From the sequence record OZ346222.1: a stretch of 64,000 nt of DNA; one strand, given 5' to 3'. A program made the position numbers and the translations under genes. This DNA comes from a phage. Positions within the stretch are counted from its first letter, which is position 1, and each line of letters opens with the position of its first letter. The notes under the pieces were generated by a model. The model was not told where the DNA came from and did no database searches. It was given only the letters and a program-made list of their open reading frames with translations. Positions 1-64,000 of the stretch are shown here, one piece after another.

Positions 1-42
1 AAGTAATATAACTTTCCAACAAACTATTTAAGGCGGCGAGAT

Positions 43-729
43 ATGGCAGAGATTAAGTCGGATGTTAACCACATCCACACTCTGCCAGATTTTGTTCAGG
101 GAGGTCTTGACTACCTACCTGGAGATTTTCTGGCTGAGAAGGTTAATTTAGTCACATTCTTAACCGTATACCTTAAAAGGTTGGAGGATGTTGATAAGAT
201 GCTGGTAGGTTTGGCTGAAGGAAGATTGCTTAACAATGCCAGCGGAAGATACCTTGACGAAGTTGGTAATCAACTTGGTATTCTTAGGAATGGACTTTCA
301 GATGCTGATTTTCGTGCCACACTAATTATTCAGCAGGCCGCAGCATCAAGGGGCGGGACTCGCGAAGATGTCATCTCCACCTTGCGACAATTGTTCGGAA
401 GAGACAATTTCGATACGTGGAAAGGAGACAACTTCAGGTTTGACATAAATATTAGAAAAACTTGCTTTGACATATTGCAGTCTATCGATCAGATCTTAGA
501 TATGCTACCATTGCCTTGTCATTTGCGTCTTACAGAATCGCAAGGGCAAGCTTTTGGTTTTGAAGGGGACTCTACAGCTCTGGGCTTCGGATCAGTGTGG
601 GAAGAAAACCAATTCGGAGTTGGTGGGCTGGCTACTTTGCTATATGTTCCTGACGTAAGACCTGATTGGGACACCACAACCATTTATTGTGAAAGTATTA
701 CAGTAAACGCAACTAGACAGGAGGGTTAA
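43..729 (+). CDS. hypothetical virion protein (possible baseplate/tail component)
   Basis: 228-aa ORF at head of rightward structural gene block; stop overlaps start of next gene (TAATG at 727-731); no diagnostic motif recognised. Confidence 0.45.
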   Translation: MAEIKSDVNHIHTLPDFVQGGLDYLPGDFLAEKVNLVTFLTVYLKRLEDVDKMLVGLAEGRLLNNASGRYLDEVGNQLGILRNGLSDADFRATLIIQQAAASRGGTREDVISTLRQLFGRDNFDTWKGDNFRFDINIRKTCFDILQSIDQILDMLPLPCHLRLTESQGQAFGFEGDSTALGFGSVWEENQFGVGGLATLLYVPDVRPDWDTTTIYCESITVNATRQEG

Positions 730-2801
730 TGGCAACAGCTGTTTTTAAACCTTACCGTGATTACTCTACAATGGCTGCACAGTTTCATTACCGCACAGTT
801 CAGGATACTGCCGTTCCTGGTAGAGATTATGATCATGTTGAGGGCGATGTAACTATCCCAGTTGGGGCAACCAGTATTGAGATCCCAGTGGAAATTGTTG
901 ACAAATTACCCAACAGGTTGCCAAGAAGCTTCTTTATGGAGTTTTCATCAAAATCTCAAGGAGTGATGATTGGAACACAAAGGGCGAAATGTACAATAGT
1001 TTCAGATGAGAATCTTGACAGGATATCTTGGGATACTGTTGAGGAGAGAATGTTTCACCCAAGATATTGGGTTACAACCACTCAGCAGACTGAAAGTACC
1101 TGTATTGTTGCAGATAACAACTGTTGTATTAACCGTTTAGTGTCAAGAACATATGGAGGTATGGCTGGGTGCATTTGGGAAACAGTTGACAAGTATGACC
1201 ATTTCGGTATTGGGTTTGATGATCACTATGAGATGAGAAACACCAAGCTTTGGTTCAGAATGTCAATAACCAACGCCAGCAACTTCTCCACTCCTGAAAA
1301 GATGATTATGACTGTAGACCTTGTTGATGGCACAATCATCTATGTTCCTTTAGCTCAATATGCTGTCAGCATCTCAGAGGATAAAAATGTTGCAGAAATT
1401 CATATTGATTTTGAGGACTGCGTCGGGATGGACCAGAACAACAACATGATGGGTGTTGATCCTCGGCAGGTGAGAAGGATTTTAATACCACTTATGCCTA
1501 AAGACTGGGTAAGTAATAGCACAGATCCAAGAACGGAAAATGTAGAGTGTGAGTTGCGCCTAGATCTGCTTCAGCCAGACACAGGCTGGAAAATGATGCA
1601 ACTTAATAATATCCAGGTGAGAGAGCACGACGTTGGGATCTGCACCGCATATGACGATATGTGGAACGTGTCCCCTTTAAGGGTGTTGAACAATATCAAG
1701 CGTCTGGGCTATACCGGAACCATAAACCATTATGTTGGTATGAGTCATTATTATGACTACACATGGTCAGGAACCCAATGGTCTATAAACAGAACAGGAG
1801 CGCTAAACGCTGCAGCTTATAAATGGCATGATGATTTTATGTACAATGCCAAACGACATAACTTCGACGTTATGCAATCTGTAAGTTTTGAGCTTTTCAG
1901 CGATGCCTGCCCGTTGGAATGGACCCAAAGAGACTGGAACGATAACTACGCTAAAACAGGGTATACACCTTGTAGCTACCTCCTGTCTCCAACCATTGAA
2001 GAGGGTATGAATTTCCTTACTGCAGTATTTAAGAATTTTGCATCAGCCGCTATGAGAAACAACCTGCCAGTGATTATGCAGGTTGGTGAACCGTGGTGGT
2101 GGTACAATACCGATACTCGTAGACCTTGTATTTATGATTACCCTACAAAACAGGCGTTTTATGATGAGACAGGCGAGTATGCATTAGATATTGGGACTAT
2201 TGACGATCCTAAAACTGGCGGTGTTTACGATAAGTATGTAGCATTTTGTCGTGGTAAGCTTGGCGCTCGTATTGCGGCTATTTCAAAGGCAATAAAGGCA
2301 CACGCTGCATCAGCTCAGATGACAGCTCTGCTGTTTTTCCCAACCATTATGGAAACCGAGCTTACGCAAAAGCTTAACCTTGCTGACCAATATAAAAAGG
2401 AAGCAGGTGCTCTTGATTTCTTCTGCACCGAGTGCTACGATTGGGTGATGCAGGGAGGTATTGAAAAGGCAAAAGAGTCTGTAAACATACCTATCGTTAA
2501 GTTAGGTTGGCAACCGTCTGAAATACAATACCTTGCAGGGTTCGTTCCTAGTAAAGAGCTTGCTCCGGTATATGGTTACGACCCAACCAGGAATTACCAA
2601 GAATTTTTATGGAGATGTATTTGCGGAAACATGGCAACTATAGAGTATAGATATCCTGAGGTAAAACAGTATGTGTGGGCATACCCGCAAGTAATGTCTG
2701 ACAGCATCACTGTTACCGCTAGAGATTCTACCGTGCTTCATATGGGGCAGGTTGCTCTGAAAGGGTATGTAGAAGATGTTGTCCCGCCAGACTTCTCATA
2801 A
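729..2801 (+). CDS. hypothetical structural protein
   Basis: 690-aa ORF translationally coupled to upstream gene, immediately upstream of tail fiber genes; Trp/Tyr-rich, beta-rich composition. Confidence 0.5.
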   Translation: MATAVFKPYRDYSTMAAQFHYRTVQDTAVPGRDYDHVEGDVTIPVGATSIEIPVEIVDKLPNRLPRSFFMEFSSKSQGVMIGTQRAKCTIVSDENLDRISWDTVEERMFHPRYWVTTTQQTESTCIVADNNCCINRLVSRTYGGMAGCIWETVDKYDHFGIGFDDHYEMRNTKLWFRMSITNASNFSTPEKMIMTVDLVDGTIIYVPLAQYAVSISEDKNVAEIHIDFEDCVGMDQNNNMMGVDPRQVRRILIPLMPKDWVSNSTDPRTENVECELRLDLLQPDTGWKMMQLNNIQVREHDVGICTAYDDMWNVSPLRVLNNIKRLGYTGTINHYVGMSHYYDYTWSGTQWSINRTGALNAAAYKWHDDFMYNAKRHNFDVMQSVSFELFSDACPLEWTQRDWNDNYAKTGYTPCSYLLSPTIEEGMNFLTAVFKNFASAAMRNNLPVIMQVGEPWWWYNTDTRRPCIYDYPTKQAFYDETGEYALDIGTIDDPKTGGVYDKYVAFCRGKLGARIAAISKAIKAHAASAQMTALLFFPTIMETELTQKLNLADQYKKEAGALDFFCTECYDWVMQGGIEKAKESVNIPIVKLGWQPSEIQYLAGFVPSKELAPVYGYDPTRNYQEFLWRCICGNMATIEYRYPEVKQYVWAYPQVMSDSITVTARDSTVLHMGQVALKGYVEDVVPPDFS

Positions 2802-2813
2802 TCAGGAGATAAA

Positions 2814-3854
2814 ATGTCAAAACCTAGTTTTCCATTAGAGATTTGGGCAGAGGAGGATCAGGTTCTGCCTAACACCCACAGACAGAACAGGCTACGCCCG
2901 ATTGATGATTTGTGGAGAAAAGGTTGGGATCTTGGTCAAAAGCCCTCATGTGAAGAACTTAACTATATTTTCAATATGCTCGGGACTTGGGCAAAATACA
3001 TCGCTGACGAGCAGATCCCCGCTCAAGAAGGCCGTTATCTGGTACGTGATAATAACTTGAGTGATCTTTTGAACATTCCTGTTGCCCGTAGAAACCTTGG
3101 GATTATTACTAAGGAAGAGGCAGACGCCAGGTATGTAAAAGTTACAGGTGATACAATGACAGGCCCATTGGGTTTGCAACGTATCAACTTTAAAGCTGCC
3201 GAGTCAGATAAGGCTTGGATAGAGACAACTATTGGCCCAGATAAGACAACTCTCGACTTTGGGTTAAGTGATAATACCGGGTCGTTTGATGATGGTGGTA
3301 CATCTACAGTGGATGCGTTCCGTTGGAGATTCCAGCCAACTCAGCCGGATATTAATCCAGAGTTCACTTTGATGTACCTTAACGCGATCACGGCTAACCG
3401 TGCGCTGTTGAAAGTGGTAGGCAATGTTGAAGTTGTCGATAACATGAGGTGCAATAACCTTACTATCAGCAATACAGCGACATTCACCAACTGTAATGTG
3501 GCTAGTCAGTTGACGGCTGGGTCAGTGTATGTTAATGGTGGTGCAAGTTGTGACAGTATGGTTGTAAGAAGCCAGCACTGTGTTGTCGGTAACAGAAATG
3601 TGGTTCGCTCTGTGAACGGAGTGACGGCTAACGGTAACGGTGATGTAACGATCACTATCCCGCAGACAGGTGTGCAAGACATCAGAATCGGTGCAAGACT
3701 TGTGGACGGAGTTTCTGAATCTCCAATCCGCAACGGCTACGTTGTCACAGGCTGGCATTTCGGTGACAAAAAAGAGATGCGTGGTTCAACCTACTGGGCA
3801 GGACCTTTACAAAAACTTGTAAATGGTCAATGGATCACTGTTAATTATGCATAG
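2814..3854 (+). CDS. tail fiber protein (paralog A)
   Basis: 346 aa; GDTMTGPL tail-fibre motif, LNAITANRA, NRNVVRSVNG..NG.VTI repeats, C-terminus QKLVNGQWITVNYA shared with the 4866..5912 paralog; RBS AGGAGA upstream. Confidence 0.7.
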   Translation: MSKPSFPLEIWAEEDQVLPNTHRQNRLRPIDDLWRKGWDLGQKPSCEELNYIFNMLGTWAKYIADEQIPAQEGRYLVRDNNLSDLLNIPVARRNLGIITKEEADARYVKVTGDTMTGPLGLQRINFKAAESDKAWIETTIGPDKTTLDFGLSDNTGSFDDGGTSTVDAFRWRFQPTQPDINPEFTLMYLNAITANRALLKVVGNVEVVDNMRCNNLTISNTATFTNCNVASQLTAGSVYVNGGASCDSMVVRSQHCVVGNRNVVRSVNGVTANGNGDVTITIPQTGVQDIRIGARLVDGVSESPIRNGYVVTGWHFGDKKEMRGSTYWAGPLQKLVNGQWITVNYA

Positions 3855-3868
3855 ATCGGAGGACTAGC

Positions 3869-4453
3869 ATGAAAATACTTCAAGAGTTTAAACTTTACCA
3901 ACCGGGATCTGGCGAATACCGCACCAACAAGGAAACCAAGGAGCTGACCCCTCAAGAGGTTGAGGATTACACAGCATACACTGGGTATTTTTTACGTAAT
4001 GATGATGGCGATTGGTATGTGCAGTCACGAACATTACGACAAGAAAATCCGGGGTGTATCTTCCTACTTGTTGACGAGAAGGGAATTCTTAAGACATCTA
4101 CAGAAGAACCTGATGCCTTATGGCCTGCTCCAGGTCTTCGTGTGGTTATCGCCAAAAAAGAAGAGGTACCAGAAAACATTATGCTTCACCACGACGCTTT
4201 GCGTTTAGTTGGTGATGAATTTGTCACAGACAATGAATTCTTTGTTCAACAGGCAGAGGGTGTCATAGAGACAGAACTTGCTTGGGCTACTGCTAGAATT
4301 GGTGCCTATCAAGACATGATTGACCTTGAATATGATCTTACTGATGACCAGAAACGTAACATCAGAGATTTGAAAATGTACAGGGTAAAACTTCTTGAAA
4401 TAGATACATCTAAAGCCCCTGACATTTTCTTCCCGGAGCGACCTACCCTCTAA
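3869..4453 (+). CDS. hypothetical protein (tail-fiber-associated position)
   Basis: 194-aa ORF between the two fiber paralogs; acidic; RBS GGAGGA upstream. Confidence 0.45.
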   Translation: MKILQEFKLYQPGSGEYRTNKETKELTPQEVEDYTAYTGYFLRNDDGDWYVQSRTLRQENPGCIFLLVDEKGILKTSTEEPDALWPAPGLRVVIAKKEEVPENIMLHHDALRLVGDEFVTDNEFFVQQAEGVIETELAWATARIGAYQDMIDLEYDLTDDQKRNIRDLKMYRVKLLEIDTSKAPDIFFPERPTL

Positions 4454-4464
4454 GAGGAGGTGTT

Positions 4465-4779
4465 GTGGAGTTGGATTTGGCGGCATTGTACGGTATCTGC
4501 ATGGGTACCGTTGTCCCGATCTGTGTATGGGCTTTCAACCAGTGGCACACCAAATGGAAAGGCATTTCCAAGAGGTTGGATGAACTGGAGAAAGACCTCA
4601 TCTTAGTGAAAAACAGTATGGTTACAAAAGATAAACTTGATTCCGTTATCGAGACCCGGTTAAGTAAGCTAGAGGCCGATATTAACGACCTTAAGCAGGA
4701 TGTCAGGACAGATGTCTCCGGTATCCGAGCTGATGTACAAAAGATTTTGCACATGCTCGTAGAGCATAGTAAAAGGTAA
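4465..4779 (+). CDS. membrane-anchored coiled-coil protein (i-spanin-like topology)
   Basis: GTG start 4 nt after AAGAGGAGG; N-terminal hydrophobic segment (ALYGICMGTVVPICVWAF) followed by heptad-rich coiled coil; topology resembles Rz-type spanins but no homology was established. Confidence 0.35.
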   Translation: MELDLAALYGICMGTVVPICVWAFNQWHTKWKGISKRLDELEKDLILVKNSMVTKDKLDSVIETRLSKLEADINDLKQDVRTDVSGIRADVQKILHMLVEHSKR

Positions 4780-4865
4780 ACAAAGGTCAGAACGGAAAGG
4801 ACTCTGTTCTTGCATTTTGTTCCCTAAAGTGTTAAAATAGTCCTAAGGAATTTTCTCAGGAGAAC

Positions 4866-5912
4866 GTGATGACTAAACCAGTTATCCCTCTTGATATTTG
4901 GGCCAATCAGGATGTTGTGCTTGAAAATACGGGAGAGTTGAATAAGTCTCAACCAAAAAAAGAAGAGAGATTGAAAGGTTGGGATATGACACAAAGAGTG
5001 GCATGTGAAGTTGTTAACTTTGAACTTCACATGCTTTCTGCGTGGTTGAAGCATTTAACAGAAGATGTTGTCCCAGGATGGGATAATAGATTCTTAAGGG
5101 TCACTAATAATCTAGCAGACGTTCCAGACAAAGCTGCTGCACGTCAAGTTCTCAATGTATACTCACCTGAAGAAATGGACGATCTATATGTTGACAAGTC
5201 TGGAGACATAATGACTCAGACTCAAACTTTAGGTCTTCAAAGAATCGAGTTTGCATCTGCGTCAACAGACAGTGCGGCAATATATACCACCATAACTCCA
5301 GACAAGACGACGATGGATTTCTGGATTATGGACAACATCGGTGGTGCTGACGGCACAGACCTTGATGATCCTTCTCACCAAATAGATGGGTTCCGTTGGA
5401 GATTTCAACCTTCTGGTGGGCAGCCTGTGTTTTCAGCTATGAAGCTCAATGCTATAACTGCCAACCGTGCAAGACTGGCTATCCAAGGAAATCTTGAATG
5501 CAACGATGCAAAAAGTTCCTCTGCAAATGCCAATGCGGTCACGATACCAAGAGCCACTGTTAATGGACAACAATCCTGCGGAAGCGCTCAAATAGGTGGA
5601 AGAGTTGATTGTAACGATGAAACCGTCAGGGGCCAATATGCAACAGTTGGTGGAAGAAACGTGGTCCGCAGGGTAAATGGTAACGGCGCAGACAGTAGTG
5701 GTAACCTTACTATTCCTATGCCTAGCAGAGGGGTTGATGATGTAAGGATAGCAAACCGTTTCAAAACCACCTACAGAGAGTCAAGAGTCTACCCTGGACA
5801 TGTGATGTGCTCTGGTAACTACGCTTATAAACACCCTTATCAAGGTGATTACTGGACAGGTGCTATCCAAAAACTTGTAAATGGTCAATGGATCACTATA
5901 TCTTATGCTTAA
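4866..5912 (+). CDS. tail fiber protein (paralog B)
   Basis: 348 aa; same architecture as 2814..3854 (DGFRWRFQP, LNAITANRA, GRNVVRRVNGNG, C-terminal QKLVNGQWITISYA) with a divergent central region. Confidence 0.7.
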   Translation: MMTKPVIPLDIWANQDVVLENTGELNKSQPKKEERLKGWDMTQRVACEVVNFELHMLSAWLKHLTEDVVPGWDNRFLRVTNNLADVPDKAAARQVLNVYSPEEMDDLYVDKSGDIMTQTQTLGLQRIEFASASTDSAAIYTTITPDKTTMDFWIMDNIGGADGTDLDDPSHQIDGFRWRFQPSGGQPVFSAMKLNAITANRARLAIQGNLECNDAKSSSANANAVTIPRATVNGQQSCGSAQIGGRVDCNDETVRGQYATVGGRNVVRRVNGNGADSSGNLTIPMPSRGVDDVRIANRFKTTYRESRVYPGHVMCSGNYAYKHPYQGDYWTGAIQKLVNGQWITISYA

Positions 5913-5923
5913 AAAGAGGGTAA

Positions 5924-6190
5924 ATGAAACTAACTCAGTTTTTATGGGGACTGGTTGCGGCATCTGATGACCCTACGAAAGTATCCCAAACTAAGCTATG
6001 GTCGAACATAGGCATGGCGGTGATGACTGGGGTGTTTATTCATATGGGGTATAATGATACGCTTCCTGAATGGTATGCGTGGATATACGCGCCTTCAGTA
6101 GCTTGCCCCCAGCTTATTAGCAAATTCATCTCGCTCCGGTGGGGTTGCCAGCACCCTGACCACGTTAAAAACGAAGAGCAAAAAGCTTAA
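5924..6190 (+). CDS. small membrane protein (holin-like?)
   Basis: 88 aa with 2-3 hydrophobic segments and a charged C-terminus (KNEEQKA); location next to fiber genes; function inferred from topology only. Confidence 0.3.
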   Translation: MKLTQFLWGLVAASDDPTKVSQTKLWSNIGMAVMTGVFIHMGYNDTLPEWYAWIYAPSVACPQLISKFISLRWGCQHPDHVKNEEQKA

Positions 6191-6199
6191 GGAGAAATC

Positions 6200-7945
6200 A
6201 TGGCGCAAGACATGACAAGCTTTGAGCAGGCGGTAGATCAAGTAATTGTTGATTCTGAACGTTTGCACCTGATTGTCAACGGTAACGCTGTGGATGAAGT
6301 TGTCGTAGAGGATGGGACCACCATCCCTACGGTACGAAAAGCCATGCTTGACACCCTTTATTTTAAAACGCCACCGATCCCTTGGGCGTATGGTGCATCC
6401 ACAACAGTTTTTAACCAGCTGTACGAGTTTAAAGGGGACACAGGCCCTCAGTGGTGGTACGCTCCCGCAGCATCAAAATCTAACCCGGTTAGAATGCCAG
6501 CAGATCCTTCACAATCTCCAAACTGGAGATTATATACCGATTCTGCAGTAATGGCAAAATACTACGCAAAACTTAACAGTCCGAGGTTCGAAGGTGACCC
6601 GCGAGTACCTACGCCTCCAATGGACGACAAATCCGAGTCTATAGCAAACACAGAGTTTGTTGTTGACTATGTGGATAGCATATTTGAAGCCATGGAGGGA
6701 ATGAAAGTTACTGTAGGGTCTTTGGTGGTAAAAGGTCTTACAGAACTTGCTAACACTATAGTTGGTGGCACACTCACCTTACATGGGCCTGTTAATGGAG
6801 CAGATTCTACTGCACGCTTCAGGAACCTAATCCTCACGGCAAATACTTCTACACTTACTTTTGCGTGGAGTGATCCTAAGCATGCAGACTGGAGAAGCAC
6901 AGAGCTGCAACCTCATGAAGTGTCCACCCACAGGGTTATAGCTGACACTATAACTTCTGGGAAACCAGTGGCTAATAATAACGATGTGCATTTTGATGGT
7001 CTAGGTAATAACTTTTTTGACTACGTGTACATTCGTGGTAATGCCATGAAGGCAGCAACCGAACCGACATTGCAGGTAGATGGAACCACCAGGGTTAAGA
7101 ACCTTGAGGTGACAGGCACTGTTACAGGGATAACATACTCTGTCGATGGCACCATGATCTACCCTAGCTATATTGAAAGCACGGGTGATGCATTGATAAA
7201 TGGCGATTTGGAGGTTGGCGGGTCTGTAGTTATTCGAGGTACAGCCTCTATCCAAAATATAGCTCTGAATACTCTAAGAGTCAATGAGCGTGCAACTTTT
7301 GAAGGAGAAGGGCTTACAGCCAATAAAGGTACAATTACCGAGCTGACCACCACCACTTTAACTGCAACAACTGCAAACTCTGAAAACTGCAACATTACCA
7401 GAAACTTGCAGGTAAATGGAGATGTTAGTTTAAACGCCGCAGGGACTGGCACCACCTACCTTCACAATCTTGAAATATCCGGCACAGTGACCGGATGGCT
7501 GCCAGACTTCTCTAATGTCAACTTTGTCTGTAATGGCATTAACTCCAGTGGTAAGATAACCACCTCTCAAGAAATTGAGGCTGGTAAAACCATCACTGCC
7601 CCTACTTTCCACGCAGGAAAGGTAGATTTTGACTTAGAGGAGGTTGACGCGTCCAGTGGGACATGGACACCTAACGGGCAGGCCAGTATGTATGTTGTCC
7701 ACGCTAAAGGGGATTTTACAATAGGTCAGTGGCCTGGGACATCAGCGGAAGATAAACCTTATCCATTCACTGCAGTTATCTATGTCATTCAGGATGCTGT
7801 AGGTCACAACGTGACTTTGCACGATAAGTATGCTATCCTGTCGGCAACACCTGTTATTAACAACAGGGCTAACAGTGTTACCTTGCTGCAATTAACGTAT
7901 TGTGGTGTTGGTGATATTGTAGACGTAGTAATTGCACAACGTTAA
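6200..7945 (+). CDS. tail fiber / tailspike-like protein
   Basis: 581 aa; repeated G-T/S-rich beta-strand motifs (VTGTVTG, GDLEVGGSVVIRG, NLQVNGDVSLNAAGTG) typical of fibrous or beta-helical receptor-binding proteins; followed by hairpin terminator. Confidence 0.55.
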   Translation: MAQDMTSFEQAVDQVIVDSERLHLIVNGNAVDEVVVEDGTTIPTVRKAMLDTLYFKTPPIPWAYGASTTVFNQLYEFKGDTGPQWWYAPAASKSNPVRMPADPSQSPNWRLYTDSAVMAKYYAKLNSPRFEGDPRVPTPPMDDKSESIANTEFVVDYVDSIFEAMEGMKVTVGSLVVKGLTELANTIVGGTLTLHGPVNGADSTARFRNLILTANTSTLTFAWSDPKHADWRSTELQPHEVSTHRVIADTITSGKPVANNNDVHFDGLGNNFFDYVYIRGNAMKAATEPTLQVDGTTRVKNLEVTGTVTGITYSVDGTMIYPSYIESTGDALINGDLEVGGSVVIRGTASIQNIALNTLRVNERATFEGEGLTANKGTITELTTTTLTATTANSENCNITRNLQVNGDVSLNAAGTGTTYLHNLEISGTVTGWLPDFSNVNFVCNGINSSGKITTSQEIEAGKTITAPTFHAGKVDFDLEEVDASSGTWTPNGQASMYVVHAKGDFTIGQWPGTSAEDKPYPFTAVIYVIQDAVGHNVTLHDKYAILSATPVINNRANSVTLLQLTYCGVGDIVDVVIAQR

Positions 7946-7949
7946 TATA

Positions 7950-7982
7950 TCTAACCGCTCCTGACGGGGCGGTTTTCTTATC
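7950..7982 (+). terminator. rho-independent terminator
   Basis: CCGCTCC-TGAC-GGGGCGG hairpin (one G.U pair) followed by TTTTCTTAT directly after the 6200..7945 stop. Confidence 0.5.
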
Positions 7983-7993
7983 TGGAGAACACA

Positions 7994-10900
7994 ATGCTTC
8001 CAATCCCTTTGCTAAAACTTGGTCGTCATTTCCTCGATAAGAGGGGTGGAATTAAGGAACTTGCTGTTCTGTCATACCCAATAGACAACAGTGATGGTAC
8101 AAGCAACACAGTATCCTATGTAAATAGCTTGGCTATACTTTTTGATGATGGTCAGCTTAATATTACGGGCTATAACAAGTTCGGGGAGTGTCGCACTGGG
8201 GATCGTAACCCTATAAACTACCCAAGCGAAACAGCCTGGAATGTTGATCATGTGTGGAGAGCAGACCGTGCGTTTGTGATCCGGACTTTTGATAACCAGT
8301 TTTTCTACATCGGCTGCACTGCAGGTCTTATCGGATCCACTGCGGCAGGCGGTAATGATGTTTGCGTAAACGAGTGGACACCTCTTCCGGAACAGATTGT
8401 TAAAGGGTTGCACCTTGACACCCACCCAGAGCGCCTTATTGAGGTGATGGGTGGTATTAACAACACTGTCTGGGTTATTGCAGAGGCAGAAGGCACTGGC
8501 ATACTTAAACTATATGGATCTGGTAACAACACCTACGGATCTTTGCATGTAGATAAAAATCAGCATGCAACCCCTGTAAAGATTGGTGAGACATCGGAAA
8601 ATCCGGAAACAGGTCCTTGGAAAAACCCAAGCATCAACTGCGAGGTGCATGACAACTCTGTTATTTTCGGTGGTCCTAGAGGCTTCTGGATTGCTGGATA
8701 CGACTTTCTAAGAAATAACAGTAGAAACGACCTTGTTTGGCCTCCTGTGCAGATTACTCGTAACGATTTGAGGGGCATTCCTGCAGATGAAGAGTGGAAA
8801 GGGTTTATGTGCGGTCCTAACGGGGCAATAATTGCCACACAGAGGATGCACAAACCAAATGACCAGCAGCTTGTTAACGTATTCTACGGGCAAGACGTTT
8901 GGGGAGATGACACGTGGCGTTCCTTAAATATCACCTACACCCATGAGGTGATAATGGCTCGTGGATACGGCACAAGTGGCATTTTCTTCAATAATGGCAC
9001 TAAACAGTATCGTGGATTCTCTCGCAACTTGTGTAATGATATTGGTGCACAATCTGCAAACAATAGCCCTAGGGCTAATTTTATCCACTATCAGGCTCTT
9101 GCTACAGCTAAATATGTTGAGCAACGCCTGCCAGTTAGCTGGACAGAGAGTGTTTATTTCCAAGGCATCCACAGGGAAGGTTTCTTAGGAACCTTTACTG
9201 TTGTTAATGGCAAACTTTGGTGGTCAGGCATCCCAAGGGGGAGTTTTGCAGGATCTAACAACCTCTTTGGCGGCAGACTTAACAGCCAAGGGTTCACAGA
9301 GATTCCGGAGAATTGGTATAAAAATGTCCCGGTAGATAGCTGGGGTATCGAAGACATCTTTGATGTCAATGGTGTGAGCAATGTTAGCAACATTTACATC
9401 GGAGATACTGTCAAGATGAAATTGAAACCTCAGCCGGAGGGTGCTACGTTCATTATTGACAAGATTGAGTTGGTAAATGCTGCAGGCACTGTTGTTACAG
9501 ATGCAAACTATCAGTTCTCCACTAACTGGAACCATGGTGGTGCTAACGAAGTTGTGGTCACCCAGTATAACCGTAACATCAACAGACGTGGTTTGTATTC
9601 TATCAAGATCACCTACCATGACAAGCATGGCACTGGAAGAACCTATACGACAAGAACTTTGAACTGGAACACTATAGTTCCTGCGTATCCGTCCAACGGC
9701 AAGTGGCATACCGTTGGTAGAAACAAGCAGTTCCATGTTAACGATACTGTATACTTTGGGCTGAATGGGACCCAGCCTGCAGTAGAAGGGGATACATCGT
9801 ATATGGTCAGACTCCACAGAATGGATGCTGGATCAGTCACTTATGATGTGACCCAAGAGATCTACGATCAAAGACGTGCCACGTATGACAATATTGTAAA
9901 AACACAAGCCTTGTGGGAGTTCAATCCTAATGGCAAGGGTGGTAAAATGTTGCAGGTTAATGAGCAGAACGGAACGTCGTTGACTGTTCACGAACACCCA
10001 GACCCTTGGCCTGATCCTGGAAAACCTCGCCCGGGAGCTCGTACACTGAAAATTGTCAGCCATGATGCAGGATATTTCGGAATACGCTGGGAAGCTACAG
10101 TAAGATATGTCGACGGGACAACAAACAACATAGGGATTACACTTGGCGGCACTAGTGAAGATAACTCGCTGAAAATTGCCTACACGCCCAGAGGTATCTC
10201 TATTGATAGTATGGATGTTGTTCGCAATGGCTACGGCGATGTGAATGTCAAAGTTACTCTTGGCGAACATCTTGGTGGGGAAAGGATCATCATGTATACC
10301 TTTGATCATGATCCACGCACCAATGGAACTTATGCAAATCAGGCATGGAGTTACCTGATAAATGCACCTGAGCCGAATACTAAAGAGTTCTACTATGGTA
10401 TGAAGCGAGATGTGTGCAAGAAAACAGGAACACATGACTGGATTGCTATCTGCGTTAAAGATGAGCGCACAGCTTGGGATGAGCCTGTTAACAGATGGTT
10501 CATAGGTATTCCTACCAGAAGTGATAAGTATGTCGCAGAATATATTGTATGCATGGGCGGTACCAACCTAAACATGTGTTGGAACGAAGATGTAAACAAA
10601 TACTCTGATTATGACTATATGAGGGATTACTCTTGTAATTTGTGGTTTAACCAAACTACAGGTTACCCTCCAAGACAGGCGAGAGTAAACCCTGCAATCT
10701 TCACAGACACGCAGGTTTTCTTGACAAAACAGGCCAACGAGGTTCAGACCTTCAAGAATAAATACGCTCCTAACAAGTGGTTCTACAACTGTTACGGCGC
10801 ATTTTTCTGGGGACCTGGTGAGTTACCTGGTGGGGGATCTTGCTTGAATGAGGCAACTTACGCAAGTGACTACATCATGGGGCAGGTCAAGAAGTATAAG

Positions 10901-13630
10901 ATAATCCCCGGTCCTGAGACTTTGGGCAATGCCGTTGACCCTTATATCATCATGACTGCACTGAGATCAAACATGGATGGGACATCCATGTCCATGCAAA
11001 TTCCGGTAACAAACGGATACAAACGTGTTGTGATGATCATTAAGTGCGACCTGATAGGTAAACAAGTTCTTGCAGAAAACGGGACATCCACACATCCTTT
11101 TGAGATCGCTCTGCACTATCAGTTTGCTGACTCACCTTTTGCAGGGGATAAGAGAATATCTGATACAGACGCACAGCGTTGTAAGAAAGTATTGTTGGGT
11201 GCAGGTTGGTGGTGGTATGAGTTTGATTTAACAGACAAATTCACCGACACGTCTAAAGTTGTAACAGGACTTCGTCTAGACCTTGGCGAGAACATGCACA
11301 AAGCTGTTTGTGATGGCACCTATGGTGACCCTACAATATACCTAAAATATGTTTCTTTTGAGCATCCGGAAGATGTTGTCTACGGTCCAAAACTGAGATT
11401 GTTTGGCAGCTGGATTGCAAAAGATAGGGTAGGCATGGGTAAGAAGGTAAGAGGGCTCTTGGTTGATGCAGGAACAGAAGACATGCTGGTTAATGCAGTG
11501 TGGCCTGAATTACCTGGGACTCAGTGGGACAACTCAGCCAAATCTATAAACTGGTTTAACATTCATAGGGCCATGTGGACCACTAACTGCTACTTGTGGA
11601 GAGAGCTTAACGATCAGGCCTTTGGATTCAGCGATGGTAGAAGGATGGCGATCATTTGCTGGACAACACTGCAAAGATGTTATGACCATGACTATGAGAT
11701 TGGGGGCAGGGCATGGAAAAATATCAGGGATAGAATCATAACCAATTTTGCAGACGACAACGGTGGTGGAGCACATAACTTTGGCACAAGCCGACTCATC
11801 CATTTGAACGGATCCTCAGCCTACAAGAAAGAAGGTTACTCTGGGTCTATGATCGAGTGGGGTCTGGTGAAAGATGCTCGCGTATTGATGGGCCAGCAAC
11901 TTGCTGCCGCAATAGGTCCCAGCGCAGTGCAGTCGGTTAAACCAGCGTGGTTCGATATTCCATTGTGGTCACCCGGAACACCGGGAACTGCTGCAATCAA
12001 CCCTACCACTGGGGATCTAGAAATCTCCTGGGAGGACTTGAAGCAGGTCGGTGGTTGGGACAAAACAGGGTACCAGGTTCAGTGGTGGAGAGCTGATGGA
12101 TCTTTAGCTGCTGATGAGTTTGTTAAGGACAATTTCTACACTATGTCCTCTGCAAAAGCACAGCAATTATTTGGTCAGGCAACTCCGTCAACGATCACCA
12201 TGTCTATGTGCTGTAAAGACAACAGGACTGGAGCTTTGGGGCCAAGGGTTGCTAAAGTTTTCTCAGGTATTAAATGGAATCTACCTGTCCAAAGTATTTC
12301 ATGGAAGCAAATAGGTGATAACAAGCTGCTGGTTACCCCTGCCTGTCAGTTCAACGCAACTCTTAACGTTGATCCTGCTGTTGCGGCAAACTCAGCTAAA
12401 GCTTCTGACTTCTCTGTGTCTAACACTGCTATGGCAGATGTGAGGAAGATTGACACGCTGAACGCCAGAATTACCTGTAAAAACACTTATGGCACATTCC
12501 AGATCATCAACAACTTCACAGATGCTGATTCTAAGGTAGTGAGGACAGCAAGCCAGACTTTGAGTTTAGGAACTCTGGCCTATGCGGCCCTAATCACTGA
12601 ACAGTCGGCAACACTCCAAGGAGGTGGTGTAGGCAAGTCCATTACAACACCTGTGTGGAAGCCAAATGAGTGGGTTGTGTTTGATTTGACTGTGGACTTC
12701 TCCAGCGATAATAACTGGACATGGGTAAGGAATTGTTTGTCACAGTTGATGGGCGGTCCAAGCTCCGTTAGTGATAGTCACGACTCTACTGACCCGAGTG
12801 TGTTCCAGGTAGGTAAAACTCACCCAGAGACTGGAGAAACGTTGCCTGACAGGAAGTATGCTTTGGTTTGCATCTCTTACGGGAAGGCAGATGTCACCTT
12901 CTCAGGGACACACACTTATAACGGAACCTACAACTTCTCAAGGAAGTATAGTCTCAAAGCAGGGAACATTATAGACGAGGTTGGTGTGCTGTATAATCCG
13001 GGCAACGGCATAGGGATTGTTGGTGGTAAACTGCAGATGCAGGAACCTTCTATTACCCCTTCCAACGTATCCGGGATTAGAAAGACTTGGGAAAGTAGTA
13101 ATACCAACATTGCAACAGTGGATGCCACCACAGGACTGGTAACATTTAAAGCTACTGGGAATGTCACCATAAAGTTTGTAGTTACAGATGATGCAGGGCG
13201 CAAAACGTCTTCAACATCTTTTACTGTCAAACAGATGGCACCACAGTGGAGAATGTGGATAGGTACAGCAACAAACGGGGCATACCCTAATCCGGCAGGT
13301 ACTTCTGGTATGAAGACTTTCTCTACAAGCAAACCGATGGAGTACGGCAGCGGTCCTAAGGTAGGGCAGATGGTGTACTTTGGTGCGTATATTCCTGAAA
13401 TTATAGGGCTTCCGAGAAGTCAGCTTCAGTTGCTGTTTGGGGCTGGTGTTGACGATCTTGCCACTTTCGGGTATAGCGACAACATCGAGGCTGCAAGGAG
13501 TTCAGGATGGGTAGGGTTCAGAATGGAGTCTGGAAAGGAAGGCAGGATTCTAGGGACAGCCTCTATAGGTGTTATGTTCCCTGGTGACCAGCAGTATCGT
13601 CTAGAAGCCTACGCAACCTTTTCTCGTTAA
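7994..13630 (+). CDS. giant virion-associated protein with C-terminal Ig-like (Big_2-type) domain; putative adhesin/fiber
   Basis: 1878-aa uninterrupted ORF; Trp/Cys/Asn/Gly/Thr-rich, not the Ala/helix-rich profile of a tape measure; segment ATVDATTGLVTFKATGNVTIKFVVTDDAGRKTSSTSFTV matches bacterial Ig-like group 2 pattern. Confidence 0.55.
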   Translation: MLPIPLLKLGRHFLDKRGGIKELAVLSYPIDNSDGTSNTVSYVNSLAILFDDGQLNITGYNKFGECRTGDRNPINYPSETAWNVDHVWRADRAFVIRTFDNQFFYIGCTAGLIGSTAAGGNDVCVNEWTPLPEQIVKGLHLDTHPERLIEVMGGINNTVWVIAEAEGTGILKLYGSGNNTYGSLHVDKNQHATPVKIGETSENPETGPWKNPSINCEVHDNSVIFGGPRGFWIAGYDFLRNNSRNDLVWPPVQITRNDLRGIPADEEWKGFMCGPNGAIIATQRMHKPNDQQLVNVFYGQDVWGDDTWRSLNITYTHEVIMARGYGTSGIFFNNGTKQYRGFSRNLCNDIGAQSANNSPRANFIHYQALATAKYVEQRLPVSWTESVYFQGIHREGFLGTFTVVNGKLWWSGIPRGSFAGSNNLFGGRLNSQGFTEIPENWYKNVPVDSWGIEDIFDVNGVSNVSNIYIGDTVKMKLKPQPEGATFIIDKIELVNAAGTVVTDANYQFSTNWNHGGANEVVVTQYNRNINRRGLYSIKITYHDKHGTGRTYTTRTLNWNTIVPAYPSNGKWHTVGRNKQFHVNDTVYFGLNGTQPAVEGDTSYMVRLHRMDAGSVTYDVTQEIYDQRRATYDNIVKTQALWEFNPNGKGGKMLQVNEQNGTSLTVHEHPDPWPDPGKPRPGARTLKIVSHDAGYFGIRWEATVRYVDGTTNNIGITLGGTSEDNSLKIAYTPRGISIDSMDVVRNGYGDVNVKVTLGEHLGGERIIMYTFDHDPRTNGTYANQAWSYLINAPEPNTKEFYYGMKRDVCKKTGTHDWIAICVKDERTAWDEPVNRWFIGIPTRSDKYVAEYIVCMGGTNLNMCWNEDVNKYSDYDYMRDYSCNLWFNQTTGYPPRQARVNPAIFTDTQVFLTKQANEVQTFKNKYAPNKWFYNCYGAFFWGPGELPGGGSCLNEATYASDYIMGQVKKYKIIPGPETLGNAVDPYIIMTALRSNMDGTSMSMQIPVTNGYKRVVMIIKCDLIGKQVLAENGTSTHPFEIALHYQFADSPFAGDKRISDTDAQRCKKVLLGAGWWWYEFDLTDKFTDTSKVVTGLRLDLGENMHKAVCDGTYGDPTIYLKYVSFEHPEDVVYGPKLRLFGSWIAKDRVGMGKKVRGLLVDAGTEDMLVNAVWPELPGTQWDNSAKSINWFNIHRAMWTTNCYLWRELNDQAFGFSDGRRMAIICWTTLQRCYDHDYEIGGRAWKNIRDRIITNFADDNGGGAHNFGTSRLIHLNGSSAYKKEGYSGSMIEWGLVKDARVLMGQQLAAAIGPSAVQSVKPAWFDIPLWSPGTPGTAAINPTTGDLEISWEDLKQVGGWDKTGYQVQWWRADGSLAADEFVKDNFYTMSSAKAQQLFGQATPSTITMSMCCKDNRTGALGPRVAKVFSGIKWNLPVQSISWKQIGDNKLLVTPACQFNATLNVDPAVAANSAKASDFSVSNTAMADVRKIDTLNARITCKNTYGTFQIINNFTDADSKVVRTASQTLSLGTLAYAALITEQSATLQGGGVGKSITTPVWKPNEWVVFDLTVDFSSDNNWTWVRNCLSQLMGGPSSVSDSHDSTDPSVFQVGKTHPETGETLPDRKYALVCISYGKADVTFSGTHTYNGTYNFSRKYSLKAGNIIDEVGVLYNPGNGIGIVGGKLQMQEPSITPSNVSGIRKTWESSNTNIATVDATTGLVTFKATGNVTIKFVVTDDAGRKTSSTSFTVKQMAPQWRMWIGTATNGAYPNPAGTSGMKTFSTSKPMEYGSGPKVGQMVYFGAYIPEIIGLPRSQLQLLFGAGVDDLATFGYSDNIEAARSSGWVGFRMESGKEGRILGTASIGVMFPGDQQYRLEAYATFSR

Positions 13631-13639
13631 CAAGGGGGT

Positions 13640-13675
13640 AAATAAAAAGGGGCCAAACGGCCCCTTTCTTTTTAT
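13640..13675. terminator. bidirectional rho-independent terminator between convergent gene blocks
   Basis: AAAAAGGGGCC-AAAC-GGCCCCTTTCTTTTT: perfect GC hairpin with A-tract upstream and T-tract downstream, between + strand stop 13630 and - strand stop 13678. Confidence 0.7.
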
Positions 13676-13677
13676 AG

Positions 13678-13878
13678 TTAGTAATACTCCCAACATGCCC
13701 CATCTTCAGACGGCTTGACGCGCTTACCTTTATGGTCAACATAGGTATAGCCACAACCTTCACAAATAACAGGTGCTGCATAGCCTTCCTTCCACTGATC
13801 CTCAGTGATCAATCCTTTCAGATCTCCGCAGTCACGACCAAACAACTCTTCAGAACAGTCTTTACAAAAATCAGCCAT
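13678..13878 (-). CDS. small Cys-rich (zinc-ribbon-like) protein
   Basis: 66 aa with CxxC ... CxxC spacing (CKDC ... CEGC). Confidence 0.45.
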   Translation of the reverse strand: MADFCKDCSEELFGRDCGDLKGLITEDQWKEGYAAPVICEGCGYTYVDHKGKRVKPSEDGACWEYY

Positions 13879-13947
13879 CTCTATCAGTCTCCATATTTAA
13901 CCAATCTATATTACATATTGCCGAAGAAACAGTATTTCATTTCATCA

Positions 13948-14166
13948 TCACAGATCTCCAACAACTTCCCAAATACCCCAGTGAGCATCTATATCCTTGA
14001 TAAAGTATCTTTCTCCACGGTTTGTCCACACACCTATCCCAACTTTACCATCTATCCCATTGTATACATCTGCCTCATACTCTTTGCCCGGTGTAAAGTG
14101 TACACCCATCATAAGGGCTGTTATTCCATTAGGATTTTTAAATTTAACAAATTTTACTTTGCTCAT
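13948..14166 (-). CDS. hypothetical protein
   Basis: 72-aa ORF in leftward block; start/stop junction with upstream gene. Confidence 0.4.
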   Translation of the reverse strand: MSKVKFVKFKNPNGITALMMGVHFTPGKEYEADVYNGIDGKVGIGVWTNRGERYFIKDIDAHWGIWEVVGDL

Positions 14167-14167
14167 A

Positions 14168-14497
14168 TTACTTAATCCTTGCAGTTACAGTAGCGCTATA
14201 CCCCATGTAGTTATGAGACATAAAGAATGTAAGCCCTTTAAGTTCAGGATTCTTTCTAAGAAATCGTTTCAATTTTCGAATGCAATTAACACCATGATCA
14301 TAGTTTGAGAAATTAAATTTAATACCCTGCTCCATCATAGTGCACACTTCTCCATGGGTATGCCATTGTCTATCGTGGTCACAAAACCAGTAACCAATAC
14401 CTTCTTTTTCTTGGATATGCAATCCCCAAAATACTTTATGCATTGGATATTTTGGTTTTCTACCATGATAATGTAGTTTAATATTCACATGTGCCAT
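14168..14497 (-). CDS. hypothetical protein
   Basis: 109-aa ORF, His/Trp-rich. Confidence 0.45.
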   Translation of the reverse strand: MAHVNIKLHYHGRKPKYPMHKVFWGLHIQEKEGIGYWFCDHDRQWHTHGEVCTMMEQGIKFNFSNYDHGVNCIRKLKRFLRKNPELKGLTFFMSHNYMGYSATVTARIK

Positions 14498-14666
14498 TTT
14501 TTTGTTACTCCGTTCTGTATCTGTGATAATGAGAATAGCAAACTGGGGTGTGTGCTGTCAACAACATTTTTAAGCGTTTTGGGGAAGTTTTTTGAAAGGT
14601 GGGTGTAATCACAAGAGAGGGTGGAGTTATTGAAGGCACAGGCCTCTTTTGAGGCCTTAAAATCGA

Positions 14667-15047
14667 TTATGACACTTTGACGTAGCGCTCTGACAGAGCT
14701 GGAAAGCCAAAAGCAGTACCTATACTACCGTATGCTACCCACCATTGAAGTTCATCGTGACACCATTTTCCGATCAGGAAGGTGCTGGAGTAGCGGGTCA
14801 GTATTTTGGCATAAGCTTTAGGGTCTGCATCTTCTGGGATAATGATACTTGGAACATCTTTGTTATGGCCACAGCAGCAGTTTAGAGTTTTCAATCCTGC
14901 CGCCCATAGACTCATGATAGGCTTAGCCATGCACTTATCAAGGCACACACGTTTTTTGCCGTCACGGAGCTTTTTAGGCACATCAACGATAACATTTTGA
15001 TGCTTGGCACCTTTCACTTTCCAATTATAGGATTTACACTTGCACAT
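14667..15047 (-). CDS. hypothetical Cys-rich protein
   Basis: 126-aa ORF with multiple Cys clusters (CLDKC, CCCGH). Confidence 0.45.
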   Translation of the reverse strand: MCKCKSYNWKVKGAKHQNVIVDVPKKLRDGKKRVCLDKCMAKPIMSLWAAGLKTLNCCCGHNKDVPSIIIPEDADPKAYAKILTRYSSTFLIGKWCHDELQWWVAYGSIGTAFGFPALSERYVKVS

Positions 15048-15077
15048 TTAATCAGTCTCCATCTAGAAAGCAATACT

Positions 15078-15248
15078 TTACTTAAAATCTTTGTCACCTA
15101 TTACGATTGCACGAATCCACTCATTGTGATGTTCAATGGCGGTAAGGTGTAACATAATGCAGTGATTGTCATTACCAAACACGGTGCGGTAAGCTTTAGC
15201 AGCACCATGATATAACTTCCACATCAGGTAATGATATCTTCGCCTCAT
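15078..15248 (-). CDS. small hypothetical protein (sub-60 aa)
   Basis: About 56-aa ORF whose ATG overlaps the stop of the upstream 15245..15724 gene (ATGA); below the track length cutoff; coordinates hand-counted. Confidence 0.3.
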   Translation of the reverse strand: MRRRYHYLMWKLYHGAAKAYRTVFGNDNHCIMLHLTAIEHHNEWIRAIVIGDKDFK

Positions 15249-15724
15249 GGCTCTTTCTCCGGTTCAGGATCTGGGTAATCTTCAATAATAAAGGGCCATC
15301 CGTTCCGCTTAGCCTCAGACTTGTACTCAATCTCCTTCATTGCAAACTCTAACTGATTTTTAGCCGGAATACATGCCGGAGAATCATCAACCCAGATATC
15401 TGGGTAGATATCAAACTGCGCCAGGTAGGATGCCTTCTGAACACCGCCAGTATAAAACACACCAACATCGAGCTCCTTGCGCCAATACTCAATGTCCACA
15501 TTGTCTTGAGTAATGAATCGGAAAGTCACAAGGTATACTGTCCACCCCTCCTTCTTCAGGTCCCTGATCAGGCGGGAGAAGATGAACGGACTCGCATTGA
15601 ACGTTCCATCAAAGTCAATGGCAATGATGTGTGTGCCGTGGCGAGTCTCATATGGATTGCTTGTGGTAAGATTGCTGTAGTTAAAAGGAACTTCTTCCCC
15701 GCAGTAGCTGTAGTCCATATTCAC
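15245..15724 (-). CDS. HAD-superfamily phosphatase (nucleotidase / polynucleotide 3'-phosphatase-like)
   Basis: 159 aa; N-terminal IAIDFDGT matches HAD motif I (DxDGT) with a hydrophobic lead-in. Confidence 0.5.
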   Translation of the reverse strand: MNMDYSYCGEEVPFNYSNLTTSNPYETRHGTHIIAIDFDGTFNASPFIFSRLIRDLKKEGWTVYLVTFRFITQDNVDIEYWRKELDVGVFYTGGVQKASYLAQFDIYPDIWVDDSPACIPAKNQLEFAMKEIEYKSEAKRNGWPFIIEDYPDPEPEKEP

Positions 15725-15996
15725 ACCTTCTCGTTGATAAATTTACGGGCGGTTTGGTGAGTTGTTTCTGCTGTCTTCAGAATGATATTAATTTTATTGT
15801 CAAGATCATTCATCTCTGCAGTTAATTCAGGAATCTCTCCGGCATGCATAGTGAAATCATACATAGACATGCCCAGAATCTCATTGATGCGGCGGTTGCA
15901 TTCTGCAGCACGCTGGTTCATTTTCCAAGCTAACACCAAAGCCTCCTGCGTAGCCTCTAGTGCAAAATCTAATACATCGGCCTCTTCTTTCGTCAT
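15721..15996 (-). CDS. hypothetical protein
   Basis: 91-aa ORF, coupled to neighbours. Confidence 0.45.
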   Translation of the reverse strand: MTKEEADVLDFALEATQEALVLAWKMNQRAAECNRRINEILGMSMYDFTMHAGEIPELTAEMNDLDNKINIILKTAETTHQTARKFINEKV

Positions 15997-16051
15997 CTCA
16001 GTCTCTCCTGTTGTATTGTTGGTAGGTGCATGAACACCTTATATCTCACTT

Positions 16052-16618
16052 TTATTCAAACTGCAATAGTAAGTCCACCACCGCGCTAGGTCTGTCAACA
16101 AATTCCCCAGGTCCACATGCCCACAGAGGGTATCCGTCTACATACCGCCAAATCCAACCTGCAGTGTGGAGTTCGAGCAGGGCAGTACCGTCCTTACTGT
16201 CAACCACTCTTTCCCACAGTGTTGGGCAGCGAAGCTTGAGAATCGGATCACCTCCCTTATACCCGTCCATGTAGATACCCATTGCAAAGTTCAGCATCAT
16301 CTTTTTGTGCACTGATCTCTTACTGAGGGTGCTCATCACTTCCTCTTTGTGAATGTTTGTAAGCTTCTCTTTGGCTACCCGCAGATCGTTGCAACCATTG
16401 TTCAGCAGATCTTCCAGACACTTGATCCGGAGGTCGTGAATGTCTTTGTCGTGTACCGTTGGCACAGGGTCGTAGCGGTATAGCACTGTTGATACAAGGT
16501 TGCTCGGGTGTGGGTCTGACAGCAACCCATAACCCCAATACTCTTCTGTATCTGAAAGGACAAGACACCCAATGTCTCTGTCAAGCTTTCCTGTGTTGTA
16601 AGCCACATTGACCGCCAT
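16052..16618 (-). CDS. hypothetical protein
   Basis: 188-aa ORF. Confidence 0.5.
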   Translation of the reverse strand: MAVNVAYNTGKLDRDIGCLVLSDTEEYWGYGLLSDPHPSNLVSTVLYRYDPVPTVHDKDIHDLRIKCLEDLLNNGCNDLRVAKEKLTNIHKEEVMSTLSKRSVHKKMMLNFAMGIYMDGYKGGDPILKLRCPTLWERVVDSKDGTALLELHTAGWIWRYVDGYPLWACGPGEFVDRPSAVVDLLLQFE

Positions 16619-16620
16619 GA

Positions 16621-16866
16621 CTATAGCTCCACTAGCAAAGTGCTTTCAAAGTGCCGTTCATGCAGACCGTTGTAAGGGACCACTTCCACAACACCATCAC
16701 GGACATACGGGGCCATCATAGTGGTATAATCTCCAAACGGGTTGGTATTGTCACTAACCACAACCACCTTCTGCCCTTCCTTGGCAGAGTGCCAAATAGA
16801 TCTACACTTCATCAGGTGTTCGAGAGCTCCAGGTAAAATTTTGTTACGTTCTTTACGGGTCTTCAT
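16621..16866 (-). CDS. hypothetical protein
   Basis: 81-aa ORF, overlaps neighbour by 4 nt. Confidence 0.45.
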   Translation of the reverse strand: MKTRKERNKILPGALEHLMKCRSIWHSAKEGQKVVVVSDNTNPFGDYTTMMAPYVRDGVVEVVPYNGLHERHFESTLLVEL

Positions 16867-17312
16867 AACAGATATAGCTCCTTATGAAAGTGGTCTTTTA
16901 ATTTCTCACTGAGAAACTTCTTGATACCTTCCTCTAAAGTGTTTTCGATGTAGTCCAGCTTAACTGCTTCGATGGACATATCATAGATTGCCAGCTCTAA
17001 GCTGTCAAGTCCCATCATAGCATGAACCATAAGATTTTCATCTTCAGATACATTCAGGGGACTTCCTATAACATCTGGAGGCAGAATAGTTTCCCAATTA
17101 TTCTGGGTGGTAGTTCTCCCGCCATCTACTTTACGGCGCAGTTCGAATGTGTTCTTAGTGTAGAACACTTCATAAGAAACGATACGACTGTCACTCTCAT
17201 AATAAACGAAGTTCAGGTAGGAGCCTAGCCGCAGTCGGCAAACTTCCACCCCAAACCATTGTTTCTTATAAGAATTCAGGCTAATGCTGTCGCATTCACG
17301 TTTGCTCAACAC
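16863..17312 (-). CDS. hypothetical protein
   Basis: 149-aa ORF. Confidence 0.5.
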   Translation of the reverse strand: MLSKRECDSISLNSYKKQWFGVEVCRLRLGSYLNFVYYESDSRIVSYEVFYTKNTFELRRKVDGGRTTTQNNWETILPPDVIGSPLNVSEDENLMVHAMMGLDSLELAIYDMSIEAVKLDYIENTLEEGIKKFLSEKLKDHFHKELYLL

Positions 17313-17564
17313 GGCTATCTCCTTTTTGTTAATCTTCGTAAATCAGGATTTCTGCTTTAGGTTTTCGTGCTTTCAGGTCCAGCTCTATCCAGTGCACCAT
17401 AGCTGTTTCAAGAAAAACAGCTTGGATGCATCCGTCCTCAGCGTGCCCCCACCAACATAACGAGATCTTCACCTTCGTCATCTGCATCACGAACATAAAG
17501 AATCTCTCCAGATTCGAAGTCTTTCACAACCTGATTGCTAGATAATTTTCGAATTTTTGCCATA

Positions 17565-17828
17565 TCAGAAACCCTCTAAAAAGCTCTTGTAGAAAACAAT
17601 CTCAGTATCCACACCAGTCACAATCTTGTCGTTCCTGATTTCATCGGTAAGATAGGTGTCAAAACGCAGAACCTGTGTGGTGTTGTCACACATCCACTCA
17701 GCTGTGACCATTGCGAAAATCTTAGCATCTTCATTATCTGGTGTGAATGTTACCACCTCACCGCACTTAAACTTTTCGATAGGCTGAGTGTTAGCTTTCG
17801 GTTCTGCGATAGTGATTTTTGTGGTCAT
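17565..17828 (-). CDS. small protein, tandem paralog 3 of 3
   Basis: 87 aa; same length and shared pattern (basic N-terminus, C/PG-x-VV core) as the two upstream copies; junction overlaps. Confidence 0.5.
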   Translation of the reverse strand: MTTKITIAEPKANTQPIEKFKCGEVVTFTPDNEDAKIFAMVTAEWMCDNTTQVLRFDTYLTDEIRNDKIVTGVDTEIVFYKSFLEGF

Positions 17829-18091
17829 TATTCTCCTCCTTCTTTTGAATAGCTTGTCTCTCCAAGGATGGTAATTTTGGTGTCAAGCTCTGTAACTTTC
17901 ATGTTTGGCGGCAGATCGTACAACTCATTATTTTCTAAATCGAACCCCCACACACAATGTTCTCCTGTTTTGACAATCATAACTATGTTTTGAATGCCGT
18001 CTCCGTCGCAACTTACCACGGTCCCACACGGAAAACTGTCTGCACGCTTTTTGTTCTTCACCTTAGAATTGAATACAATGCTGGTAGCCAT
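17828..18091 (-). CDS. small protein, tandem paralog 2 of 3
   Basis: 87 aa; FPCGTVVSCDGDG core; ATG overlaps neighbour stop. Confidence 0.5.
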   Translation of the reverse strand: MATSIVFNSKVKNKKRADSFPCGTVVSCDGDGIQNIVMIVKTGEHCVWGFDLENNELYDLPPNMKVTELDTKITILGETSYSKEGGE

Positions 18092-18354
18092 TATTGTTCC
18101 TCCACCATAACTTCGCCAAGAATTTCTATGCAGGCATCCATTTCTGTAACAACCAAACTGTGAGGTAGTTCTACAAACACCTTTCTGAACAGGTCAAATA
18201 CCCCAACATATATGTTTGCAGGATGTGATTTTACAACAAGTGCTGTATTCACATCCCCAAGTTCATCAACAAACATCACCACAGTGCCCGGAGCTACTGA
18301 GGACAGATACTTCTTAGTTTTACGGTTTGATGCAAATTTTAACTCTGTTGCCAT
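18091..18354 (-). CDS. small protein, tandem paralog 1 of 3
   Basis: 87 aa; VAPGTVVMFVDELGD core; ATG overlaps neighbour stop. Confidence 0.5.
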   Translation of the reverse strand: MATELKFASNRKTKKYLSSVAPGTVVMFVDELGDVNTALVVKSHPANIYVGVFDLFRKVFVELPHSLVVTEMDACIEILGEVMVEEQ

Positions 18355-18369
18355 AAATAACCTCCTCTC

Positions 18370-19851
18370 TTACTTAGCGTACTCGATTAATTCCACAGTT
18401 TTCCCAAAGCTCGGGATATAATTTTTATTATACCCCTCAGTGAGGACCCATAGAGTATCGTACTTTTTCCACTTGTTGTCAACAACCTTTTGTTCAAAGT
18501 TATGCTCAAAGTATAGGTCGGTCAGGACGATGACATCTTTTGCATTAGGTATGTTGGCATCCAGATACTCGAACACGCAAGCAGCTGTTGTGCCCCATGT
18601 TGAGTGGACCTCATAGTTGATCATCTCGTCTATGTTGCCGCGAGTGTATACTTTAACCTCTCCAACCTCAGTTGACCAACAGAACATTGTAACCTTAAAC
18701 TCTTTATACAGATTGCACAATCCGGTGATTTCATTGAACATTTTCTTTAAAGTTCTTTGAGAGATCGAGCCAGAAACGTCTAAAGCCACCACAATATCTA
18801 TAGTGTTTTCCGGATTACGACCAGGAACAATAACGTGCTGGTTCTTGTTTATAGCCCCAACTTTTCGCATTGTGCTGGTCAAAGACCCAGATCGGCGACC
18901 AGGTTTTCTGTAGGTCAGTTCGGCCTTTCTTTTAGACAACATACGTTGCTTAATGATGTCTATATAGTTGATTACAGGCTTACCTCTGTTCTTGACAAAC
19001 TCACGCACCGCCTCAGGGCAACGGCCTCCGGACGCTTGCATTGCTGCCTCCAGCATATCACCAGAGTCCTGCATGGCCTGATCTTTATCAGATTGGCTGA
19101 TTACAGGTTGTGGCTGATCATACCCCATAGCCTTTCCAAGATTATCACTGGTGCCACCGTTCCCACTCATGTGATCATCGGTTTGTCGCTTATCACTTTG
19201 AGAGTTCTCACCTTTACCGTTCTTACTTTTACCGTTATTCTGATCTCTTTGCTTATCAAGAACTGCATAAACGTTCTCAGCAATCCATCCATGAAACTTC
19301 ATGTCGCAGTAGCAGCTGGCTAAGAAGCCAAAAGGCTTACCTTTCATGAACGTAGTGCTTTTCCCCTTCGGGAAGAAAACACAAGGAGGTTTGCTAAAGT
19401 CAACCACAAGGCCTGTGTTGATAACGTGATCACAAGCAATATTGAACAGTTCCGGCTCAAAGCTTTTACCACGGACTAGGTGATCACAGATAATATGCCC
19501 CACCTCATGTGACAGAAGGAAGGCCACCTCTTTCACAGATTTTGGGGAATAGAAAACTTCAGCCATCTCAAACTGCTCGTCAGTTAGAGAAGCCTTAAGA
19601 ATAGCCTTGCGTTCATCAGCCAATCCCATAATGAACTCAGGACTGTAATAGATGCGTTTATGGTCGGTTGCCATGGTGGAGCACCATGTGTGGTTTTCTA
19701 CGAACTGCAACCCTGACAGTAGTGTGCCATAAAACGGCAGCTTTTCAAGGAGATACATACGTGCAGCCTGCAACATTCTCAGGGCATCATCTTTCTGCGA
19801 GGCAATGATTTCTGAACTTCTGCTATCCATTAAAACTCCAGAAGGGGCCAT
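18370..19851 (-). CDS. vWA-domain protein with N-terminal HExxH metallopeptidase-like domain
   Basis: 493 aa; HEVGHIICDH (HExxH) in the N-terminal half; VVALDVSGSI (DxSxS MIDAS motif) in the C-terminal half; architecture typical of VWA partners of MoxR-type ATPases. Confidence 0.65.
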   Translation of the reverse strand: MAPSGVLMDSRSSEIIASQKDDALRMLQAARMYLLEKLPFYGTLLSGLQFVENHTWCSTMATDHKRIYYSPEFIMGLADERKAILKASLTDEQFEMAEVFYSPKSVKEVAFLLSHEVGHIICDHLVRGKSFEPELFNIACDHVINTGLVVDFSKPPCVFFPKGKSTTFMKGKPFGFLASCYCDMKFHGWIAENVYAVLDKQRDQNNGKSKNGKGENSQSDKRQTDDHMSGNGGTSDNLGKAMGYDQPQPVISQSDKDQAMQDSGDMLEAAMQASGGRCPEAVREFVKNRGKPVINYIDIIKQRMLSKRKAELTYRKPGRRSGSLTSTMRKVGAINKNQHVIVPGRNPENTIDIVVALDVSGSISQRTLKKMFNEITGLCNLYKEFKVTMFCWSTEVGEVKVYTRGNIDEMINYEVHSTWGTTAACVFEYLDANIPNAKDVIVLTDLYFEHNFEQKVVDNKWKKYDTLWVLTEGYNKNYIPSFGKTVELIEYAK

Positions 19852-19863
19852 TGGCCCCTGTCA

Positions 19864-20907
19864 TTATTTAACGTGTTTGAAAATACCTGCCAACTCGGTC
19901 ATTGTCATGCGGGTGGTCTTCATAAGATCTGTCATAGCTTTCTCCATAATTGGAGATACTACCATAAAGTTTCCTTTAGTGAAACCTTTATTCCAGTCGG
20001 TCACCAACAGGGGTTTAAGTCCAGCTCCAAGACGTTCACCAGTTAAAGCACAGCATTTGCGAATATACGAACTCTTAAATTGGCTGAACGACAGATCAAC
20101 TTTCATACCTACATCGTAGAACGTTTGACAATAGAAAGTGTAAGCTTTGGCAATCTCAACATCATCAGGTAGTGCAGGAACCTCTTCTGTAAGCTCCTCT
20201 TCGACCTCCTGAGTCTCTTTTTCCTCTTCATGCACCTGTTGCGTCATTTCTTCAATCTCTTCTGTGATAGGCTCGTTTACAATGTCGGAAATGTGCTTCT
20301 TGGGTGCACGATAAGTAACTTTAGACATCGGTAGCATATCTTCCTCCTCTTCTTCGTCAAAGAGTGCTAGTTTATCCTCTTCCGTTCCATATTGCAAGAT
20401 GAAATCTTCAAAAGTATAATCACCTTTCAATTTCTCCATACGCTCTTCGCTCAGGTGGAGCATCATCTGCTGGACAATTTTTCGATCAGTTTCGTCTTTA
20501 ATCAAGACTGCAGTCTTTTTATCTACCAGACAGTCCTTTAGAGAGTTGCATCTCAATCCCACCACACAACAGTTATCAACCGCATAAGGACCTTCATCAT
20601 CTATCCGCTCCAGAGATGGGTAGAAAGGATTCCCCAGCCCGTTTTCATCTGTGTGCATGTCAAAAGGTATAAGGGTATAGTCGCATACTCCATCTCCTAA
20701 AAGTTTTTTACCAAATAGGAGATATTCTTCCCATGACAGGTCGAACTCTATATCTCGTTTCCGTGCGTTATTCTGTTTGCGTCTATATTTTTTGAGCAAG
20801 CGCTCTAACTCTTCTGGTGTATAATATTTTTCAAGATTCATGAGTCGTCTCTCGTGCTCTGTAAGTGAAGAAATCGTATCAATTGTCTCAACAGATGTCA
20901 ACATCAA
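19864..20907 (-). CDS. hypothetical protein with Glu-rich acidic central region
   Basis: 347 aa; acidic stretch (EEEKETQEVEEELTEEV); contains the PMSKVTYRA peptide shared with gene 22172..22528. Confidence 0.5.
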   Translation of the reverse strand: MMLTSVETIDTISSLTEHERRLMNLEKYYTPEELERLLKKYRRKQNNARKRDIEFDLSWEEYLLFGKKLLGDGVCDYTLIPFDMHTDENGLGNPFYPSLERIDDEGPYAVDNCCVVGLRCNSLKDCLVDKKTAVLIKDETDRKIVQQMMLHLSEERMEKLKGDYTFEDFILQYGTEEDKLALFDEEEEEDMLPMSKVTYRAPKKHISDIVNEPITEEIEEMTQQVHEEEKETQEVEEELTEEVPALPDDVEIAKAYTFYCQTFYDVGMKVDLSFSQFKSSYIRKCCALTGERLGAGLKPLLVTDWNKGFTKGNFMVVSPIMEKAMTDLMKTTRMTMTELAGIFKHVK

Positions 20908-20914
20908 AAACGTG

Positions 20915-20943
20915 TTGACTTTACTCTAACTCCACAATATAGT
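20915..20943 (+). promoter_or_regulatory. sigma70-type promoter for rightward gene block
   Basis: TTGACT-17 nt-TATAGT in the divergent intergenic region about 40 nt upstream of the 20984 start. Confidence 0.5.
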
Positions 20944-20983
20944 GCACCCATTCGAAAGAAAACTAACATAGGAGCACTTACTT

Positions 20984-21883
20984 ATGGCAAATCTTAACAG
21001 TTTTAGTACGCGGTGGAAACAGGACATAACAACCAATCTTTCAGCTGGGGACATCCTTTCTGCAATTTACGAGGCTTTAGATGATAAAGCTACTTCAAAA
21101 GCGGTTTGTACCAACCCATTAATTCCTATAGTGATGAAGGTTATTGAGCGTAGATTGGTATCTGGGTCTGATAAGTGGACATATTTAGATAATGAAGGAC
21201 ACACCTATTCCAATGGGTATGTCGATATAAAAGTAGAATACGCGGTATCATACCGCCGGAGCGGTTCTGTAACTTTCAACTTCTCTGGAGGTTTTCGATC
21301 TCTGGCTACCTCACCTTTTGTTTCCTCAGAGGAGAAGTATGAGCTGCCATTTCTTTGGATGATGGCTAACGCGACAGGAAAAACCCCCGTTAGCATCCGA
21401 GTAAAATACAACTACAACGGATCTAGTAAGATCTATGCCGAAAGTGTCTCAGCAAGTTTTTATTTTGTGATGGGGGATGGAATCCTCAAACATATAAAGA
21501 TGTGCGATATGCATGATGTTATAAATGAAGTGACTGATAAGAATGTTCTAGTGAAAGACCTCAACAATTTTTATACACCCGGAGACTATTACGTCAGCCG
21601 TCCACTGTGCATCTTTAATGCCGCACACCCTCTAGGTGAGTATTTGATCGCCAATAGCGATATTGCCAATAACCGCTTCGAGGTAGCAAGAGTTCAGAAT
21701 GAGGTATTGACATCTTGCAAGAGCGGTGATAAGTTTACCGAAGAAGAGATGGGTGTTTTAGAAATGATGGGATATAAGTGTAGCCTTTGGGTAGATGAGG
21801 TGTTCAATGATTGCATCTATGGACAGGATATTTACCCATTAAAGAAGTATACTGATTCCAGTTTAATTTACGCGGAGATTTGA
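20984..21883 (+). CDS. hypothetical protein
   Basis: 299-aa ORF, first gene of rightward block; RBS AGGAG upstream. Confidence 0.55.
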   Translation: MANLNSFSTRWKQDITTNLSAGDILSAIYEALDDKATSKAVCTNPLIPIVMKVIERRLVSGSDKWTYLDNEGHTYSNGYVDIKVEYAVSYRRSGSVTFNFSGGFRSLATSPFVSSEEKYELPFLWMMANATGKTPVSIRVKYNYNGSSKIYAESVSASFYFVMGDGILKHIKMCDMHDVINEVTDKNVLVKDLNNFYTPGDYYVSRPLCIFNAAHPLGEYLIANSDIANNRFEVARVQNEVLTSCKSGDKFTEEEMGVLEMMGYKCSLWVDEVFNDCIYGQDIYPLKKYTDSSLIYAEI

Positions 21884-22158
21884 CTATGATGAAGTCATGT
21901 GGTAGTGTATATTATGTTGGTGAGAATGTTCAGGCAGATAGTGTGTGGAAATCCATTAAGTCCACCACCGATGATGCCTTTCTGAGCGGGTTATGTTTTC
22001 CCAGCCCAGGGGACACTCTCCCTTACCCTGGAGATTTTGTTGTCAACAAGATGGACGGTTATACCGTGTGCCTGATGGTTGAAAAAATCTTTTTAGACAC
22101 TAGACACAATCACCGTCTTGTGTTAAAATTTCAAGAATGTAAAATGACAATTGCCTAA
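21880..22158 (+). CDS. hypothetical protein
   Basis: 92-aa ORF overlapping upstream stop (ATGA). Confidence 0.45.
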   Translation: MTMMKSCGSVYYVGENVQADSVWKSIKSTTDDAFLSGLCFPSPGDTLPYPGDFVVNKMDGYTVCLMVEKIFLDTRHNHRLVLKFQECKMTIA

Positions 22159-22171
22159 GGAGACCTTGCCG

Positions 22172-22528
22172 ATGTCTAAAGTTACTTATCGTGCAGCTAT
22201 TTACTGCAATGAACACCCAATCAATAATGATGGTCACTGCCTTTTTAAAGAAAATCAATTGGGCTGTATTGTCCTCCCTGATGAAGGGGAAGGTTATCTG
22301 ATTGCGTTGACAGGGTTTGAACCTGAAGCTCTGGAAGCCAATCTTGACTACCTGGTAGAGGAGGGTGCTGCAGACCTGGTTGCCAATGGCCTCTCCATAA
22401 GCCTTGACGAAGTGGAGCGCTTCATGGGCAATTACCGTGTAGTGCGTGAGTTTACTATCGAGGTGGAAACTCCCGAGTGGGGTAGCCATGAAACTAATGC
22501 CGAAGAAAAAGAAGAGGAGGTAGAATAA
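22172..22528 (+). CDS. hypothetical acidic protein
   Basis: Start taken at first ATG (track ORF begins at TTG 22151) with TAAGGAG 9 nt upstream; acidic C-terminus. Confidence 0.45.
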   Translation: MSKVTYRAAIYCNEHPINNDGHCLFKENQLGCIVLPDEGEGYLIALTGFEPEALEANLDYLVEEGAADLVANGLSISLDEVERFMGNYRVVREFTIEVETPEWGSHETNAEEKEEEVE

Positions 22529-22785
22529 TGAAAGTGCAGATCTTGACTAATGCCGAGAAGATGTTTATTGAAGATACACCTTTTGAAGCTGGTGAGCTAC
22601 AGTTCGTTTATTTTGTTGACTTAGATAAGGTGTTTCCTGCACTGAATCTAGGTTTGGATGAAGTTCCTCATAAGGTTTTGTGCCAAGTTGTTCGTGCCTT
22701 AGCGGCAGAGGGGGAGTTCCACACCCTTCAAGATATCCAGACCTACGGGTATCTTGAACTACAACGAGAAGAAGAGGTGGACTGA
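22528..22785 (+). CDS. hypothetical protein
   Basis: 85-aa ORF; ATG overlaps upstream stop. Confidence 0.5.
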   Translation: MKVQILTNAEKMFIEDTPFEAGELQFVYFVDLDKVFPALNLGLDEVPHKVLCQVVRALAAEGEFHTLQDIQTYGYLELQREEEVD

Positions 22786-22787
22786 TA

Positions 22788-23168
22788 ATGGCTCAGTGGA
22801 AGACAACAGTTGACCTTCATGATCAGTGGTTAGGACGCATCACTGAAGACGGGAAGCTAGTGGAGTGGGACAATAAGCATGTTAGCGAGTTGGCAAGTAT
22901 TGTGGCTGGCAAGTTACGCTCCAAGTTCCCTGAACAACTGGATCCTGATAGTTCAAAGTTCGATCCTGAGTTAGAGGATGTTGTATACTACTTCGACACC
23001 GTTGATGACTACGACGCGTGGTTTGCAGCACGGGAGCTTTACCCACAAGGCTCTGCTATGCGCCAGATGGAAGAAGATTATCCTCCGTGTGAGCAATTCA
23101 ATAGTGCAATGACTTGCCTCTATGATTGGGCAGATAAGAACCTTGTCTGGATTCGGACTGCATTTTAG
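22788..23168 (+). CDS. hypothetical protein
   Basis: 126-aa ORF. Confidence 0.5.
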   Translation: MAQWKTTVDLHDQWLGRITEDGKLVEWDNKHVSELASIVAGKLRSKFPEQLDPDSSKFDPELEDVVYYFDTVDDYDAWFAARELYPQGSAMRQMEEDYPPCEQFNSAMTCLYDWADKNLVWIRTAF

Positions 23169-23212
23169 TGGGCAGGAATGGCGGCAAGGATGCTGCTTAA
23201 GGAGTAGTAGAG

Positions 23213-23482
23213 ATGTTATACCAGCAATATGAACTTCGTGCAGAAAAAGAGTTAAATTTTGACAAAGATATTCACAGATATTATTATGGGAAAGTTAGAG
23301 GGCAAGCAAGAAAGTGTACTCCAACACTCTTTTATGCCAGCAGACGACTAGCGCCAGAAGAGGCAACAGCAGAAAGGGTTGCGTACAACTGGAGAGTCAC
23401 GTATGATATTGACAGATTCGATGTGATATCTGTTTTGGAAAACTTTGAAAACACTTACACACAAGTAGAGGACTTTTACTAA
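23213..23482 (+). CDS. hypothetical protein
   Basis: 89-aa ORF, RBS GGAG upstream. Confidence 0.5.
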   Translation: MLYQQYELRAEKELNFDKDIHRYYYGKVRGQARKCTPTLFYASRRLAPEEATAERVAYNWRVTYDIDRFDVISVLENFENTYTQVEDFY

Positions 23483-24666
23483 TGTCAAGAAACGTATTCG
23501 AAAGTGGTCAAATCACTGTCCGTGAGTTGCCAGCTATTATTCAGTTTGCCCAACGTCATAGCCGATCTGTCCTAATTTTGGGACCAATGGGTGTGGGTAA
23601 AAGCCAGGTGATGAAGCAGATCGCTGATAATATGTTCGGTGAGCGAGATGACAACCTTGTTGACGTGCGACTGTCAGATAAAGATCCTGCCGACTTATCT
23701 GGGCTACCTATCCCTGTAGAAGCGGATGGAACTACACGTACAGTGTTTGCAATTCCAGAATTTTGGCCTGCGGATCCTGACTGGAGCGGAATTATCTTTC
23801 TGGATGAGCTCACTCATGCAGATAACTACCTGCAAAAGGTTGCAATGCAAATTATGCTTGACCACAAGTGCGGCACCTATGCATTCCCTAAGGGTTCTGT
23901 TTTTGTGGCTGCGGGTAACCGTTCTACAGATGGTGCGGTTCTTTCGGCGCTCGAAGCCCCTCTGGCTAACCGTTTTATCATTGTAGAGGTTACAAGCAAT
24001 GCAGAGGTGTTTATTGAGGACTACGCATTCCTCAACGGGGTTCACTCCTCTGTAATTGGGTATCTGAAAAGAGTTCCATCAGCTATTGATAATTATGAGG
24101 CTATGGCTGAGATTAATTGTCCATCTTTTGCCACACCACGATCTTGGGTTGCTGCATCTGACATCTTGCACGATTTTGACAGCGGTATTATTTCTGACGC
24201 TATGGCCCGTGTTCTTCTACAAGGTGCTATTGGTCACACTGCAGCGGTAGAGATCTGGACTTACCACACCAAGAAACGTAATTTACCGGAAATCGGTCGG
24301 ATTATGGCAGGTGGCTGCAAAGAATACGTAGGTCCTAAGCAGCCAGACATTTTGTGGATTCTTGGATCTGAAGGTTGTATCGCTATTCGCAATATGATGG
24401 AAAATGCAAGTATCTCCGACGAAGATCTTGTTAGCTGTGTGGCAAACTTCCTCGATTTCCTTTGGGAAAATTTCAAGGACGAGAACCGAGATTTTGTATT
24501 CTCAGTCTTTATGGCGATGATGAAACCTAACGCCTTAGGAAATGCCTTGCTTATCGGTAAAGGGCGTGACAAGATTGTTGCTCAGTTGATCAAAGCATAT
24601 CCAAACCTGATGAAGATTGTAAAAGAGTTTGGTGAAGAGTTTAGCGCCATTTTGGCTAAAGCTTAA
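23482..24666 (+). CDS. AAA+ ATPase, MoxR-like
   Basis: 394 aa; Walker A GPMGVGKS, Walker B IIFLDELTHA; size and motifs typical of MoxR/CbbQ-type ATPases that pair with vWA proteins. Confidence 0.65.
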   Translation: MSRNVFESGQITVRELPAIIQFAQRHSRSVLILGPMGVGKSQVMKQIADNMFGERDDNLVDVRLSDKDPADLSGLPIPVEADGTTRTVFAIPEFWPADPDWSGIIFLDELTHADNYLQKVAMQIMLDHKCGTYAFPKGSVFVAAGNRSTDGAVLSALEAPLANRFIIVEVTSNAEVFIEDYAFLNGVHSSVIGYLKRVPSAIDNYEAMAEINCPSFATPRSWVAASDILHDFDSGIISDAMARVLLQGAIGHTAAVEIWTYHTKKRNLPEIGRIMAGGCKEYVGPKQPDILWILGSEGCIAIRNMMENASISDEDLVSCVANFLDFLWENFKDENRDFVFSVFMAMMKPNALGNALLIGKGRDKIVAQLIKAYPNLMKIVKEFGEEFSAILAKA

Positions 24667-24675
24667 GGGGGTTGT

Positions 24676-25056
24676 ATGGCTAAAGTAGGTAAGCGGGGAA
24701 ACTACCTGGTGGTATTGACCGAGGAGCCGGAGAAGGAGTACGAGTGCAGCTCCACTTGCGTGATCGATATCCGAGAAAAGGATGTGGATGAAATCTGGTT
24801 TGAAATATTAGACGCTTGCGACAGCAGTGATTATTTCTTCATCTATGTCAACGATAAGGCTGGATTCTTCCATGACGACGGAGAGTTGCCGTATGAAATC
24901 TATGAACTTGTAGAGGCTTGCCATCGTGGAGATGCGGAGTTGTTTGGCCTACGGCTGAAAAGCGGTAAATTCTTCTATCAAGATGAGTGCATGAATCTTC
25001 ATAACTTTGTAGAGGGAACTTGCAACGATGGAGAGATTTTGGCACACTACGATTAA
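24676..25056 (+). CDS. hypothetical acidic protein
   Basis: 126-aa ORF, Asp/Glu-rich; RBS GGGGG upstream. Confidence 0.5.
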   Translation: MAKVGKRGNYLVVLTEEPEKEYECSSTCVIDIREKDVDEIWFEILDACDSSDYFFIYVNDKAGFFHDDGELPYEIYELVEACHRGDAELFGLRLKSGKFFYQDECMNLHNFVEGTCNDGEILAHYD

Positions 25057-25065
25057 TTTCTAAGA

Positions 25066-25096
25066 CCTCCCCCGCTTCGGCGGGGATTTTCTATTT
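25066..25096 (+). terminator. rho-independent terminator
   Basis: CCCCCGC-TTCG-GCGGGG hairpin followed by ATTTTCTATTT. Confidence 0.55.
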
Positions 25097-25105
25097 GGAG
25101 TCATT

Positions 25106-25606
25106 GTGAAAATTAAGATCTTTGCTATTATTTTGAGCGCACTTTTATCGCTGCCTGTTGTTGCAGCACCAAAACAAAAAGTATATCATACTTGCAAGCC
25201 ATCAGATACTAAGGAAAACATTCTGGCATGCAATATCTACAGGGAAGCTAGAGGAGATGGCACGATGGGTATGCTGGCATCTGGGTTTGCCACACTAAAC
25301 AGGAAATCCCACCCTAAATACCCAGACACTATAAGAAAGATTGTCTACCAACCTAACCAGTTTTCGTGGACAAACCACGGCAAAACTTTTAAGGTGACAG
25401 AAAAAGATTCATGGGATCACGCTAAAAGTCTTGCAAAGATGCTTCTAAAGGTCTATAATAACAACCATGTTGCATACATGGCTATGGACATAACAGGTGG
25501 AGCAACACACTACCATACAACCAAAGTACGACCGAAATGGGCAAAAAAGATGCAGAGGACAGCTCAATTCGGGAGCCATATCTACTACAAGGAGCGCAAT
25601 AAATGA
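25106..25606 (+). CDS. secreted cell-wall hydrolase, SleB/CwlJ-like
   Basis: GTG start 5 nt after GGAG; N-terminal signal peptide (MKIKIFAIILSALLSLPVVAAP); core YREARGDG...LNRKSHPKYPDTIRKIVYQPNQFSW resembles the SleB-type hydrolase signature. Confidence 0.55.
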   Translation: MKIKIFAIILSALLSLPVVAAPKQKVYHTCKPSDTKENILACNIYREARGDGTMGMLASGFATLNRKSHPKYPDTIRKIVYQPNQFSWTNHGKTFKVTEKDSWDHAKSLAKMLLKVYNNNHVAYMAMDITGGATHYHTTKVRPKWAKKMQRTAQFGSHIYYKERNK

Positions 25607-27585
25607 TCGTAAACAGTAATGAAACTAAAGCGGTACTAACCGGGAATATGGAGGTCACCAGGGGCTCAATTTCTCTGAACAAAGAGACTTTTGGGCTAAT
25701 CATTAAAGGGATTTACGAAGATAAGGTGCTGGCAAGCTGCCGTGAACCAATCTTCAATGCCGTGGACTCCCATGTTGAGTCTGGACGGGGTGATGTACCG
25801 ATCATTATTCACTCTCCTACAGACCTTGAACCATACTTCTTTGTGCAGGACGTTGGATTGGGCATGTCAGAAGAGATGGTCCGCAACACTTTCATGAACC
25901 TCGGGGAGTCAACCAAGCGCAACAGCAACGCTCTGGTAGGTAATAAAGGTGTTGGTTCAAAGGCTCCGTTCAGCATGGTGGACACTTTCGATGTTATCAG
26001 TGTGCACAATGGTGTTGAAAGCACATATCTATTGTTCTTGGATCAGGGTATCCCAAACGTTACCAAGATCCGTGAGCGGAAGACTGAAGAGCACAACGGG
26101 GTAAAAGTTCAGTTCCATGTTAAGAAAGAGCATGTCCTGAAATATCGCACTGCTATTGCATCGTGCTTACGCTATGCGAAGTTTCCGTTCATCGTCACCG
26201 ATCCTATGACCAGTAAGATGTTAGAAGGTGACAAGGTTGAGGCACAGTATCATTACGAGAAGGATGGCTGGAAAATGACCATCCTGAAAGGTTATACCAG
26301 TTCTGATGAGAGCCGTGTTGTGATGGGTCACCAACCTTACCGCTCCAAGTTCCTGGAGACATTGACCGATTACCCTGCAATCTGCGTGGAAATTCCTATT
26401 GGGGATTGCAATATTAACCCTGGGCGTGAATGGACCATAGAGGGCCATGACGACGGTGGATTCCAGGATCGCCTGGAGGCCTTTGTCAAAGAAGGTATAC
26501 GTCTTCGCGGGGCAGAAGTTGTTGCAGAACTGGAGACGGCAAAAACCTCCGCAGAAGCACGTGAAATGATGAAGAATAGTGGAGTGTTCGGACACATCTT
26601 CGGCAAAAACTTTATGTGGAACCGTTGGGAAGAAACAGGGCTTGGCGACTTAGGCGATTGTGAAATTTTCGCTGGCGGCTTAAATAAAGGCCGCATAGGC
26701 TATGCTCGTTACGGAAAGTCGGAGTTCTTACGAGGTGTATACCTTGTATTTAACGACGGAGACGGCAAATATAACCGGAATAAGTGTAACTACTTAAGCG
26801 AGATCACCGGACGCAACGTTTTCTATTGCCGGAACACGGATCTGGTGAAAGAGTTTAAAGAGGCGGCACACCATCCGTTCTTTGCAGATACGGTCAAATT
26901 GTTATCGGAGCTTCCACGCCGACCTGCGAAGAAAGGTGAAACCAAAACTCGTTACGAGCCAGGCTACTGGGTTAAGAAGCTTAGAGAGGATGGCTACTTC
27001 CATCGTGAGCGCCTCACGAAGGCAGAGTTCAAGAAGATTAAGCATTGCATCCCTTATGAGGGGGATATCCAACGGGGAAGCTGCTGGCTGGGCCAGATGA
27101 GTAACATCTACCAGCAAAATTATGACCGTGTGCGTGCGGCACTCCAGATTCCTGAAGGGGAAGACCTGTACCTGGTATCAGAATCCCGTCTGCTTTGGAC
27201 TGATCCTGATTGCCAGTATGTTACAGAGAAAAATGTGGAACATTTGTTGAAAGAGGACGCCTGGAAATTCTTACTGACTCGCGCAGCAAATGAAACTTCA
27301 TATGACAACCTGTATAGACAATTAGGGAAAATTATCCCCATGCAGGATTTTGGAAATTATCGGCCACATTTCCACAAGTGGGAAGGTAACACCGCGTGGA
27401 AGCACAGTGAGCTAAATCATCGTGCCAAAATCTTAATCGCCAACCGGGTTAAGTGCGGGAAGGCCTATATTGCAAGATTGGAAAAGAAATATCCACTTTT
27501 GAAGCATGTGGGCTTGAAATATTGGGACACTTCTGCTATGATTGAATACCGTGAACTGATCGATACAAAGAATAACATCAAATAA
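25603..27585 (+). CDS. rIIA-like protein with N-terminal GHKL-type ATPase fold
   Basis: 660 aa; FVQDVGLGMSEE (DxGxG box) and GNKGVGSKAPF (GxxGxG box) in N-terminal 130 aa match the Bergerat ATP-binding fold found in phage rIIA proteins. Confidence 0.45.
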   Translation: MIVNSNETKAVLTGNMEVTRGSISLNKETFGLIIKGIYEDKVLASCREPIFNAVDSHVESGRGDVPIIIHSPTDLEPYFFVQDVGLGMSEEMVRNTFMNLGESTKRNSNALVGNKGVGSKAPFSMVDTFDVISVHNGVESTYLLFLDQGIPNVTKIRERKTEEHNGVKVQFHVKKEHVLKYRTAIASCLRYAKFPFIVTDPMTSKMLEGDKVEAQYHYEKDGWKMTILKGYTSSDESRVVMGHQPYRSKFLETLTDYPAICVEIPIGDCNINPGREWTIEGHDDGGFQDRLEAFVKEGIRLRGAEVVAELETAKTSAEAREMMKNSGVFGHIFGKNFMWNRWEETGLGDLGDCEIFAGGLNKGRIGYARYGKSEFLRGVYLVFNDGDGKYNRNKCNYLSEITGRNVFYCRNTDLVKEFKEAAHHPFFADTVKLLSELPRRPAKKGETKTRYEPGYWVKKLREDGYFHRERLTKAEFKKIKHCIPYEGDIQRGSCWLGQMSNIYQQNYDRVRAALQIPEGEDLYLVSESRLLWTDPDCQYVTEKNVEHLLKEDAWKFLLTRAANETSYDNLYRQLGKIIPMQDFGNYRPHFHKWEGNTAWKHSELNHRAKILIANRVKCGKAYIARLEKKYPLLKHVGLKYWDTSAMIEYRELIDTKNNIK

Positions 27586-27595
27586 GGAGACCAAG

Positions 27596-28801
27596 ATGAT
27601 TTTCATCTACGAACATTTCAAAACCCGTAAAGAAGCACGAGACCGCCGTGCAGAACTTGAGAAGAAGGGTTTCACATGTGCCATTGAGAAAGGCGACACA
27701 ACCTGGACACTGGCAGTGGGTGCCCCAGAGTTGTTCGATCCTGACCGTGACAGCGTCTGCTACACCCGTGAGGATTTTGAAACCCGCGAAGAGGCCCGTT
27801 TATCCCGCTATGGATTGGAAGATAATGGTAAGTACGCCATGATCTTAGACTTAGGCGAAGGTTCCGTTAAACGTTGGGGCGTGGTATACCCACTGTGTGT
27901 TGTTCACGGTGTGGGGTTCACTGGGGTGGCAATCAAGTCAGAAGAACCTTTAGTAGAAGTTAAAGATCCGGTGCTGGAGGTGGTGAGCAGTGTGTCTCAG
28001 CAACAAACTCGAAGCATCGAGCCTTTGGTAGTTATTTGTGGGGAACTCCTCCAGATCACCTGCAACGAAGGCATTTTTGAAATTCGCCGCAGCGAAAGTG
28101 AGGAAGTTTACCAGAAAGTCTTCGACCATATCTCTGTTCAGGAATATGACGAGGCAATTGGTGAAATCCTTGTCTGGCTGGAACGCAAGAATGAGTTCAC
28201 CACACTTGCAGACAACCTGATCATGAAAGATGGTAAGCTCTACTACTACGGTGTAGAGATGCGATCCACCATTGCAAAGAAAATTGAGAAAGATTATGCA
28301 GACGGAACGCTGGATGACCGCTATGTGAAATTCCTCGTTCGCCTGCTACGCAATCCTTCTGCAAAATCTGTAAACATGCTCTACGATTTTATGCAGGCCA
28401 ATGATATTCAGATTGCAGAAGATGGTCGAATCATTTGCTACAAAGGGGTTCAGTTTAACGGTAGCAAGTGGGTGGATTGGCACAGTGGTAAAGTCCCACA
28501 ATACCAAGGTGCTTTTGTATCCATGCCTCGTAACTTTGTAGAGGATGATCCTGAAGCTGCGTGCTCCTATGGCTTACACTGCGCCAGCAAAGAGTATGCG
28601 AAGAGCTACGGCACTGTAATGCCTGTCATGGTTGACCCTGCAGATGTGGTTAGTGTGCCATACCAACACAATAGCGCTAAGTGCCGTGCATGCCGCTATG
28701 AGATTGTGGTAGCTCCGGAAGCACGCAAGGACGGAGACCCGATTGAATACGTGGTTGACCGAGACGGTAACACTATCGACATTCTTTACGAGGAGGCGTA
28801 A
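27596..28801 (+). CDS. hypothetical protein (position consistent with an rIIB-like partner)
   Basis: 401-aa ORF immediately downstream of rIIA-like gene, RBS AAGGAGA; no diagnostic motif, rIIB assignment is positional only. Confidence 0.35.
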   Translation: MIFIYEHFKTRKEARDRRAELEKKGFTCAIEKGDTTWTLAVGAPELFDPDRDSVCYTREDFETREEARLSRYGLEDNGKYAMILDLGEGSVKRWGVVYPLCVVHGVGFTGVAIKSEEPLVEVKDPVLEVVSSVSQQQTRSIEPLVVICGELLQITCNEGIFEIRRSESEEVYQKVFDHISVQEYDEAIGEILVWLERKNEFTTLADNLIMKDGKLYYYGVEMRSTIAKKIEKDYADGTLDDRYVKFLVRLLRNPSAKSVNMLYDFMQANDIQIAEDGRIICYKGVQFNGSKWVDWHSGKVPQYQGAFVSMPRNFVEDDPEAACSYGLHCASKEYAKSYGTVMPVMVDPADVVSVPYQHNSAKCRACRYEIVVAPEARKDGDPIEYVVDRDGNTIDILYEEA

Positions 28802-30171
28802 TGGAAAAAGGGCAGTATGATGTAGGCACAGATGCTGCCCTCGTTGCAATCATGAGCGGTGAGAATGTCTTCGTTTCAGGACCAGCAGGTTGTGGGAAGA
28901 CGTACCTCATCAACATGATCCAGTCAATGTATGGAGACTCTTGCATAACGGTTGCCCCGACAGGGGTAGCCGCTTTAAACGTTAATGGAGCAACAGCACA
29001 CCGAACCTTCGATCTTGCAGCAGGTGTGAGCATGGAGTCAGACTGGACCGCAATAAGGGCAAAAACAGCAAAGCCTTTGAAAAGCAAGGCATTTACCATC
29101 CTGATTATCGATGAAATCTCTATGATCCGTGCTGATAAGTTTATAGAGATGGATAGGAAACTTCGCTTCCTTCGAAAAAATGACAAACCTTTCGGAGGCA
29201 TACAGGTCATATTGTTTGGCGATTTTTACCAGGCACCTCCTGTTGTCTCTTCTATGGAGAAGGAAGCCTACTTCAACTTCTACCATACAGACCTGTGTTG
29301 CTATACCGAATCTTGGAAAGAGCTTGACCTCCACAACATAGCCCTAATAGATCAGTTCCGACAGGAGTCTATTCGATTTGCCACAATGCTCAACTGTGTT
29401 CGTGAGGGTCGTCGCATAAAAGAGGTTGTAGCAGAACTTAATGCTCGCTGTTACAAAGGCGGTGTACCAACAGACGCTCTCACAATTTGCGCCACCAACA
29501 AACAAGCAGAGGAAGTGAACAGAAGGTTCTATGATGCCATCAACGCCCCGGAGAAGGTATACACTGGGGAAATGAAGGGTAAGTTTCCCTCCACCCTGCC
29601 AGTTGAGCAGGAGATGAAGTTGAAAATTGGCATGAAAGTTATGATAACCGCCAACGATGTTGACCCGACGCACAAAGTACCTTATTATGTTAACGGAACA
29701 CGTGCCACAATTGTTAAATTTAAGAACAAGGCGGTGGTGGTAGAGCTTGAAGATGGAACACAGGTTGACATAGAGCAGAGGTTGTGGGAGAATAACGAGT
29801 ATAAGCCATCTCAGAGATACAACATTGCAGAAAGGAAGATGGAGAAGTTTATAGAGAGGGTAGTGATTGGGTCATACAAGCAACTTCCTCTGAAATCTGG
29901 GTACGCCGTAACATCTCATAAAAGTCAAGGACTTACGCTAGATTGTTACAACCTAGACCTTGGAAAGAACGGAGCTTTCTCTCCTGGGATGACGTATGTC
30001 GCTTTGAGCAGAGTTAAGACAATACAAGGAATAAACTTGTTGCGTCCACTAAGAGAAGTTGACATTATTGTTGACCCGCGAGTCGTAGAGTTTTACAATA
30101 CAACATTCCCTGACTTAGACAAAATTGTCAGGAAAGATTTTGAAACCAGAGCCGAAGAGGGGGGCGTATGA
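28801..30171 (+). CDS. Dda / PIF1-RecD-like superfamily 1 DNA helicase
   Basis: 456 aa; Walker A GPAGCGKTY, Walker B ILIIDEISM, C-terminal YVALSRVK motif characteristic of RecD/PIF1/Dda helicases. Confidence 0.7.
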   Translation: MEKGQYDVGTDAALVAIMSGENVFVSGPAGCGKTYLINMIQSMYGDSCITVAPTGVAALNVNGATAHRTFDLAAGVSMESDWTAIRAKTAKPLKSKAFTILIIDEISMIRADKFIEMDRKLRFLRKNDKPFGGIQVILFGDFYQAPPVVSSMEKEAYFNFYHTDLCCYTESWKELDLHNIALIDQFRQESIRFATMLNCVREGRRIKEVVAELNARCYKGGVPTDALTICATNKQAEEVNRRFYDAINAPEKVYTGEMKGKFPSTLPVEQEMKLKIGMKVMITANDVDPTHKVPYYVNGTRATIVKFKNKAVVVELEDGTQVDIEQRLWENNEYKPSQRYNIAERKMEKFIERVVIGSYKQLPLKSGYAVTSHKSQGLTLDCYNLDLGKNGAFSPGMTYVALSRVKTIQGINLLRPLREVDIIVDPRVVEFYNTTFPDLDKIVRKDFETRAEEGGV

Positions 30172-30509
30172 GTTTGTGGAGAAATATCGTTAACTACGTG
30201 TGTGGCAATCCAACTCCTGAAGAGAAGGATGTTGTGATTCACGATTTTACTAAAAGATCTCGTGAAAAAGATCTACTGCTAACAAAGGTGACTGATAAAG
30301 ATCCTGCAGTAGGGGACTGGGCAGGTTTTGCATTCACATCGGACAAATACACCTTTAACAAAGGTGACTACCTTGTTGTGGATTTTAACGAAGACATCGA
30401 GGGTGCTGAACCTTACTATCAGACCCTTATTGTTGCAGGGTGTGTTGATCTCTCTGCAGGCATGCACAGTTTGATTCTTTTTGAGCTTGACTCTGAAGAC
30501 CTTGAGTAG
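30168..30509 (+). CDS. hypothetical protein
   Basis: 113-aa ORF, overlaps upstream stop. Confidence 0.5.
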   Translation: MSLWRNIVNYVCGNPTPEEKDVVIHDFTKRSREKDLLLTKVTDKDPAVGDWAGFAFTSDKYTFNKGDYLVVDFNEDIEGAEPYYQTLIVAGCVDLSAGMHSLILFELDSEDLE

Positions 30510-30570
30510 TAAGATGTGAGTATAAAGGGGAGGCCTCCTCCCCACAAAAAACTAAGGAGAGCACCAAACG

Positions 30571-31899
30571 ATGAGCAAAACCAAATTAGAACTTACCTGG
30601 ATAGGTAAAAACGAGCGCAAAAAATTAGAGCCACACATTTTGTTAGAAGACCCGAGCAAGTCTTATCACGCCAGCCAAAAAGTGACCGAAAACGATATTT
30701 TTGATAATAAACTGATTTTTGGCGATAACTTATTAGCATTGAAGGCGCTAGAGCAAGAATATGCAGGCAAAGTGAAGTGTGTTTACATAGACCCACCATT
30801 CAACACCGGGAGGGCTTTTGAGCACTACGATGATAGTCTGGAGCATTCCATTTGGCTGGGCTTAATGAGGGATAGGTTAGAAATAATTCGTAATCTTCTA
30901 AGTGATGACGGGGTAATATTCGTTCACTTAGATGATTGCGAAATGGCGTATTTAAAAGTTTTGATGGACGAGATTTTTGGTCGTGCAAATCAGTTAAATA
31001 CCATATCGATGACCACAAATTCCCCTTCGGGATTTAAGGCAACAGGAGCCACAGTTTTCTCCACAGCAAACTTTTTGCTTGTATATGCAAAAGATCGCAC
31101 CCAGAAACCGCTTAACAAAATCTATATACCTAAAGGGTATGATACCGGATATAACAAATACCTATTAAACCCGGATGATCATTATAAAAATTGGACGTGG
31201 TGCGGTATTGCCGATGCGTTTGCAAAGGCCAATGGCTATAAAGATGCAAAAGAAGCCAAGAAAAAACTGCCTGACACATTCGATGATGAATTAGCACAAT
31301 TTGCAATTGATAATGCAGAACGTGTATTTCAATCTGTTGCAATTGGTGGTGGTGCTAAAATAAAGAGAAAAGAAACTATAGAGAAGTCAAAGAAAGATAG
31401 GGATAAGGTTTATGTACATCCAAATGAGGATGTTGAAGGATTTTATATCGCAAATGGTAGGCAAATGGTCTTTTACTCCAACAGGCTTTTGGAAATTGAC
31501 GGTGATATGCAACCTGCGGAACTAATAACTGATGTTTGGACAGACATTAGTTGGAATGGAATAGCAAATGAAGGCGGCGTTAGTTTCAAAAATGGGAAAA
31601 AACCAGAAGCGCTTTTGAAGCGGATTTTCGAAATGTGTACGCGAGAAGGTGATTTGGTATTGGATTCATTCGGTGGTTCGGGAACTACTGCCGCTGTAGC
31701 TCACAAGATGAAAAGACGTTGGATCTCCATCGAGATTGGTGATCATTGCCATACCCATATTATTCCGCGCTTGGAAAAAGTGATCGATGGGGAAGATCAA
31801 GGTGGTATTTCTAAGTCTGTAAACTGGCAAGGTGGTGGTGGCTTCCGTTATTACAAACTTGCCCCGACCTTAATTGCGAAAGATAAGTCTGATCAATAA
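30571..31899 (+). CDS. DNA methyltransferase, beta-class (N6-adenine or N4-cytosine)
   Basis: 442 aa; catalytic DPPF motif near N-terminus (YIDPPFNTG) and SAM-binding FGGSGTT near C-terminus; motif IV before motif I defines the beta-class amino-MTase order. Confidence 0.7.
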   Translation: MSKTKLELTWIGKNERKKLEPHILLEDPSKSYHASQKVTENDIFDNKLIFGDNLLALKALEQEYAGKVKCVYIDPPFNTGRAFEHYDDSLEHSIWLGLMRDRLEIIRNLLSDDGVIFVHLDDCEMAYLKVLMDEIFGRANQLNTISMTTNSPSGFKATGATVFSTANFLLVYAKDRTQKPLNKIYIPKGYDTGYNKYLLNPDDHYKNWTWCGIADAFAKANGYKDAKEAKKKLPDTFDDELAQFAIDNAERVFQSVAIGGGAKIKRKETIEKSKKDRDKVYVHPNEDVEGFYIANGRQMVFYSNRLLEIDGDMQPAELITDVWTDISWNGIANEGGVSFKNGKKPEALLKRIFEMCTREGDLVLDSFGGSGTTAAVAHKMKRRWISIEIGDHCHTHIIPRLEKVIDGEDQGGISKSVNWQGGGGFRYYKLAPTLIAKDKSDQ

Positions 31900-31912
31900 A
31901 GAGTACAATCAA

Positions 31913-32218
31913 ATGATGAAACGTTATAAACCATACACTTTTGAAATCGATTTCGAACTTGACGATATGTTCACTGTAGAAGCTCAGGCAGTTGTCCAGT
32001 TGCCAGACCCGGAGTGCCGTGATTCTGATGTTGACTATTACGGATTTAGACAGATCACTGATGTGCATGTTTACCACAACGGTGAAGAGGTGGACTTCCA
32101 CCAACTGCCAAACGATATTCGCCACTCAATTTACAAACGTGCAGCCCGTGAACTAGAGTCCTATCTGGATGCAGCGACGACAGCAGCTGCATTTGCCGAA
32201 GAAGTGGGAGGTTTCTGA
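31913..32218 (+). CDS. hypothetical protein
   Basis: Start chosen at first internal ATG of track ORF 31874..32218 to avoid overlap with the MTase gene; uncertain. Confidence 0.4.
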   Translation: MMKRYKPYTFEIDFELDDMFTVEAQAVVQLPDPECRDSDVDYYGFRQITDVHVYHNGEEVDFHQLPNDIRHSIYKRAARELESYLDAATTAAAFAEEVGGF

Positions 32219-32616
32219 TGATTACAGGTGTGAAGATTCTCCAATACCACTTAACCAAATTGGAAGATGCTGAAAAAGAGCTTGCAGAAGTTCTGAATAG
32301 TGGATATACTTTGCTATCATGCGCCTGCTCAGACACCTACGTTGTGTGGACACTTATCCGGAAGGAAGAGCCTGCAGGGATCTTGGTGCCAAACCCTAAG
32401 ATTATTAGTGAGGTGGATGACTATTCCCAGGACGGCCTGCCAGAAGGCTGGGAAGTATGGGAAGGTGGTGAAAACCCTGCACCAGGTAAGTGGGTAAAAT
32501 ATAAACTACGTAGTGGTGCACAGTACGCTGACTACTCTGATGACCTAGACTGGAGTCATTCTTCACCAGGATCGTCTGCAAGTTCATATGATATCGTTGC
32601 TTTTCAGGAAGAATAA
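32218..32616 (+). CDS. hypothetical protein
   Basis: 132-aa ORF; ATG overlaps upstream stop. Confidence 0.5.
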   Translation: MITGVKILQYHLTKLEDAEKELAEVLNSGYTLLSCACSDTYVVWTLIRKEEPAGILVPNPKIISEVDDYSQDGLPEGWEVWEGGENPAPGKWVKYKLRSGAQYADYSDDLDWSHSSPGSSASSYDIVAFQEE

Positions 32617-32628
32617 GGAGATAGTGTT

Positions 32629-33111
32629 ATGTCAGCTTTTATGTGGAAAGTAGGTTACGCAGCTCCTGAAATGTGTGAGGCTTGCTTTGTGAAAATAGGC
32701 CGCGAGGATATCGACAAAGTGATCCTTAAGTTTCGTGATGTGGCTGTGATCGGCAACCGAGTGCTTAAGCACTTAAAGAATTTGAAGCTCACCAAAAAGA
32801 AATTCTTCGGGCTTTTCGAAGAGAAAGTTGATGCTTGGACCCATTGCATTCAGGAAGCTAAATCTCACTACAGCGCTATCGTTACCCCAGAACGGGTAGC
32901 CAAGATGGAAGGATTCATCAACAGCACAGAGTTTGAGTGCCTGAAAGCTGCACTTGATAGTTATCCGAAATGCCTCAAGCACTTGGACAAGTATGTAGAA
33001 AAGGATGGGGAAATGTACCTAACCCTGGACGCATATTATGAGATGCAAGAAATTTTAAATTTAGATTTGACATTGGTATCCACCGAGTATACAATAGGTA
33101 TCCGGGTTTAA
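32629..33111 (+). CDS. hypothetical protein
   Basis: 160-aa ORF with RBS AGGAG; followed by terminator. Confidence 0.5.
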   Translation: MSAFMWKVGYAAPEMCEACFVKIGREDIDKVILKFRDVAVIGNRVLKHLKNLKLTKKKFFGLFEEKVDAWTHCIQEAKSHYSAIVTPERVAKMEGFINSTEFECLKAALDSYPKCLKHLDKYVEKDGEMYLTLDAYYEMQEILNLDLTLVSTEYTIGIRV

Positions 33112-33116
33112 CACTA

Positions 33117-33150
33117 GGCCCTGCCCGAAAGGGTGGGGCTTTTTGCATTA
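33117..33150 (+). terminator. rho-independent terminator (copy 1 of a duplicated terminator sequence)
   Basis: GCCCTGCCC-GAAA-GGGTGGGGC hairpin plus TTTTTG; identical hairpin recurs at about 43512. Confidence 0.55.
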
Positions 33151-33162
33151 GGAGACAGCAAA

Positions 33163-33927
33163 TTGAAATTTATCTACAAAGAACACTACCACAAAGGTGT
33201 TGTGTGGAGCCTGTTTGACGGATCTGGTGGTGCAGTCATTGACTGGGCAAAAGCTGGGTATCTGTGCCTGTGCTTTAATGCAGAAGGTGCTGATCACGGC
33301 AGTTATGCAGAGGTGATAACCGATCATCCCAACATTCACTATGTGGATTATTGGATTGACCCATGGTTCCCTCAGGAAACTTTTTGCATGTACCCAGCTC
33401 CAGACTTTATTCTTGCATTTCCTCCGTGCACGCATTTAGCGGTATCAGGTGCTGCACATTTTAAGAAAAAGCTGGCTAAGGATCCTTTGATCCAAATTAA
33501 TGCTGTAAAGGATGCTCGGGTTGCGGAAGAGTTGGGAGAGATTTACGATTGCCCGTGGCATGTAGAGAATCCTGTAGGGGTTATGTCCACACTGTGGCGA
33601 AAACCTGATTACCGTTTTCATCCTTCGGATTATGGTGGGTATTTACCGGAGGATGATGTAAACCCCTGGTTTCCTGAATTTATAGCTCCACGTGATGCCT
33701 ATCCAAAAATAACTTGCGGCTGGATAGGCAATGGATTTATAATCCCGGCCACAAAACCTGTCCCGCAAATAGTTGACGCGGTTAGCGGGTATTCCATGCA
33801 ACACGCCAAGCTGGGTGGAAAGAGTGCAAGAACGAAGATGATCCGAAGCCTCACGCCACGTGGCTGGGCAAAAGCCGTATTCTTAGCAAACGAGCCTGTA
33901 GTAAGGAGCAGAATTAATGGGAAGTAA
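33163..33927 (+). CDS. compact DNA (cytosine-5)-methyltransferase-like protein
   Basis: Motif I-like WSLFDGSGG, motif IV-like FPPCTHLAVSG (catalytic Pro-Cys) and motif VI-like HVENPVG in canonical order; protein only about 254 aa; start placed at TTG 33163 (GGAG 8 nt upstream) because the in-frame GTG at 33133 lies inside the terminator hairpin. Confidence 0.45.
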   Translation: MKFIYKEHYHKGVVWSLFDGSGGAVIDWAKAGYLCLCFNAEGADHGSYAEVITDHPNIHYVDYWIDPWFPQETFCMYPAPDFILAFPPCTHLAVSGAAHFKKKLAKDPLIQINAVKDARVAEELGEIYDCPWHVENPVGVMSTLWRKPDYRFHPSDYGGYLPEDDVNPWFPEFIAPRDAYPKITCGWIGNGFIIPATKPVPQIVDAVSGYSMQHAKLGGKSARTKMIRSLTPRGWAKAVFLANEPVVRSRINGK

Positions 33928-35995
33928 ATTTATGGCATCTGCATACAACCGTTTCGGTGAGCCAAACCCGAAAGCAACTAAGTATAAAAGTGGGGGAAGT
34001 GTGAAACGAGACTATCGTGATGAAAAAGAGGTTGAAACTGTAGAGACTGTTTTAGAAAATACTAAAATCGTCCCTGTCCCACAACAAAATATCGGTCTGA
34101 TGGCTGCACAATATTTTGGTGTGCGATCAGCATTATCCCAAGAAGATGGTGTGACAGTCACTGCAACATATTTCCCATATTACGACCGCTACGGAAATCT
34201 GTCCGGTTTCAAAAAGCGTGACTGGACGATTCCTAAAGAGCAAAGAGGCCATTTCTCCGTTGTTGGCATAGTAAAGGCTAACTCTCAGATGTTTGGTCAA
34301 AAGCTGTGTGCATCTTCCAACAACCGTAAGCAGATTAACGTTTGTGAGGGAGAAGGTGATGTTATTGCAGCATGGCAGGCTGCATATCAGATACAAGTAA
34401 AAGGGATTCTCACCAACGCTAAAGCCCCGGCAAAGGTGAAACAGTGGGCTAAAGAGGTCCAGGACGGGATCGATGCAGTTATCAACGGTGGCGATCTGGC
34501 AGGAAAACCATGCCTGCCTTTTGTTGGAATTAACTGTGGATGTGCAAACGCAGTAGATACTTTTGCAAACAATGAGAAGTTTATCCGTAGCTATGGAACA
34601 GTTGTGCTGGCAATGGATAACGATGCAGCTAACGAGGTAGAGAAGCAAAAACACGTCATTAAAGGTGTTGAGGCCACGCACAATATCGCAGCATTTTTGA
34701 TGGCTGATAACGTTTACCACGTAGAATACCCTGGTGAAGTAAATGACCCTGACGGGGTAAAAGATATCCGTGACATGCTGAAGGCTAAAAAGCTGGAAGA
34801 TATTGTCAACATGTTCCGGCACCCTGTTAAATATGTGCCTGATGCTGTGTCGGATTTAGAAGACTTCTCTATCGAGTCTTTGCGGAAAAAGACTTCCAAC
34901 GGGGTAGATATCAGCGCAGAGTTCCCAAAACTGCAAAAAATGCTAAAAGGCTTGCACAAAGGGACACTCGTAATGCTTACAGGGCCATCAGGGGGCGGTA
35001 AAACAACTGTAGCTAAAAAACTGGAACATTGTATTGCAAGATACCTAATGGACCCGACATGCCCGAAGGCTGATGACTATGAAGAGGATGATCGTCTATG
35101 TATGATCCATCTTGAGGAGGACCCGGAGGAAGCAATTAACTCCTTGTATGCAAACCAGTTAGGGTTTGATGTTAAAGAGTTTGTTGAAGATCCTAGCCAG
35201 TTTTTAACTGATCAAGAACACGCAGAGATTCACCAATCATGGGCAAAAGCTGGAAAAATCAAAGTGTTCAAACATTTCGGATCTATTCCGGTGGACGAGT
35301 TGATTACCAAGCTTAAGCAAATGGTTTGCCTGTACCATTGCCGTTATATTGTGCTGGATCACCTGTCCATGGTAATTTCAGGGCTTAATGTTAAGGATGA
35401 GCGAAAAGAACTGGACATGGCTATGACTCAGCTGGCTGCGTTTTGTAAGCAGTTTAACGTGTTTATCTTAGTGATCGCTCACCTCAAACGTACAGAGATT
35501 GTGCCTCCTAAGGACAAGGATGGTAACCCGTTACCTTTCTGGTATCCTGTGCGAAAAGAGAATTTGCGAGGATCGGCGGGGCTTGAACAGTTGAGTTGGG
35601 TAGTCATAGGTGTCGAGGCCGAAGAAATGGTGGATCGTTCTCGTGGACGTGTCCGTCTGGTAGGTCTTAAAAACCGTCCAGCAAAAACTTTAGGTATTGC
35701 TGACACTTTGGTTATGGACCCGCACACAGGTAAGTTCCATGATGCCAGTAATTGGTACTGGGACAAAGAAATGCAAATGTTTACAGACGGAGAAGGTGGG
35801 GAGGTTGTTTGGAGACCTCAGGCTATGTTTGAGGATCAGGAGCATGCAGTTGTAGAAACACCTATGGGCAAGGTTGTGGCTGATAAGGTTGTAACTCCTA
35901 CTGTTAAGCCTGTTGACACGCAGGAAGACCTCCAGTACGATGATCCATCCTCTGACCCGGTCCCTGGTTTTGAGGATGATGAAACGCCTTTTTAA
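33917..35995 (+). CDS. DNA primase-helicase (Toprim primase fused to DnaB-like helicase)
   Basis: 692 aa; Toprim-like EGEGD and MDNDAANE motifs in N-terminal half; Walker A GPSGGGKTT and Walker B IVLDHL in C-terminal half; RBS AAGGAG. Confidence 0.65.
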   Translation: MGSKFMASAYNRFGEPNPKATKYKSGGSVKRDYRDEKEVETVETVLENTKIVPVPQQNIGLMAAQYFGVRSALSQEDGVTVTATYFPYYDRYGNLSGFKKRDWTIPKEQRGHFSVVGIVKANSQMFGQKLCASSNNRKQINVCEGEGDVIAAWQAAYQIQVKGILTNAKAPAKVKQWAKEVQDGIDAVINGGDLAGKPCLPFVGINCGCANAVDTFANNEKFIRSYGTVVLAMDNDAANEVEKQKHVIKGVEATHNIAAFLMADNVYHVEYPGEVNDPDGVKDIRDMLKAKKLEDIVNMFRHPVKYVPDAVSDLEDFSIESLRKKTSNGVDISAEFPKLQKMLKGLHKGTLVMLTGPSGGGKTTVAKKLEHCIARYLMDPTCPKADDYEEDDRLCMIHLEEDPEEAINSLYANQLGFDVKEFVEDPSQFLTDQEHAEIHQSWAKAGKIKVFKHFGSIPVDELITKLKQMVCLYHCRYIVLDHLSMVISGLNVKDERKELDMAMTQLAAFCKQFNVFILVIAHLKRTEIVPPKDKDGNPLPFWYPVRKENLRGSAGLEQLSWVVIGVEAEEMVDRSRGRVRLVGLKNRPAKTLGIADTLVMDPHTGKFHDASNWYWDKEMQMFTDGEGGEVVWRPQAMFEDQEHAVVETPMGKVVADKVVTPTVKPVDTQEDLQYDDPSSDPVPGFEDDETPF

Positions 35996-36053
35996 TGTTT
36001 AACAAAGAGTGGGAGGGGTAGTACAACCGCCTCCCCTTTAAGGAGAACTGTAT

Positions 36054-38483
36054 ATGAGTATGTGGTCTTTCGATTTTGAGTCATCCGGTTTGCTGGAAGA
36101 CCCAGATCTTTATTATCACTGCGGTCTGTTTAAAGAGCTGAATAAGAACCGTTTTATGCTGTTCCTTCCTCTAAATGACCGCACACACTACTCCGAGGAG
36201 GATATAGAAAAGGCTAAGAACTTCATTCTGTCAAAGAAAACTCTTTATAAAGATTTTGAAGTTCGCATAGCAGATTTTTCGGAGTTGGAAGGTTGGCTTA
36301 CAGGCAATTCTGACTGGTCACCAACAGCTTTGAACTGCCATAACTGCTACAGTTATGACTTTATGCTAATGGAAAGATTATCCGGTATTCATTTTGATAT
36401 GTTCCGTGATCCTAAATGCATGGGGACTATCAACGACCACCAGGTTAACCTGTTTGATACGTTGGCTATGAGCCGAATCTTGTGGCCTGATCGCCCTTTA
36501 CCAAAAGGTTGTCCGGACGCTGTATTCAACCCGGTTACTAAGAAAATGCAACCTGTTGGTCCTCACGGCCTTATGGCATGGGGCTACGCCCTTGGTAACC
36601 AGAAAGTTCAAATTGATGACTGGCGCGATCTTCCGTTGTGGAAGTATGTGGATCGTGTATTCGAGGACGTTATCATCCAGGAGCTGCTCTGGAAAGAGCT
36701 GGTAGCGGAATCAAAAGGTGTATTCTACGGCAAATCTGACATGCAGAACTTTATGTACGATCCAGCCAAAGAGAAGCCGAAAGGGTTCAAGAAGATCACC
36801 TGGAAGAACGCATTACGTCGAGGCATGCTGCAGCACTTCCTGATGGAGCTGCAGGCCCGTCAGGGTGTATACTTCGACATAGATGGAGCTATTGCTTTAC
36901 GTGACCGTTGCGATGCGTGGATGAAAGAAATCGCTGATCGTGTTGAACCACAACTACCTTTAAAAGAGCTGTCAATGTCTCAGCGGCCCAAGTTCCCTGA
37001 AAAGCCGTTTAACCAAGACGGGACAATCTCTAATAATGGTTGGAAATGGTTAAAAGATAAGCTTGGCTATCCTGTAGACATGAGTGCTTTAGAGTTCAAA
37101 GCCCCGCCTAAGCGAGCATTTACCTCTACAGGAGATGTCAGCAAGATGGGGATAAAATGGTGTGAAGAGATGGGCTGCAAAGACCCCGATAAGATGGCTG
37201 ATTTCTTGAGAGGCTATATTAAGGGCACCTCCACACCACAACCCTTACCTAAAGAGCTGATGGATCAGGCAATAAGTGATCTGCAGCAGAAGCGAATGCC
37301 TGACTGCAAGATACCTATGAAAATCAGCAATCAGGACGACATCAAGCGATACCTAATCAGTGCTGGTTGGCTCCCAACAATGTGGAGAACTAAAGATGTA
37401 ACTAAAGACAGCAAGAAGAAAGCTTTACCTGATGCAGATGTTGATGCACGAGTATATGCATATATGGACGAGCTTTTGGAGTCAGAGTATTGTGACCTAA
37501 TTATCAACTTCTGGAACAAAACTGATGCTAAGTTCCAGACAACCGTGCACAAGTTCCGAAGCTTTCCTAACTCCGAAAGGATTAAAAAGGAAGTATTCGG
37601 GAAAATACGTAGAAAAGCCAGGGCACTTATTACTTCTCCGCAACTGAAAGATACGTTTGGACACCTATGCCCAAATCTTGAAAAATTGAACGGAGAGATG
37701 GCTAAAGATATCGTCTTGTGGTTATCATTGCGAAACCGCAGATCGGTCCTTGATCCAATCAAGGAGGATAAGGTTGATACTGGTCTTCTTAATCACCCAC
37801 GTTTGAAGATTGACCATAAGCTTCCTGCTAAAAGCTCTGGATTAACAAACACTTCCAGACAGAAACACAGTATTTGTGCAAACATGCCTAAACCATCTCC
37901 TAAAGTGGTTATGGGTAAAGAGATGCGTAGTCTGTGGGGTGTTCCTCCGGGATACTTTGAGATCGGTATTGACGGGTCCAACTTAGAGCAGCTTATCGGG
38001 GCTTGGGGTGCCTTTGAGTTCGACAACGGCCTGTATTATGATGTTGTAAGTAACGGAGACGCACACCAAAACAATGCTGAGGCATATACAAAAGTGGCAG
38101 GCAGAGAGGTGTCCCGTAACGACGGTAAACCTATCACGTATGGGGTTATGTACGGGGCACAAAAAGATAAAGTTGCAGATATGTTGGACATCTCCCCAGA
38201 GTTGGGACAAAGGGTAATCGATGCACTCTGGGATGCCAACCCAGGTCTTAAGGGGCGCAAAGAGGATCTGGAGAAATTCTGGGAAGCAACAGGTAAGAAG
38301 TTTATCTACTCTTTTGATGGTCATGCTATCTGGACCCGATCTAAACACTCTTTACTTAATGCATACCAACAAAATGGCGGTGCATCGTTGTGTGACTTAG
38401 TTGGAATACTCATGCACCACCAGATGGTGAAGCGTGGGTGGTACGATGAAGGTGTTCGTCGTATTATTTATTACCATAAATAA
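36054..38483 (+). CDS. DNA polymerase, family A: exon 1 (3'-5' exonuclease + polymerase through motif B)
   Basis: 809-aa ORF; Exo I-like FDFESSG at N-terminus; motif A-like IGIDGSNLEQL; motif B-like KPITYGVMYGAQ; ORF terminates ...RRIIYYH-K-stop exactly where motif C (HDE) is expected. Confidence 0.7.
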   Translation: MSMWSFDFESSGLLEDPDLYYHCGLFKELNKNRFMLFLPLNDRTHYSEEDIEKAKNFILSKKTLYKDFEVRIADFSELEGWLTGNSDWSPTALNCHNCYSYDFMLMERLSGIHFDMFRDPKCMGTINDHQVNLFDTLAMSRILWPDRPLPKGCPDAVFNPVTKKMQPVGPHGLMAWGYALGNQKVQIDDWRDLPLWKYVDRVFEDVIIQELLWKELVAESKGVFYGKSDMQNFMYDPAKEKPKGFKKITWKNALRRGMLQHFLMELQARQGVYFDIDGAIALRDRCDAWMKEIADRVEPQLPLKELSMSQRPKFPEKPFNQDGTISNNGWKWLKDKLGYPVDMSALEFKAPPKRAFTSTGDVSKMGIKWCEEMGCKDPDKMADFLRGYIKGTSTPQPLPKELMDQAISDLQQKRMPDCKIPMKISNQDDIKRYLISAGWLPTMWRTKDVTKDSKKKALPDADVDARVYAYMDELLESEYCDLIINFWNKTDAKFQTTVHKFRSFPNSERIKKEVFGKIRRKARALITSPQLKDTFGHLCPNLEKLNGEMAKDIVLWLSLRNRRSVLDPIKEDKVDTGLLNHPRLKIDHKLPAKSSGLTNTSRQKHSICANMPKPSPKVVMGKEMRSLWGVPPGYFEIGIDGSNLEQLIGAWGAFEFDNGLYYDVVSNGDAHQNNAEAYTKVAGREVSRNDGKPITYGVMYGAQKDKVADMLDISPELGQRVIDALWDANPGLKGRKEDLEKFWEATGKKFIYSFDGHAIWTRSKHSLLNAYQQNGGASLCDLVGILMHHQMVKRGWYDEGVRRIIYYHK

Positions 38484-38753
38484 CATTGTGGCTTCATAGA
38501 GTAATCTATGTCGAATAACCTCTTTAACTGCGGGAAGCCTAAACCTTATGGCAAGGTAATCCGCAACGAAGCGCTCAAAAGAGCGAACGCTCAGAGGCCA
38601 TTCCGAAAGGAAGTAGACCAGCAAGTGCGGTCGAAATGGGAGGATTCCTGTGGTTGCTTATCATAGGAATATGAGATGGTCCGATCCTACGTGAAAACGT
38701 ATGGCTATGCACGTAATGGTGCGGGGTAGCTTAACGACCTACCTGAACTATTG
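38478..38753 (+). other. putative group I intron (about 276 nt, no ORF) interrupting the DNA polymerase gene at motif C
   Basis: Exon 1 ends in U (CAU His codon); intervening sequence ends in G; downstream frame resumes with GAT GAG (DE) to complete HDE; intron-internal GUGG about 10 nt in can pair with exon-terminal CCAU (P1 with U.G at splice site); boundaries +/- 2 nt. Confidence 0.5.
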
Positions 38754-39107
38754 GATGAGTACCAACTTCAAGTGCCTGACACACCGAAGTATAAGACTGT
38801 GTACACCTTCGACACAATTGAAGAACTGGAAGCATTTAAGGCAGAGCAGGAAGCCAAACTTCATGTGTTCGACGGTCATAAGTACAAAAAGGCACGCAAG
38901 GATGAGGACGGAAACGAAGTGGTTGACAGAGACGGAAACACGGTGTACGATCCTATCCTGAACGATGACGGAAAGCTTGAACTTATCTGGAGCCCTGTGG
39001 GTGAAATGGTGGTACATTGCTTCTGGCAAGCTTCTAAAATGATGGGAGTCCCGTTCCAGATCACAGGTGAATACTTGTGTGGTCGTAATTGGGGTGATTG
39101 TCACTAA
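38754..39107 (+). CDS. DNA polymerase, family A: exon 2 (motif C aspartate through C-terminus)
   Basis: Frame of track ORF 38751..39107 read from codon 2: DEYQLQV... ending ...GVPFQITGEYLCGRNWGDCH, resembling the Pol I C-terminus (...VPLLVEVGSGENWDQAH); no RBS or ATG of its own. Confidence 0.5.
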   Translation, partial: DEYQLQVPDTPKYKTVYTFDTIEELEAFKAEQEAKLHVFDGHKYKKARKDEDGNEVVDRDGNTVYDPILNDDGKLELIWSPVGEMVVHCFWQASKMMGVPFQITGEYLCGRNWGDCH

Positions 39108-39156
39108 TGTAAACTATCAACACATGGAAGTGTTGTTGAGCAAAGAGGAGACTTTT

Positions 39157-39441
39157 ATGGTAGTAGAACCAACAAAAACATTTACATCCATGACTATCCC
39201 TGTTATTATGCAGGTGGAGTGTGTTCAGGTATCTCAAGTGTGGCCTGGCACCAAAATCCCAACAGGGCCTGATTTCTTTCAGGTTGGGAAAGTGTACAAT
39301 GTCTGGAAGGCACCAGATTGTTACCCTTTCATTAAAGATGACCGTGGGATGCTGTGGTATCTTGGAAATGACTTGACACTGCACCTTGGGAATGCTATTA
39401 TTGCAGTATTCAGACTTAACAAGAAGGAGACCGATCAATGA
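39157..39441 (+). CDS. small hypothetical protein (small-protein family member)
   Basis: Start at ATG with AAAGAGGAG upstream; Gly/aromatic-rich. Confidence 0.45.
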   Translation: MVVEPTKTFTSMTIPVIMQVECVQVSQVWPGTKIPTGPDFFQVGKVYNVWKAPDCYPFIKDDRGMLWYLGNDLTLHLGNAIIAVFRLNKKETDQ

Positions 39442-39665
39442 CGACTTTGGTTAAAGCCACCTTTGTAGAAGAAAAGATGACAGACATGTCATTCTTTAAA
39501 GAAGGAAAGACCTACGAGGTTTATTACGATAAAGCTCGTGCAAACAAAATGATTAAAGACGAGGAAGGGGTTGACTGGTATATCTCTCACCTGGCAAACG
39601 GTGAGTATCATATCTACGGAACCACTTTGCTTGCCAAGTTTGTAGTTGTTGAAGAGGACCTATGA
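39438..39665 (+). CDS. small hypothetical protein (small-protein family member)
   Basis: 75 aa; RBS AAGGAGA; ATGA overlap with upstream gene. Confidence 0.5.
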   Translation: MTTLVKATFVEEKMTDMSFFKEGKTYEVYYDKARANKMIKDEEGVDWYISHLANGEYHIYGTTLLAKFVVVEEDL

Positions 39666-39856
39666 AAGTAAAGTATCTTGCTGAAGGTATGAATAGGTAT
39701 TTTACCCTTGGTGAAGAATATTGGCCCTTTACAAACAACGGCGATGTCTACGTGAAAGATAATTTCGGCACGCCGTGGTTTCTGCACTCTAATGGGCTGG
39801 GATACTCCATTTACTGCGGTGCAGTGAACAACACAACTCTTGCAGAGTTCGTTTAG
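39662..39856 (+). CDS. small hypothetical protein (small-protein family member)
   Basis: 64 aa; RBS GAAGAGGA; ATGA overlap. Confidence 0.5.
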   Translation: MKVKYLAEGMNRYFTLGEEYWPFTNNGDVYVKDNFGTPWFLHSNGLGYSIYCGAVNNTTLAEFV

Positions 39857-39866
39857 AGGAGGTAGG

Positions 39867-40238
39867 ATGTTAGTAAAAGGTACCCACACAGTCAAACAAC
39901 GTATTGAAGTTGAGATTGATGATTGTGAGCTGAAGCATATTTTACGGTCATGCTCCAACGTTTTGCTCCTTAGTATTCTTCAGGAGCGAGCGGAGAACGA
40001 GTTCTTAAATGCATTGGCAGGCCGTCCCGGTGACTTCTGTGTGCGTAAGCGTGGTGACAACAAGTCGTGGTTGTGGGAGATCGATGCCGACTGGGATTAC
40101 CACAAAAATGAGGGTATAGATGAGCCTATTCGTGAACTGACGGACAAAGAGATTCAGATGTACAATGAAGTTTGTCATTGGGCAACACGCCAACAAATTT
40201 ACCTAGACCCTGTGTGGCTGATTGAAAATAGTCGTTGA
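39867..40238 (+). CDS. hypothetical protein
   Basis: Start at ATG with AGAGGAGG upstream (track ORF from 39840). Confidence 0.5.
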   Translation: MLVKGTHTVKQRIEVEIDDCELKHILRSCSNVLLLSILQERAENEFLNALAGRPGDFCVRKRGDNKSWLWEIDADWDYHKNEGIDEPIRELTDKEIQMYNEVCHWATRQQIYLDPVWLIENSR

Positions 40239-40263
40239 CAAGAAGTAAGGTTAGATGTAAGAT
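40235..40263 (+). promoter_or_regulatory. sigma70-type promoter
   Basis: TTGACA-17 nt-TAAGAT about 50 nt upstream of the 40315 gene. Confidence 0.45.
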
Positions 40264-40314
40264 ACTCCTCACAAACAGAGTATTGATTGTTAAATAATTA
40301 AGGAGACCTCTAAG

Positions 40315-40569
40315 ATGAAAATCATGTTGAAACCAGAATGCGTTGCAAACGACCGAGCTTTTAAAGATTGCACACTTGGCGCTACTTATGAAGCAGAGTT
40401 TTGTGAGAACCCTTTGGTAAAAGCCCTTTTGGAAGAAGGGGCCCCTCTATCACAAGAAGAGCTTGATGAGCTGGAAAACTCAGCACAGTGCCTTACCTTT
40501 AAAGATGATGAAGGAGACTCTGTCTGGTGCACTGTTAACGAAGTAGTTTTTGTAAAAACTGAACATTAA
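40315..40569 (+). CDS. small hypothetical acidic protein
   Basis: 84 aa; RBS TAAGGAGA. Confidence 0.5.
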   Translation: MKIMLKPECVANDRAFKDCTLGATYEAEFCENPLVKALLEEGAPLSQEELDELENSAQCLTFKDDEGDSVWCTVNEVVFVKTEH

Positions 40570-40573
40570 TACT

Positions 40574-40602
40574 TGACAACAGCGATAGGACCTAATACAA
40601 TG
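40574..40602 (+). promoter_or_regulatory. sigma70-type promoter overlapping an inverted repeat
   Basis: TTGACA-17 nt-TACAAT; AGGACC...GGTCCT inverted repeat overlaps the -10 element. Confidence 0.45.
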
Positions 40603-40632
40603 GTCCTATCAAAACGAAAGGGGACCACAGCA

Positions 40633-40893
40633 ATGACCAAACAATATCAACGAATTAAAGCCAAGGTTAAGCCAGACTATCTAGAGAAGGACTCTGCTTT
40701 TCGGGACTGCACAGCTGACAAAGTTTACACAGGGGCCGTCCTGTTGAACGATAAACTTGAAGTAGATGTGCTGGGTAAAGAGGCCGTTATCGAGGATGAC
40801 AACGGTGACTGTGTTTTCTGCACCACACGAGAGCTAGAAGTCTTAGAATATTTCGGTGAAATCTTCAACTCCTTAGACGACGAGGAAGCGTGA
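40633..40893 (+). CDS. small hypothetical protein
   Basis: Start at ATG after AAAGGGGA (track ORF from 40573 would include the promoter). Confidence 0.5.
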   Translation: MTKQYQRIKAKVKPDYLEKDSAFRDCTADKVYTGAVLLNDKLEVDVLGKEAVIEDDNGDCVFCTTRELEVLEYFGEIFNSLDDEEA

Positions 40894-41282
40894 TGAAAAA
40901 TATTTGGGATATCGATATCTTTGAAGCCTCTAAGCTTGACGGTGCTGATGGAGTGATTATGGTGTCTGATGGCAAGGCAACACTAACTTCCGGAGATATC
41001 ATCTATGCCTTGGACGAGCTGGCGCTTCTGAAATCTACCGGTAACACTTTGGAGGAGCGTCTTCAAGGATTCGCTTTCAAAGAAGGTACAAATACAGCCA
41101 TGATGTGCACCACACGGACAGTCCAGGTTGGTAACGGTGTCTATATGATTATTGCTGTGTGTCCTAAATTCAGCAACGTCAACAAAGATGATGCTGACGC
41201 GGTCAACGATGTGGTTGTTCTCTTCGTGGGTGACGCTATGGCAGATCTGATGAATGCAGGAGAAGCAGCAAATGAAGACTGA
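40890..41282 (+). CDS. hypothetical protein
   Basis: 130 aa; ATGA overlap with upstream gene. Confidence 0.5.
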   Translation: MMKNIWDIDIFEASKLDGADGVIMVSDGKATLTSGDIIYALDELALLKSTGNTLEERLQGFAFKEGTNTAMMCTTRTVQVGNGVYMIIAVCPKFSNVNKDDADAVNDVVVLFVGDAMADLMNAGEAANED

Positions 41283-41574
41283 AAACATCACCCCAGCAGG
41301 GTTCTTAAAAGTATACCGTGAACTGCTATATACTACAGAGGACAGTGTTCTAGAGTATCCAGAATATCTTTTGCTGTATAAGTATCTGCAGGAGGCTGGT
41401 GAAAATCTGCCAGTTAGTGCAGAAGGTGGTCCAAACTGGATATACAGCGCATGGAGAAAGGTTGACATTCTCCCAAACCCAGGTAAAGATATGGTAGTTT
41501 GGCAGCTTATCAACAACATCGGGATTCCAATCTTTGATGAAGCTGTTAAAATCTATTTTGAACTTGACGATTAA
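41272..41574 (+). CDS. hypothetical protein
   Basis: Start at ATG with AGGAGAAG upstream. Confidence 0.5.
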   Translation: MKTENITPAGFLKVYRELLYTTEDSVLEYPEYLLLYKYLQEAGENLPVSAEGGPNWIYSAWRKVDILPNPGKDMVVWQLINNIGIPIFDEAVKIYFELDD

Positions 41575-41591
41575 TATCAGGAGACCTTAAG

Positions 41592-41837
41592 ATGACTGAA
41601 GCAGTTGCTCGCGCAGGACAGAAAGTACGTTGTGTTGAAGTAGGTTTTGGTGGCAAAGGGTGTCAAAACTTGACTCAAGGCAAGGAATATGCTGTTATCT
41701 CTGGTGGTGGCGACGAAAGTATTGTGTTCGAGGGTCACATCCTGGATGCTGAAAACTTTGAAATCTTTGACGACGATGGGGATCCGATCACCTGCCTGCT
41801 GGACGGGAATTGGGGAACTTTCGAAGTGATTGGCTAA
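41592..41837 (+). CDS. small hypothetical protein
   Basis: 81 aa; RBS AGGAGA; Gly-rich. Confidence 0.5.
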   Translation: MTEAVARAGQKVRCVEVGFGGKGCQNLTQGKEYAVISGGGDESIVFEGHILDAENFEIFDDDGDPITCLLDGNWGTFEVIG

Positions 41838-41920
41838 CAAATACCTATTGTAATTTACAGAAGGGGATGCTAAAATAGTGTCTCCTTCTATGTTGTTCAA
41901 ATAAAATCGGAGATTCCATA

Positions 41921-42289
41921 ATGGAACAAATGAACGATCAAGAGTCGGTTGCGATGAACGAGCAAGAACAACCTCAAGAATTTTTCTTAGGGTTAAGTAA
42001 AGATCAAGTGTCTCTTTTGCTAGTGCTTTCTTCTTTCATGGGAAGACTTCAGGAGCTCACACAACAACCGGAGGCTGAACAATTATTTCAGGCTCTGCGT
42101 GAAGAAGAAAAATATCGTCGTTTGGACTATGCCTTAGGTTGGGTAGCTCAACAACGAGATATGCTGATGGCCCTCTCTGGGACCACAAGTTTTGCAATGG
42201 GCCTGTTGGCTCAAGTTCAGGACAAATTAATTCAAGCAGGGTTTGCACACACGGCAAACACTAACGAAGAACAAGGAGACAAAGAATGA
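41921..42289 (+). CDS. hypothetical protein
   Basis: 122 aa; RBS GGAG; possible TTGTAA-17-TAAAAT promoter about 40 nt upstream. Confidence 0.5.
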   Translation: MEQMNDQESVAMNEQEQPQEFFLGLSKDQVSLLLVLSSFMGRLQELTQQPEAEQLFQALREEEKYRRLDYALGWVAQQRDMLMALSGTTSFAMGLLAQVQDKLIQAGFAHTANTNEEQGDKE

Positions 42290-43500
42290 GCGTTATTCAA
42301 CAATTCGCTAACCCGATGAATCCGCGTGAAACTGTTTTACTGGCTCACGGCATGATTAAACGCGTCAGCATCAAGCCTATCAAAGGTGCTGATCCTACAA
42401 CAGGTATTAAAACCACTGTGTGGCAAGGTAAGAAAATTGAATCCAGCCACACCATCTCTTTACTGATTTCTGAACTGGATTCCTCTGATAACCTACTTCA
42501 AGGTGGTGAAGAAGTTTGGATCAGTATGGGCGATAAGCTGCTTAAACCGGGTCATCAAGACTCTGTCTCTGTTAAAATTGATGACAAGTGGGAAACCGTA
42601 ACGCCAGGATGGATCGTAAATATTCCTTTGAAGGCAAACGAGCATAACGGTAAGACCTATTACAAAGGCTCACTGGCTAAGATGGTTAAGCTGGGTGTAG
42701 GAGAGGCTCCAGCAGCGACTCAGCAGCAAAAACAGCAACAAGGTGTACAATCACAAGGCCAGAAGCAGAATGCCAATCAGGACGTTTTACGCATCTATGG
42801 CGATGTGACTCAGATTGTTGGCAACGTGGTTACTGTCAATGACCACAAGATTGGCGAAGGTGCTATGGTTGTCACCGATGAGCAGCTTAAAGATCTGGTG
42901 GTAGGTGGTCGTGTTGCAGCCATTGTTGACAAAGACACCGGAAACATTATCAGTGGTTTCAAAGCCTACCCCCCTAAGGCAGAGAACGGCACTCAAGGCT
43001 CCGGTGGCAAGCGTAAATCCTCTTACGACCCTATCGGTGTGGAAACGGGGCATAGCATCAATGCGTTGCAGATCATCCTGGATCGCGGGTTTAAGGTAGA
43101 CGACCCACTGGGCGTGGCTAAAACACTGCACGTAGTCACCATTGAGCTTAAGAAAGAGTATGCTCAGGCCACCAACCGAACTGAAGATGAAGTAGGTGCC
43201 AGTGTCGGTAATGCGGTGTTGAACGCTTGTCGCCGTATTGACAAGAAAACGAAAGTTGATGATTTTGCAGCGGCAATTACTGCAGAAGCAAAAGATGTCT
43301 TGACTAATCTGGCTGAGCCGTTGTACGATTGGATCAAGAACGGTGCTGGGTCAACTGACCATCAAGAACCTCAGGCTACCAAACAGGAAGCAGCTCCACA
43401 GCAAAACACTGTAGACGCTCCTCCTGTAAATGATGAGGAAGATGACCCAATGGATCAGAATCCAGCACAGTACTCCTTTGATGATGACATCCCTTTTTAA
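42286..43500 (+). CDS. ssb: single-stranded DNA-binding protein
   Basis: 404 aa; Gln/Gly-rich flexible central linker; C-terminus ...QYSFDDDIPF identical in its last six residues to the conserved acidic tip of E. coli SSB (DDDIPF); RBS AAGGAGA. Confidence 0.6.
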   Translation: MSVIQQFANPMNPRETVLLAHGMIKRVSIKPIKGADPTTGIKTTVWQGKKIESSHTISLLISELDSSDNLLQGGEEVWISMGDKLLKPGHQDSVSVKIDDKWETVTPGWIVNIPLKANEHNGKTYYKGSLAKMVKLGVGEAPAATQQQKQQQGVQSQGQKQNANQDVLRIYGDVTQIVGNVVTVNDHKIGEGAMVVTDEQLKDLVVGGRVAAIVDKDTGNIISGFKAYPPKAENGTQGSGGKRKSSYDPIGVETGHSINALQIILDRGFKVDDPLGVAKTLHVVTIELKKEYAQATNRTEDEVGASVGNAVLNACRRIDKKTKVDDFAAAITAEAKDVLTNLAEPLYDWIKNGAGSTDHQEPQATKQEAAPQQNTVDAPPVNDEEDDPMDQNPAQYSFDDDIPF

Positions 43501-43510
43501 CAATTAGTTA

Positions 43511-43545
43511 ACATAGCCCTGCCCGAAAGGGTGGGGCATTTTTAT
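43511..43545 (+). terminator. rho-independent terminator (copy 2 of duplicated terminator sequence)
   Basis: GCCCTGCCC-GAAA-GGGTGGGGC hairpin plus ATTTTTAT; same hairpin as at about 33117. Confidence 0.55.
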
Positions 43546-43562
43546 ATAAGGAGATCTGAAAA

Positions 43563-43979
43563 ATGACATTAGAAGATATCATTGTTAAACCTGAGAACTA
43601 TGACCAATACAACCTGTCAACTCAATCTGTAGACCTTGGATGCGCCACGGTCAGTGCGTGGCCGGTTAACGGAAAAGAGCTAGATAAATGCTTAGAAGCT
43701 CACATGTCTATTAACAAGTTTCTGGATGAAAATACTCACTGGCTTGAGGGTGCAGGAGTATATGCTTCATGGTTGGAGAGTATGGGATTCGACTACCAAT
43801 CTGAAGAAGGGTGGTGGAGCTATTTAGCTATCTGTCCAGAGACGCTACAATGCTTCATGAAATACTCTGAAGATTTAGAGTACCGGGCGGTGGTTGATAG
43901 TGCTATTGCCCGTTATAGCCGTAAACCTTTTTCCCACGACATTAAAACTGTGGAAGAGTTTGTTGAAGTTTTCTGTTGA
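43563..43979 (+). CDS. hypothetical protein
   Basis: 138 aa; RBS TAAGGAGA. Confidence 0.5.
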   Translation: MTLEDIIVKPENYDQYNLSTQSVDLGCATVSAWPVNGKELDKCLEAHMSINKFLDENTHWLEGAGVYASWLESMGFDYQSEEGWWSYLAICPETLQCFMKYSEDLEYRAVVDSAIARYSRKPFSHDIKTVEEFVEVFC

Positions 43980-44075
43980 CACAGGTTGAAAGGTGTGCAA
44001 TTATAACTTCATATGACTGGAGGACGTGATGAACGAAGAAAACTGGGATGTATAACTAACAGGAGGCCACTGCCC

Positions 44076-44273
44076 ATGATTTATCGAATCCGTGTAAGAG
44101 AAGATGCACCAGGCTGTTACTTTGACTGGCGTGGGTGGTGGTTTCTCCACCCAATGGATGGACTCACAGATAGAATGCTGGATGCTGCCCTTTATACAGA
44201 TACCGACATAGAGTATAATCTCTATCTGAAGGACGGTATAGATAACGGCCTGTTTGAAGCAATTCCTGTGTAA
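44076..44273 (+). CDS. small hypothetical protein
   Basis: Start at ATG after AGGAGG (track ORF from 44013); Trp/Arg-rich. Confidence 0.45.
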   Translation: MIYRIRVREDAPGCYFDWRGWWFLHPMDGLTDRMLDAALYTDTDIEYNLYLKDGIDNGLFEAIPV

Positions 44274-44341
44274 GAGACTGTGATAGCTATGTTTTATGAT
44301 CTTCCTGTAGCGCCACCACCTGTTGAACCCGGAGAACTAAG

Positions 44342-44767
44342 ATGATCTATGAAATGCCAAAACTGATTCGTGACGATGCCCAAAACGCTCACACCATTAT
44401 TATGGGCAAACGCATGGATATTATTTGTCATAAAGATTTCTGGGAAGGAAGTTACTTCACAGAGTATTTTGGTAAACTGGATAATGGTCTGCTGATCCAG
44501 TTCTACACCGATGCGGAAAACAACATTCCCTGGGAGTTCGAAACTGAAGATATTCATAAACTTTTCACCTTCCTCGATATTAAGGTTAAGGCCAAGTTTG
44601 AAGAGGGTGAGTGCGACGATTGTGGATTTTATGAGGTAACAGATTTCTATCTTCCAAGTGGTAAGAACCTTTACTATGAAAGCCACTTCGGTAACTCAAA
44701 TATGCCACAGTGCTGGACTGAGTTTTTTGAAATTGTGGAAGAGGAGCTGGCATATCGTGATTATTGA
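44342..44767 (+). CDS. hypothetical protein
   Basis: 141 aa; RBS GGAG. Confidence 0.5.
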   Translation: MIYEMPKLIRDDAQNAHTIIMGKRMDIICHKDFWEGSYFTEYFGKLDNGLLIQFYTDAENNIPWEFETEDIHKLFTFLDIKVKAKFEEGECDDCGFYEVTDFYLPSGKNLYYESHFGNSNMPQCWTEFFEIVEEELAYRDY

Positions 44768-45215
44768 TACTGTAGAGGGAGATTTAATCTCCCTTTTTAA
44801 GAGCGGTGCTGGTCACCTGATCCACGGTTGTAACTGCTTCCACACAATGGGTAAGGGTGTAGCAAAACAGATTGCCCGTGAGTTCCCTCAAGCATTGGAA
44901 GCTGATAAAATGACTATGCACGGTTGCCTAAGTAAACTGGGCGCGTTCTCCCGCTGGGAGCACTTATCTCCGAGAGGTATTGTCTACGGAATAAATCTGT
45001 ATACTCAGTTCTACCCAGGGCCTAATGCTGAATATTTCTCAATACTGAAAGGCTTTGAGCGAGTCAATGAAGTATTTGAGGGGTCGATTTTACCATTCTA
45101 CATCCCTAAGATCGGGTGCGGCATAGGTGGTTTGAAGTGGGAACATGTAGAGGACATTATTAACCTTGCCACTTTTGATATAGATATTATCGTGGTGGAG
45201 TACAAAGAGTGTTGA
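44757..45215 (+). CDS. macro-domain protein (ADP-ribose binding / ADP-ribosyl hydrolase-like)
   Basis: GTG start about 10 nt after GAGGAG (track ORF from 44658 overlaps upstream gene); motifs GHLIHGCNCFHTMGKGVAKQI and IPKIGCGIGGL resemble the macro-domain phosphate-binding loops (aligned by eye). Confidence 0.5.
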   Translation: MIIDTVEGDLISLFKSGAGHLIHGCNCFHTMGKGVAKQIAREFPQALEADKMTMHGCLSKLGAFSRWEHLSPRGIVYGINLYTQFYPGPNAEYFSILKGFERVNEVFEGSILPFYIPKIGCGIGGLKWEHVEDIINLATFDIDIIVVEYKEC

Positions 45216-45240
45216 CAGCTATATTTTAAGATGGTATAGT
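45212..45240 (+). promoter_or_regulatory. sigma70-type promoter
   Basis: TTGACA-17 nt-TATAGT upstream of the 45270 gene. Confidence 0.5.
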
Positions 45241-45269
45241 CGCCACAACGATTAAGACAGAGGAGCACT

Positions 45270-45464
45270 ATGGAGACTAAAATCTTAATTCTAGCTGTGA
45301 TAGATACAACAGAAGGAGCCATGTTTGAATCTGCAGGAGGGTATTTCTACCTGCCCTATGGAAAAAGAACTTCCGAGCCGAGTAAAGATTCAATCCTTAA
45401 AGTGTTCCCGTGTGCTTTCTGGCTGGAGATCTTGGTAGAAGATTGCAGAGGACTAGGGAGATAA
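45270..45464 (+). CDS. small hypothetical protein
   Basis: 64 aa; RBS AGAGGAG. Confidence 0.5.
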   Translation: METKILILAVIDTTEGAMFESAGGYFYLPYGKRTSEPSKDSILKVFPCAFWLEILVEDCRGLGR

Positions 45465-45466
45465 TT

Positions 45467-45661
45467 ATGAGAAACAAGAAAGAGCTTTACTCTGGTGAGT
45501 GGATAAACGATCAACAGGTAGGAGAGGTAACCTGCTTCCGGTGCTTTACTAGGTACAATCTTAAAACTGCACCAAAAAGTGTTCCAAAGACTGACGGTTA
45601 TTACATAAAAGAACCTCATTGCCCAAAATGCAAATGCCGATTATACTGGAGTAACCTGTAA
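45467..45661 (+). CDS. small zinc-ribbon protein
   Basis: Start at ATG after AGGGAG; CFRCFTRY ... CPKCKC Cys pairs. Confidence 0.45.
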   Translation: MRNKKELYSGEWINDQQVGEVTCFRCFTRYNLKTAPKSVPKTDGYYIKEPHCPKCKCRLYWSNL

Positions 45662-45665
45662 AAGA

Positions 45666-45693
45666 TTGACATCTGAAAACTGCGGTGTATAAT
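45666..45693 (+). promoter_or_regulatory. near-consensus sigma70 promoter
   Basis: TTGACA-16 nt-TATAAT upstream of the 45725 gene. Confidence 0.55.
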
Positions 45694-45724
45694 ATAAACA
45701 TAAACTAGCAGAGAGTGATATATT

Positions 45725-45916
45725 ATGGTAATTTTTAATCGAGACGGTATCATAGTTAGACAGCACCCATTCCTTGAATACTATCAAATTGAGCAATGGT
45801 GCTACGGGGATTGCAGTCACTCCTATGGGCAAAGTTGGGGATATCGCACAGTTTTTGAATCAACAGATCTTGATAAGGTAAGACAGAAAGTTTTAGAACT
45901 TATTAACAACAAGTGA
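45725..45916 (+). CDS. small hypothetical protein
   Basis: 63-aa ORF downstream of consensus promoter. Confidence 0.45.
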   Translation: MVIFNRDGIIVRQHPFLEYYQIEQWCYGDCSHSYGQSWGYRTVFESTDLDKVRQKVLELINNK

Positions 45917-45923
45917 GTATGAT

Positions 45924-46259
45924 ATGGTAACATTAGAAAGACGTAAAGCTATCGCCGCCACACTGGCAGACATCTTTTGGGAGTGCAATTTAAAAGATAC
46001 CCGATATTGTGGCGCATCTGTAGATGCATTATTCCCACGGCCCACTATTGTTGCAATGGGAAACCTGTCAAACGTGGTGTATGGAGCATGGGACAAAGAA
46101 GGTGGATTTTATATCTGGCAACCTGACTACGGGACCTGGAAAGAGGTAAGGGGTGCGGATGACTTTGGGCCTGCAGTTGCCAAAACGATGGATGGCTGGA
46201 AAATCTATGTCGGTAACGACATGAAGCTGAAAGGCGAGATTGTTTACTGGTTACCTTAA
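45924..46259 (+). CDS. hypothetical protein
   Basis: 111-aa ORF. Confidence 0.5.
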   Translation: MVTLERRKAIAATLADIFWECNLKDTRYCGASVDALFPRPTIVAMGNLSNVVYGAWDKEGGFYIWQPDYGTWKEVRGADDFGPAVAKTMDGWKIYVGNDMKLKGEIVYWLP

Positions 46260-46280
46260 TAAAACGCAGGAGATAAAGTT

Positions 46281-46526
46281 ATGAACAAAGGGTGGACATT
46301 TGTAGACGGCGTTAAAAACATGCCTCTAGGAAAGTATATTGTAGCCATGGCAGATGAGAATGGCAAGGTGGATTTCGGAGTTTGCGAGGTTGTTCTTGCA
46401 GGATCTGGTGACTATGCTCACAAAACTGGGATAATTAACGGTCATTTCTACTTTGATTACAACCCTGTTGTGGCGTATATGGCTATGCCAGAGTTCGAGC
46501 TCCCAAAGGAGGGTGCGGATGTTTAA
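46281..46526 (+). CDS. small hypothetical protein
   Basis: 81 aa; RBS AGGAGA. Confidence 0.5.
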   Translation: MNKGWTFVDGVKNMPLGKYIVAMADENGKVDFGVCEVVLAGSGDYAHKTGIINGHFYFDYNPVVAYMAMPEFELPKEGADV

Positions 46527-46716
46527 GCTTAAATCTGCATGGAACATCGCTGTGGGGGACGAGATCCGCATCCCAGGTGGAAAGACCATTATGAAGATAT
46601 CTCGTATCGAGTACGAAGGTGATCGTGTATTTCATATCTTTGCAGAAGATGGTCGAGAAATTTATATACAGGCAGGCTCTCACATCTATATTCGTAAGAA
46701 AGGGGACGACAAATGA
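46519..46716 (+). CDS. small hypothetical protein
   Basis: Start at ATG with AAGGAGGG upstream; overlaps upstream gene end by 8 nt. Confidence 0.45.
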   Translation: MFKLKSAWNIAVGDEIRIPGGKTIMKISRIEYEGDRVFHIFAEDGREIYIQAGSHIYIRKKGDDK

Positions 46717-47042
46717 CAGAGATCATCATTTCAACTGCAGGGTATGTGTTCCTGACAATCATTGCACTGACCATTCTGGTGGTGGTATATGGAATTGTTA
46801 TTCTCCCTATTCTTGAGACAATTAGTTTGTGTCGGTGTTGGAGAAAGGCTTACGGTCCACAGCCGTGGAAGGACTGGCCCCACCTGGTGCACATAGCGTT
46901 CTCTTATGCTTATGATCACGCCAGCAGTGCATGCATAACCGGGTATCACGCCCACAACTGGAGCTGGGAAGGGTTGAGGAAATGGAATGTTACAAAGACC
47001 ATACCTCTGCGCATGTACAAACCTAAAAACAAAGACAGCTGA
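46713..47042 (+). CDS. membrane protein
   Basis: 109 aa; ATGA overlap; N-terminal hydrophobic span (YVFLTIIALTILVVVYGIVILPIL). Confidence 0.5.
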   Translation: MTEIIISTAGYVFLTIIALTILVVVYGIVILPILETISLCRCWRKAYGPQPWKDWPHLVHIAFSYAYDHASSACITGYHAHNWSWEGLRKWNVTKTIPLRMYKPKNKDS

Positions 47043-47355
47043 TACTTGAAAATCCCTGGCATATCAAGTGTAAGGAGGATTTCTAAAATGGATTTCCTCC
47101 TTTTGATATTTCACCGGGCCAGATATTTTAAAATTCTTAGAAAATCAGAAAATGGATCGAAAACTAAAATGGATTTTTCAAGACAGGCACGATAAGATGT
47201 GCTGCTCATTCTATCGTTCGCACCGTACTTTAAGTCACTATTCCAGATTTTTCCGCACATACTCTCACCCTTCTACCAGAACTTTCCCAGCTTACCTCTG
47301 ACCTTTTATAACAATAAGTCCATTATTATCAGAAAGTTTCGGCACATCTCTTTCG

Positions 47356-47550
47356 GTACTCGATCTGTTTTTCATTTCAAAGACCTGATTTTCTGAAAAT
47401 TTTTCTCGATAAATTTCTTAGTACTCGATCTGTTTTTCATTTCAAAGACCTGATTTTCTGAAAATTTTTCTCGATAAATTTCTTAGTACTCGATCTGTTT
47501 TTCGTTTTCTGAATCGGATTTTCTGGAAATCGTTCCAGCTCTCGACCTGA
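47356..47550. repeat. tandem direct repeat, 65-bp unit, about 3 copies (third degenerate)
   Basis: Unit GTACTCGATCTGTTTTTCATTTCAAAGACCTGATTTTCTGAAAATTTTTCTCGATAAATTTCTTA starts at about 47356, 47421 and 47486 in an ORF-poor AT-rich region; AAATGGAT and GATTTTCTG sub-motifs recur on both sides. Confidence 0.7.
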
Positions 47551-47744
47551 AATTTTTGGGGACGAAATCGATTTTTCGTTTTCAGAAATGGATTTTTAAA
47601 ATTTCTATATGGGAATATTTTATGGGATACTGTTTTATAGGAAATTGTTACGGAGGGTAATTAGCATGCTAATTAAATTTATTAAATGCGAGGAGTTCTC
47701 ATTTAGAATTTTGAATGATAATCATTCTCGTTTGCAGAATAACG

Positions 47745-47767
47745 GGCAGGCCCGGTGATTGTCTCCC
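47745..47767. repeat. conserved 23-nt GC-rich motif, copy A (GGCAGGCCCGGTGATTGTCTCCC)
   Basis: Near-identical copy in inverted orientation at about 57523..57547; related variant CCGGTGGTTGTCTCCCCC at about 47887. Confidence 0.55.
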
Positions 47768-48124
47768 GGCCCCTACTGCCCCGGCTTGTTATTATAGTAT
47801 CACACAGGACAAAGAAAGCAAGGATTTTTTGCATAAATTTTTAAATGATAATGATAACCGTTCTCATTTTATGCAGCGCCCATCCCCGGTGGTTGTCTCC
47901 CCCGTCACCGGTGCCTGCCGTCCTTTCGATAGGTATATCGTGCCACCTGGCGGGGCCGCTGTCAACACTTTTCAAAAAATTTTTCTAACCTGATGCGCTA
48001 ACCGCTGCAACCTGGCGGGGTCAGCCTGGCAGGACCTAACTGACCGGGTAGGAGAGAATGAAGGCTTGTAAACCTGGTGGGCCTATGCTACAGGATAGGT
48101 AACAATTGAAGAGGAGGTACAAAA

Positions 48125-48292
48125 ATGAAAGGTAATATGATCCCCCTAGAAAATGTAGCTATTAATGACGCTGAGGCTATCGCCCTGGTTGAAAAGGCTA
48201 TGGCGGGAGCGTTGGAACATAAAGAAGAGTACGAAAAATGGTGGTTAACCTGGCGGGGGCGGCAGGTGGATTCTATCATAAAAATAATTTAA
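48125..48292 (+). CDS. small hypothetical protein (about 55 aa)
   Basis: ATG 5 nt after strong RBS GAAGAGGAGG; below track cutoff; coordinates hand-counted. Confidence 0.4.
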   Translation: MKGNMIPLENVAINDAEAIALVEKAMAGALEHKEEYEKWWLTWRGRQVDSIIKII

Positions 48293-48301
48293 AATAGTCG
48301 T

Positions 48302-48329
48302 TGACAACAAGGTTAATCATGGTATTATT
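48302..48329 (+). promoter_or_regulatory. sigma70-type promoter
   Basis: TTGACA-16 nt-TATTAT upstream of the 48379 gene. Confidence 0.5.
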
Positions 48330-48378
48330 ACCCTACAAGGTGAACAACACCGCACTAACCAGTAAAGAGGATAAATTT

Positions 48379-48576
48379 ATGAACGCATACGGGATCAAAG
48401 TACGTCGCAACACTCGCCAGGTGGTCACCAATCAAGTGATTTGCCGGGTGGATGTAACCATCAACAACGGGCAAGGCCTTTATAAATTTCGTCGCGGTCA
48501 TAGCTATACCCTGCAACAGCTTAATCGTTGCGCCCTGACAAAAGGTCAGATCAACCATTGGTTTAATAAAAAATAA
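48379..48576 (+). CDS. small basic protein
   Basis: Start at ATG after AAAGAGGA (track ORF from 48301 would cover the promoter); Arg/Lys-rich. Confidence 0.5.
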   Translation: MNAYGIKVRRNTRQVVTNQVICRVDVTINNGQGLYKFRRGHSYTLQQLNRCALTKGQINHWFNKK

Positions 48577-48640
48577 GTATTGACATACAGTCCGACACCA
48601 AATACACTAAAAGCACAAAAGACACTAAGAGGATAAAATC

Positions 48641-49039
48641 ATGAAAACCACTACCTTTAATTTTGATAATGCAGACTTTTCTTTTTCTGATGTCAAGAAC
48701 TGCCGCCGTGATCGTGGATTTTACAAGGCTTATAATCTGGTGGGCCTGGACGATGACAATAATTTGCACGAAGTAGCTGAGATCCGGTATTATGCCGCCG
48801 CCAGCGGTAACACTAACTACTGCGTTTTTTGGATACACGACAACAAGAACAATAAGTACGGTTATACTGGTGGCAAGGCGAGCGGTCACGGTTACGATAA
48901 AGCTAATGCAGCACTTGAGAGCGCATTAAATGCTATGGGGATCACTGCCAACGGCTGGATCTATGAAGAAGAGTTTTTGTCGGCACTTGCTGACCACCTG
49001 GGCTATAAAAAGCACATTGTAACATGCGCCCACGAATAA
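48641..49039 (+). CDS. hypothetical protein
   Basis: 132 aa; RBS AAGAGGA; TTGACA-17-TACACT promoter about 60 nt upstream. Confidence 0.55.
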   Translation: MKTTTFNFDNADFSFSDVKNCRRDRGFYKAYNLVGLDDDNNLHEVAEIRYYAAASGNTNYCVFWIHDNKNNKYGYTGGKASGHGYDKANAALESALNAMGITANGWIYEEEFLSALADHLGYKKHIVTCAHE

Positions 49040-49121
49040 AAATTGTTGACACGCTGCAAAATTCAAGTAAACTAGTCACAAAAGGCGGGAATGTTTCCCG
49101 CCAACACAAAGGAAAAAGATC

Positions 49122-49526
49122 ATGAATAAGAACGTACGCCGCATCATGAACGAACTGGCAAACGATGAAAAAATTATTGACATGCATTTGATCAACATTT
49201 GCCGCCGTTGTGTAACATACAACAACCGCGCCGCAAAAGCGCGTGAGATGAACGCAAAAGGCACCTTAAAGCCATTCCAGGTGGTGGTAAAGGCCATTAA
49301 AGATGTAACTAATACGGCAAACCAGGTACAGGGGAACACCAACGAGAGTACCAATATTGATCCGGCTTACATCATGAAACGGATCCGGACCTGCAAGAAC
49401 AAAGAGCAAGTGTATAATGTCATAGACTGGTTGGATTCTATGGGCGATGTGGTGTACAATAGATTCTCGGCAGCTATTGAGATCCAGCTTGACAGGTTAG
49501 ACGGTAAAGTACTTAAAACTTACTAA
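49122..49526 (+). CDS. hypothetical protein
   Basis: 134 aa; promoter TTGACA...TAAACT, leader hairpin GGCGGGAA-TGT-TTCCCGCC, CA-rich spacer, RBS. Confidence 0.55.
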   Translation: MNKNVRRIMNELANDEKIIDMHLINICRRCVTYNNRAAKAREMNAKGTLKPFQVVVKAIKDVTNTANQVQGNTNESTNIDPAYIMKRIRTCKNKEQVYNVIDWLDSMGDVVYNRFSAAIEIQLDRLDGKVLKTY

Positions 49527-49537
49527 ATTTATTTTTA

Positions 49538-49561
49538 GATGGCCTTGACTCCAGGGCCATC
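49538..49561. promoter_or_regulatory. dyad-symmetric element GATGGCC-N10-GGCCATC with TTGACT in the spacer (copy 1 of 3)
   Basis: Part of a roughly 44-nt block TTATTTTTAGATGGCCTTGACTCCAGGGCCATCAATAAAGTAAA repeated at about 50159 and 53897, each directly after a gene stop. Confidence 0.5.
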
Positions 49562-49726
49562 AATAAAGTAAATTAATCTCAGCTAAGCGAAAAAGGGGGC
49601 TTTAAGATGAGCACTACACGCCAATACACAAAGGTAACTATTATCGCCTGCGTTGTCGGTTACATCCTGGCGCAAATGTTAATGAGTAGCGCTAACAGTT
49701 TTGCAAAATTTTTCTTAAATTTTTAA

Positions 49727-49754
49727 TTGACAAGCTAACTTAGATTGATATACT
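49727..49754 (+). promoter_or_regulatory. sigma70-type promoter
   Basis: TTGACA-16 nt-TATACT, followed by leader hairpin GGGAA-AAC-TTCCC and CA-rich spacer. Confidence 0.5.
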
Positions 49755-49805
49755 TAAACACGTAAACGGGAAAACTTCCCAGAACACACAAAAGGAGAAA
49801 ACACC

Positions 49806-50147
49806 ATGACTACTATGGCCGCCGCAGAAAAAGCTATTCAGATCGCCGCACTGAAAAAACAGATCGCAGACCTTGAGAACAAGATCGATAACTTTGAAAT
49901 CGACGAGGACAAGTACGACGAAAACTATGATGAATGGTTAGACGAGATCTACGGCGAAATTATGATCGGAAACATTTCTTTTCTTCCGTCGCGTATCCTC
50001 AAGGAGCTAGATCCTATCGCTTACCGCTGCGGATTTAGCGACTACATCGACAGCCTGGATATTGAGGACGATGAAGAATACCAGGAATTACAGACAGAGT
50101 TAGAAGAAGCAAAAGAAGAGCTTGCAGAACTGGAAGAAAACGAGTAA
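49806..50147 (+). CDS. highly acidic coiled-coil protein
   Basis: 113 aa, strongly Asp/Glu-rich; RBS AAAGGAGAAA. Confidence 0.55.
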   Translation: MTTMAAAEKAIQIAALKKQIADLENKIDNFEIDEDKYDENYDEWLDEIYGEIMIGNISFLPSRILKELDPIAYRCGFSDYIDSLDIEDDEEYQELQTELEEAKEELAELEENE

Positions 50148-50158
50148 GATTATTTTTA

Positions 50159-50182
50159 GATGGCCTTGACTCCAGGGCCATC
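50159..50182. promoter_or_regulatory. dyad-symmetric element GATGGCC-N10-GGCCATC (copy 2 of 3)
   Basis: Identical to copy 1 including flanks. Confidence 0.5.
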
Positions 50183-50236
50183 AATAAAGTAAACTTTATA
50201 CTGTTAACACTGAACTAATGCATAGGAGTTAAAACC

Positions 50237-50482
50237 ATGGCAGCACTAATCACCAAATATTATGCCCCTACCAACACCAAAAGCGCCCGTATCATGGTAA
50301 AAGGCTTCGGACGTAAAAAGGTGTACACCTGGGATTATGCCTTAGACACGGAAGACAACTACACCAACGCGATGACCGATTTTATTAATGATCTGAACAC
50401 GCGGATCTTGACAAATTATAAAATTACCGATATTGCCTATATAGGGGAAGGCGGGATCTGTTTTGTCGGTATCGTCAAATAA
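50237..50482 (+). CDS. small hypothetical protein
   Basis: 81 aa; RBS TAGGAG. Confidence 0.5.
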   Translation: MAALITKYYAPTNTKSARIMVKGFGRKKVYTWDYALDTEDNYTNAMTDFINDLNTRILTNYKITDIAYIGEGGICFVGIVK

Positions 50483-50557
50483 GCTGTTTTTTCGGTGGTC
50501 CTGGTAGCAGGGCCATCTATAAAGATAGTTTATCAATACAATGAAAGGAGAAAGTAC

Positions 50558-50911
50558 ATGATCAGCGGGGCAAGTTTTATTATTGGCGCTATTGCTACGG
50601 CTTTAATTGTAAACAAGATCCAATCTAAAAACGAAAAAGATAGCAACGCCCTTACAGAATACCCGTTTTGGGTATTCAACGACAATGAAGACTATATTAT
50701 CAAGTACAAGAATGAGAAGGGCGACCAGGTAACACCGCGACCGATCCCGGCTTACAAGATGCAAGAAACACTATACCGCCTAAAGGCTGGAGGCGCAAAA
50801 ATCGTAGACTTTTGGGGATACGATCACACAGATCAGGAAGTTATAAAGCGCCGTATCCGGGCTATTCAGGCCAATATTGAAGTTAGCAAGGGGGGAATAT
50901 ATGAAGATTAA
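50558..50911 (+). CDS. membrane-anchored protein
   Basis: Start at ATG after AAAGGAGAAAG; N-terminal hydrophobic span (ASFIIGAIATALIV). Confidence 0.5.
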   Translation: MISGASFIIGAIATALIVNKIQSKNEKDSNALTEYPFWVFNDNEDYIIKYKNEKGDQVTPRPIPAYKMQETLYRLKAGGAKIVDFWGYDHTDQEVIKRRIRAIQANIEVSKGGIYED

Positions 50912-51098
50912 TTTTGAGAAGATTGTAAAGCGATCTCATGCTTCCGAAGAGCTGCCGGAACGCCGCCAGCGCAACAATAAACTGAATAAGCCAAAAAGAT
51001 TTGGGAAGATCTGGCGGAATCATTATGATCGCAAATTACCGGGCCTGCTTTTGGAACGTGAACGACAGGCGGAACGATACCGCCACAAAGGCAAATAA
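50901..51098 (+). CDS. small basic protein
   Basis: Start at internal ATG of track ORF 50877..51098 after a G-rich RBS; Arg/Lys-rich; followed by terminator. Confidence 0.45.
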   Translation: MKINFEKIVKRSHASEELPERRQRNNKLNKPKRFGKIWRNHYDRKLPGLLLERERQAERYRHKGK

Positions 51099-51106
51099 CA
51101 ACCAAC

Positions 51107-51137
51107 GCCCCGCCATTGTGCGGGGCTTTTTATTTCT
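51107..51137 (+). terminator. rho-independent terminator
   Basis: GCCCCGC-CATTGT-GCGGGGC hairpin followed by TTTTTATTTC. Confidence 0.6.
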
Positions 51138-51279
51138 ATCCTACGAATAGCGCCCCTGGTTGGCCCTGTAAGCGCCAAAAAGGCCCCACCTATGCAATCG
51201 CCCACCTTTAACCTGAAAACATCGCTTAGGGCCGTTTTATGGCGTTAAAAATATCATTGACAGTGATTTTATTTAAAGC

Positions 51280-51308
51280 TTGACATCTTAAACAGGTTAG
51301 CTATACTA
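51280..51308 (+). promoter_or_regulatory. sigma70-type promoter with AT-rich upstream element
   Basis: TTGACA-16 nt-TATACT with A/T-rich upstream sequence and a second TTGACA about 22 nt upstream. Confidence 0.5.
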
Positions 51309-51341
51309 ACCACATCAAAGAGAGAGAAAGGAGTAAACGCC

Positions 51342-51602
51342 ATGCGTAAATTAAAAAATTTTGATAAAGTTGATGTTGTCCTGAATAATTTTTACTACTG
51401 CAACAACAAGGCCATTTGGTGGCGTGATAGTTCCACCGATAAAGTCAAGGCGCGCTTTCTCCAGGGGCACTGGCAAGGCCGCCCAGTGATTAAAATCATG
51501 GGGCAATTGGTAGCGTTTAAAAATTGCCGCCGTGTTGATGACGTTGAAGAGATCTTGAATATTTTACGCCACAATAATTTAAAAAATAGTGTTGACAAGT
51601 AA
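51342..51602 (+). CDS. hypothetical protein
   Basis: 86 aa; RBS AAAGGAG. Confidence 0.55.
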   Translation: MRKLKNFDKVDVVLNNFYYCNNKAIWWRDSSTDKVKARFLQGHWQGRPVIKIMGQLVAFKNCRRVDDVEEILNILRHNNLKNSVDK

Positions 51603-51620
51603 ATCTCAATAAGTATACTT
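51592..51620 (+). promoter_or_regulatory. sigma70-type promoter
   Basis: TTGACA-16 nt-TATACT, then hairpin GGCGGGAA-GTT-TTCCCGCC, CA-rich spacer and RBS. Confidence 0.5.
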
Positions 51621-51676
51621 AAGCACACAGGCGGGAAGTTTTCCCGCCACTAACAAAGAAAATAGGAGAAAATATC

Positions 51677-52300
51677 ATGACCACCGTTAACATTACCACA
51701 GGTTGCAATTTATCTTTCGACGTGCTGACCGACGAACAAAAAGAAAAAGCTGTTGAAATGGTCCGCGAAAGAGAAGAACACAGCGGGGATAACTTTTTTG
51801 CAGAAAGTGTAATTGAATACTATAAAGAATATGTTTTTCCAGAGTACGGGCTTGAAGATACCAAGGTACAGTGGTCCGGCTTTTGGTGTCAAGGCGACGG
51901 CGCATCAATTAGCGCTGAAAATGTAAACTTAGAAAAATTCTTGCGTAAGGTTAAAGCGCTTACAAAATTTCGCTCAATTAGACACTTGTTCGGCACAATG
52001 CACGATGGCGAACTATCAGCCAGCGTTGAACGTATCCCGTTTAGCCATTATCATCACGAAAACACAATAGGCGGGTGCATCGATACCAACTGGCTAGACC
52101 TGACCACCAAGCAAGAGGATAAAATTGAAGAGCTGGAAGAGCTGATCACCGAGACGGTACGGGAGCTATCCCGCAAGGTTTACGTAGACCTGGAGCAGGC
52201 CTATCTTGAACAATTCACTACCGAAAACCTGATCGGCCTTATCGAGGCCAATGATTGGCGGTTTGATGTGGATGAGTATGGCGAGATGACTTTTTCATAA
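51677..52300 (+). CDS. hypothetical protein
   Basis: 207 aa; RBS TAGGAGAAAA. Confidence 0.55.
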   Translation: MTTVNITTGCNLSFDVLTDEQKEKAVEMVREREEHSGDNFFAESVIEYYKEYVFPEYGLEDTKVQWSGFWCQGDGASISAENVNLEKFLRKVKALTKFRSIRHLFGTMHDGELSASVERIPFSHYHHENTIGGCIDTNWLDLTTKQEDKIEELEELITETVRELSRKVYVDLEQAYLEQFTTENLIGLIEANDWRFDVDEYGEMTFS

Positions 52301-52389
52301 ATAAAGTGTTGCAATAACCTAAAAACCTGCTATATTAAAACTCAAGGGGCAAGACGTTTGCCCCCACACAAAACAAAGAGGAAAACATC

Positions 52390-52770
52390 ATGAAAAACAC
52401 TACTAAAGCTATTGACACCGTTATGTTTAACCTGGTTACCTTTCGCGAGGATATGAAAGATCTTCCACGTGAAACAGTGTGCGATCACATTGAAAACTAT
52501 CGCAAACTAATCAAAGAGTTGCCTTTAAAACGTGACCAGTATGCGGCTAACGCCATGCTTAATGCCATGATCAAAAAGATGATTCAGTGTGATTTAACTC
52601 TGGCCTATGACTATGCGGGTGGTCGTTTTGCAGTATACAATCAGCCCGTGCCCGGTATGGGCACCACCGAAGAATTGCACGCGCTCAATCTAAAACAAGA
52701 CGTATGGGATAACATGCCCCGCGTGGTGGTGTGGGCAGAAAGCGGAAAGATTTACGGCGATAATTTTTAA
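52390..52770 (+). CDS. hypothetical protein
   Basis: 126 aa; promoter TTGCAA...TATATT, hairpin GGGGCAA-GACG-TTGCCCC, CA-rich spacer, RBS AAAGAGGAAAA. Confidence 0.55.
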   Translation: MKNTTKAIDTVMFNLVTFREDMKDLPRETVCDHIENYRKLIKELPLKRDQYAANAMLNAMIKKMIQCDLTLAYDYAGGRFAVYNQPVPGMGTTEELHALNLKQDVWDNMPRVVVWAESGKIYGDNF

Positions 52771-52780
52771 TCAGGTAACA

Positions 52781-52810
52781 GGCGGCATATTTGCCGCCTT
52801 ATTGTTAAAC
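52781..52810 (+). terminator. rho-independent terminator
   Basis: GGCGGCA-TATT-TGCCGCC hairpin followed by TTATTGTT. Confidence 0.5.
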
Positions 52811-52834
52811 AGAGTTGCAAAAGAGGTACATAGA

Positions 52835-53206
52835 ATGGAATTTATTATTTTGGCTGTAGTAGTTGCCTTGTTCAACGCCTGGATCGCTGGCAAGATGGGT
52901 AGATCCGCCTTTTTATGGTTTATTATATCTATTTTCCTGGGGGTGGTTGCAACTATTGTACTTGTTATCCTTGCAATTGTTGACAAGGGGAATAATAGAA
53001 AGGGTAAAGTATTTTCAGACCTGTACGACGCTCAAACGTTTGTCAACGCCTATTATAGTGATCTTCCAGTCTCCCTACGCTGCAGCCTGGCACAACAAGT
53101 TTTCGATGAGGCTAAAACCAGAGATCAAGCCCATGAGATATGTTTAACTGAGGCGGATCGCCTATTTGAGAGGAATAGAAAATATGTGGGCCAACCGTTT
53201 AAATAA
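52835..53206 (+). CDS. membrane protein (two predicted TM helices)
   Basis: Start at ATG after AAAGAGG; hydrophobic spans FIILAVVVALFNAWIAG and FLWFIISIFLGVVATIVLVILAIV. Confidence 0.5.
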   Translation: MEFIILAVVVALFNAWIAGKMGRSAFLWFIISIFLGVVATIVLVILAIVDKGNNRKGKVFSDLYDAQTFVNAYYSDLPVSLRCSLAQQVFDEAKTRDQAHEICLTEADRLFERNRKYVGQPFK

Positions 53207-53429
53207 TGCCACGTTAATTAATCCCTTTAGTGAAGATTTGAAGCCAGCCGCCTGGCGTGATGGATTCAATAACGAACGCTTTATTTTCAAGCCTGATCTT
53301 GAGGAATTTTATAACAATGGATCGAACAACAGCGGAGATAATTTTTCTTGGGATGTGCGTGGTGATGGTACTCCTGGGGGCCATTGTAAACCACGTCACT
53401 ACTACCAGGAGGAAAGAGGGAGACGATGA
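53184..53429 (+). CDS. small hypothetical protein
   Basis: Start at ATG after GAGGAA; overlaps upstream gene end by about 23 nt, so start is uncertain. Confidence 0.4.
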   Translation: MWANRLNNATLINPFSEDLKPAAWRDGFNNERFIFKPDLEEFYNNGSNNSGDNFSWDVRGDGTPGGHCKPRHYYQEERGRR

Positions 53430-53545
53430 CAACCAAGGATAAGCCCCGTACCGATAAGGCGCGCCGGGTTATGGTATGGCTTGAGATCATCGCCCTTGAA
53501 ATATTGCTAGGCGTAGGGATGTACTTTATCGCTGTAAGTAACTAA

Positions 53546-53580
53546 GAGCGGCCCCCGATCATGGGGGCCTATCTTTTAAA
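53546..53580 (+). terminator. rho-independent terminator
   Basis: GGCCCCC-GATCAT-GGGGGCC hairpin followed by TATCTTTT. Confidence 0.6.
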
Positions 53581-53683
53581 AAATTTTTCTTCCGGGGTGT
53601 TGCAATCCGGTCCGGAATGTGGATAATAACAATCAACGGGGAGCTAATCCCCACCACCACAAAAACCAGAAAGGAGAAACAAA

Positions 53684-53884
53684 ATGAGCAACAATATCCG
53701 CGTTATTAACTTCAAAAAAGAAGAAAAAATTGCCGTGCTGATTGACGGTCAAGAAATCTTCAAGGGCGACTATGAAGATCATCAAACGGCGATTAGTATC
53801 ACTCGCGTGATTGGTTATCATAATTTCTACCCCCAAGGCGCTGAGGCAGCAGTTAAACGAATCAAAGAGATTGTAGGCCTGTAA
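53684..53884 (+). CDS. small hypothetical protein
   Basis: 66 aa; promoter TTGCAA-17-ATAATA, hairpin GGGGA-GCTAA-TCCCC, CA-rich spacer ACCACCACAAAAACC, RBS AAAGGAGAAA. Confidence 0.55.
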   Translation: MSNNIRVINFKKEEKIAVLIDGQEIFKGDYEDHQTAISITRVIGYHNFYPQGAEAAVKRIKEIVGL

Positions 53885-53896
53885 AATTTATTTTTA

Positions 53897-53920
53897 GATG
53901 GCCTTGACTTCAGGGCCATC
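53897..53920. promoter_or_regulatory. dyad-symmetric element GATGGCC-N10-GGCCATC (copy 3 of 3)
   Basis: Two substitutions relative to copies 1-2 (TTGACTTCAG, CGATAAAG); directly after the 53684..53884 stop. Confidence 0.5.
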
Positions 53921-53977
53921 GATAAAGTAAATTTAAACCCTGTTAAAATACCACGCAGTTAACAAGGAGTGATAGAC

Positions 53978-54277
53978 ATGTTTATCCAGGCTAATAATCT
54001 TTATTTCTTTGATGGTCAGATCGTAGATGGTGTGGAAGTGGAGATCACCGGGTGCCCTGGCGGTCAGGCTATGACTTTTCGGAATAATGCCTTTGATGAT
54101 TCTCATATCGTTATGAGAATGGAAGTTACGAAGCTGGACGACAAGAAAACACTTATTGACTATTCTGTGAAAGATCATCCAGACTACCGCATGATCCATG
54201 GTGATTTGTGCATTGTTGACCGTGACAAGGTGGGCGGCATTGTGATCGCTATTGTGAACGATGTTTTCTCAAACTAA
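53978..54277 (+). CDS. hypothetical protein
   Basis: Start at ATG after AAGGAG (track ORF from 53969). Confidence 0.5.
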   Translation: MFIQANNLYFFDGQIVDGVEVEITGCPGGQAMTFRNNAFDDSHIVMRMEVTKLDDKKTLIDYSVKDHPDYRMIHGDLCIVDRDKVGGIVIAIVNDVFSN

Positions 54278-54294
54278 TTTCAGCAGGCGATTTT

Positions 54295-54645
54295 ATGAAA
54301 GTCAAACTATATTACCTTAATGAGCTTAACCCCCTTGCCCAGGTCCGCGCCCTAGCTAATACCTTGATTTGTGAGAAATCTGTATATTGTGTTGAGCTTA
54401 ACGCCATGCGTGAACGTCTCAAAGGTGGTTACTTTGACATCCATGCTGCAATCAACGGCCTGAATATGGAATTTATACGCTTACGTAACAGCCGCCGGAA
54501 TCTGGCAAGAATGGAACAAGATCCGGCCCACCTTCGTAAGCTGGTTATTGAAAATCATCTGATGTTTAATGCCGAGGGTGATTATTACCATTTTCACCGC
54601 AAACGCTGGTACCGTGGCGGCAATACAGGCAAGAATGCAAAATAA
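54295..54645 (+). CDS. hypothetical protein
   Basis: 116-aa ORF; weak RBS. Confidence 0.45.
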   Translation: MKVKLYYLNELNPLAQVRALANTLICEKSVYCVELNAMRERLKGGYFDIHAAINGLNMEFIRLRNSRRNLARMEQDPAHLRKLVIENHLMFNAEGDYYHFHRKRWYRGGNTGKNAK

Positions 54646-54847
54646 GGCCCCTAGCAGGGCCTGCAGCAATATAATCACATAAAGGCCATGCGGTTGCATG
54701 GCCTTTATTATTTTGGCGTTACAACGGCATACGGGGCGCTTAAAAAATTTTTAAAGAAGTACTTGCATCATTCCCGACAATATGGATAATAAGAGTTGTC
54801 GAGGGGGAGGCCCCCAATCGTTGACCAGATAGATAGGAGTTAAAATC

Positions 54848-55132
54848 ATGGCTATTGTTACCGCTGGCGATGTAGTAGAAATGGAAGCAAAATACTTAAA
54901 AGCGGGTATGCACATCCTACGGAATGATCAAGAGCTATTATTAACGATGGTTGACTATAATCACGGCCAGGATTATCCAAGCATCGACTACTTTTTTGAG
55001 TATGTTGATGAAGAGTTGAAAGAGGATGAGGCCTATTGCGGTGAGTTCTGCAACTTCTTTTGTCCTGATGAGGTTGTAAAGGTTATTTATCAACCTGGCG
55101 TAGCTTTCCCGCTGCACGCTATCAATAAATAA
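54848..55132 (+). CDS. hypothetical acidic protein
   Basis: 94 aa; promoter TTGCAT-17-ATAATA, leader hairpin GGGGGAGGCCCCC, RBS TAGGAG. Confidence 0.55.
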   Translation: MAIVTAGDVVEMEAKYLKAGMHILRNDQELLLTMVDYNHGQDYPSIDYFFEYVDEELKEDEAYCGEFCNFFCPDEVVKVIYQPGVAFPLHAINK

Positions 55133-55187
55133 ACCTGGCGGGGCCGAAAAGGCCCCCAATTATGAAAATAAAGAGAGGCAAATCATC

Positions 55188-55421
55188 ATGATGGAACAAA
55201 TTAAACGCGCCGAGGCTATTAATGGCAACGTGATCTATTTTGTCAGCAAAAACGAAAAAGGCGTACCATATGCGGCAGTAATAGTACAACCTGACGGCGA
55301 TTATTGGTTTACTGTGTACGGCGCTTATTCTTTTGGGCGTCCAGTGCATGATAAAATTTTGAAAGTAGCGAACCCTACCGGGAAGAATATCACAGCAGAA
55401 AAATTTTTTGAAAATAGTTGA
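55188..55421 (+). CDS. small hypothetical protein
   Basis: 77 aa; RBS AAAGAGAGG. Confidence 0.5.
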   Translation: MMEQIKRAEAINGNVIYFVSKNEKGVPYAAVIVQPDGDYWFTVYGAYSFGRPVHDKILKVANPTGKNITAEKFFENS

Positions 55422-55446
55422 CATGACCATATAAGACTGTAATATA
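55418..55446 (+). promoter_or_regulatory. sigma70-type promoter
   Basis: TTGACA-16 nt-TAATAT, then G/C hairpin, CA-rich spacer and RBS. Confidence 0.5.
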
Positions 55447-55497
55447 TAAATCAAAGGGGGCAACGAACCCCACCAACTACAAAGAGGATAAAAATCA

Positions 55498-55677
55498 TGG
55501 CTATTATTGCAAAGACTGAGATCATAGGCTTAGATTCTATTCTCCTCGCATATGAGGAAGCTATAGAAATGTATGTGGTTTCCTATGGTGAGTATATCCG
55601 TGAATATAAATCTATTGATCTGGCTTTTGAATGTTATATCCGCCAGGTTAATAAAGCGTACGATGATTATCGTTAAA
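55498..55677 (+). CDS. small hypothetical protein (about 59 aa)
   Basis: ATG after AAAGAGGATAAAAATC; below track cutoff; coordinates hand-counted. Confidence 0.45.
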
Positions 55678-55682
55678 ATAGT

Positions 55683-55711
55683 TTGACAACAGCCATCTTA
55701 CAAAGCATAAT
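55683..55711 (+). promoter_or_regulatory. sigma70-type promoter
   Basis: TTGACA-18 nt-ATAATA, then hairpin GGCGG...CCGCC and RBS. Confidence 0.45.
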
Positions 55712-55763
55712 ACATAAGGCGGTGGAATGGTCCGCCACCTGGAACAAAGAAGAGGTAAACACC

Positions 55764-56009
55764 ATGAAAAGCAATAAAGGTTATAACGGTTACAAAAACA
55801 AAACTCATTGGAATGTAAGCCTTTGGATTAATAACGATGAGTCATTGTACCGGTTGGCCCAAGGCTTTATTAACGCCAATGCTAATCGTAATGATGCGGC
55901 GCGGGATATGATGCTTTTTCTGGAGCTAACCGGACAAGATAAGACCCTGGACGGCTTCAAGTACAGCACTACGGCGATCCGTGCCGCGATGGTTGGAATG
56001 AAACACTAA
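55764..56009 (+). CDS. small hypothetical protein
   Basis: Start at ATG after AAAGAAGAGG (track ORF from 55683 would cover the promoter). Confidence 0.5.
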   Translation: MKSNKGYNGYKNKTHWNVSLWINNDESLYRLAQGFINANANRNDAARDMMLFLELTGQDKTLDGFKYSTTAIRAAMVGMKH

Positions 56010-56200
56010 AAGCACATAGCTGCCTTACCCTGGGGCTGTGGTAGCGGCCCCATGAATAAGGTTACTAACAGAAGAGAATAAACACCATGAAACAGAAATT
56101 AATCGATGCAGTGATCTTGGTTATTGCCCTGGGTATTGGCCTGATTGCAACCATGTCTAATATGATCTTGTCTTCCAACGGTATCGGGTGAGGTTGGCAA

Positions 56201-56416
56201 ATGATCACTAACAAAACAGGCAAAACGGAATTTTTACGCAACTTACAGATCGGCAAGCCTGAGATCTGGTACTGCACTAAAACACCGCGTGACGAAATGA
56301 AAGACTTCACCGCCACGCTGCAACGGGTAAAGATATCTATCACGCAGAAAAAGGCCTTACTAGTGGTGGAAGGGGAGATCCCCCAAACCGTTGTTATAGT
56401 TGATCGTACAGCATAG
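56201..56416 (+). CDS. small hypothetical protein
   Basis: 71-aa ORF; weak RBS. Confidence 0.45.
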   Translation: MITNKTGKTEFLRNLQIGKPEIWYCTKTPRDEMKDFTATLQRVKISITQKKALLVVEGEIPQTVVIVDRTA

Positions 56417-56507
56417 TTTAATTTATACAGATACCTGAAAATTAACCAACAAAGCATAAACAGGCGGTTACCGCCGCCTTAAACGTAGCAGAAAGAGGAT
56501 AGGCACA

Positions 56508-56792
56508 ATGAAAAAGATGATCGCAGTGGTTACCCTGGTTGTTGGACTTAATGCGCCTGTAATGGCTAAAGAGCTGGCAAAAGAGGTTAATCTAACGGAT
56601 ATTCATGCCGTCAATCAAATCGGGGTTACTTATCGCTTATGCCTTGCCGCTAAAACTTTTAAGGACGGCACAACAGAGTACTACGGATTCGAGGGTATCC
56701 GGTGCGGTGAGCTTGCTCGCGACCTTAAGGAAGATCCAGACCTGGAGGATCTGCCCATAACCGTGAACGGGAAAACTTACGTGAACCGTTAA
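56508..56792 (+). CDS. small secreted/periplasmic protein
   Basis: 94 aa; N-terminal signal peptide MKKMIAVVTLVVGLNAPVMA; RBS AAAGAGGATAGG. Confidence 0.55.
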   Translation: MKKMIAVVTLVVGLNAPVMAKELAKEVNLTDIHAVNQIGVTYRLCLAAKTFKDGTTEYYGFEGIRCGELARDLKEDPDLEDLPITVNGKTYVNR

Positions 56793-56937
56793 CCATGAGA
56801 AAGATAATTATTACCATGGGGATCGTGGCGGCAATGTTGGCGATCTTTCCCTTTATGGTTAGGTATGTGCTGATTAATGTTGTCCTGGTAGTCAGCGATC
56901 TGGTGTTATATATTAACTCATTGTTTTAGGCGCGATA

Positions 56938-57129
56938 ATGACAGCGGAAGAAGTTAAAAAAGTACTGGCGGTACTGCGTTATCATAATCATTGCAAGGTG
57001 AAGAATGATCCTGATTATCTTGATTCATCCCTTGAAGAGGATACACTACAAGCCATAAGCAACATGCAAGAATTGCTTAAGCGTATGACAGAGAAAAACC
57101 GACCGGACTACATAGGGGGTAAAATATGA
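56938..57129 (+). CDS. small hypothetical protein
   Basis: 63-aa ORF. Confidence 0.45.
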   Translation: MTAEEVKKVLAVLRYHNHCKVKNDPDYLDSSLEEDTLQAISNMQELLKRMTEKNRPDYIGGKI

Positions 57130-57437
57130 TCGCTATTACGCCAACCGTTTTAGATTGGTATCGGCAACGCATAGCGCCTCCGCTGGCTATCTTCAAAGAT
57201 GCGGAAGCAAAACAACGCCGGATCTCAATACATGAGATCATCAACCTTAACGCTGGAGGCACACCATACCGCCCAGGACCTGGCCGTGAGATGGACAATA
57301 CATTGGCGATCCTGAAGATACGCCGTAAACGGTCCTCCCTTACGCTGGATTCATTACACACAATGCAGTCTCCGTTCCAGGTGACTGGGAAACGGATCGC
57401 CAGGTCCTGGACAAAGGCCAATGACCGGACCGTATAA
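57126..57437 (+). CDS. hypothetical basic protein
   Basis: 103 aa; ATGA overlap with upstream gene; preferred over the overlapping minus-strand ORF because it continues the co-directional coupled gene series. Confidence 0.45.
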   Translation: MIAITPTVLDWYRQRIAPPLAIFKDAEAKQRRISIHEIINLNAGGTPYRPGPGREMDNTLAILKIRRKRSSLTLDSLHTMQSPFQVTGKRIARSWTKANDRTV

Positions 57438-57522
57438 ATAAAAAGTGTTTTGGTACTGATTTTGGGGTTGACTTGTTCGGCCCCTTTTGCTATTCTTATT
57501 AAACGGGCGGCACTTGGGAACA

Positions 57523-57547
57523 GGGGGAGACAATCACCAGGCCTGCC
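57523..57547. repeat. conserved 23-nt GC-rich motif, copy B (inverted relative to copy A at about 47745)
   Basis: GGGGGAGACAATCACCAGGCCTGCC is the reverse complement of GGCAGGCC(C/T)GGTGATTGTCTCCC at about 47745. Confidence 0.55.
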
Positions 57548-57572
57548 TGTCATATAAGAACTATAAAAACCG

Positions 57573-57601
57573 TTGACATCTGCCAGGGGGTGGGGTAACA
57601 T
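57573..57601 (+). promoter_or_regulatory. sigma70-type promoter
   Basis: TTGACA-17 nt-TAACAT, then hairpin GGGCA...TGCCC, CA-rich spacer CACACAACAACC, RBS. Confidence 0.5.
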
Positions 57602-57655
57602 TTATCTTGAAGGGGCAAAGGTGCCCACACAACAACCAGAAGAGAGGAAAACACT

Positions 57656-57928
57656 ATGTCAAGCTGGATTAATCAAGAAGTCGAATCACGTTTTAATGCT
57701 ATTTGGGATCTCATCGAAAAAGAAGACGGCACATCAAGCCCCTACCTCAACAATTTGGAATTCCATTTTGTGGAAGCGATGAACGCAGAACATGATCACG
57801 AAGGTGGTGCGGACGAGTTCGCTAAAGGGTATGGCTTCAACAATGCCAACGAAATGATCGAGGCGGTTGTACTCCAGGCTGAGGAAGATTATCAATTAAA
57901 AACGCTTGAATTCTGCCGCCGCAAGTAA
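57656..57928 (+). CDS. hypothetical acidic protein
   Basis: 90 aa; RBS AGAGAGGAAAA. Confidence 0.55.
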   Translation: MSSWINQEVESRFNAIWDLIEKEDGTSSPYLNNLEFHFVEAMNAEHDHEGGADEFAKGYGFNNANEMIEAVVLQAEEDYQLKTLEFCRRK

Positions 57929-57988
57929 TAAGATAATGACACGGGCCGGGAGGCCCACTAATCAGAACCACACAAAGAGGTAAACATC

Positions 57989-58252
57989 ATGAAACGTCTT
58001 GATCAGCTTAAACTAGTTCAGTACATGGCCTACAAAGTTCTTGAAGTCCAAAAAGGTAGCAAAAAAGAGGTTTGCGAGAAAGCGTACAAGATCTTTACCC
58101 GTAAAAAAGATGATTGGATGTTACGCCAGACCAAAAAAGCCGATATCTTGGGGTACCTGGAAGAAGAGATCCGACTTGAAGAGCAAGAAGAGATCCGCCG
58201 CAGTGAGGCAGATTATCAGGCAGCCTGGGAAAACTGGATGAGCAACAAATAA
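57989..58252 (+). CDS. hypothetical protein
   Basis: 87 aa; leader hairpin GGGCC-GGGA-GGCCC, CA-rich spacer, RBS AAAGAGG. Confidence 0.55.
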   Translation: MKRLDQLKLVQYMAYKVLEVQKGSKKEVCEKAYKIFTRKKDDWMLRQTKKADILGYLEEEIRLEEQEEIRRSEADYQAAWENWMSNK

Positions 58253-58319
58253 TACAACAAGTTGCACGATCAGGGGGCAATAAAGCCCCTTGATCACATA
58301 AAAATTATGCTATCCTTGG

Positions 58320-58348
58320 TTGACAAGGATCGGCAGTTTTGCTATATT
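58320..58348 (+). promoter_or_regulatory. sigma70-type promoter
   Basis: TTGACA-17 nt-TATATT upstream of the 58397 gene. Confidence 0.5.
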
Positions 58349-58396
58349 CTTTTTGAAGGGAAGTTGTAAGAAAATTAACTAAGAGGTAAAAACACC

Positions 58397-58816
58397 ATGA
58401 ACATTAAATCTAATAATCCGGCATATAGCTTTGATAACGCTTTTTGTCACGGTCCGGCGGCGAAAGGATTCGAAATCGATGGTAAACTAATTATTGTCAA
58501 TGTTGACGGGGAAGAGGTTGCAGTATATCCGGTGGCAGACGTAAAAAGCCGTTTACAATGCCGCATGGATGTTACCGCCTATCAGCTTGATCCGGTCCGC
58601 ATAGTTGCCCTGGTCCTGGAAGAAGAAATTAAAGCCATGCACCATAGCAACAGATTTATTGGTGACGCGCAGGATAATATGAAAGTATGCCGCCATAAAG
58701 TTAATGAAGTGCTTAAAGAGTACGGCTATAAAGATCTTATGATCAAACGTGAGGAAAAATTCCGCTACCGTAACGACCTGGCAAATCGGATTTTTGAAAT
58801 ATACGAATCATTATAA
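58397..58816 (+). CDS. hypothetical protein
   Basis: 139 aa; RBS TAAGAGG; followed by terminator. Confidence 0.55.
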   Translation: MNIKSNNPAYSFDNAFCHGPAAKGFEIDGKLIIVNVDGEEVAVYPVADVKSRLQCRMDVTAYQLDPVRIVALVLEEEIKAMHHSNRFIGDAQDNMKVCRHKVNEVLKEYGYKDLMIKREEKFRYRNDLANRIFEIYESL

Positions 58817-58832
58817 TTTTTTAACTGAATTA

Positions 58833-58860
58833 TCAAGGGGCTTAGGCCCCTTTCTTTTTG
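58833..58860 (+). terminator. rho-independent terminator
   Basis: AGGGGC-TTAG-GCCCCT hairpin followed by TTCTTTTTG; closes the rightward small-gene block. Confidence 0.6.
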
Positions 58861-59299
58861 TCTGCTCTTCCCCCTACCATAAACGGCCCTACCTGGCAAG
58901 TGGAATAATTGACGAGCCATCAATCCCACACACTGTACAAATATACATGTAAAATAACTATTGCATAACCTTTCATTGTGTGGTAGCGGTGCTATTTTTT
59001 ACCTGTTTTCCTTCCAAAATTGCACGTAATGCAGCTATTGCACAAAATTTAACCTGATGCACATCTCCAATATCCTGTCAACAACTAAAAATCTTTATAA
59101 GTCATACACTTACACAGCATCGAAAGCGTGTTCTACGCGAAAAATCGAGTATAACTATAGCCGCCAGATCTCAGAATTCACGTACGCACGCCATTCTATA
59201 GCCTGCAAAGTATTTATTCCAACCACAGAATAACGGAATAGTCAATACCTGAATAAAATAATTATTCGTTTAAACTGCATAACATAAATCAGCTCAGGT

Positions 59300-60830
59300 G
59301 TCAACATTTTTCGTAAACAGTCTGAAATTGTCACTGTGAGTTATCATAAACAGAGAAATCTTTAGTCGTATAATGTTTACTGTACGTTACTATACTGACT
59401 GGAATCATTAGATGACTAATAGAAAGATAAGAAATAATTAACAATACAATTATTTTACCTGTAACAATAAGACAACTATGCAAACGAATGGCATGGCGCG
59501 ACGGAGTCGCGACATAATATAAAAGCAGTAACCATCACCCCCGTGATGGTTTGTCTGCAATCTATTAATCAGATCATAGTTGCCTTGTATTCAGTTAATC
59601 ATGACATAATAAGCAAGGCAACTATAGATCTGCTAATAGTTGCCCTGCTTTTATATTATGTCATATATTATTAACTTGTTAATTGTTAACTTGCTAATTG
59701 TTTTCATGCAAACGAATGTCATGGCTTATCCTATCTGTGTAAACAGTTAAGGTGTAAACTATCCAGGCGTAAACAGTCTATGCGGGAACAATCTATACGT
59801 GAACAGTGAAACATGAAATAATAACAGTCGTTATTGTGTCGAAAGTGTATAAGGTGTCAGACAAGTTTTTCTCCTCTTTGTCAAGTGCTGCATGAAAAAT
59901 TTACAAGCTTGTATGGTAGCATTTTTGCGGCCCTGTTTACATTCAGCGATGTATGTATAATCCTTGTTGTGTGGGCGTTTAGACGTCTAGACGGTCAGAA
60001 GTCTGCAGGTTAATACCTAATCTATCGGCTGCTAACTATATCCCACACAAATAGTAAGAAATATAATTGTTATGTGCGTAAACAGTAACTCATGTTATCA
60101 ATCCCTGTATGTATCGCCAGTGGTGCGCATAATGGGTATTATGTTAAATTGCCCGTAATGATAACTATTCTCACAATGATAGGTATTCTCATTCACTCCC
60201 ACAAGATAGGTTGCAAATGTTGTGCCACTGTGTGAACGGCCTAACCTATTAATTTGCCTCACTGCCTCGATATTTGAGAATTGTTATAAGAATGAGAAGT
60301 ATTCCCATTTCGTCCGCCTGGCAGCACTCCAGTCGCTACCGCTCATGACAGGGCAGAACTAGACCCTCTTCAGATATTTCTGGCTGACTCTTCAGGTCTG
60401 TGTGGGAAAAGCCAACCTCTCCGGCGGCGGGGAGGGGGTCAATTAAAAAAAATTACGTGGTGCATGAAGCGCTCTTCAGGTAAGGCATGTGTTATGGGAT
60501 GAAACCCTCTTCAGGCAATGATATTTGTGGGTGTGATATTTGCTGGAAAGCCAGATATGACGGGACTCCTGGCGGGGCAGGGGTAGTACAGACAGGGAAA
60601 ATATGGGGGATGTAGTTGGGGAAATTGATCAGACAGGTAGAGTATGGAATATGTTACAAGTATGTTAAATAGGGAGGATGAATATCTGCAGGATTTGTGT
60701 GTAAAATCAAAGACTTAAGTGGTGTTGTGGTATTTTCTATAAATAATTCAAGTTTAATAGGTAATATTTGTCTCTATCCACTTTGTGTGGTAAACAGATT
60801 CAGATGAAATTGGTTTACAAGTGTATACAT
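59300..60830. repeat. iteron-like dispersed repeats (GTAAACAG family) and palindromes in an ORF-free region
   Basis: At least 7 copies of (G)TAAACAG in both orientations, five within about 90 bp near 59.74-59.83 kb; 12-bp inverted repeat ATAGTTGCCTTG/CAAGGCAACTAT near 59.58-59.62 kb; TGCAAACGAATG(G/T)CATGGC twice. Confidence 0.55.
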
Positions 60831-61281
60831 AATATACAAATTAAAGATACAAGAAACCCCCCTCCCCCTTCGGCTACCATTCACCTTTTCCTCTGACTGG
60901 TACTTAAACACTTATTCAGACTCTTCAGGTTATCACCCATATATCATATGGCAGTGACTGGTGTCCTCCGGCCCCTCTTTCGTCACCCGTCCGCTTCGCC
61001 ATGCTAATGCCATAGCCAATGGTTCGGTTGTTCACTCTGTTCACTCAGGTGTATCTCCATACCCCTTCAAACCGAAGAGAACAGAAAACCCGAATTACTC
61101 GGTAAAAGAAAAGAGAAGAACTTAATTTTATCAGGATAGGCAAGAATGTCAAGGCATGACTGCTCACTAAACAAGCAAACAGTCATGTGTGGAAGGTAAG
61201 TGATTGTGGTGGTGGGAAATTTAGTTGAAAGATGTGTTATAGGTGCGCTTCCAGCACTTTGGCCGGGCAGCTAATTGTGTG

Positions 61282-61497
61282 TCAGTCCAGCGGTTCATCC
61301 TCTACTTCACTGAAATCAATGTTCATGGTCTCCTCCCAACCATCGATCTCAGCACAAGAGTGGAGTTCTTTAGGGTTTACTCCCAAAGCCTCAGCAACAG
61401 AGTCTATATTTAACACCTCTGGCAGGTATGATTCATCGAATTCAAGGTAAATCAGGCCACGAGTGTTGTCAGCTCCACCAAATATCTCTATCTTCAT
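61282..61497 (-). CDS. small hypothetical acidic protein
   Basis: 71-aa ORF, first of leftward small-gene block. Confidence 0.45.
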   Translation of the reverse strand: MKIEIFGGADNTRGLIYLEFDESYLPEVLNIDSVAEALGVNPKELHSCAEIDGWEETMNIDFSEVEDEPLD

Positions 61498-61618
61498 GAA
61501 ATCTCCTCTGGAAATGAGAGTGTGAACAGGGTTTTATACGTTCTAATGCACAGGAATTATACACGTTTGCCTCTTCAGGCCATGCTTTAGCATGAGGAAC
61601 CTGTGTGGGCTCGGTGCT

Positions 61619-61831
61619 TCATAGTCTACCACCTCTGAACTCTTCGTGCTCAGGCATAATAGAGAACCAGATATCTACGATGTCCTCCCACGTCAGGTCA
61701 TCAGCCTCAGGATCTGTCTGGGACGAAGATGAAGAGTCCTCAGAATCTAAGTTTTCCTCTTTAACTGGCTCATCCAAGGGACATATGGTCACTCCTTCGG
61801 ATGTCTCTTCAGATGCATGTGTGTTGATCAT
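61619..61831 (-). CDS. small hypothetical acidic protein
   Basis: 70 aa, Asp/Glu/Ser-rich; its ATG overlaps the stop of an upstream about 34-aa hydrophobic ORF. Confidence 0.45.
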   Translation of the reverse strand: MINTHASEETSEGVTICPLDEPVKEENLDSEDSSSSSQTDPEADDLTWEDIVDIWFSIMPEHEEFRGGRL

Positions 61832-62191
61832 GTTCCCCCCGTGAGTATTCCGGCAACAGCCGCTATGGAAGTAATGATCATCAGGATCACCACTAAAACT
61901 TCAGACAATGTTCTCATTGTGTATTCCATATTCTCCAAACTGTGTGTGGATACTATCACGGGAGCGGTAATGTGTCAACAGCAACGCCGCGAGGGTTTGG
62001 TTAAAATCCGAGCGTATGGTGATTTGGGTCAAAACGGACGTGCGTTCTCGCTACGCTCGAAAGAGAGACTTGTTTGTAGAAAGCTCTTAAACGCTCTGTA
62101 ACGAGATTATCTGTCCAAGGTATGCAATCGTGCACCAGATAAAGAAAAGGACGCCACAGAGCGTCCTAGGTGTCTTAAATTTGATATTTTG

Positions 62192-62503
62192 CTATACCCA
62201 TGAGGGCTTATCAAGGTTGGAGTAGCTGAAAGGTGTCAAAAGGTGACTGTCAAAATCCCTCAAACTATCCAAATCTTTTTCCTCGTCCTGACACCATCTG
62301 TGCCTACATTTATTGTTGTAGTGCATAGAATGCATAGCGTTCTGCAACTTAACAGGTACAAGTGATTCAGGAGTAGATAGTATTGTTGGGTATGCCAGAA
62401 TCACCTCAAACAGTGGAAACACATCGAAACTAAAGTCTATCTCTGCAGAGGTTGATGGCATATAGGAGTATTTAGCCGCCTTTGTAGACATAATCCACCT
62501 CAC
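62192..62503 (-). CDS. hypothetical protein
   Basis: 103-aa ORF. Confidence 0.4.
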   Translation of the reverse strand: MRWIMSTKAAKYSYMPSTSAEIDFSFDVFPLFEVILAYPTILSTPESLVPVKLQNAMHSMHYNNKCRHRWCQDEEKDLDSLRDFDSHLLTPFSYSNLDKPSWV

Positions 62504-62617
62504 ACAGGTTTGATAATACCTTTACCGAATAATTCTTCGTATCTAATCTTATCCGGATCCCACTCTTGGATAATTTCGAAGACAATATCCAACCCAGGGA
62601 TAATCACTTCTCCAGTG

Positions 62618-62827
62618 TCAAGTTTGGCAAGAACAAAACCAGAAGGCTGAATGGTTTCCCAGTTGTGCTTCATTGGAATAGAAGACCTCGAAAATATCGC
62701 CGACCTTTATCTGTTGATCAAGATGTTCAAGATTCTCTTTCATATAGACGCAGCGGATTTTTCGTGCAGGCCAGAGACCACCTGCATCACGTTCATTTAG
62801 CTCTTTTACAGTAATCGGTATACCCAT
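62618..62827 (-). CDS. small hypothetical protein
   Basis: 69-aa ORF. Confidence 0.45.
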   Translation of the reverse strand: MGIPITVKELNERDAGGLWPARKIRCVYMKENLEHLDQQIKVGDIFEVFYSNEAQLGNHSAFWFCSCQT

Positions 62828-62847
62828 CTCAAATCTCCTTCATAGAT

Positions 62848-62880
62848 AGTAAAAAGAGGGGCCCAAGCCCCCCTCTTTGT
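62848..62880 (-). terminator. rho-independent terminator (leftward)
   Basis: GC hairpin (AGAGGGGCCCAAGCCCCCCTCT on + strand) followed by a T-run on the minus strand, just downstream of the 62883..63188 gene. Confidence 0.45.
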
Positions 62881-62882
62881 CA

Positions 62883-63188
62883 TTATTCTACAGAGCGTTT
62901 GAACAGAATGTCTGCCTCAGACATGTGCTCAACCTCTTCTTCGATTTTAGCGCGACGTTTTTCAGCCTCATAGCGAATATCGAACTCGGTAGCCACCAGA
63001 GATTTGATGAATTTAGGAGAATACAGGTGATCCTGCTTCTCAACGAGAATGATATCCTTAATGGCATCTTTCAGATCTTTAATCTGAAGTTGGAGTTCTA
63101 CCAGTTCTTCGATTGTTTTGCGAAGGCGATCACGCTCTGCAGTGTCAGAAGGAAGAGAGGTGAACAGTTCAACTTTAGATTTAGCCAT
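62883..63188 (-). CDS. coiled-coil protein
   Basis: 101 aa; Lys/Glu-rich heptad pattern. Confidence 0.5.
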   Translation of the reverse strand: MAKSKVELFTSLPSDTAERDRLRKTIEELVELQLQIKDLKDAIKDIILVEKQDHLYSPKFIKSLVATEFDIRYEAEKRRAKIEEEVEHMSEADILFKRSVE

Positions 63189-63216
63189 AGTAAGAGTCTC
63201 CTTATGTTGTTTTAAA

Positions 63217-63534
63217 TTAACGTTCTACAAAAATACCGTTCAGTTCAATAACCAGGAATTTCTGGTCTTCACTATCGTCTCGTGCCAGCACCTCACAGAC
63301 GTATCGGTCATCCCCATCATCATCGCAGTCAAATACAAGACTGAGGACTTTATCATGGTAAACCTTCGCCACTACCGCCTCGTAAGTATTGCCGATTGTG
63401 AATCCAAGATAATCTCCGATGCATTTGACAACAACATGGTCTCCAGCATTTAAGTCAATCTTCGTCATTACTGCGCTCCTTGGGTAATAATACTGTATGT
63501 AAAACTTTAACCAGAGATGTGAATAACGCCCCAA
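63217..63534 (-). CDS. hypothetical protein
   Basis: 105-aa ORF. Confidence 0.5.
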   Translation of the reverse strand: MGRYSHLWLKFYIQYYYPRSAVMTKIDLNAGDHVVVKCIGDYLGFTIGNTYEAVVAKVYHDKVLSLVFDCDDDGDDRYVCEVLARDDSEDQKFLVIELNGIFVER

Positions 63535-63623
63535 AACACACCGATAGCGCTAAAACAGACAAGGCCATCATTAAAGCTTCAGTAAAATCAGTCATTCCTC
63601 ACCTCTTGTTAGTCACTGTACTA

Positions 63624-63887
63624 TCATTTATCCTTGTCGTCAAGAACTTTTTTAAATCTTTCAGGGATATCTCCCGTTCTTAGATAGTTCATGACCTCGC
63701 AAGGTTCCCACTTGAATTTCTTACAGAGCAGGGCGGCTGAGATTGTTTCATTGCGAAAAGAAAGGATATTAATATCCCACTCTGAGAACCCCAACTTCCG
63801 AAGGGTAGCTACAGAAATCCTCACCGCAACCCAGCAGCAAAAACATGCAACAAACGCCACTGCTACAACCCACATCAGGATGTTCAT
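63624..63887 (-). CDS. membrane-anchored small protein
   Basis: 87 aa; N-terminal hydrophobic span WVVAVAFVACFCCWVAV. Confidence 0.45.
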   Translation of the reverse strand: MNILMWVVAVAFVACFCCWVAVRISVATLRKLGFSEWDINILSFRNETISAALLCKKFKWEPCEVMNYLRTGDIPERFKKVLDDKDK

Positions 63888-64000
63888 ATAAGCACCTTAC
63901 TGAAATACAAGACACAGTGTTAAGGTTACTGACCAGCAAATAATTAACAGTGCCGTTGCAACCTTTGCAAGATTTATCATAGTGCCTCTAAGATTTCATA

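What the first reader, a model, noticed from the sequence alone, without database searches (positions are those of the whole stretch)
42286..43500. Oversized phage SSB with an exact E. coli-type DDDIPF tip
The protein ends with the same six residues as E. coli SSB, which is the docking site for many host replication and repair proteins. A phage SSB with this tip could recruit or compete for host SSB-interacting proteins. It also supports an enterobacterial host. At 404 aa it is about twice the size of host SSB, with a long Gln-rich linker.
Basis: partly seen in the sequence, partly recalled or inferred. Interest (0 to 1): 0.4.

Follow-up and report, generated by a model that had tools for sequence, protein, structure and literature searches.

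The report
Non-canonical phage SSB with host-type tip
An rV5-like E. coli phage encodes a 404-residue protein, in no curated family, that combines predicted DNA-binding folds and a new helical domain with a tail ending exactly like the host's single-stranded-DNA-binding protein; it is probably the phage's missing replication SSB, untested.

Summary
The ORF is real: 42286-43500 on the + strand, 404 aa, ending ...YSFDDDIPF. The window is a Vequintavirus (rV5-like E. coli myovirus). The gene lies about 3.8 kb downstream of the DNA polymerase gene, in the replication block.

No Pfam, NCBIfam or PDB sequence family matches it, and it is not a canonical SSB by sequence. AlphaFold predicts three folded domains:
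- A small five-strand barrel (166-230) with OB topology.
- A four-helix domain (247-352) with no specific match.

These are joined by a 25-residue Gln-rich linker and followed by a disordered acidic tail.

So the large size comes from extra domains, not from a long linker. The family has about 230 clusters at 50% identity. Its most conserved parts are the helical domain and the acidic x-P-F end (P 95%, F 94%). Some members copy the last 11 residues of E. coli SSB.

A curated, near-identical genome has no other SSB. Most likely this is the phage's replicative SSB, with a tip that docks phage and/or host partners. No experiment supports this yet.

Side finding: the codons just after the tip are a homing-endonuclease insertion site, and some homologues carry a 15-residue cap over the tip.

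The parts
41921..42289 (+). Upstream 122-aa ORF of unknown function (phrog_7310). Its TGA stop overlaps the ATG of the SSB-like gene (ATGA), so the two may be translationally coupled.
   Evidence: Weakly similar small ORFs (24-29% identity) sit in the same position in L008 and L009.
42273..42278 (+). Shine-Dalgarno AAGGAG, 7 nt upstream of the ATG
   Evidence: Read directly from the sequence.
42286..43500 (+). CDS of 404 aa including the stop: non-canonical SSB-like protein, member of PHROG 4477
   Evidence: (phrog_4477, E 7.5e-172, unknown function).
42286..42705 (+). Residues 1-140: all-beta N-terminal domain, predicted OB fold. It is mildly basic (pI 8.8). Aromatic positions W78, W102 and 120 are conserved across the family.
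42706..42780 (+). Residues 141-165: Gln-rich disordered linker (11 Q in 25). Its length varies among close relatives.
   Evidence: pLDDT below 50. Composition. A 4-residue indel appears.
42781..42975 (+). Residues 166-230: small five-strand barrel with a short helix between strands 3 and 4 (OB topology). Present in about 30% of the family and absent from the ~300-aa phi92-type homologues.
   Evidence: Secondary structure. Foldseek matches IF1 (68-71 columns, prob 0.98-1.0) and proteasome Rpt OB domains; assigning these to this domain is an inference from aligned length. 43 of 144 members have this domain.
42976..43023 (+). Residues 231-246: short basic disordered linker (GGKRKSS)
43024..43341 (+). 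Residues 247-352: four-helix domain, the best conserved part of the family (KDxxGxxxGHAxNxA ... YDxGAxVGxAVLNA). No known relative. Role inferred to be self-assembly or partner binding.
43342..43470 (+). Residues 353-395: disordered Pro/Gln/acid-rich tail, comparable to the SSB intrinsically disordered linker
   Evidence: pLDDT below 50. 13 D/E against 1 K/R in residues 353-404. tblastn with E. coli SSB residues 134-178 aligns here at 36% identity, E 0.013.
43471..43497 (+). Residues 396-404: YSFDDDIPF, the SSB-Ct-type acidic tip with a free C-terminal Phe
   Evidence: E. coli tip sequence from PMC7145534.
43516..43546 (+). Terminator-like hairpin GCCCTGCCC-GAAA-GGGTGGGGC followed by a T run, 16 nt after the stop codon
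   Evidence: 9 pairs, 7 G-C. The same hairpin follows the gene in L002.

Best explanation
This is the replicative single-stranded-DNA-binding protein of rV5-like phages, built on a non-canonical plan.

Proposed mechanism (all steps inferred):
- The N-terminal OB fold, and probably the small second barrel, bind ssDNA exposed by the phage's T7-type replisome (primase-helicase plus family-A polymerase).
- The conserved four-helix domain supplies self-association or cooperativity, or a phage-specific docking surface.
- The disordered acidic tail ending in FDDDIPF-COOH acts as in E. coli SSB and T7 gp2.5. It folds back on the DNA-binding surface when no DNA is bound. When DNA is bound it is released, and it then docks phage replisome proteins and/or host SSB-interacting proteins.

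Shown here: the ORF, the tip and its family-wide conservation, the predicted folds, the genomic context, and the absence of another SSB.
For: - ORF and tip are present.
- The window is 96-98% identical to Vequintavirus genomes.
- The gene lies in the same strand block as the PIF1-like helicase, DnaB-type primase-helicase and PolA polymerase. Homologues in phi92-like and phiTE-like genomes also lie downstream of the polymerase.
- Aromatic residues (W78, W102, position 120) and basic residues (K87, K123) are conserved across the family in the OB domain.
- The tail is disordered, acidic and SSB-like. The x-P-F end is conserved in 150 of 186 relatives. 11 relatives have the full E. coli nonapeptide MDFDDDIPF and 7 have PPMDFDDDIPF.
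- The curated BASEL genome CarlMeissner has no annotated SSB. tblastn with E. coli SSB and T7 gp2.5 finds only this tail.
- A few depositors and one UniRef entry already name homologues 'single-stranded DNA-binding protein'.
- Background: an acidic tail in both E. coli SSB and T7 gp2.5 binds partners and competes with ssDNA (PMC7145534, PMC10359462).
Against: - There is no biochemical or genetic evidence for any family member. Literature searches found none.
- There is no sequence or profile similarity to any known SSB.
- The N-domain lacks the usual helix between strands 3 and 4.
- The most conserved part of the family is the helical domain of unknown function, not the OB fold.
- About 8% of relatives carry a 15-residue extension past the tip. 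In E. coli SSB, a 6-residue extension abolishes RecO binding.
- Most database records call it hypothetical.
Confidence: 0.65

Rival explanations
1. It is a host-takeover decoy or hub. Its main job would be to display an SSB-Ct tip that titrates or redirects host SSB-interacting proteins (chi/Pol III, DnaG, PriA, RecQ, ExoI, RecO and others), with ssDNA coating secondary or absent.
For: - The tail copies the host tip, up to 11 residues in some relatives.
- The tip and the helical domain are better conserved than the OB domain.
- The phage brings its own helicase, primase and polymerase, so it may gain from disabling host replication and repair.
Against: - A decoy would not need one or two OB folds with conserved aromatic residues.
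- The gene is a core, syntenic member of the replication block in several phage subfamilies.
- The genome would still lack any SSB.
Confidence: 0.12
2. It is a recombination mediator or single-strand annealing protein (RecO-like OB plus helical architecture, or the annealing activity of T7 gp2.5) rather than the fork SSB.
For: - No recombinase or annealing protein is annotated in the curated genome.
- T7 gp2.5 combines both roles (my own knowledge).
Against: - RecO binds SSB tips; it does not carry one.
- RecO matches are no better than dozens of other OB proteins.
- There is no sequence similarity to RecO, Erf, Red-beta or Sak families.
- This reading overlaps with the main explanation rather than excluding it.
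Confidence: 0.12
3. It is an OB-fold protein with a role unrelated to DNA replication (for example RNA binding or translation, like IF1, S1 or EF-P), and the tail is a convergent acidic ending.
For: Foldseek also returns IF1, eIF2-alpha, eIF5A and EF-P. OB folds are functionally diverse.
Against: - Those matches are weak (E above 0.02) and probably come from the small middle domain, which most of the family lacks.
- The tip is conserved across the family in the form typical of SSBs.
- The genomic context is replication.
Confidence: 0.05

Closest known systems
Bacterial SSB (E. coli Ssb; Pfam PF00436, TIGR00621)
   Same: - A disordered Pro/Gln-rich linker.
- An identical FDDDIPF-COOH tip.
- The same expected logic: the tip binds partners and competes with ssDNA.
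   Different: - No sequence or profile similarity in the OB domain.
- About 140-residue OB domain with extra hairpins and no helix between strands 3 and 4.
- Two extra folded domains (a small barrel and a four-helix domain).
- 404 aa against 178 aa.
- Oligomeric state unknown.
Phage T7 gp2.5
   Same: - A phage-specific OB-fold SSB with an acidic tail ending in Phe.
- It serves a replisome made of a primase-helicase and a family-A polymerase, as in this phage.
- Its tail binds polymerase and helicase and competes with ssDNA (PMC10359462).
   Different: - No detectable sequence or profile similarity.
- gp2.5 has a single OB domain and no helical domain.
- Its tail ends DGDF, not a copy of the host tip.
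Thermus/Deinococcus-type SSB and RPA (several OB folds per chain)
   Different: - The second barrel here is minimal, optional in the family, and separated from the first by a disordered Gln-rich linker.
- No sequence relationship.
Canonical SSBs encoded by phages and plasmids (e.g. HK620 SSB, PMC5928155)
   Same: A phage-borne protein that keeps the host's DDDIPF tip.
   Different: Those are ordinary PF00436 proteins. This one is not.

Membership tests
Bacterial-type SSB (PF00436 / TIGR00621) | Sequence match to the family profile above the curated threshold | tested here: not met
   - No Pfam hit for the window protein or for any of 144 relatives.
- TIGR00621 scores 11.6 bits against a cut-off of 53.95, over the tail only.
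- hhalign probability is 0.3% or less against E. coli and B. subtilis SSB cores.
Bacterial-type SSB (PF00436 / TIGR00621) | OB-fold DNA-binding core | tested here: met
   [not shown]
Bacterial-type SSB (PF00436 / TIGR00621) | Disordered linker followed by an acidic tip ending (D)DD[IL]PF with a free carboxyl terminus | tested here: met
   Residues 355-404 have pLDDT below 50. The protein ends FDDDIPF followed by a stop. The end is conserved across the family.
Bacterial-type SSB (PF00436 / TIGR00621) | Homotetramer (or dimer of two-OB chains) and high-affinity ssDNA binding | not testable with these tools
   Needs biochemistry or multimer modelling.
T7 gp2.5-like phage SSB | Sequence or profile similarity to gp2.5 | tested here: not met
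   tblastn gives only chance hits. hhalign probability is 0.1-0.3%.
T7 gp2.5-like phage SSB | OB fold plus an acidic tail ending in an aromatic residue, encoded alongside a gp4-type primase-helicase and a PolA polymerase | tested here: met
   Context: DnaB_C/AAA_25 primase-helicase and DNA_pol_A.
PHROG 4477 (unknown function) | Full-length match to the family profile | tested here: met
   E 7.5e-172, residues 1-404 against profile positions 1-393 of 393.
RecO-like mediator | Sequence match to RecO, and a partner of (not a carrier of) the SSB tip | tested here: not met
   [not shown]

The most novel reading that the evidence does not exclude
rV5-, phi92-, phAPEC8- and phiTE-like myoviruses share a previously undescribed SSB family. 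In it, a divergent OB fold and a new four-helix module are fused to a copy of the host SSB's disordered linker and tip. This would let a phage with a T7-type replisome plug into (or jam) the host SSB interaction network.

In the same reading, the tip-coding DNA is itself a homing-endonuclease target, and a conserved 15-residue cap (A-P-x-G-L-Q-Y...) switches the tip off or re-addresses it in some lineages.
Probability: 0.4. Interest if true: 0.6.

Novelty: new variant of a known kind. Interest (0 to 1): 0.45.

Why it matters
rV5-like and phi92-like phages are common in E. coli phage collections and therapy candidates, yet their genomes are usually annotated without any SSB. Assigning this gene fills that gap.

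It also defines an SSB architecture that no curated profile recognises, with about 230 clusters at 50% identity. It gives a natural test of how far the bacterial SSB tip can be moved onto an unrelated scaffold. Finally, it raises a concrete question: does a virulent phage use the tip to recruit host repair and replication factors, its own replisome, or both? The capped variants and the endonuclease insertion site offer natural mutants for that question.

Tried and rejected
- Sequence family searches found no informative family match: Pfam, NCBIfam, PDB sequences by phmmer, and a 144-sequence profile.
- hhalign of the N-terminal and middle-domain profiles against E. coli SSB, B. subtilis SsbA and T7 gp2.5 gave probabilities of 0.3% or less. 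N-domain against middle domain also gave nothing, so there is no evidence of an internal duplication.
- A second word-indexed homologue search with the alignment added no new proteins.
- Foldseek of the whole model against the PDB gave only E above 0.02.
- Sigma-70 promoter-like sites around the gene are no more frequent than in shuffled sequence.
- I first thought the extension past IPF was simply the leader of an inserted homing-endonuclease cassette. I rejected this as a full explanation for two reasons. The extension also occurs without any endonuclease gene (L004, L009). An endonuclease gene also follows an un-extended homologue (L008).
- Literature searches found no study of this protein.

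Full report
**Observation.** The window has an ORF at 42286-43500 on the + strand. It starts with ATG, encodes 404 aa, and ends ...NPAQYSFDDDIPF followed directly by TAA. An AAGGAG Shine-Dalgarno lies 7 nt upstream. The ATG overlaps the TGA of the preceding 122-aa ORF (ATGA). A G+C-rich hairpin with a T run follows at 43516-43546. The last seven residues equal the end of E. coli SSB, whose nine-residue acidic tip is MDFDDDIPF (PMC7145534). The pattern DD[DE][IVL]PF occurs once in all six frames of the window, at this C-terminus.

**Where the window comes from.** The gene is 96-98% identical in DNA to Vequintavirus (rV5-like) E. coli myoviruses such as HdK5, nimi and CarlMeissner. In those genomes it is 1227 nt rather than 1215 nt, and it is annotated 'hypothetical protein'. 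The 4-residue difference lies in the Gln-rich linker. In the curated BASEL genome CarlMeissner it is bas48_0087. It lies on the same strand as, and downstream of, a PIF1-like helicase, a DnaB-type primase-helicase and a family-A DNA polymerase. This is a T7-type replisome.

**Sequence family.**
- Pfam, NCBIfam and PDB sequence searches give nothing significant.
- TIGR00621 (ssb) reaches 11.6 bits against a cut-off of 53.95, and only over the tail.
- The protein is a full-length member of PHROG 4477, 'unknown function'.
- A word-indexed search found 53 relatives. An exhaustive profile search found 230 clusters at 50% identity.
- None of 144 members hits any relevant Pfam family, and a 144-sequence profile finds no PDB relative.
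- hhalign against E. coli SSB, B. subtilis SsbA and T7 gp2.5 is negative.
- By sequence, therefore, it is not a member of any known SSB family.

**Anatomy.** AlphaFold2 with a 24-sequence alignment predicts three folded parts and three disordered parts:
- Residues 1-140 are all beta.
- Residues 141-165 are disordered, with 11 Gln in 25 residues.
- Residues 166-230 form a five-strand barrel with a short helix between strands 3 and 4.
- Residues 231-246 are disordered and basic.
- Residues 247-352 form four long helices (pLDDT about 90).
- Residues 353-404 are disordered, with 13 acidic residues against 1 basic.

Foldseek matches are weak, but they are again OB proteins: RPA, DUF2815, phage p2 SSB and LEF-3. 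The 68-71-column matches to IF1 (probability 0.98-1.0) fit the small middle barrel by length and topology. Assigning them to that domain is an inference.

The protein is large because it has two extra folded domains, not because of a long linker.

**Family-wide pattern.** There are two architectures:
- About 400 aa with the middle barrel (43 of 144 members).
- About 260-310 aa without it, for example the phi92-like phages.

The best conserved segments are in the helical domain: KDxxGxxxGHAxNxA and YDxGAxVGxAVLNA. The extreme C-terminus is equally conserved, with P403 at 95%, F404 at 94% and positions 397-401 at 84-92% acidic. In the OB domain, G22, T/H54-55 and G108 are conserved, together with three mostly aromatic positions (78, 102, 120) and two mostly basic positions (87, 123). 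This is the sort of pattern expected for base stacking on an OB surface, which is an inference.

Of 186 full-length relatives, 150 end x-P-[FW] and 43 end DDDIPF. Eleven carry the whole E. coli nonapeptide MDFDDDIPF, and seven carry PPMDFDDDIPF. tblastn with E. coli SSB finds only this tail in the phage, at 36% identity over 56 residues (E 0.013). The tail behaves like an SSB linker plus tip grafted onto an unrelated body.

**Is there another SSB?** The curated CarlMeissner annotation covers the whole 137.6-kb genome. It lists helicases, primase-helicase, polymerase, ligase, exonucleases and nucleotide-metabolism genes, but no SSB. tblastn with E. coli SSB and T7 gp2.5 finds nothing else. A few depositors (ESCO32, ESCO5, ABPW7) and one UniRef entry do name homologues 'single-stranded DNA-binding protein'. 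I found no paper that studies the protein.

**Most likely mechanism.** The protein is the phage's replicative SSB.
- The OB fold, and probably the small barrel, bind ssDNA.
- The helical domain mediates self-association or a phage-specific contact.
- The acidic tail competes with DNA for the binding surface. Once DNA is bound, the tail presents the tip to partners.

This is the established behaviour of the E. coli SSB tip and of the T7 gp2.5 tail (PMC7145534, PMC10359462). Whether the partners are the phage's own polymerase and helicase, host SSB-interacting proteins, or both, cannot be decided here. I give this explanation 0.65. The rivals are a decoy for host SSB partners (0.12), a recombination mediator or annealing protein (0.12, partly overlapping with the main reading), and an unrelated OB-fold function (0.05).

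**Side finding.** Fifteen relatives continue past ...IPF with A-[PY]-x-G-L-Q-Y-[GA]-x-x-x-[IL]-[HY]-x-[LIF].
- In L002 (a 97%-identical rV5-like phage), a cassette of about 640 bp is inserted exactly between the Phe codon and the stop codon. It encodes this extension and an overlapping 207-aa EndoVII/HNH-like endonuclease.
- L003, only about 30% identical, has the same geometry with a 147-aa endonuclease.
- L008 has an HNH_3 gene directly after an un-extended homologue.
- L004 (ESCO32) and L009 have the extension with no endonuclease.

The 3' end of the gene is thus a recurrent homing-endonuclease site. The extension is a separate feature: nucleotide differences among three loci fall mostly on third codon positions, which suggests selection on the peptide. 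A six-residue extension of E. coli SSB abolishes RecO binding, so the extension should mask a canonical tip. Its role is unexplained. The window itself has neither the extension nor the endonuclease.

**Verdict.** But the protein is not a canonical SSB, its size has a different cause, and function is unproven. It is a new variant of a known kind, of moderate interest.

Noticed in passing
L002 4225-4867; L003 7196-7657; L008 11161-11670 (the equivalent site in the window is 43497/43498): Free-standing EndoVII/HNH-like endonuclease genes sit immediately after the tip codons of this gene in three of six loci examined. In L002 a cassette of about 640 bp is inserted exactly between the Phe codon and the stop codon. 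The conserved tip-coding DNA looks like a homing site.
   Followed up: partly
L002 4225-4272; L003 7196-7242; L004 4421-4468; proteins P0002, P0006, P0019, P0044, P0048, P0049, P0056, P0107, P0144, P0161: A conserved extension of about 15 residues (A-P-x-G-L-Q-Y-G/A-x-x-x-I/L-H/Y-x-L) follows ...IPF in about 8% of relatives, with or without a downstream endonuclease gene. It should mask the free C-terminal Phe. Both forms (408 and 423 aa) exist among rV5-like phages that are more than 90% identical.
   Followed up: partly
window 36054-38483 and 38701-39107: The DNA polymerase ORF is 809 aa here, whereas phage CarlMeissner has a single 925-aa CDS. The rV5 reference record annotates 'DNA polymerase (x2)'. 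This may be a split or frameshifted polymerase gene, or a sequencing error.
   Followed up: no
window 41921-42289: A 122-aa ORF of unknown function (phrog_7310) overlaps the SSB-like gene's start codon (ATGA). Weakly similar small ORFs occupy the same position in phiTE-like contigs, so it may be a partner protein.
   Followed up: partly
window 44658-45215: A 185-aa ORF with a Macro domain (PF01661, E 2e-7) lies about 1.2 kb downstream of the gene.
   Followed up: no
phage records MG0656xx (hits H15, H21, H22, H27, H34-H36): About 20 records named 'Campylobacter phage' are 96-97% identical to E. coli rV5-like phages over this gene. The host label looks doubtful.
   Followed up: no

Follow-up and report, generated by a model that had tools for sequence, protein, structure and literature searches.

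The window, that is, the whole stretch of 64,000 nt analysed here, belongs to an rV5-like Vequintavirus, a phage infecting E. coli. Downstream of the DNA polymerase gene, its genome carries an extended array of small genes that share one orientation and have no assigned function. Within this array, an ORF with a GTG start and a TGA stop is located at 44757-45215 on the plus strand and translates to a protein of 152 aa; gene and product are referred to below as macro gene and macro protein. The initial annotation had picked out this GTG-start ORF on the basis of two glycine-rich motifs, and both are present in the translation, at residues 19-39 and 116-126, respectively. The following features describe the locus:

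43516-43537, plus strand: terminator-like hairpin with a 9-bp stem (7 GC pairs) and a T-run, forming the upstream boundary of the gene cluster; a terminator is annotated at the equivalent position in phage HdK5
44342-44767, plus strand: upstream ORF of 141 aa, unknown function, PHROG 8157 (E = 1.6e-82), no Pfam match; overlaps the start of the macro gene by 11 nt
44741-44746, plus strand: Shine-Dalgarno-like sequence GAGGAG, 10 nt 5′ of the GTG of the macro gene, read from the sequence
44757-45215, plus strand: CDS of the macro gene, encoding a single-domain macrodomain protein homologous to T4 Tk.4/AdfM; evidence from the ORF, Pfam Macro, PHROG 335, identity to Tk.4, AlphaFold2 (AF2)/Foldseek and purifying selection
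44811-44873, plus strand: loop 1 region GHLIHGCNCFHTMGKGVAKQI (aa 19-39), with G24, N26, M31, G34 and A36 invariant in an alignment of 44 homologues
45006-45008, plus strand: CAG codon of Q84 within the motif NLYTQF, placed by phmmer, profile and MAFFT alignments
45102-45134, plus strand: loop 2, the diphosphate-binding glycine-rich sequence IPKIGCGIGGL (aa 116-126), with P117, I119, G120 and G122 invariant in the alignments
45212-45240, plus strand: sigma-70-like promoter, TTGACA-17-TATAGT with an extended -10 TG; its -35 hexamer overlaps the stop codon of the macro gene

Several lines of evidence place the start codon at position 44757. The sequence GAGGAG lies 10 nt upstream of it, the N-terminus MIIDTVEGDL aligns residue by residue to the first amino acids of T4 Tk.4 (MIVKYIKGDI), and three annotated Vequintavirus genomes (HdK5, BP9, and DrSchubert) call the identical 459-nt CDS with a GTG start. 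Furthermore, the 11-nt overlap with the stop of the preceding ORF is typical of a coupled arrangement. A longer mechanical ORF beginning with the GTG at 44658 was not taken as the gene start, and 44757 was favoured. Pairwise dN/dS values among Vequintavirus orthologues amount to 0.12-0.23, and the macro gene is therefore under purifying selection. Since the plus frame shows this selection together with strong homology, two ORFs of 45 and 74 aa on the opposite strand of the gene were set aside.

The upstream ORF is annotated in the same arrangement with the macro gene in HdK5, BP9, and DrSchubert, and both genes are probably co-transcribed and translationally coupled. The promoter overlapping the macro stop codon is predicted to serve the next small gene and to mark the region as one transcribed by host RNA polymerase, that is, early. 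Of the 12 near-consensus plus-strand sigma-70 promoters in the window, 10 are found at 39-58 kb, around the macro gene. Such a promoter-rich array fits early transcription by the host enzyme, a timing suggested by the promoter sequences, and it also fits the context of “early small genes” in which the initial annotation had placed the ORF. Seven neighbours of the macro gene fall into PHROGs of unknown function. By Pfam, no ADP-ribose-related partner (ART, DarT, NADAR, Nudix, or sirtuin) was detected in ten neighbouring or larger ORFs, and neither these scanned neighbours nor the named neighbour products of the related genomes HdK5 and BP9 include RNA-repair (KptA/2H), sirtuin, or NAD-salvage genes. 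Phage ARTs were also looked for in the annotation of HdK5, the entries of which are mostly “hypothetical protein” and thus uninformative.

Elsewhere in the window, the DNA polymerase gene is split by an ORF-less group I intron of 276 bp (38478-38753; Rfam RF00028, 64.7 bits), the exon junction of which was mapped by comparison with the uninterrupted DNA polymerase gene of HdK5. A non-coding stretch of approximately 2 kb with nested inverted repeats is located at about 59.2-61.2 kb between divergently transcribed gene arrays. By its position, this stretch appears to be the counterpart of a transposon-intolerant region of Vequintavirus Bas54.

The 3-kb region around the macro gene matches 120 phage records, 116 of them covering no less than 80% of it, and nearly all of these 120 records are rV5-like Vequintavirus genomes with 90-95% identity. 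Several of the matching genomes already label the gene as “macro domain protein”, “phosphatase”, or “O-acetyl-ADP-ribose deacetylase”. The first of these labels is carried by near-identical public genomes and had been missed in the initial annotation.

The identification of the gene product as a macrodomain is nearly certain. A profile search, one of the checks suggested for the original motif reading, yielded Pfam Macro (PF01661) at 32 bits, above its gathering cutoff of 22 (E = 1.3e-7), with residues 22-135 spanning profile positions 1-118 of 118, and the match to PHROG 335 reached an E-value of 1e-60. Taken together with the dN/dS values, these scores put the motif match far beyond chance. 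Among solved structures, the best single-sequence match in a phmmer search was the macrodomain of M. tuberculosis DarG (5m3i, E = 4e-7), followed in this order by yeast Poa1p, BT1257, SCO6735, Taq DarG, and TARG1. A profile built from 44 homologues matched Mtb DarG, SCO6735, TARG1, BT1257, Taq DarG, and Poa1p with E-values of 1e-17 to 1e-13 (8e-17 for 5m3i). The AF2 model, calculated on the same 44-homologue alignment with a mean pLDDT of 95 and a pTM of 0.90, contains the three-layer alpha/beta/alpha macro fold. Foldseek comparison of this model, which follows the second suggested check, gave TARG1 and the macrodomains of Taq and Mtb DarG as the best matches (probability 1.00, TM 0.75-0.79). 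In total, 158 PDB chains matched at E≤1e-3, and the best 50 of these 158 are macrodomains and designed hydrolases. In BFVD, the best match was Tk.4 from Acinetobacter phage 133. The earlier reading of the two glycine-rich motifs as the ADP-ribose-binding loops of a macrodomain is thus upheld by profile, by comparison with sequences of solved structures, and by fold.

The residues of the active site could be assigned consistently, as their columns agree in three alignments (phmmer, profile, and MAFFT), the last comprising the macro protein together with T4 Tk.4, PhiKZ gp104, Mtb DarG, SCO6735, TARG1, and BT1257. The glycine-rich loops consist of M31-G32-K33-G34 and G120-C-G122-I-G124-G125; G34, G120, and G122 are invariant in the 44 homologues, and conservation of G32 and G125 reaches at least 90%. 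N26 (codon 44832-44834) aligns with N22 of DarG and N27 of SCO6735, and this active-site Asn has a functional role in both DarG (PMC13309987) and SCO6735 (PMC9411070). At the position of the catalytic lysine (K80 in DarG, K84 in TARG1, and K78 in the PTK motif of PhiKZ gp104), the macro protein carries Q84, a replacement that the initial annotation had overlooked. The same Gln is found in T4 Tk.4, in SCO6735 (Q85), and in BT1257, as well as in 78 of the 80 best bacterial homologues, and G124 stands at the position of D125 in TARG1. Across the 44 aligned homologues, both N26 and Q84 are invariant. SCO6735 detaches ADP-ribose from thymidine, rescues E. coli from the effect of DarT, and loses its activity upon the exchanges Q85A, Q85E, and N27S; a water-mediated mechanism has been proposed in which the Gln positions the distal ribose (PMC9411070). 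Because of the invariant Asn/Gln pair and the purifying selection, the macro protein is likely to be a catalytically active hydrolase, as far as its residue pattern can tell.

The macro protein belongs to the T4 Tk.4/AdfM family (PHROG 335). In a BLASTP comparison, it shows 41% identity and 65% positives to T4 Tk.4 over 153 columns and the full length (E = 7e-43). Homologues were detected by tblastn in 2,742 of 50,697 phage records, including the tk.4 genes of T-even phages. A gene with 70% identity is present in Krischvirus W115, a member of the Straboviridae, where it occupies the syntenic slot vs/tk.4/tk. This copy bridges the rV5-type and the T4-type proteins and suggests exchange between both phage groups.

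The function of this family has been addressed genetically in T4. When a T4 transposon library was grown on a host with DarTG2, tk.4 was the single significant match of the HIDEN-SEQ analysis, and a clean tk.4 knockout rendered T4 sensitive to DarTG2, so that the otherwise non-essential gene was renamed adfM (anti-DarT factor Macrodomain); the authors propose that AdfM takes ADP-ribose off the DNA enzymatically (10.1101/2025.11.20.689424). The support for Tk.4 in this preprint is purely genetic (10.1101/2025.11.20.689424). An anti-DarTG2 factor in T4 had also been predicted in the earlier paper on AdfN. Independently, the name AdfM was given to gp104 of phage PhiKZ, which strips ADP-ribose attached by DarT2 from DNA in vitro (PMC13309987; Cell Reports 2026). 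The TARG1-like class of macrodomains is known to reverse both T-ADPr and U-ADPr. Among the PADLOC and NCBIfam models, the macro protein matches DarG as the sole model, with 51.8 bits (PADLOC) and 47.1 bits (NCBIfam); T4 Tk.4 scores lower in both cases.

By analogy to its T4 homologue, the macro gene would act in counter-defence against DarTG2. We assign this reading a probability of about 0.7, and no higher because it rests on a homologue of 41% identity that was tested genetically in a preprint. Removal of ADP-ribose “as DarG does for DarT”, which the initial annotation had listed among the activities of macrodomain enzymes, has thereby become the best-supported function, with the homology to T4 Tk.4/AdfM and the exclusive match to DarG models as its basis. 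Several observations weigh against it. At 41% identity, the substrate specificity could differ from that of Tk.4, and the catalytic Lys that defines the chemistry of DarG and TARG1 is absent from the macro protein. In addition, the protein has neither the longer mobile loop nor an equivalent of Val25 (G24 in the macro protein), features to which the high DNA activity of SCO6735 has been tied (PMC9411070). In the literature searched, no tests of Vequintavirinae on DarTG2 and no reports of DarTG2 resistance in rV5-like phages were found. It is a prediction of the anti-DarTG2 reading that rV5-like phages resist DarTG2 owing to the macro gene.

On the anti-DarTG2 reading, the course of events would be as follows. 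A stand-alone, catalytically competent macrodomain ADP-ribosylglycohydrolase would be made from the host-RNAP-transcribed region of small genes, presumably early in infection. Infection would release the toxin DarT2, which would modify single-stranded phage DNA by ADP-ribosylating the N3 of thymine in TNTC motifs and thus block replication. The two glycine-rich loops of the phage enzyme would hold the ADP-ribose, and cleavage of the bond between ribose and thymine N3 would restore the DNA, set ADP-ribose free, and allow replication to resume. The chemistry is expected to resemble that of SCO6735 rather than that of DarG, with N26 positioning Q84, Q84 holding the distal ribose, and the attack being carried out by water instead of a catalytic lysine.

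Different substrates have to be considered as well. Instead of or beyond DNA modified by DarT2, the macro protein might act on Glu/Asp-linked ADP-ribose on proteins or uracil-linked ADP-ribose on RNA, thereby erasing marks of other host ART defences or toxins or tuning the marks set by the phage's own ARTs. Protein-linked ADP-ribose is indeed also hydrolysed by SCO6735 and TARG1 (PMC9411070), uracil-ADPr on RNA is reversed by SCO6735, TARG1, and DarG, and the bacterial homologues stand alone, without a DarT partner. We nevertheless regard this alternative as unlikely, as DarTG2 provided the only phenotype of tk.4 found in T4 (10.1101/2025.11.20.689424) and tk.4 is dispensable on the laboratory host although T4 expresses ARTs of its own. 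The mRNA ADP-ribosyltransferase CmdTAC also still acts against T4 in the presence of tk.4, which means that at least adenine-linked ADP-ribose on RNA is not reversed; an ART-like Pfam domain, moreover, was absent from the ten ORFs scanned, which comprise neighbours and larger ORFs.

Small soluble ADP-ribose derivatives are even less probable as the main substrate, be it in the form of ADP-ribose-1''-phosphate phosphatase activity, of O-acetyl-ADP-ribose deacetylation, or of an attack on NAD-derived immune signals such as the cyclic ADPR isomers of Thoeris. The names given to homologues, “phosphatase” (PHROG 335 and T4 NP_049723), “O-acetyl-ADP-ribose deacetylase”, and the historical “A1pp phosphatase”, point in this direction but are transferred annotations and not tests. 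Yeast Poa1p does occur among the structural matches, yet with a TM of 0.70-0.74 and an rmsd of 4.3-4.8 it fits less closely than TARG1 and DarG (TM 0.75-0.79, rmsd 2.5-3.3). The contextual argument of Iyer et al. would likewise favour small molecules, but it finds no support in any pathway neighbour, KptA/2H, sirtuin, and NAD-salvage genes being missing among the scanned ORFs and named products, and the only genetic experiment performed on the family implicates DarTG2 (10.1101/2025.11.20.689424). Of the options offered in the initial annotation, Thoeris or other NAD-derived signals and ADP-ribose-1''-phosphate thus gained no evidence in their favour from the analysis. A mainly non-catalytic role, either as a binder or sponge for ADP-ribose or by directly binding and blocking DarT2, seems very improbable. 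It would account for the missing canonical Lys, and even with the catalytically dead SCO6735 variant Q85A, DarT is inhibited in vitro through interaction (PMC9411070); the Asn/Gln pair, however, is essential for hydrolysis by SCO6735 and invariant across the family, which argues for conserved catalysis, and the C-terminal DarT-binding domain of DarG is absent from the macro protein.

In search of a conserved partner gene, the surroundings of the best 80 bacterial homologues were surveyed by clustering about 900 neighbouring ORFs. These homologues are chromosomally encoded, stand-alone proteins of approximately 150 aa that lack the C-terminal DarT-binding domain, and they have no conserved neighbour: the survey revealed merely genus-level synteny with housekeeping genes and no DarT-like cluster. 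Consequently, the ancestral role of the family need not be related to DarT. As T4 and rV5-type proteins carry Gln where PhiKZ gp104 carries Lys, the name AdfM covers two distinct macrodomain lineages. Neither of the two AdfM papers (10.1101/2025.11.20.689424 and PMC13309987) mentions this difference or cites the other. A more far-reaching but rather doubtful idea is that AdfM of the T4 Tk.4/rV5 type represents a Gln-type lineage which arose from stand-alone bacterial macrodomains and not from DarG, which differs mechanistically from the PhiKZ protein, and which accepts a range of substrates as broad as that of SCO6735 (thymine-ADPr in DNA, uracil-ADPr in RNA, and Glu/Asp-ADPr in proteins). If this were true, the protein would counter immunity based on ADP-ribosylation in general, instead of serving as an antidote specific to DarTG2, and it would be encoded by a small early gene that about 5% of the sequenced phage records contain and that Vequintavirinae and Krischvirus have exchanged.

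Two points were known before: public rV5-like genomes carry the macrodomain annotation, and the T4 homologue has been shown to act in counter-defence. New are the Gln-type active site and the relationship between Vequintavirus and Krischvirus, both of them modest additions; apart from the exchange of Lys for Gln and the extension to Vequintavirinae, the finding is confirmatory. The extension carries the anti-DarTG2 factor AdfM from T-even phages to rV5-like Vequintavirinae, which are used in phage therapy and in the biocontrol of E. coli O157. The Gln in place of Lys implies that the two published AdfM proteins have different active-site chemistries, the common phage type resembling SCO6735. 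It also identifies N26 and Q84 as targets for mutation and makes a wider range of substrates conceivable.

Among known systems, T4 Tk.4 is closest to the macro protein. Both are single-domain proteins of approximately 150 aa with the motifs HGCNCFHTMG, NLYTQF-PGPN, and P-[KR]-IG-x-GIG and with Gln at the Lys position, and both are encoded among small non-structural genes, each gene overlapping the preceding one. They differ in that the macro gene belongs to Vequintavirinae and not to Straboviridae, has neither vs nor tk as neighbours, and starts with GTG, and in that 59% of the residues are different. SCO6735 (PDB 5E3B) and BT1257 from Bacteroides (2FG1/2AFC) are, like the macro protein, stand-alone Gln-type members of the TARG1/ALC1-like class. 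The likeness to SCO6735 comprises the Asn and Gln pair (N26/Q84 versus N27/Q85), the H-x-C-N context, and K33/K34 in the first loop. Sequence identity to SCO6735 is about 26%, however, and the macro protein has G24 in place of Val25 and lacks K89. The mobile loop following the Gln is roughly 6 residues longer in SCO6735 and BT1257 and corresponds to a 6-column gap in the macro protein and T4 Tk.4; an elongated mobile loop (exceeding that of DarG and TARG1 by about 5 aa) and Val/Ile at the Val25 position have been described as specific to SCO6735 (PMC9411070). SCO6735 is, moreover, a cellular, DNA-damage-inducible gene of Streptomyces coelicolor and not a viral one.

With the DarG2 macrodomain (Taq 5M31/5M3E and Mtb 5M3I), the macro protein shares the fold (TM about 0.76), the Asn (N22 in DarG), and both glycine-rich loops, whereas the catalytic Lys, the C-terminal DarT-binding domain, and an adjacent darT are missing. 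By analogy, the substrate predicted for the macro protein, thymine-ADPr in ssDNA, and its presumed opponent DarT2 would be the same as those of DarG2 and PhiKZ gp104. In the DarG equivalog NF048014, with a cutoff of 250 bits, the macro protein scores 47.1 and PhiKZ gp104 138 bits, and the match of the macro protein spans model positions 3-143 of 338; the PADLOC match to DarG covers positions 4-141 of 329. The macro protein may thus work like DarG, but it is neither DarG nor a truncated DarG. PhiKZ gp104 is of the Lys type and DarG-like, and its BLASTP identity to the macro protein is 24% (E = 2e-5). Human TARG1 (C6orf130; PDB 4J5R/4J5S), the top Foldseek match (E = 1.5e-9, TM 0.78-0.85), belongs to the same macrodomain class, but its dyad K84/D125 is replaced by Q84/G124 in the macro protein, and TARG1 carries Ser at the position of N26.

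Of the 12 near-consensus sigma-70 promoters (at least 11 of 12 matching positions) that the window carries on its plus strand, 10 lie in the array of small plus-strand genes (39,000-58,500) that contains the macro gene. Three features of this array are located close to the macro gene:

44342-44767, plus strand: ORF of 141 aa, PHROG 8157, no Pfam match
45212-45240, plus strand: near-consensus sigma-70 promoter, its -35 hexamer overlapping the macro gene stop codon
45666-45693, plus strand: perfect sigma-70 promoter (TTGACA-16-TATAAT)

In all Vequintavirus genomes examined, the 141-aa ORF and the start of the macro gene overlap by 11 nt. The product of this ORF could act as a functional partner of the macro protein, since AdfN of T4 requires a further phage cofactor; no support for such a role was found.

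Upstream of this region, the DNA polymerase gene is split by an intron:

38478-38753, plus strand: group I intron (Rfam RF00028) of 276 bp, without an ORF

The Rfam match (38468-38703) reaches 64.7 bits, above the gathering threshold of 50. The last base of exon 1 (...IIYYH) is 38477, and exon 2 (DEYQL...) resumes at 38754; the flanks are 100% and 99% identical, respectively, to the uninterrupted polymerase of phage HdK5. In a megablast search with 38300-39600, intron included, only 58 of 132 matching records showed a query coverage of at least 80%, which suggests that about half of the relatives possess the intron. The polymerase is annotated as two pieces in the rV5 record.

Phage MaxTheCat (MZ501094) matches this polymerase-intron region at 100% identity, whereas the 3-kb macro region (43500-46500) reaches at best 95.2% identity to any record; the window appears to be mosaic. 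Within the macro protein, differences from most Vequintavirus orthologues are clustered at residues 47-55 (LEADKMTMHG here versus LSADKETRYG).

Sixteen GenBank records titled “Campylobacter phage” (host C. jejuni, approximately 128-138 kb) show 94-98% identity to the E. coli rV5-like sequence of the window in these two regions. The host labels of these entries look doubtful.

Between the plus-strand small-gene array and a minus-strand array, a stretch of about 2 kb is devoid of ORFs of 60 aa or more and contains nested inverted repeats:

approximately 59,240-61,230: stretch without ORFs of at least 60 aa
59433-59453 and 59667-59687: inverted-repeat arms
59511-59528 and 59645-59662: perfect inverted repeat, 18-nt arms
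59611-59650: hairpin within the nested repeats
59478 and 59706: repeated 20-mer

Judging from its location between arrays of divergent orientation, it appears to correspond to the intergenic region of about 2 kb in Vequintavirus Bas54 from which HIDEN-SEQ yielded no transposon insertions. It could harbor a replication origin, a hub of divergent early promoters or a non-coding RNA.

Macro genes of three other phages were compared:

T4 locus L003, 4923-5390: tk.4, Gln-type, 30 bits on the DarG model
PhiKZ locus L005, 17518-18006: gp104, a DarG-like protein of the Lys-type with a DarG model score of 138 bits
Escherichia phage W115 (Krischvirus, Straboviridae) locus L006, 3001-3456: macro gene in the syntenic vs/tk.4/tk slot

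The name AdfM was assigned independently by two studies from 2025-2026 to proteins of different macrodomain lineages, namely those of T4 and PhiKZ (10.1101/2025.11.20.689424; PMC13309987); neither paper cites the other or remarks on the Lys/Gln-type difference. The W115 protein, encoded in the slot occupied by tk.4, is 70% identical to the Vequintavirus protein, in contrast to only 41% for T4 Tk.4, and this sequence comparison points to an exchange of the macro gene between unrelated groups of E. coli myoviruses.

Follow-up and report, generated by a model that had tools for sequence, protein, structure and literature searches.

What function would keep about 1 kb of non-coding DNA better conserved than anything else for kilobases on either side in the genome of an rV5-like phage? 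The stretch in question occupies positions 47050-48120 of the window, the 64,000 nucleotides of sequence record OZ346222.1 that were analysed here, and the source phage is a Vequintavirus that infects E. coli. With a 7.5-kb query, blastn alignment outside the genus was confined to 47666-47830 (71-88% identity), and the matches came from Phapecoctavirus, Justusliebigvirus, Mydovirus, Seunavirus, Certrevirus, Henunavirus and Vibrio phages, other subfamilies included. Within the genus, an alignment of five Vequintavirus genomes showed positions 47470-47985 to be nearly invariant, while the adjoining DNA varies. The flanking proteins are not common to other genera, and a Pfam search of ten of them returned DUF7170 as the sole match; likewise, the ORFs that neighbour the region in other genera are neither conserved between those genera nor present in the window. 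A host origin of the GC-rich part was rejected, as no blastn match was found in 5,426 E. coli genomes. Also rejected was the equation of the region with the box marked “non-coding” in the rV5 genome paper (rV5 104013-106618), since that box maps to approximately 59-61.3 kb of the window. The features are as follows, with a strand given where one applies.

46713-47042, plus strand: left border, where the dense small-gene block ends with a gene of 109 aa (from the ORF list; no Pfam match)
47080-47180: three solitary AAAATGGAT(T/C) half-sites (47086, ~47151 and 47167) and an inverted GAAAATC copy (sequence)
47185-47350: variable spacer with 1-nt indels, where conservation in the genus is lowest (five-genome Vequintavirus alignment); ORF 47199-47396 lies here
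47356-47600: iteron array of ~65-bp units (TRF, repeat search, five-genome Vequintavirus alignment)
47600-47710: AT-rich block, nearly invariant in the genus (sequence and alignment)
47711-47735: Fur-box-like site 1, TTGAATGATAATCATTCTC (15/19; an overlapping 19-mer, 14/19)
47731-47789, minus strand: A1, a putative GC-rich promoter-proximal RNA element with core GAGACAAUCACCGGGCCUGCCCG (covariance model 51.7 bits, E 5e-11; cross-subfamily blastn)
47791-47821, minus strand: predicted A1 promoter, -10 TATAAT (47796-47791), weak -35 TTGCTT (47821-47816), 19-nt spacing (sequence)
47847-47865: Fur-box-like site 2, GATAATGATAACCGTTCTC (16/19 to the consensus)
47875-47930, minus strand: A2, the second element copy, GGGGGAGACAACCACCGGGGAUGGGCG, which contains the hairpin CCGGTG-N14-CACCGG (model hit 47875-47915, 18.2 bits, E 0.037)
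47937-47965, minus strand: predicted A2 promoter, -35 TTGACA (47965-47960), 17-nt spacer GCGGCCCCGCCAGGTGG, -10 CACGAT (47942-47937) (lineage comparison)
47966-47990: A/T tract upstream of the A2 promoter, variable in length within the genus (five-genome alignment)
48005-48095: GC-rich block with ACCTGGCGGGG at 48010 and the hairpin GGTCAG..CTGACC (sequence and alignment)
48125-48292, plus strand: right border, where the promoter-rich block begins with a gene of 55 aa that has a strong ribosome-binding site and holds ACCTGGCGGGG at 48248
57470-57560, plus strand: A3, a third element copy outside the region, ..GGGGGAGACAAUCACCAGGCCUGCCUGUC (model 18.7 bits, E 0.028)

As the initial annotation had it, the region separates a dense small-gene block on the left from a promoter-rich block on the right and holds no credible gene. 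A coding function for small proteins, as annotated in rV5 (gp193 and gp194) and many relatives, is very hard to credit, even though ORFs of 65 and 92 codons are present and are annotated as hypothetical proteins in those relatives. Specifically, ORF 47199-47396 falls where conservation is lowest and indels break its frame, and it runs into a duplication private to the source phage, while ORF 47715-47993 overlies DNA that is nearly invariant in the genus and conserved across other genera without such an ORF. Neither has a ribosome-binding site, and some curated records leave the region empty.

Packaging had also been raised initially, and a pac/cos or terminal-repeat region would agree with the repeat-rich, ORF-free character of the DNA and with the several public assemblies that break inside or beside it. 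Such breaks are, however, expected at any repeat, and the direct terminal repeats measured in relatives (KPP-1, 116316-116829, 514 bp; BME3, record positions 1-342) belong to a different ORF-free region, the convergent one at window ~59-61 kb, 8-12 kb away. Because the physical ends of relatives map there, a packaging role is not supported, and we consider it highly improbable. Features labelled “repeat_region” in phages anhysbys and isim were also considered as termini, and rejected as short repeats.

At the left edge, solitary AAATGGAT half-sites precede the iteron array, and other genera carry the same motif at the same edge as a AAATGGTTTTC triplet. The recurrence of sub-motifs noted initially is upheld for exact copies of AAATGGATTT, of which there are three (47086, 47167 and 47586), all within the region and with no further copy in 64 kb, but not at one mismatch, where the window-wide count is not above chance. 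In the array, TRF detected a period of 65 (2.3 copies, 98% matches, 47356-47507), in agreement with the roughly three tandem 65-bp copies first described: units 47356-47420 and 47421-47485 are identical, the third (47486-47550) matches at 68%, and a degenerate fourth continues up to ~47600. Every unit carries CTCGATC..TTTTTC..(C/T)(T/G)GATTTTCTG. One of the two identical units is missing from four other Vequintaviruses, and the unit that brings the count to four is a recent perfect duplicate, private to the source phage. Like an iteron-type origin, the region thus has a direct-repeat array of conserved number and spacing (four units here, three in relatives): three direct repeats spaced 63-84 bp apart occupy the same place in most of ten lineages examined, with phiWec186 showing two copies, 139 bp apart. 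Across lineages the iteron sequences fall into four unrelated classes, as would be expected for a co-evolving phage protein. The AT-rich block that follows the array contains an 18-bp perfect palindrome, TAATTAGCATGCTAATTA, at 47658-47675 and a degenerate Fur-like site at 47684-47704.

The GC-rich repeat ACCTGGCGGGG has four exact copies in 64 kb (47945, 48010, 48248 and 55133) and, at one mismatch, six against 0.49 expected, a count reached in none of 100 shuffles. At least three copies had been placed at 47.7-48.1 kb; there are two exact ones and a variant, ACCTGGTGGG, at 48072, and the further downstream copies were found at 48248 and 55133. The AACCTGGCGGGG copies are of mixed kinds, namely promoter spacer, within-gene and terminator arm: the A2 promoter spacer is the reverse of the copy at 47945, the copy at 55133 is the 5' arm of GGGGCC-GAAAA-GGCCCC, and the variant at 48072 is the spacer of a weak plus-strand TTGTAA-17-TACAGG. 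In phage Gotham, block 48005-48095 has lost two stretches, which suggests that this block is partly dispensable.

Two tandem minus-strand modules follow the AT-rich block, each with the order sigma-70 promoter, ~55-nt GC-rich element and Fur-box-like site. Of 15 lineages, 12-15 have the -35 and -10 hexamers at constant offsets (+54..59 and +204..227), the spacers varying freely; the A1-type -10, for example, lies at +54..59 from the anchor in 12 of the 15, and the homologous promoter of phage A73 reads TTGACA-ACGGCCCCGCCAGGGGC-CATACT. The source phage has weaker promoters than other genera, as seen in the A2 -10 (CACGAT) and the 19-nt spacing of A1. Within the A element, the core GAGACAAYCACCGG..CUGCC is invariant. 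A covariance model built from 17 non-Vequintavirus sequences, with Vequintavirus left out, finds A1, A2 and A3 in the window, each 3' of a promoter and in the same sense, and the A2 copy is also supported by repeats D6/D7. A3 (promoter TTGACT-17-TATTCT) has the same sense relative to its promoter as A1 and A2, and it lies alone between two plus-strand genes, 3' of its own promoter and 5' of the next gene. No iterons accompany it, so the A element needs no origin context. In Mydovirus contigs, an extra copy situated ~7 kb away from the main copy repeats the order promoter, A, Fur-like box. Conserved sigma-70 hexamers therefore stand 5' of A1, A2, A3 and the extra Mydovirus copy, as would be expected of small-RNA genes with their own promoters. 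In other genera, a further structured element, B, comprising a hairpin and a possible H-type pseudoknot (CCCC/GGGG replaced by CCAA/UUGG), lies behind its own promoter in the same unit. The initial annotation mentions neither the minus-strand promoters, nor the Fur-box-like sites, nor the third copy at 57.5 kb.

These results strengthen two early suggestions, a regulatory hub and a structured small RNA, insofar as two positionally conserved minus-strand promoters each precede a conserved GC-rich element and the model finds three copies; the hairpin CCGGTG-N14-CACCGG is also present as described, at 47886-47913. A would represent a new family of RNAs, present three times in each genome and conserved from E. 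coli phages to Vibrio phages. In Rfam 15, the window region had no match at the gathering score and chance-level matches only at E up to 10, and six related loci had none at E up to 1. The structure of the RNA is weakly supported. Comparison of structure and covariance among related phages favours it in one respect, as 85% of cells in the terminal helix are paired, whereas sliding the helix gives 27-55%, and 19 G-U cells would be A-C mismatches on the opposite strand; in the other respects it does not, as covariation in the helix equals that of shuffles, RNAalifold gives A no consensus fold on either strand, and the folding energies on either strand are within 1-2 sd of shuffled sequence (z-scores -0.9 to -1.9).

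It is possible, if somewhat doubtful, that the region takes no part in replication and instead serves as a locus of small-RNA production and transcription control. In such a locus, A1, A2 and A3 would form a new promoter-proximal RNA family. Their action might be in cis, either on the transcribing polymerase or as a 5' leader, by antitermination of the put type or by protection of the transcript; alternatively, the invariant GAGACAAYCACC might let them act in trans. The iterons would then serve as operators for a phage regulator of transcription, which would set the timing of the early-to-middle switch, with the Fur sites stopping or releasing transcripts according to iron status. The iteron-free A3 behind its own promoter, the extra Mydovirus copy, the structured element B and the position of the region between two differently organised early gene blocks all speak for such a locus. 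It is opposed by the lack of any minus-strand gene downstream of A1 or A2 that a leader or antiterminator could serve, by the weak structure statistics and by the missing terminator, no GC hairpin with a U-run following A1, A2 or A3 to delimit a discrete small RNA. A target was also not found, the blastn search with A for complementary sites in E. coli genomes being uninformative at that database size. A close parallel is with putL and putR of phage HK022, which are promoter-proximal, cis-acting structured RNA elements; A resembles them as a putative short structured RNA encoded right after a host-type promoter in several copies per genome, and differs in that A1 and A2 lack downstream genes.

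The third component of each module resembles the operator of the host iron repressor. Sites were scored against the 19-bp Fur consensus GATAATGATAATCATTATC and its Vibrio form AATGATAATAATTATCATT, an operator being recognised by a match to the 19-bp consensus or by at least three NAT(A/T)AT hexamers. The predicted sites match the consensus at 15/19 (47711) and 16/19 (47847), reach 16/19 to the Vibrio form, and form NAT(A/T)AT-like hexamer arrays within the 50-80% identity range of natural enterobacterial and Vibrio boxes. Site 2 is the only site in 64 kb with three or fewer mismatches to the consensus (0.02 expected). Site 1 holds the same position in the lineages examined, and almost all lineages scanned, one Vibrio phage among them, have one to five Fur-like sites clustered there. 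Across lineages, GATAAT and GAGAAT hexamers are mixed without compensatory change, which fits a host factor with a conserved degenerate site. The same uncompensated asymmetries, together with the absence of a U-run on the 3' side, led to rejection of the palindromes as RNA hairpins or terminators. A Fur-repressed plus-strand promoter, TTGAAT-18-CAGAAT, driving a RyhB-like RNA was likewise rejected, as position 2 of its -10 is unconserved (CAGAAT, CTGAAT, CGGAAT, GGGAAT) and its spacing is broken in the extra Mydovirus copy. Whereas classical Fur operators cover the promoter, the candidate sites here do not overlap the conserved -35 and -10; they lie ~50 nt downstream of the predicted minus-strand start sites and adjoin the iterons.

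Taken as a whole, these sequence features are tentatively best explained by a Fur-gated, transcription-activated origin or control hub of rV5-like phages. The “second origin” first proposed as one option is plausible and is the reading we prefer, based on iterons that are lineage-specific in sequence and conserved in number and spacing. In outline, the iteron array and the solitary half-sites would be targets of a phage protein, and the host Fur repressor would occupy the Fur-box-like sites. Host RNA polymerase would start at the two minus-strand promoters and transcribe leftward, producing first the ~55-nt, G-rich and GC-rich element (A1, A2), whose 5' and 3' ends are able to pair, and then entering the Fur site, the AT-rich block and the iterons. 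We regard an early origin of replication as the likeliest function, one that this leftward transcription would activate or prime and that iron status would control through the occupancy of Fur. Transcription-dependent origins include T4 oriF and oriG, lambda ori and ColE1, and to these and P1 oriR the region is similar in its direct-repeat array of lineage-specific sequence, A/T tracts, GATC sites in the repeats, predicted promoter directed into the repeats and G-rich transcript. In contrast to iteron-type and transcription-activated origins, its units are ~65 bp rather than 17-22 bp, and it lacks DnaA boxes and an adjoining initiator gene: no TTATNCACA occurs in 46.9-48.3 kb, where the best candidate is the one-mismatch TTATGCAAA, and the neighbouring ORFs have either no family match or DUF7170 only, with no recognisable initiator among them. 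To our knowledge, Fur sites have not been described as a component of an origin. Phage T5 carries the same palindromes in a region that is not considered to be its origin. The origin of phage ICP1 has been mapped by coverage; ICP1 has no comparable ORF-free region near it and no sequence match to the region described here. Literature searches on rV5-like phages returned nothing relevant on Fur boxes, origins or transcriptomes.

A different kind of early control is known in phage T5, whose Repeat Region 3 carries the injection-stop signal (Heusterspreute 1987; Wang 2005; Davison, bioRxiv 10.1101/866236). It is unlikely, in our estimation decidedly so, that the region is a counterpart of this signal, that is, a checkpoint ~8-12 kb from the first-entering genome end. 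Bound host proteins would hold up DNA entry or early transcription at this point, and the remaining genome would follow once drawn in by early proteins or by transcription running inward from the minus-strand promoters. Nevertheless, the likenesses are several. Both are large conserved untranslated regions near a genome end, bordering a block of small genes (pre-early ones in T5), and both contain a GC-rich hairpin. The palindromes AAATGAGAATCATTCTCATTT, with 14-16/19 to the Fur consensus, recur in T5 Repeat Region 3 (in several copies as AAATGAGAATCATT(A/C)TCATTT) and in its homologue in phage PK8, and repeated palindromes followed by a direct-repeat array occur in the same order from the terminus in T5, PK8 and rV5-like phages. 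The region lies ~8-9 kb from the 514-bp terminal repeat in KPP-1 and ~12 kb from the equivalent ORF-free region in the window, and the intervening genes are small, promoter-rich and oriented toward the end. Finally, Vequintavirinae and T5-like phages are both highly sensitive to daunorubicin, which blocks T5-like infection after first-step transfer.

The differences are nonetheless substantial. The region lacks the defining feature of its T5 equivalent, the pairs of DnaA boxes 3 bp apart in an IRD'-spacer-IRC' element, and T5 also has a LexA-box palindrome and 14-15-bp repeats in place of ~65-bp units; the minus-strand promoters with their A element are, conversely, peculiar to the rV5-like region, and there is no homology beyond the palindromes. 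T5 Repeat Region 3 sits at the inner edge of a 10-kb terminal repeat, whereas the region described here is not at a terminal-repeat boundary, relatives having short repeats (342-514 bp) 8-12 kb away. Moreover, terminal repeats have been measured in Mydovirus and Justusliebigvirus only, one report infers headful packaging for a Vequintavirus, and two-step entry has never been reported for the rV5-like group.

A broader, speculative and rather unlikely proposal is that a “host-factor landing pad”, which gates an early step by means of the host iron repressor, is common to rV5-like myoviruses and T5-like siphoviruses, whether by convergence or by lateral acquisition. The pad would consist of a Fur operator array adjoining a phage-specific repeat array, one early-gene block in from the genome end, and the step under control would be either the initial replication round or a staged entry of the genome like the first-step transfer of T5. 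The promoter-proximal G-rich RNAs A1, A2 and A3, a new family, would serve to read this gate in rV5-like phages. If this is true, palindromes E, G and I of T5 would be Fur boxes and palindrome D a LexA box.

The rV5-like phages (Vequintavirinae and Stephanstirmvirinae) are broad-host-range coliphages that are isolated very often and used in therapy cocktails. In the rV5 genome paper, skew analysis was tried and the origin was not found. The region described here, annotated in databases as hypothetical proteins, is the best candidate so far for a cis-element of rV5-like origin function or early regulation. If Fur does bind, a virulent phage would tie a core step of its infection to the iron status of its host, and the palindromes in the T5 injection-stop region would gain a testable identity.

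The ORF-free hub at window 47050-48120 lies within a segment (46900-48400) that matched 122 phage records by megablast, nearly all of them Vequintavirus (rV5-like), with phage EdH4 as the best match (92.8%). The relatives' records carry either two to six small "hypothetical proteins" or no annotation over this stretch, and the rV5 counterpart, at ~116.6-117.7 kb, is annotated as gp193 and gp194. The initial annotation had called the region non-coding, and an alignment of five Vequintaviruses bears this out: the least conserved part, 47185-47350, contains 1-nt indels, one of two identical 65-bp repeat units is private to this phage, and 47470-47985 is near-invariant, with substitutions that follow no codon-like pattern. 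Two stretches of the GC-rich block, 48033-48053 and 48079-48091, are absent by deletion from phage Gotham (L001), which makes this portion of the hub dispensable.

The sole segment alignable outside the genus is 47666-47830, with 70-88% identity to Phapecoctavirus, Justusliebigvirus, Mydovirus, Seunavirus, Certrevirus and Henunavirus in sensitive blastn searches with the region alone and with a 7.5-kb query. A reciprocal search from the GAP31 locus returned 366 records, adding unclassified relatives and two Vibrio phages, and the annotation beneath the cross-genus match is nearly always "none". The flanking proteins differ between lineages: GAP31_042 shares 34% identity with Mydo_053, and the window has no counterpart of these two or of the other hub neighbours. 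Since the flanking proteins are not common to the lineages while the non-coding DNA is conserved, the latter is far more constrained than its neighbours. When loci from 15 lineages were compared, all 15 possessed an ORF-free gap of ~1 kb with its parts in constant order.

Parts of the hub, in order along the window's plus strand (15-lineage comparison)
Part 1: triplet of AAATGG(A/T)TTT, first in order
Part 2: three direct repeats at a spacing of 63-84 bp (in phiWec186, two copies 139 bp apart)
Part 3: between one and five AATGAGAATCATTCTCATT-type palindromes
Part 4: element A, conserved and GC-rich
Part 5: sigma-70-like promoter, minus strand
Part 6: element B with its own minus-strand promoter, in every genus but Vequintavirus, in many cases with a small DUF7170-family ORF after it on the minus strand

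The 65-bp tandem repeat reported earlier is present (TRF period 65, 2.3 copies, 98% matches) and represents the common iteron array with one unit perfectly duplicated; two units are identical, a third is at 68% identity and a fourth is degenerate. Likewise, the sub-motifs AAATGGAT and GATTTTCTG are one half-site, (A/C/T)(T/G)GATTTTC, with one copy in each iteron unit and isolated copies at the left edge. Three exact copies of AAATGGATTT were also recovered, all of them within the region; the rest of the 64 kb contains none, and once a single mismatch is tolerated the count over the window does not exceed the chance level. Across lineages, the iteron units fall into four unrelated sequence classes.

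Iteron classes
Class 1: CTCGATCG..TTTTC..GATCGTATT, in Vequinta-, Seuna-, Mydo- and Certrevirus
Class 2: ACTTGAGGGGTTTTTC..AAATGGATTTTC, in Henunavirus and A73
Class 3: AAAATTATTTAAAGTTTTT.., in Stephanstirmvirinae
Class 4: a separate class, in Vibrio phages

Iteron number, spacing and position are constant despite these four classes, and a constant layout with changing sequence is the pattern that would be expected of sites for a co-evolving phage protein. In many Vequintavirus records, the alignment to the 7.5-kb query breaks within the iterons (window 47415-47422; query 3415-3422). Because the alignments break exactly inside it, the array apparently delimits either mosaic exchange or changes in copy number among members of the genus.

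The palindromes resemble binding sites for Fur. Those at 47711 and 47847 match the Fur consensus at 15/19 and 16/19 positions, respectively, and natural Fur boxes share 50-80% identity with it; the site at 47847 is the only one in 64 kb with three mismatches or fewer (0.02 expected). Against the Vibrio Fur consensus, AATGATAATAATTATCATT, the phage palindrome scores 16/19, and sites of at least 13/19 cluster at the homologous position in all lineages scanned except Vibrio phage 1.161.O. The palindromes mix GATAAT, GAGAAT and GATAAC hexamers with no compensating changes in the opposite arm, which argues for recognition of the DNA by a protein and against an RNA hairpin. That the palindromes stay constant between Vibrio and Escherichia phages, beside iterons that change completely, argues in turn that these are candidate sites for a host factor. 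A plus-strand promoter overlapped by a Fur box was considered and rejected, position 2 of its -10 hexamer not being conserved.

Minus-strand promoter hexamers, separated by 16-18-nt spacers, occur at fixed offsets from a common anchor. In 12 of 15 lineages the A promoter has its -10 at +54..59; a second promoter occurs at +204..227 in all B-carrying lineages and, in the window, at +200. Spacer sequence is free to vary, being GC-rich and often with CCWGG in enterobacterial phages and AT-rich in Vibrio phage 11895-B1. The window's second promoter reads TTGACA-GCGGCCCCGCCAGGTGG-CACGAT, with nearly the same spacer in the homologous promoter of phage A73, and GCGGCCCCGCCAGGTGG corresponds to the ACCTGGCGGGG copy at 47945 read in reverse. 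That GC-rich repeat, also singled out earlier, is indeed over-represented (four exact copies, or six if one mismatch is allowed, versus 0.49 expected), its contexts being a promoter spacer, a gene, a terminator arm and the partly dispensable GC-rich block. Both hairpins first described, one at 47886-47913 and a terminator-like one at 55133, were confirmed.

Element A was located in the window with a covariance model of 17 sequences, all from genera other than Vequintavirus.

Copies of element A in the window
A1: hub, minus strand, 51.7 bits, E 5e-11; minus-sense sequence CCGGGGCAGUAGGGGCCGGGAGACAAUCACCGGGCCUGCCCGUUAUUCUG; promoter with a perfect TATAAT, a poor -35 and 19-nt spacing
A2: hub, minus strand, 18.2 bits, E 0.037; driven by the counterpart of the other genera's B promoter
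A3: 57506-57551, plus strand, 18.7 bits, E 0.028; TTGACT-17-TATTCT directly upstream, sense relative to the promoter as in A1 and A2

Vequintavirus carries A as a tandem pair, with a Fur-like site after each member. The A3 locus (57470-57560, plus strand) sits between two early genes and is followed at 57573 by another promoter, TTGACA-TCTGCCAGGGGGTGGGG-TAACAT, whose spacer is again GC-rich with CCWGG. In two Mydovirus contigs A is present once more, ~7 kb away from the main copy and again in the order promoter, A, Fur-like box. That A may be transcribed is best supported by its consistent sense and by the promoter found at each copy; its structure is less well supported. A terminal helix between the 5' end and the conserved CCCGCUAU has 85% of cells paired, versus 27-55% with the partner slid, and, read from the opposite strand, the 19 G-U cells in this helix would become A-C mismatches. 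Covariation in this helix is not above shuffles, RNAalifold gave no consensus for A, and folding energies lie -0.9 to -1.9 sd from shuffles. No terminator was found after A, and searches returned no Rfam match and no homologue in E. coli genomes. A purely regulatory or small-RNA role for the hub is less likely than not, yet nearly as likely as a replication origin, because A3 would work without iterons.

Element B, a conserved element of ~100 nt, is found in all genera but Vequintavirus, and a small opposite-strand ORF lies just upstream of its promoter, in B's leftward unit.

Element B and its upstream ORF
B, minus sense: L004-L008, L012, L020-L022, L025 and L026 (e.g., L006:1676-1790)
ORF upstream of the B promoter: L005:1826-2011, L006:1817-2008, L021:1581-1847, L025:1430-1714

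The ORF belongs to DUF7170 in GAP31 and to a different 88-94-aa family in A73 and Justusliebigvirus, and is absent from the window. B carries an invariant GGAAGGUGGAUCGCCGGUAG, a hairpin of variable stem (ACCAGG/CCUGGU, GCCG/CGGC, AUAGCCG/CGGCUAU) and a possible H-type pseudoknot, CGCC-A-CCCC-AC-GGCG-AAAAGGC-GGGG, with CCAA/UUGG in place of CCCC/GGGG in two lineages; Rfam gave no match.

Packaging, also proposed initially, does not appear to be the hub's function, since published terminal repeats of Mydovirus KPP-1 (514-bp direct repeat, 116316-116829) and Justusliebigvirus BME3 (342 bp, at the record start) both map to the other, convergent ORF-free region; the KPP-1 hub is ~8-9 kb from its repeat. 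For one Vequintavirus, a single report inferred headful packaging from a cocktail assembly. In the window, this second and larger ORF-free region (58950-61280), where plus-strand genes meet minus-strand genes, corresponds to the grey box marked "non-coding" in the published rV5 genome (rV5 104013-106618, where two transcription units converge); that box is distinct from the hub. By analogy with KPP-1 and BME3, the terminal repeat is probably located here. Fur-like boxes also occur in the convergent region of BME3, KPP-1 and the window (60154 and 60283), the box at 60154, CGTAATGATAACTATTCTC, being identical to one of Vibrio phage 11895-B1. The window's region also has long palindromes rich in A and T, recurring copies of GTAAACAGT and CTCTTCAGG, and, at 60567, TCCTGGCGGGGCAGG. 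Elsewhere, ~900 bp at 44753-45653 are ~69% identical to RB49-like T-even phages (tk.4 phosphatase region), which suggests gene exchange between rV5-like and T4-like phages, and 38468-38703 is a group I intron (Rfam RF00028, 64.7 bits, E 4e-14).

A 41-nt blastn match led to the T5-like phage PK8 (L028) and thence to T5 Repeat Region 3 (L035, AY587007 9100-10600), a candidate injection-stop signal. There, TTTTTAAATGAGAATCATTATCATTTGC is the sequence shared by "direct repeat C" and palindromes E, G and I, scoring 14-16/19 to the Fur consensus, and palindrome D has the sequence of a LexA box, TACTGTATAAATATACAGTA; next come a GC hairpin and nine copies of "direct repeat D". Fur and LexA do not come up in the paper that analyses the region. 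In both groups, the order from the genome end is early genes, Fur-like palindromes and repeat array. In T5 there are, in addition, pairs of DnaA boxes, and the region borders a terminal repeat of 10 kb. High daunorubicin sensitivity is common to Vequintavirinae and T5-like phages, and the drug stalls T5-like infection after first-step transfer, a parallel that may serve as a lead, not as evidence. A T5-like entry checkpoint is an improbable reading of the hub.

What is firmly supported is a functional non-coding hub, composed of phage-specific iterons, Fur-consensus sites and two promoter-driven A copies read toward the iterons. The preferred mechanism, drawn entirely from this anatomy and held tentatively, is that the hub would act as an early replication origin, activated by transcription and gated by Fur.
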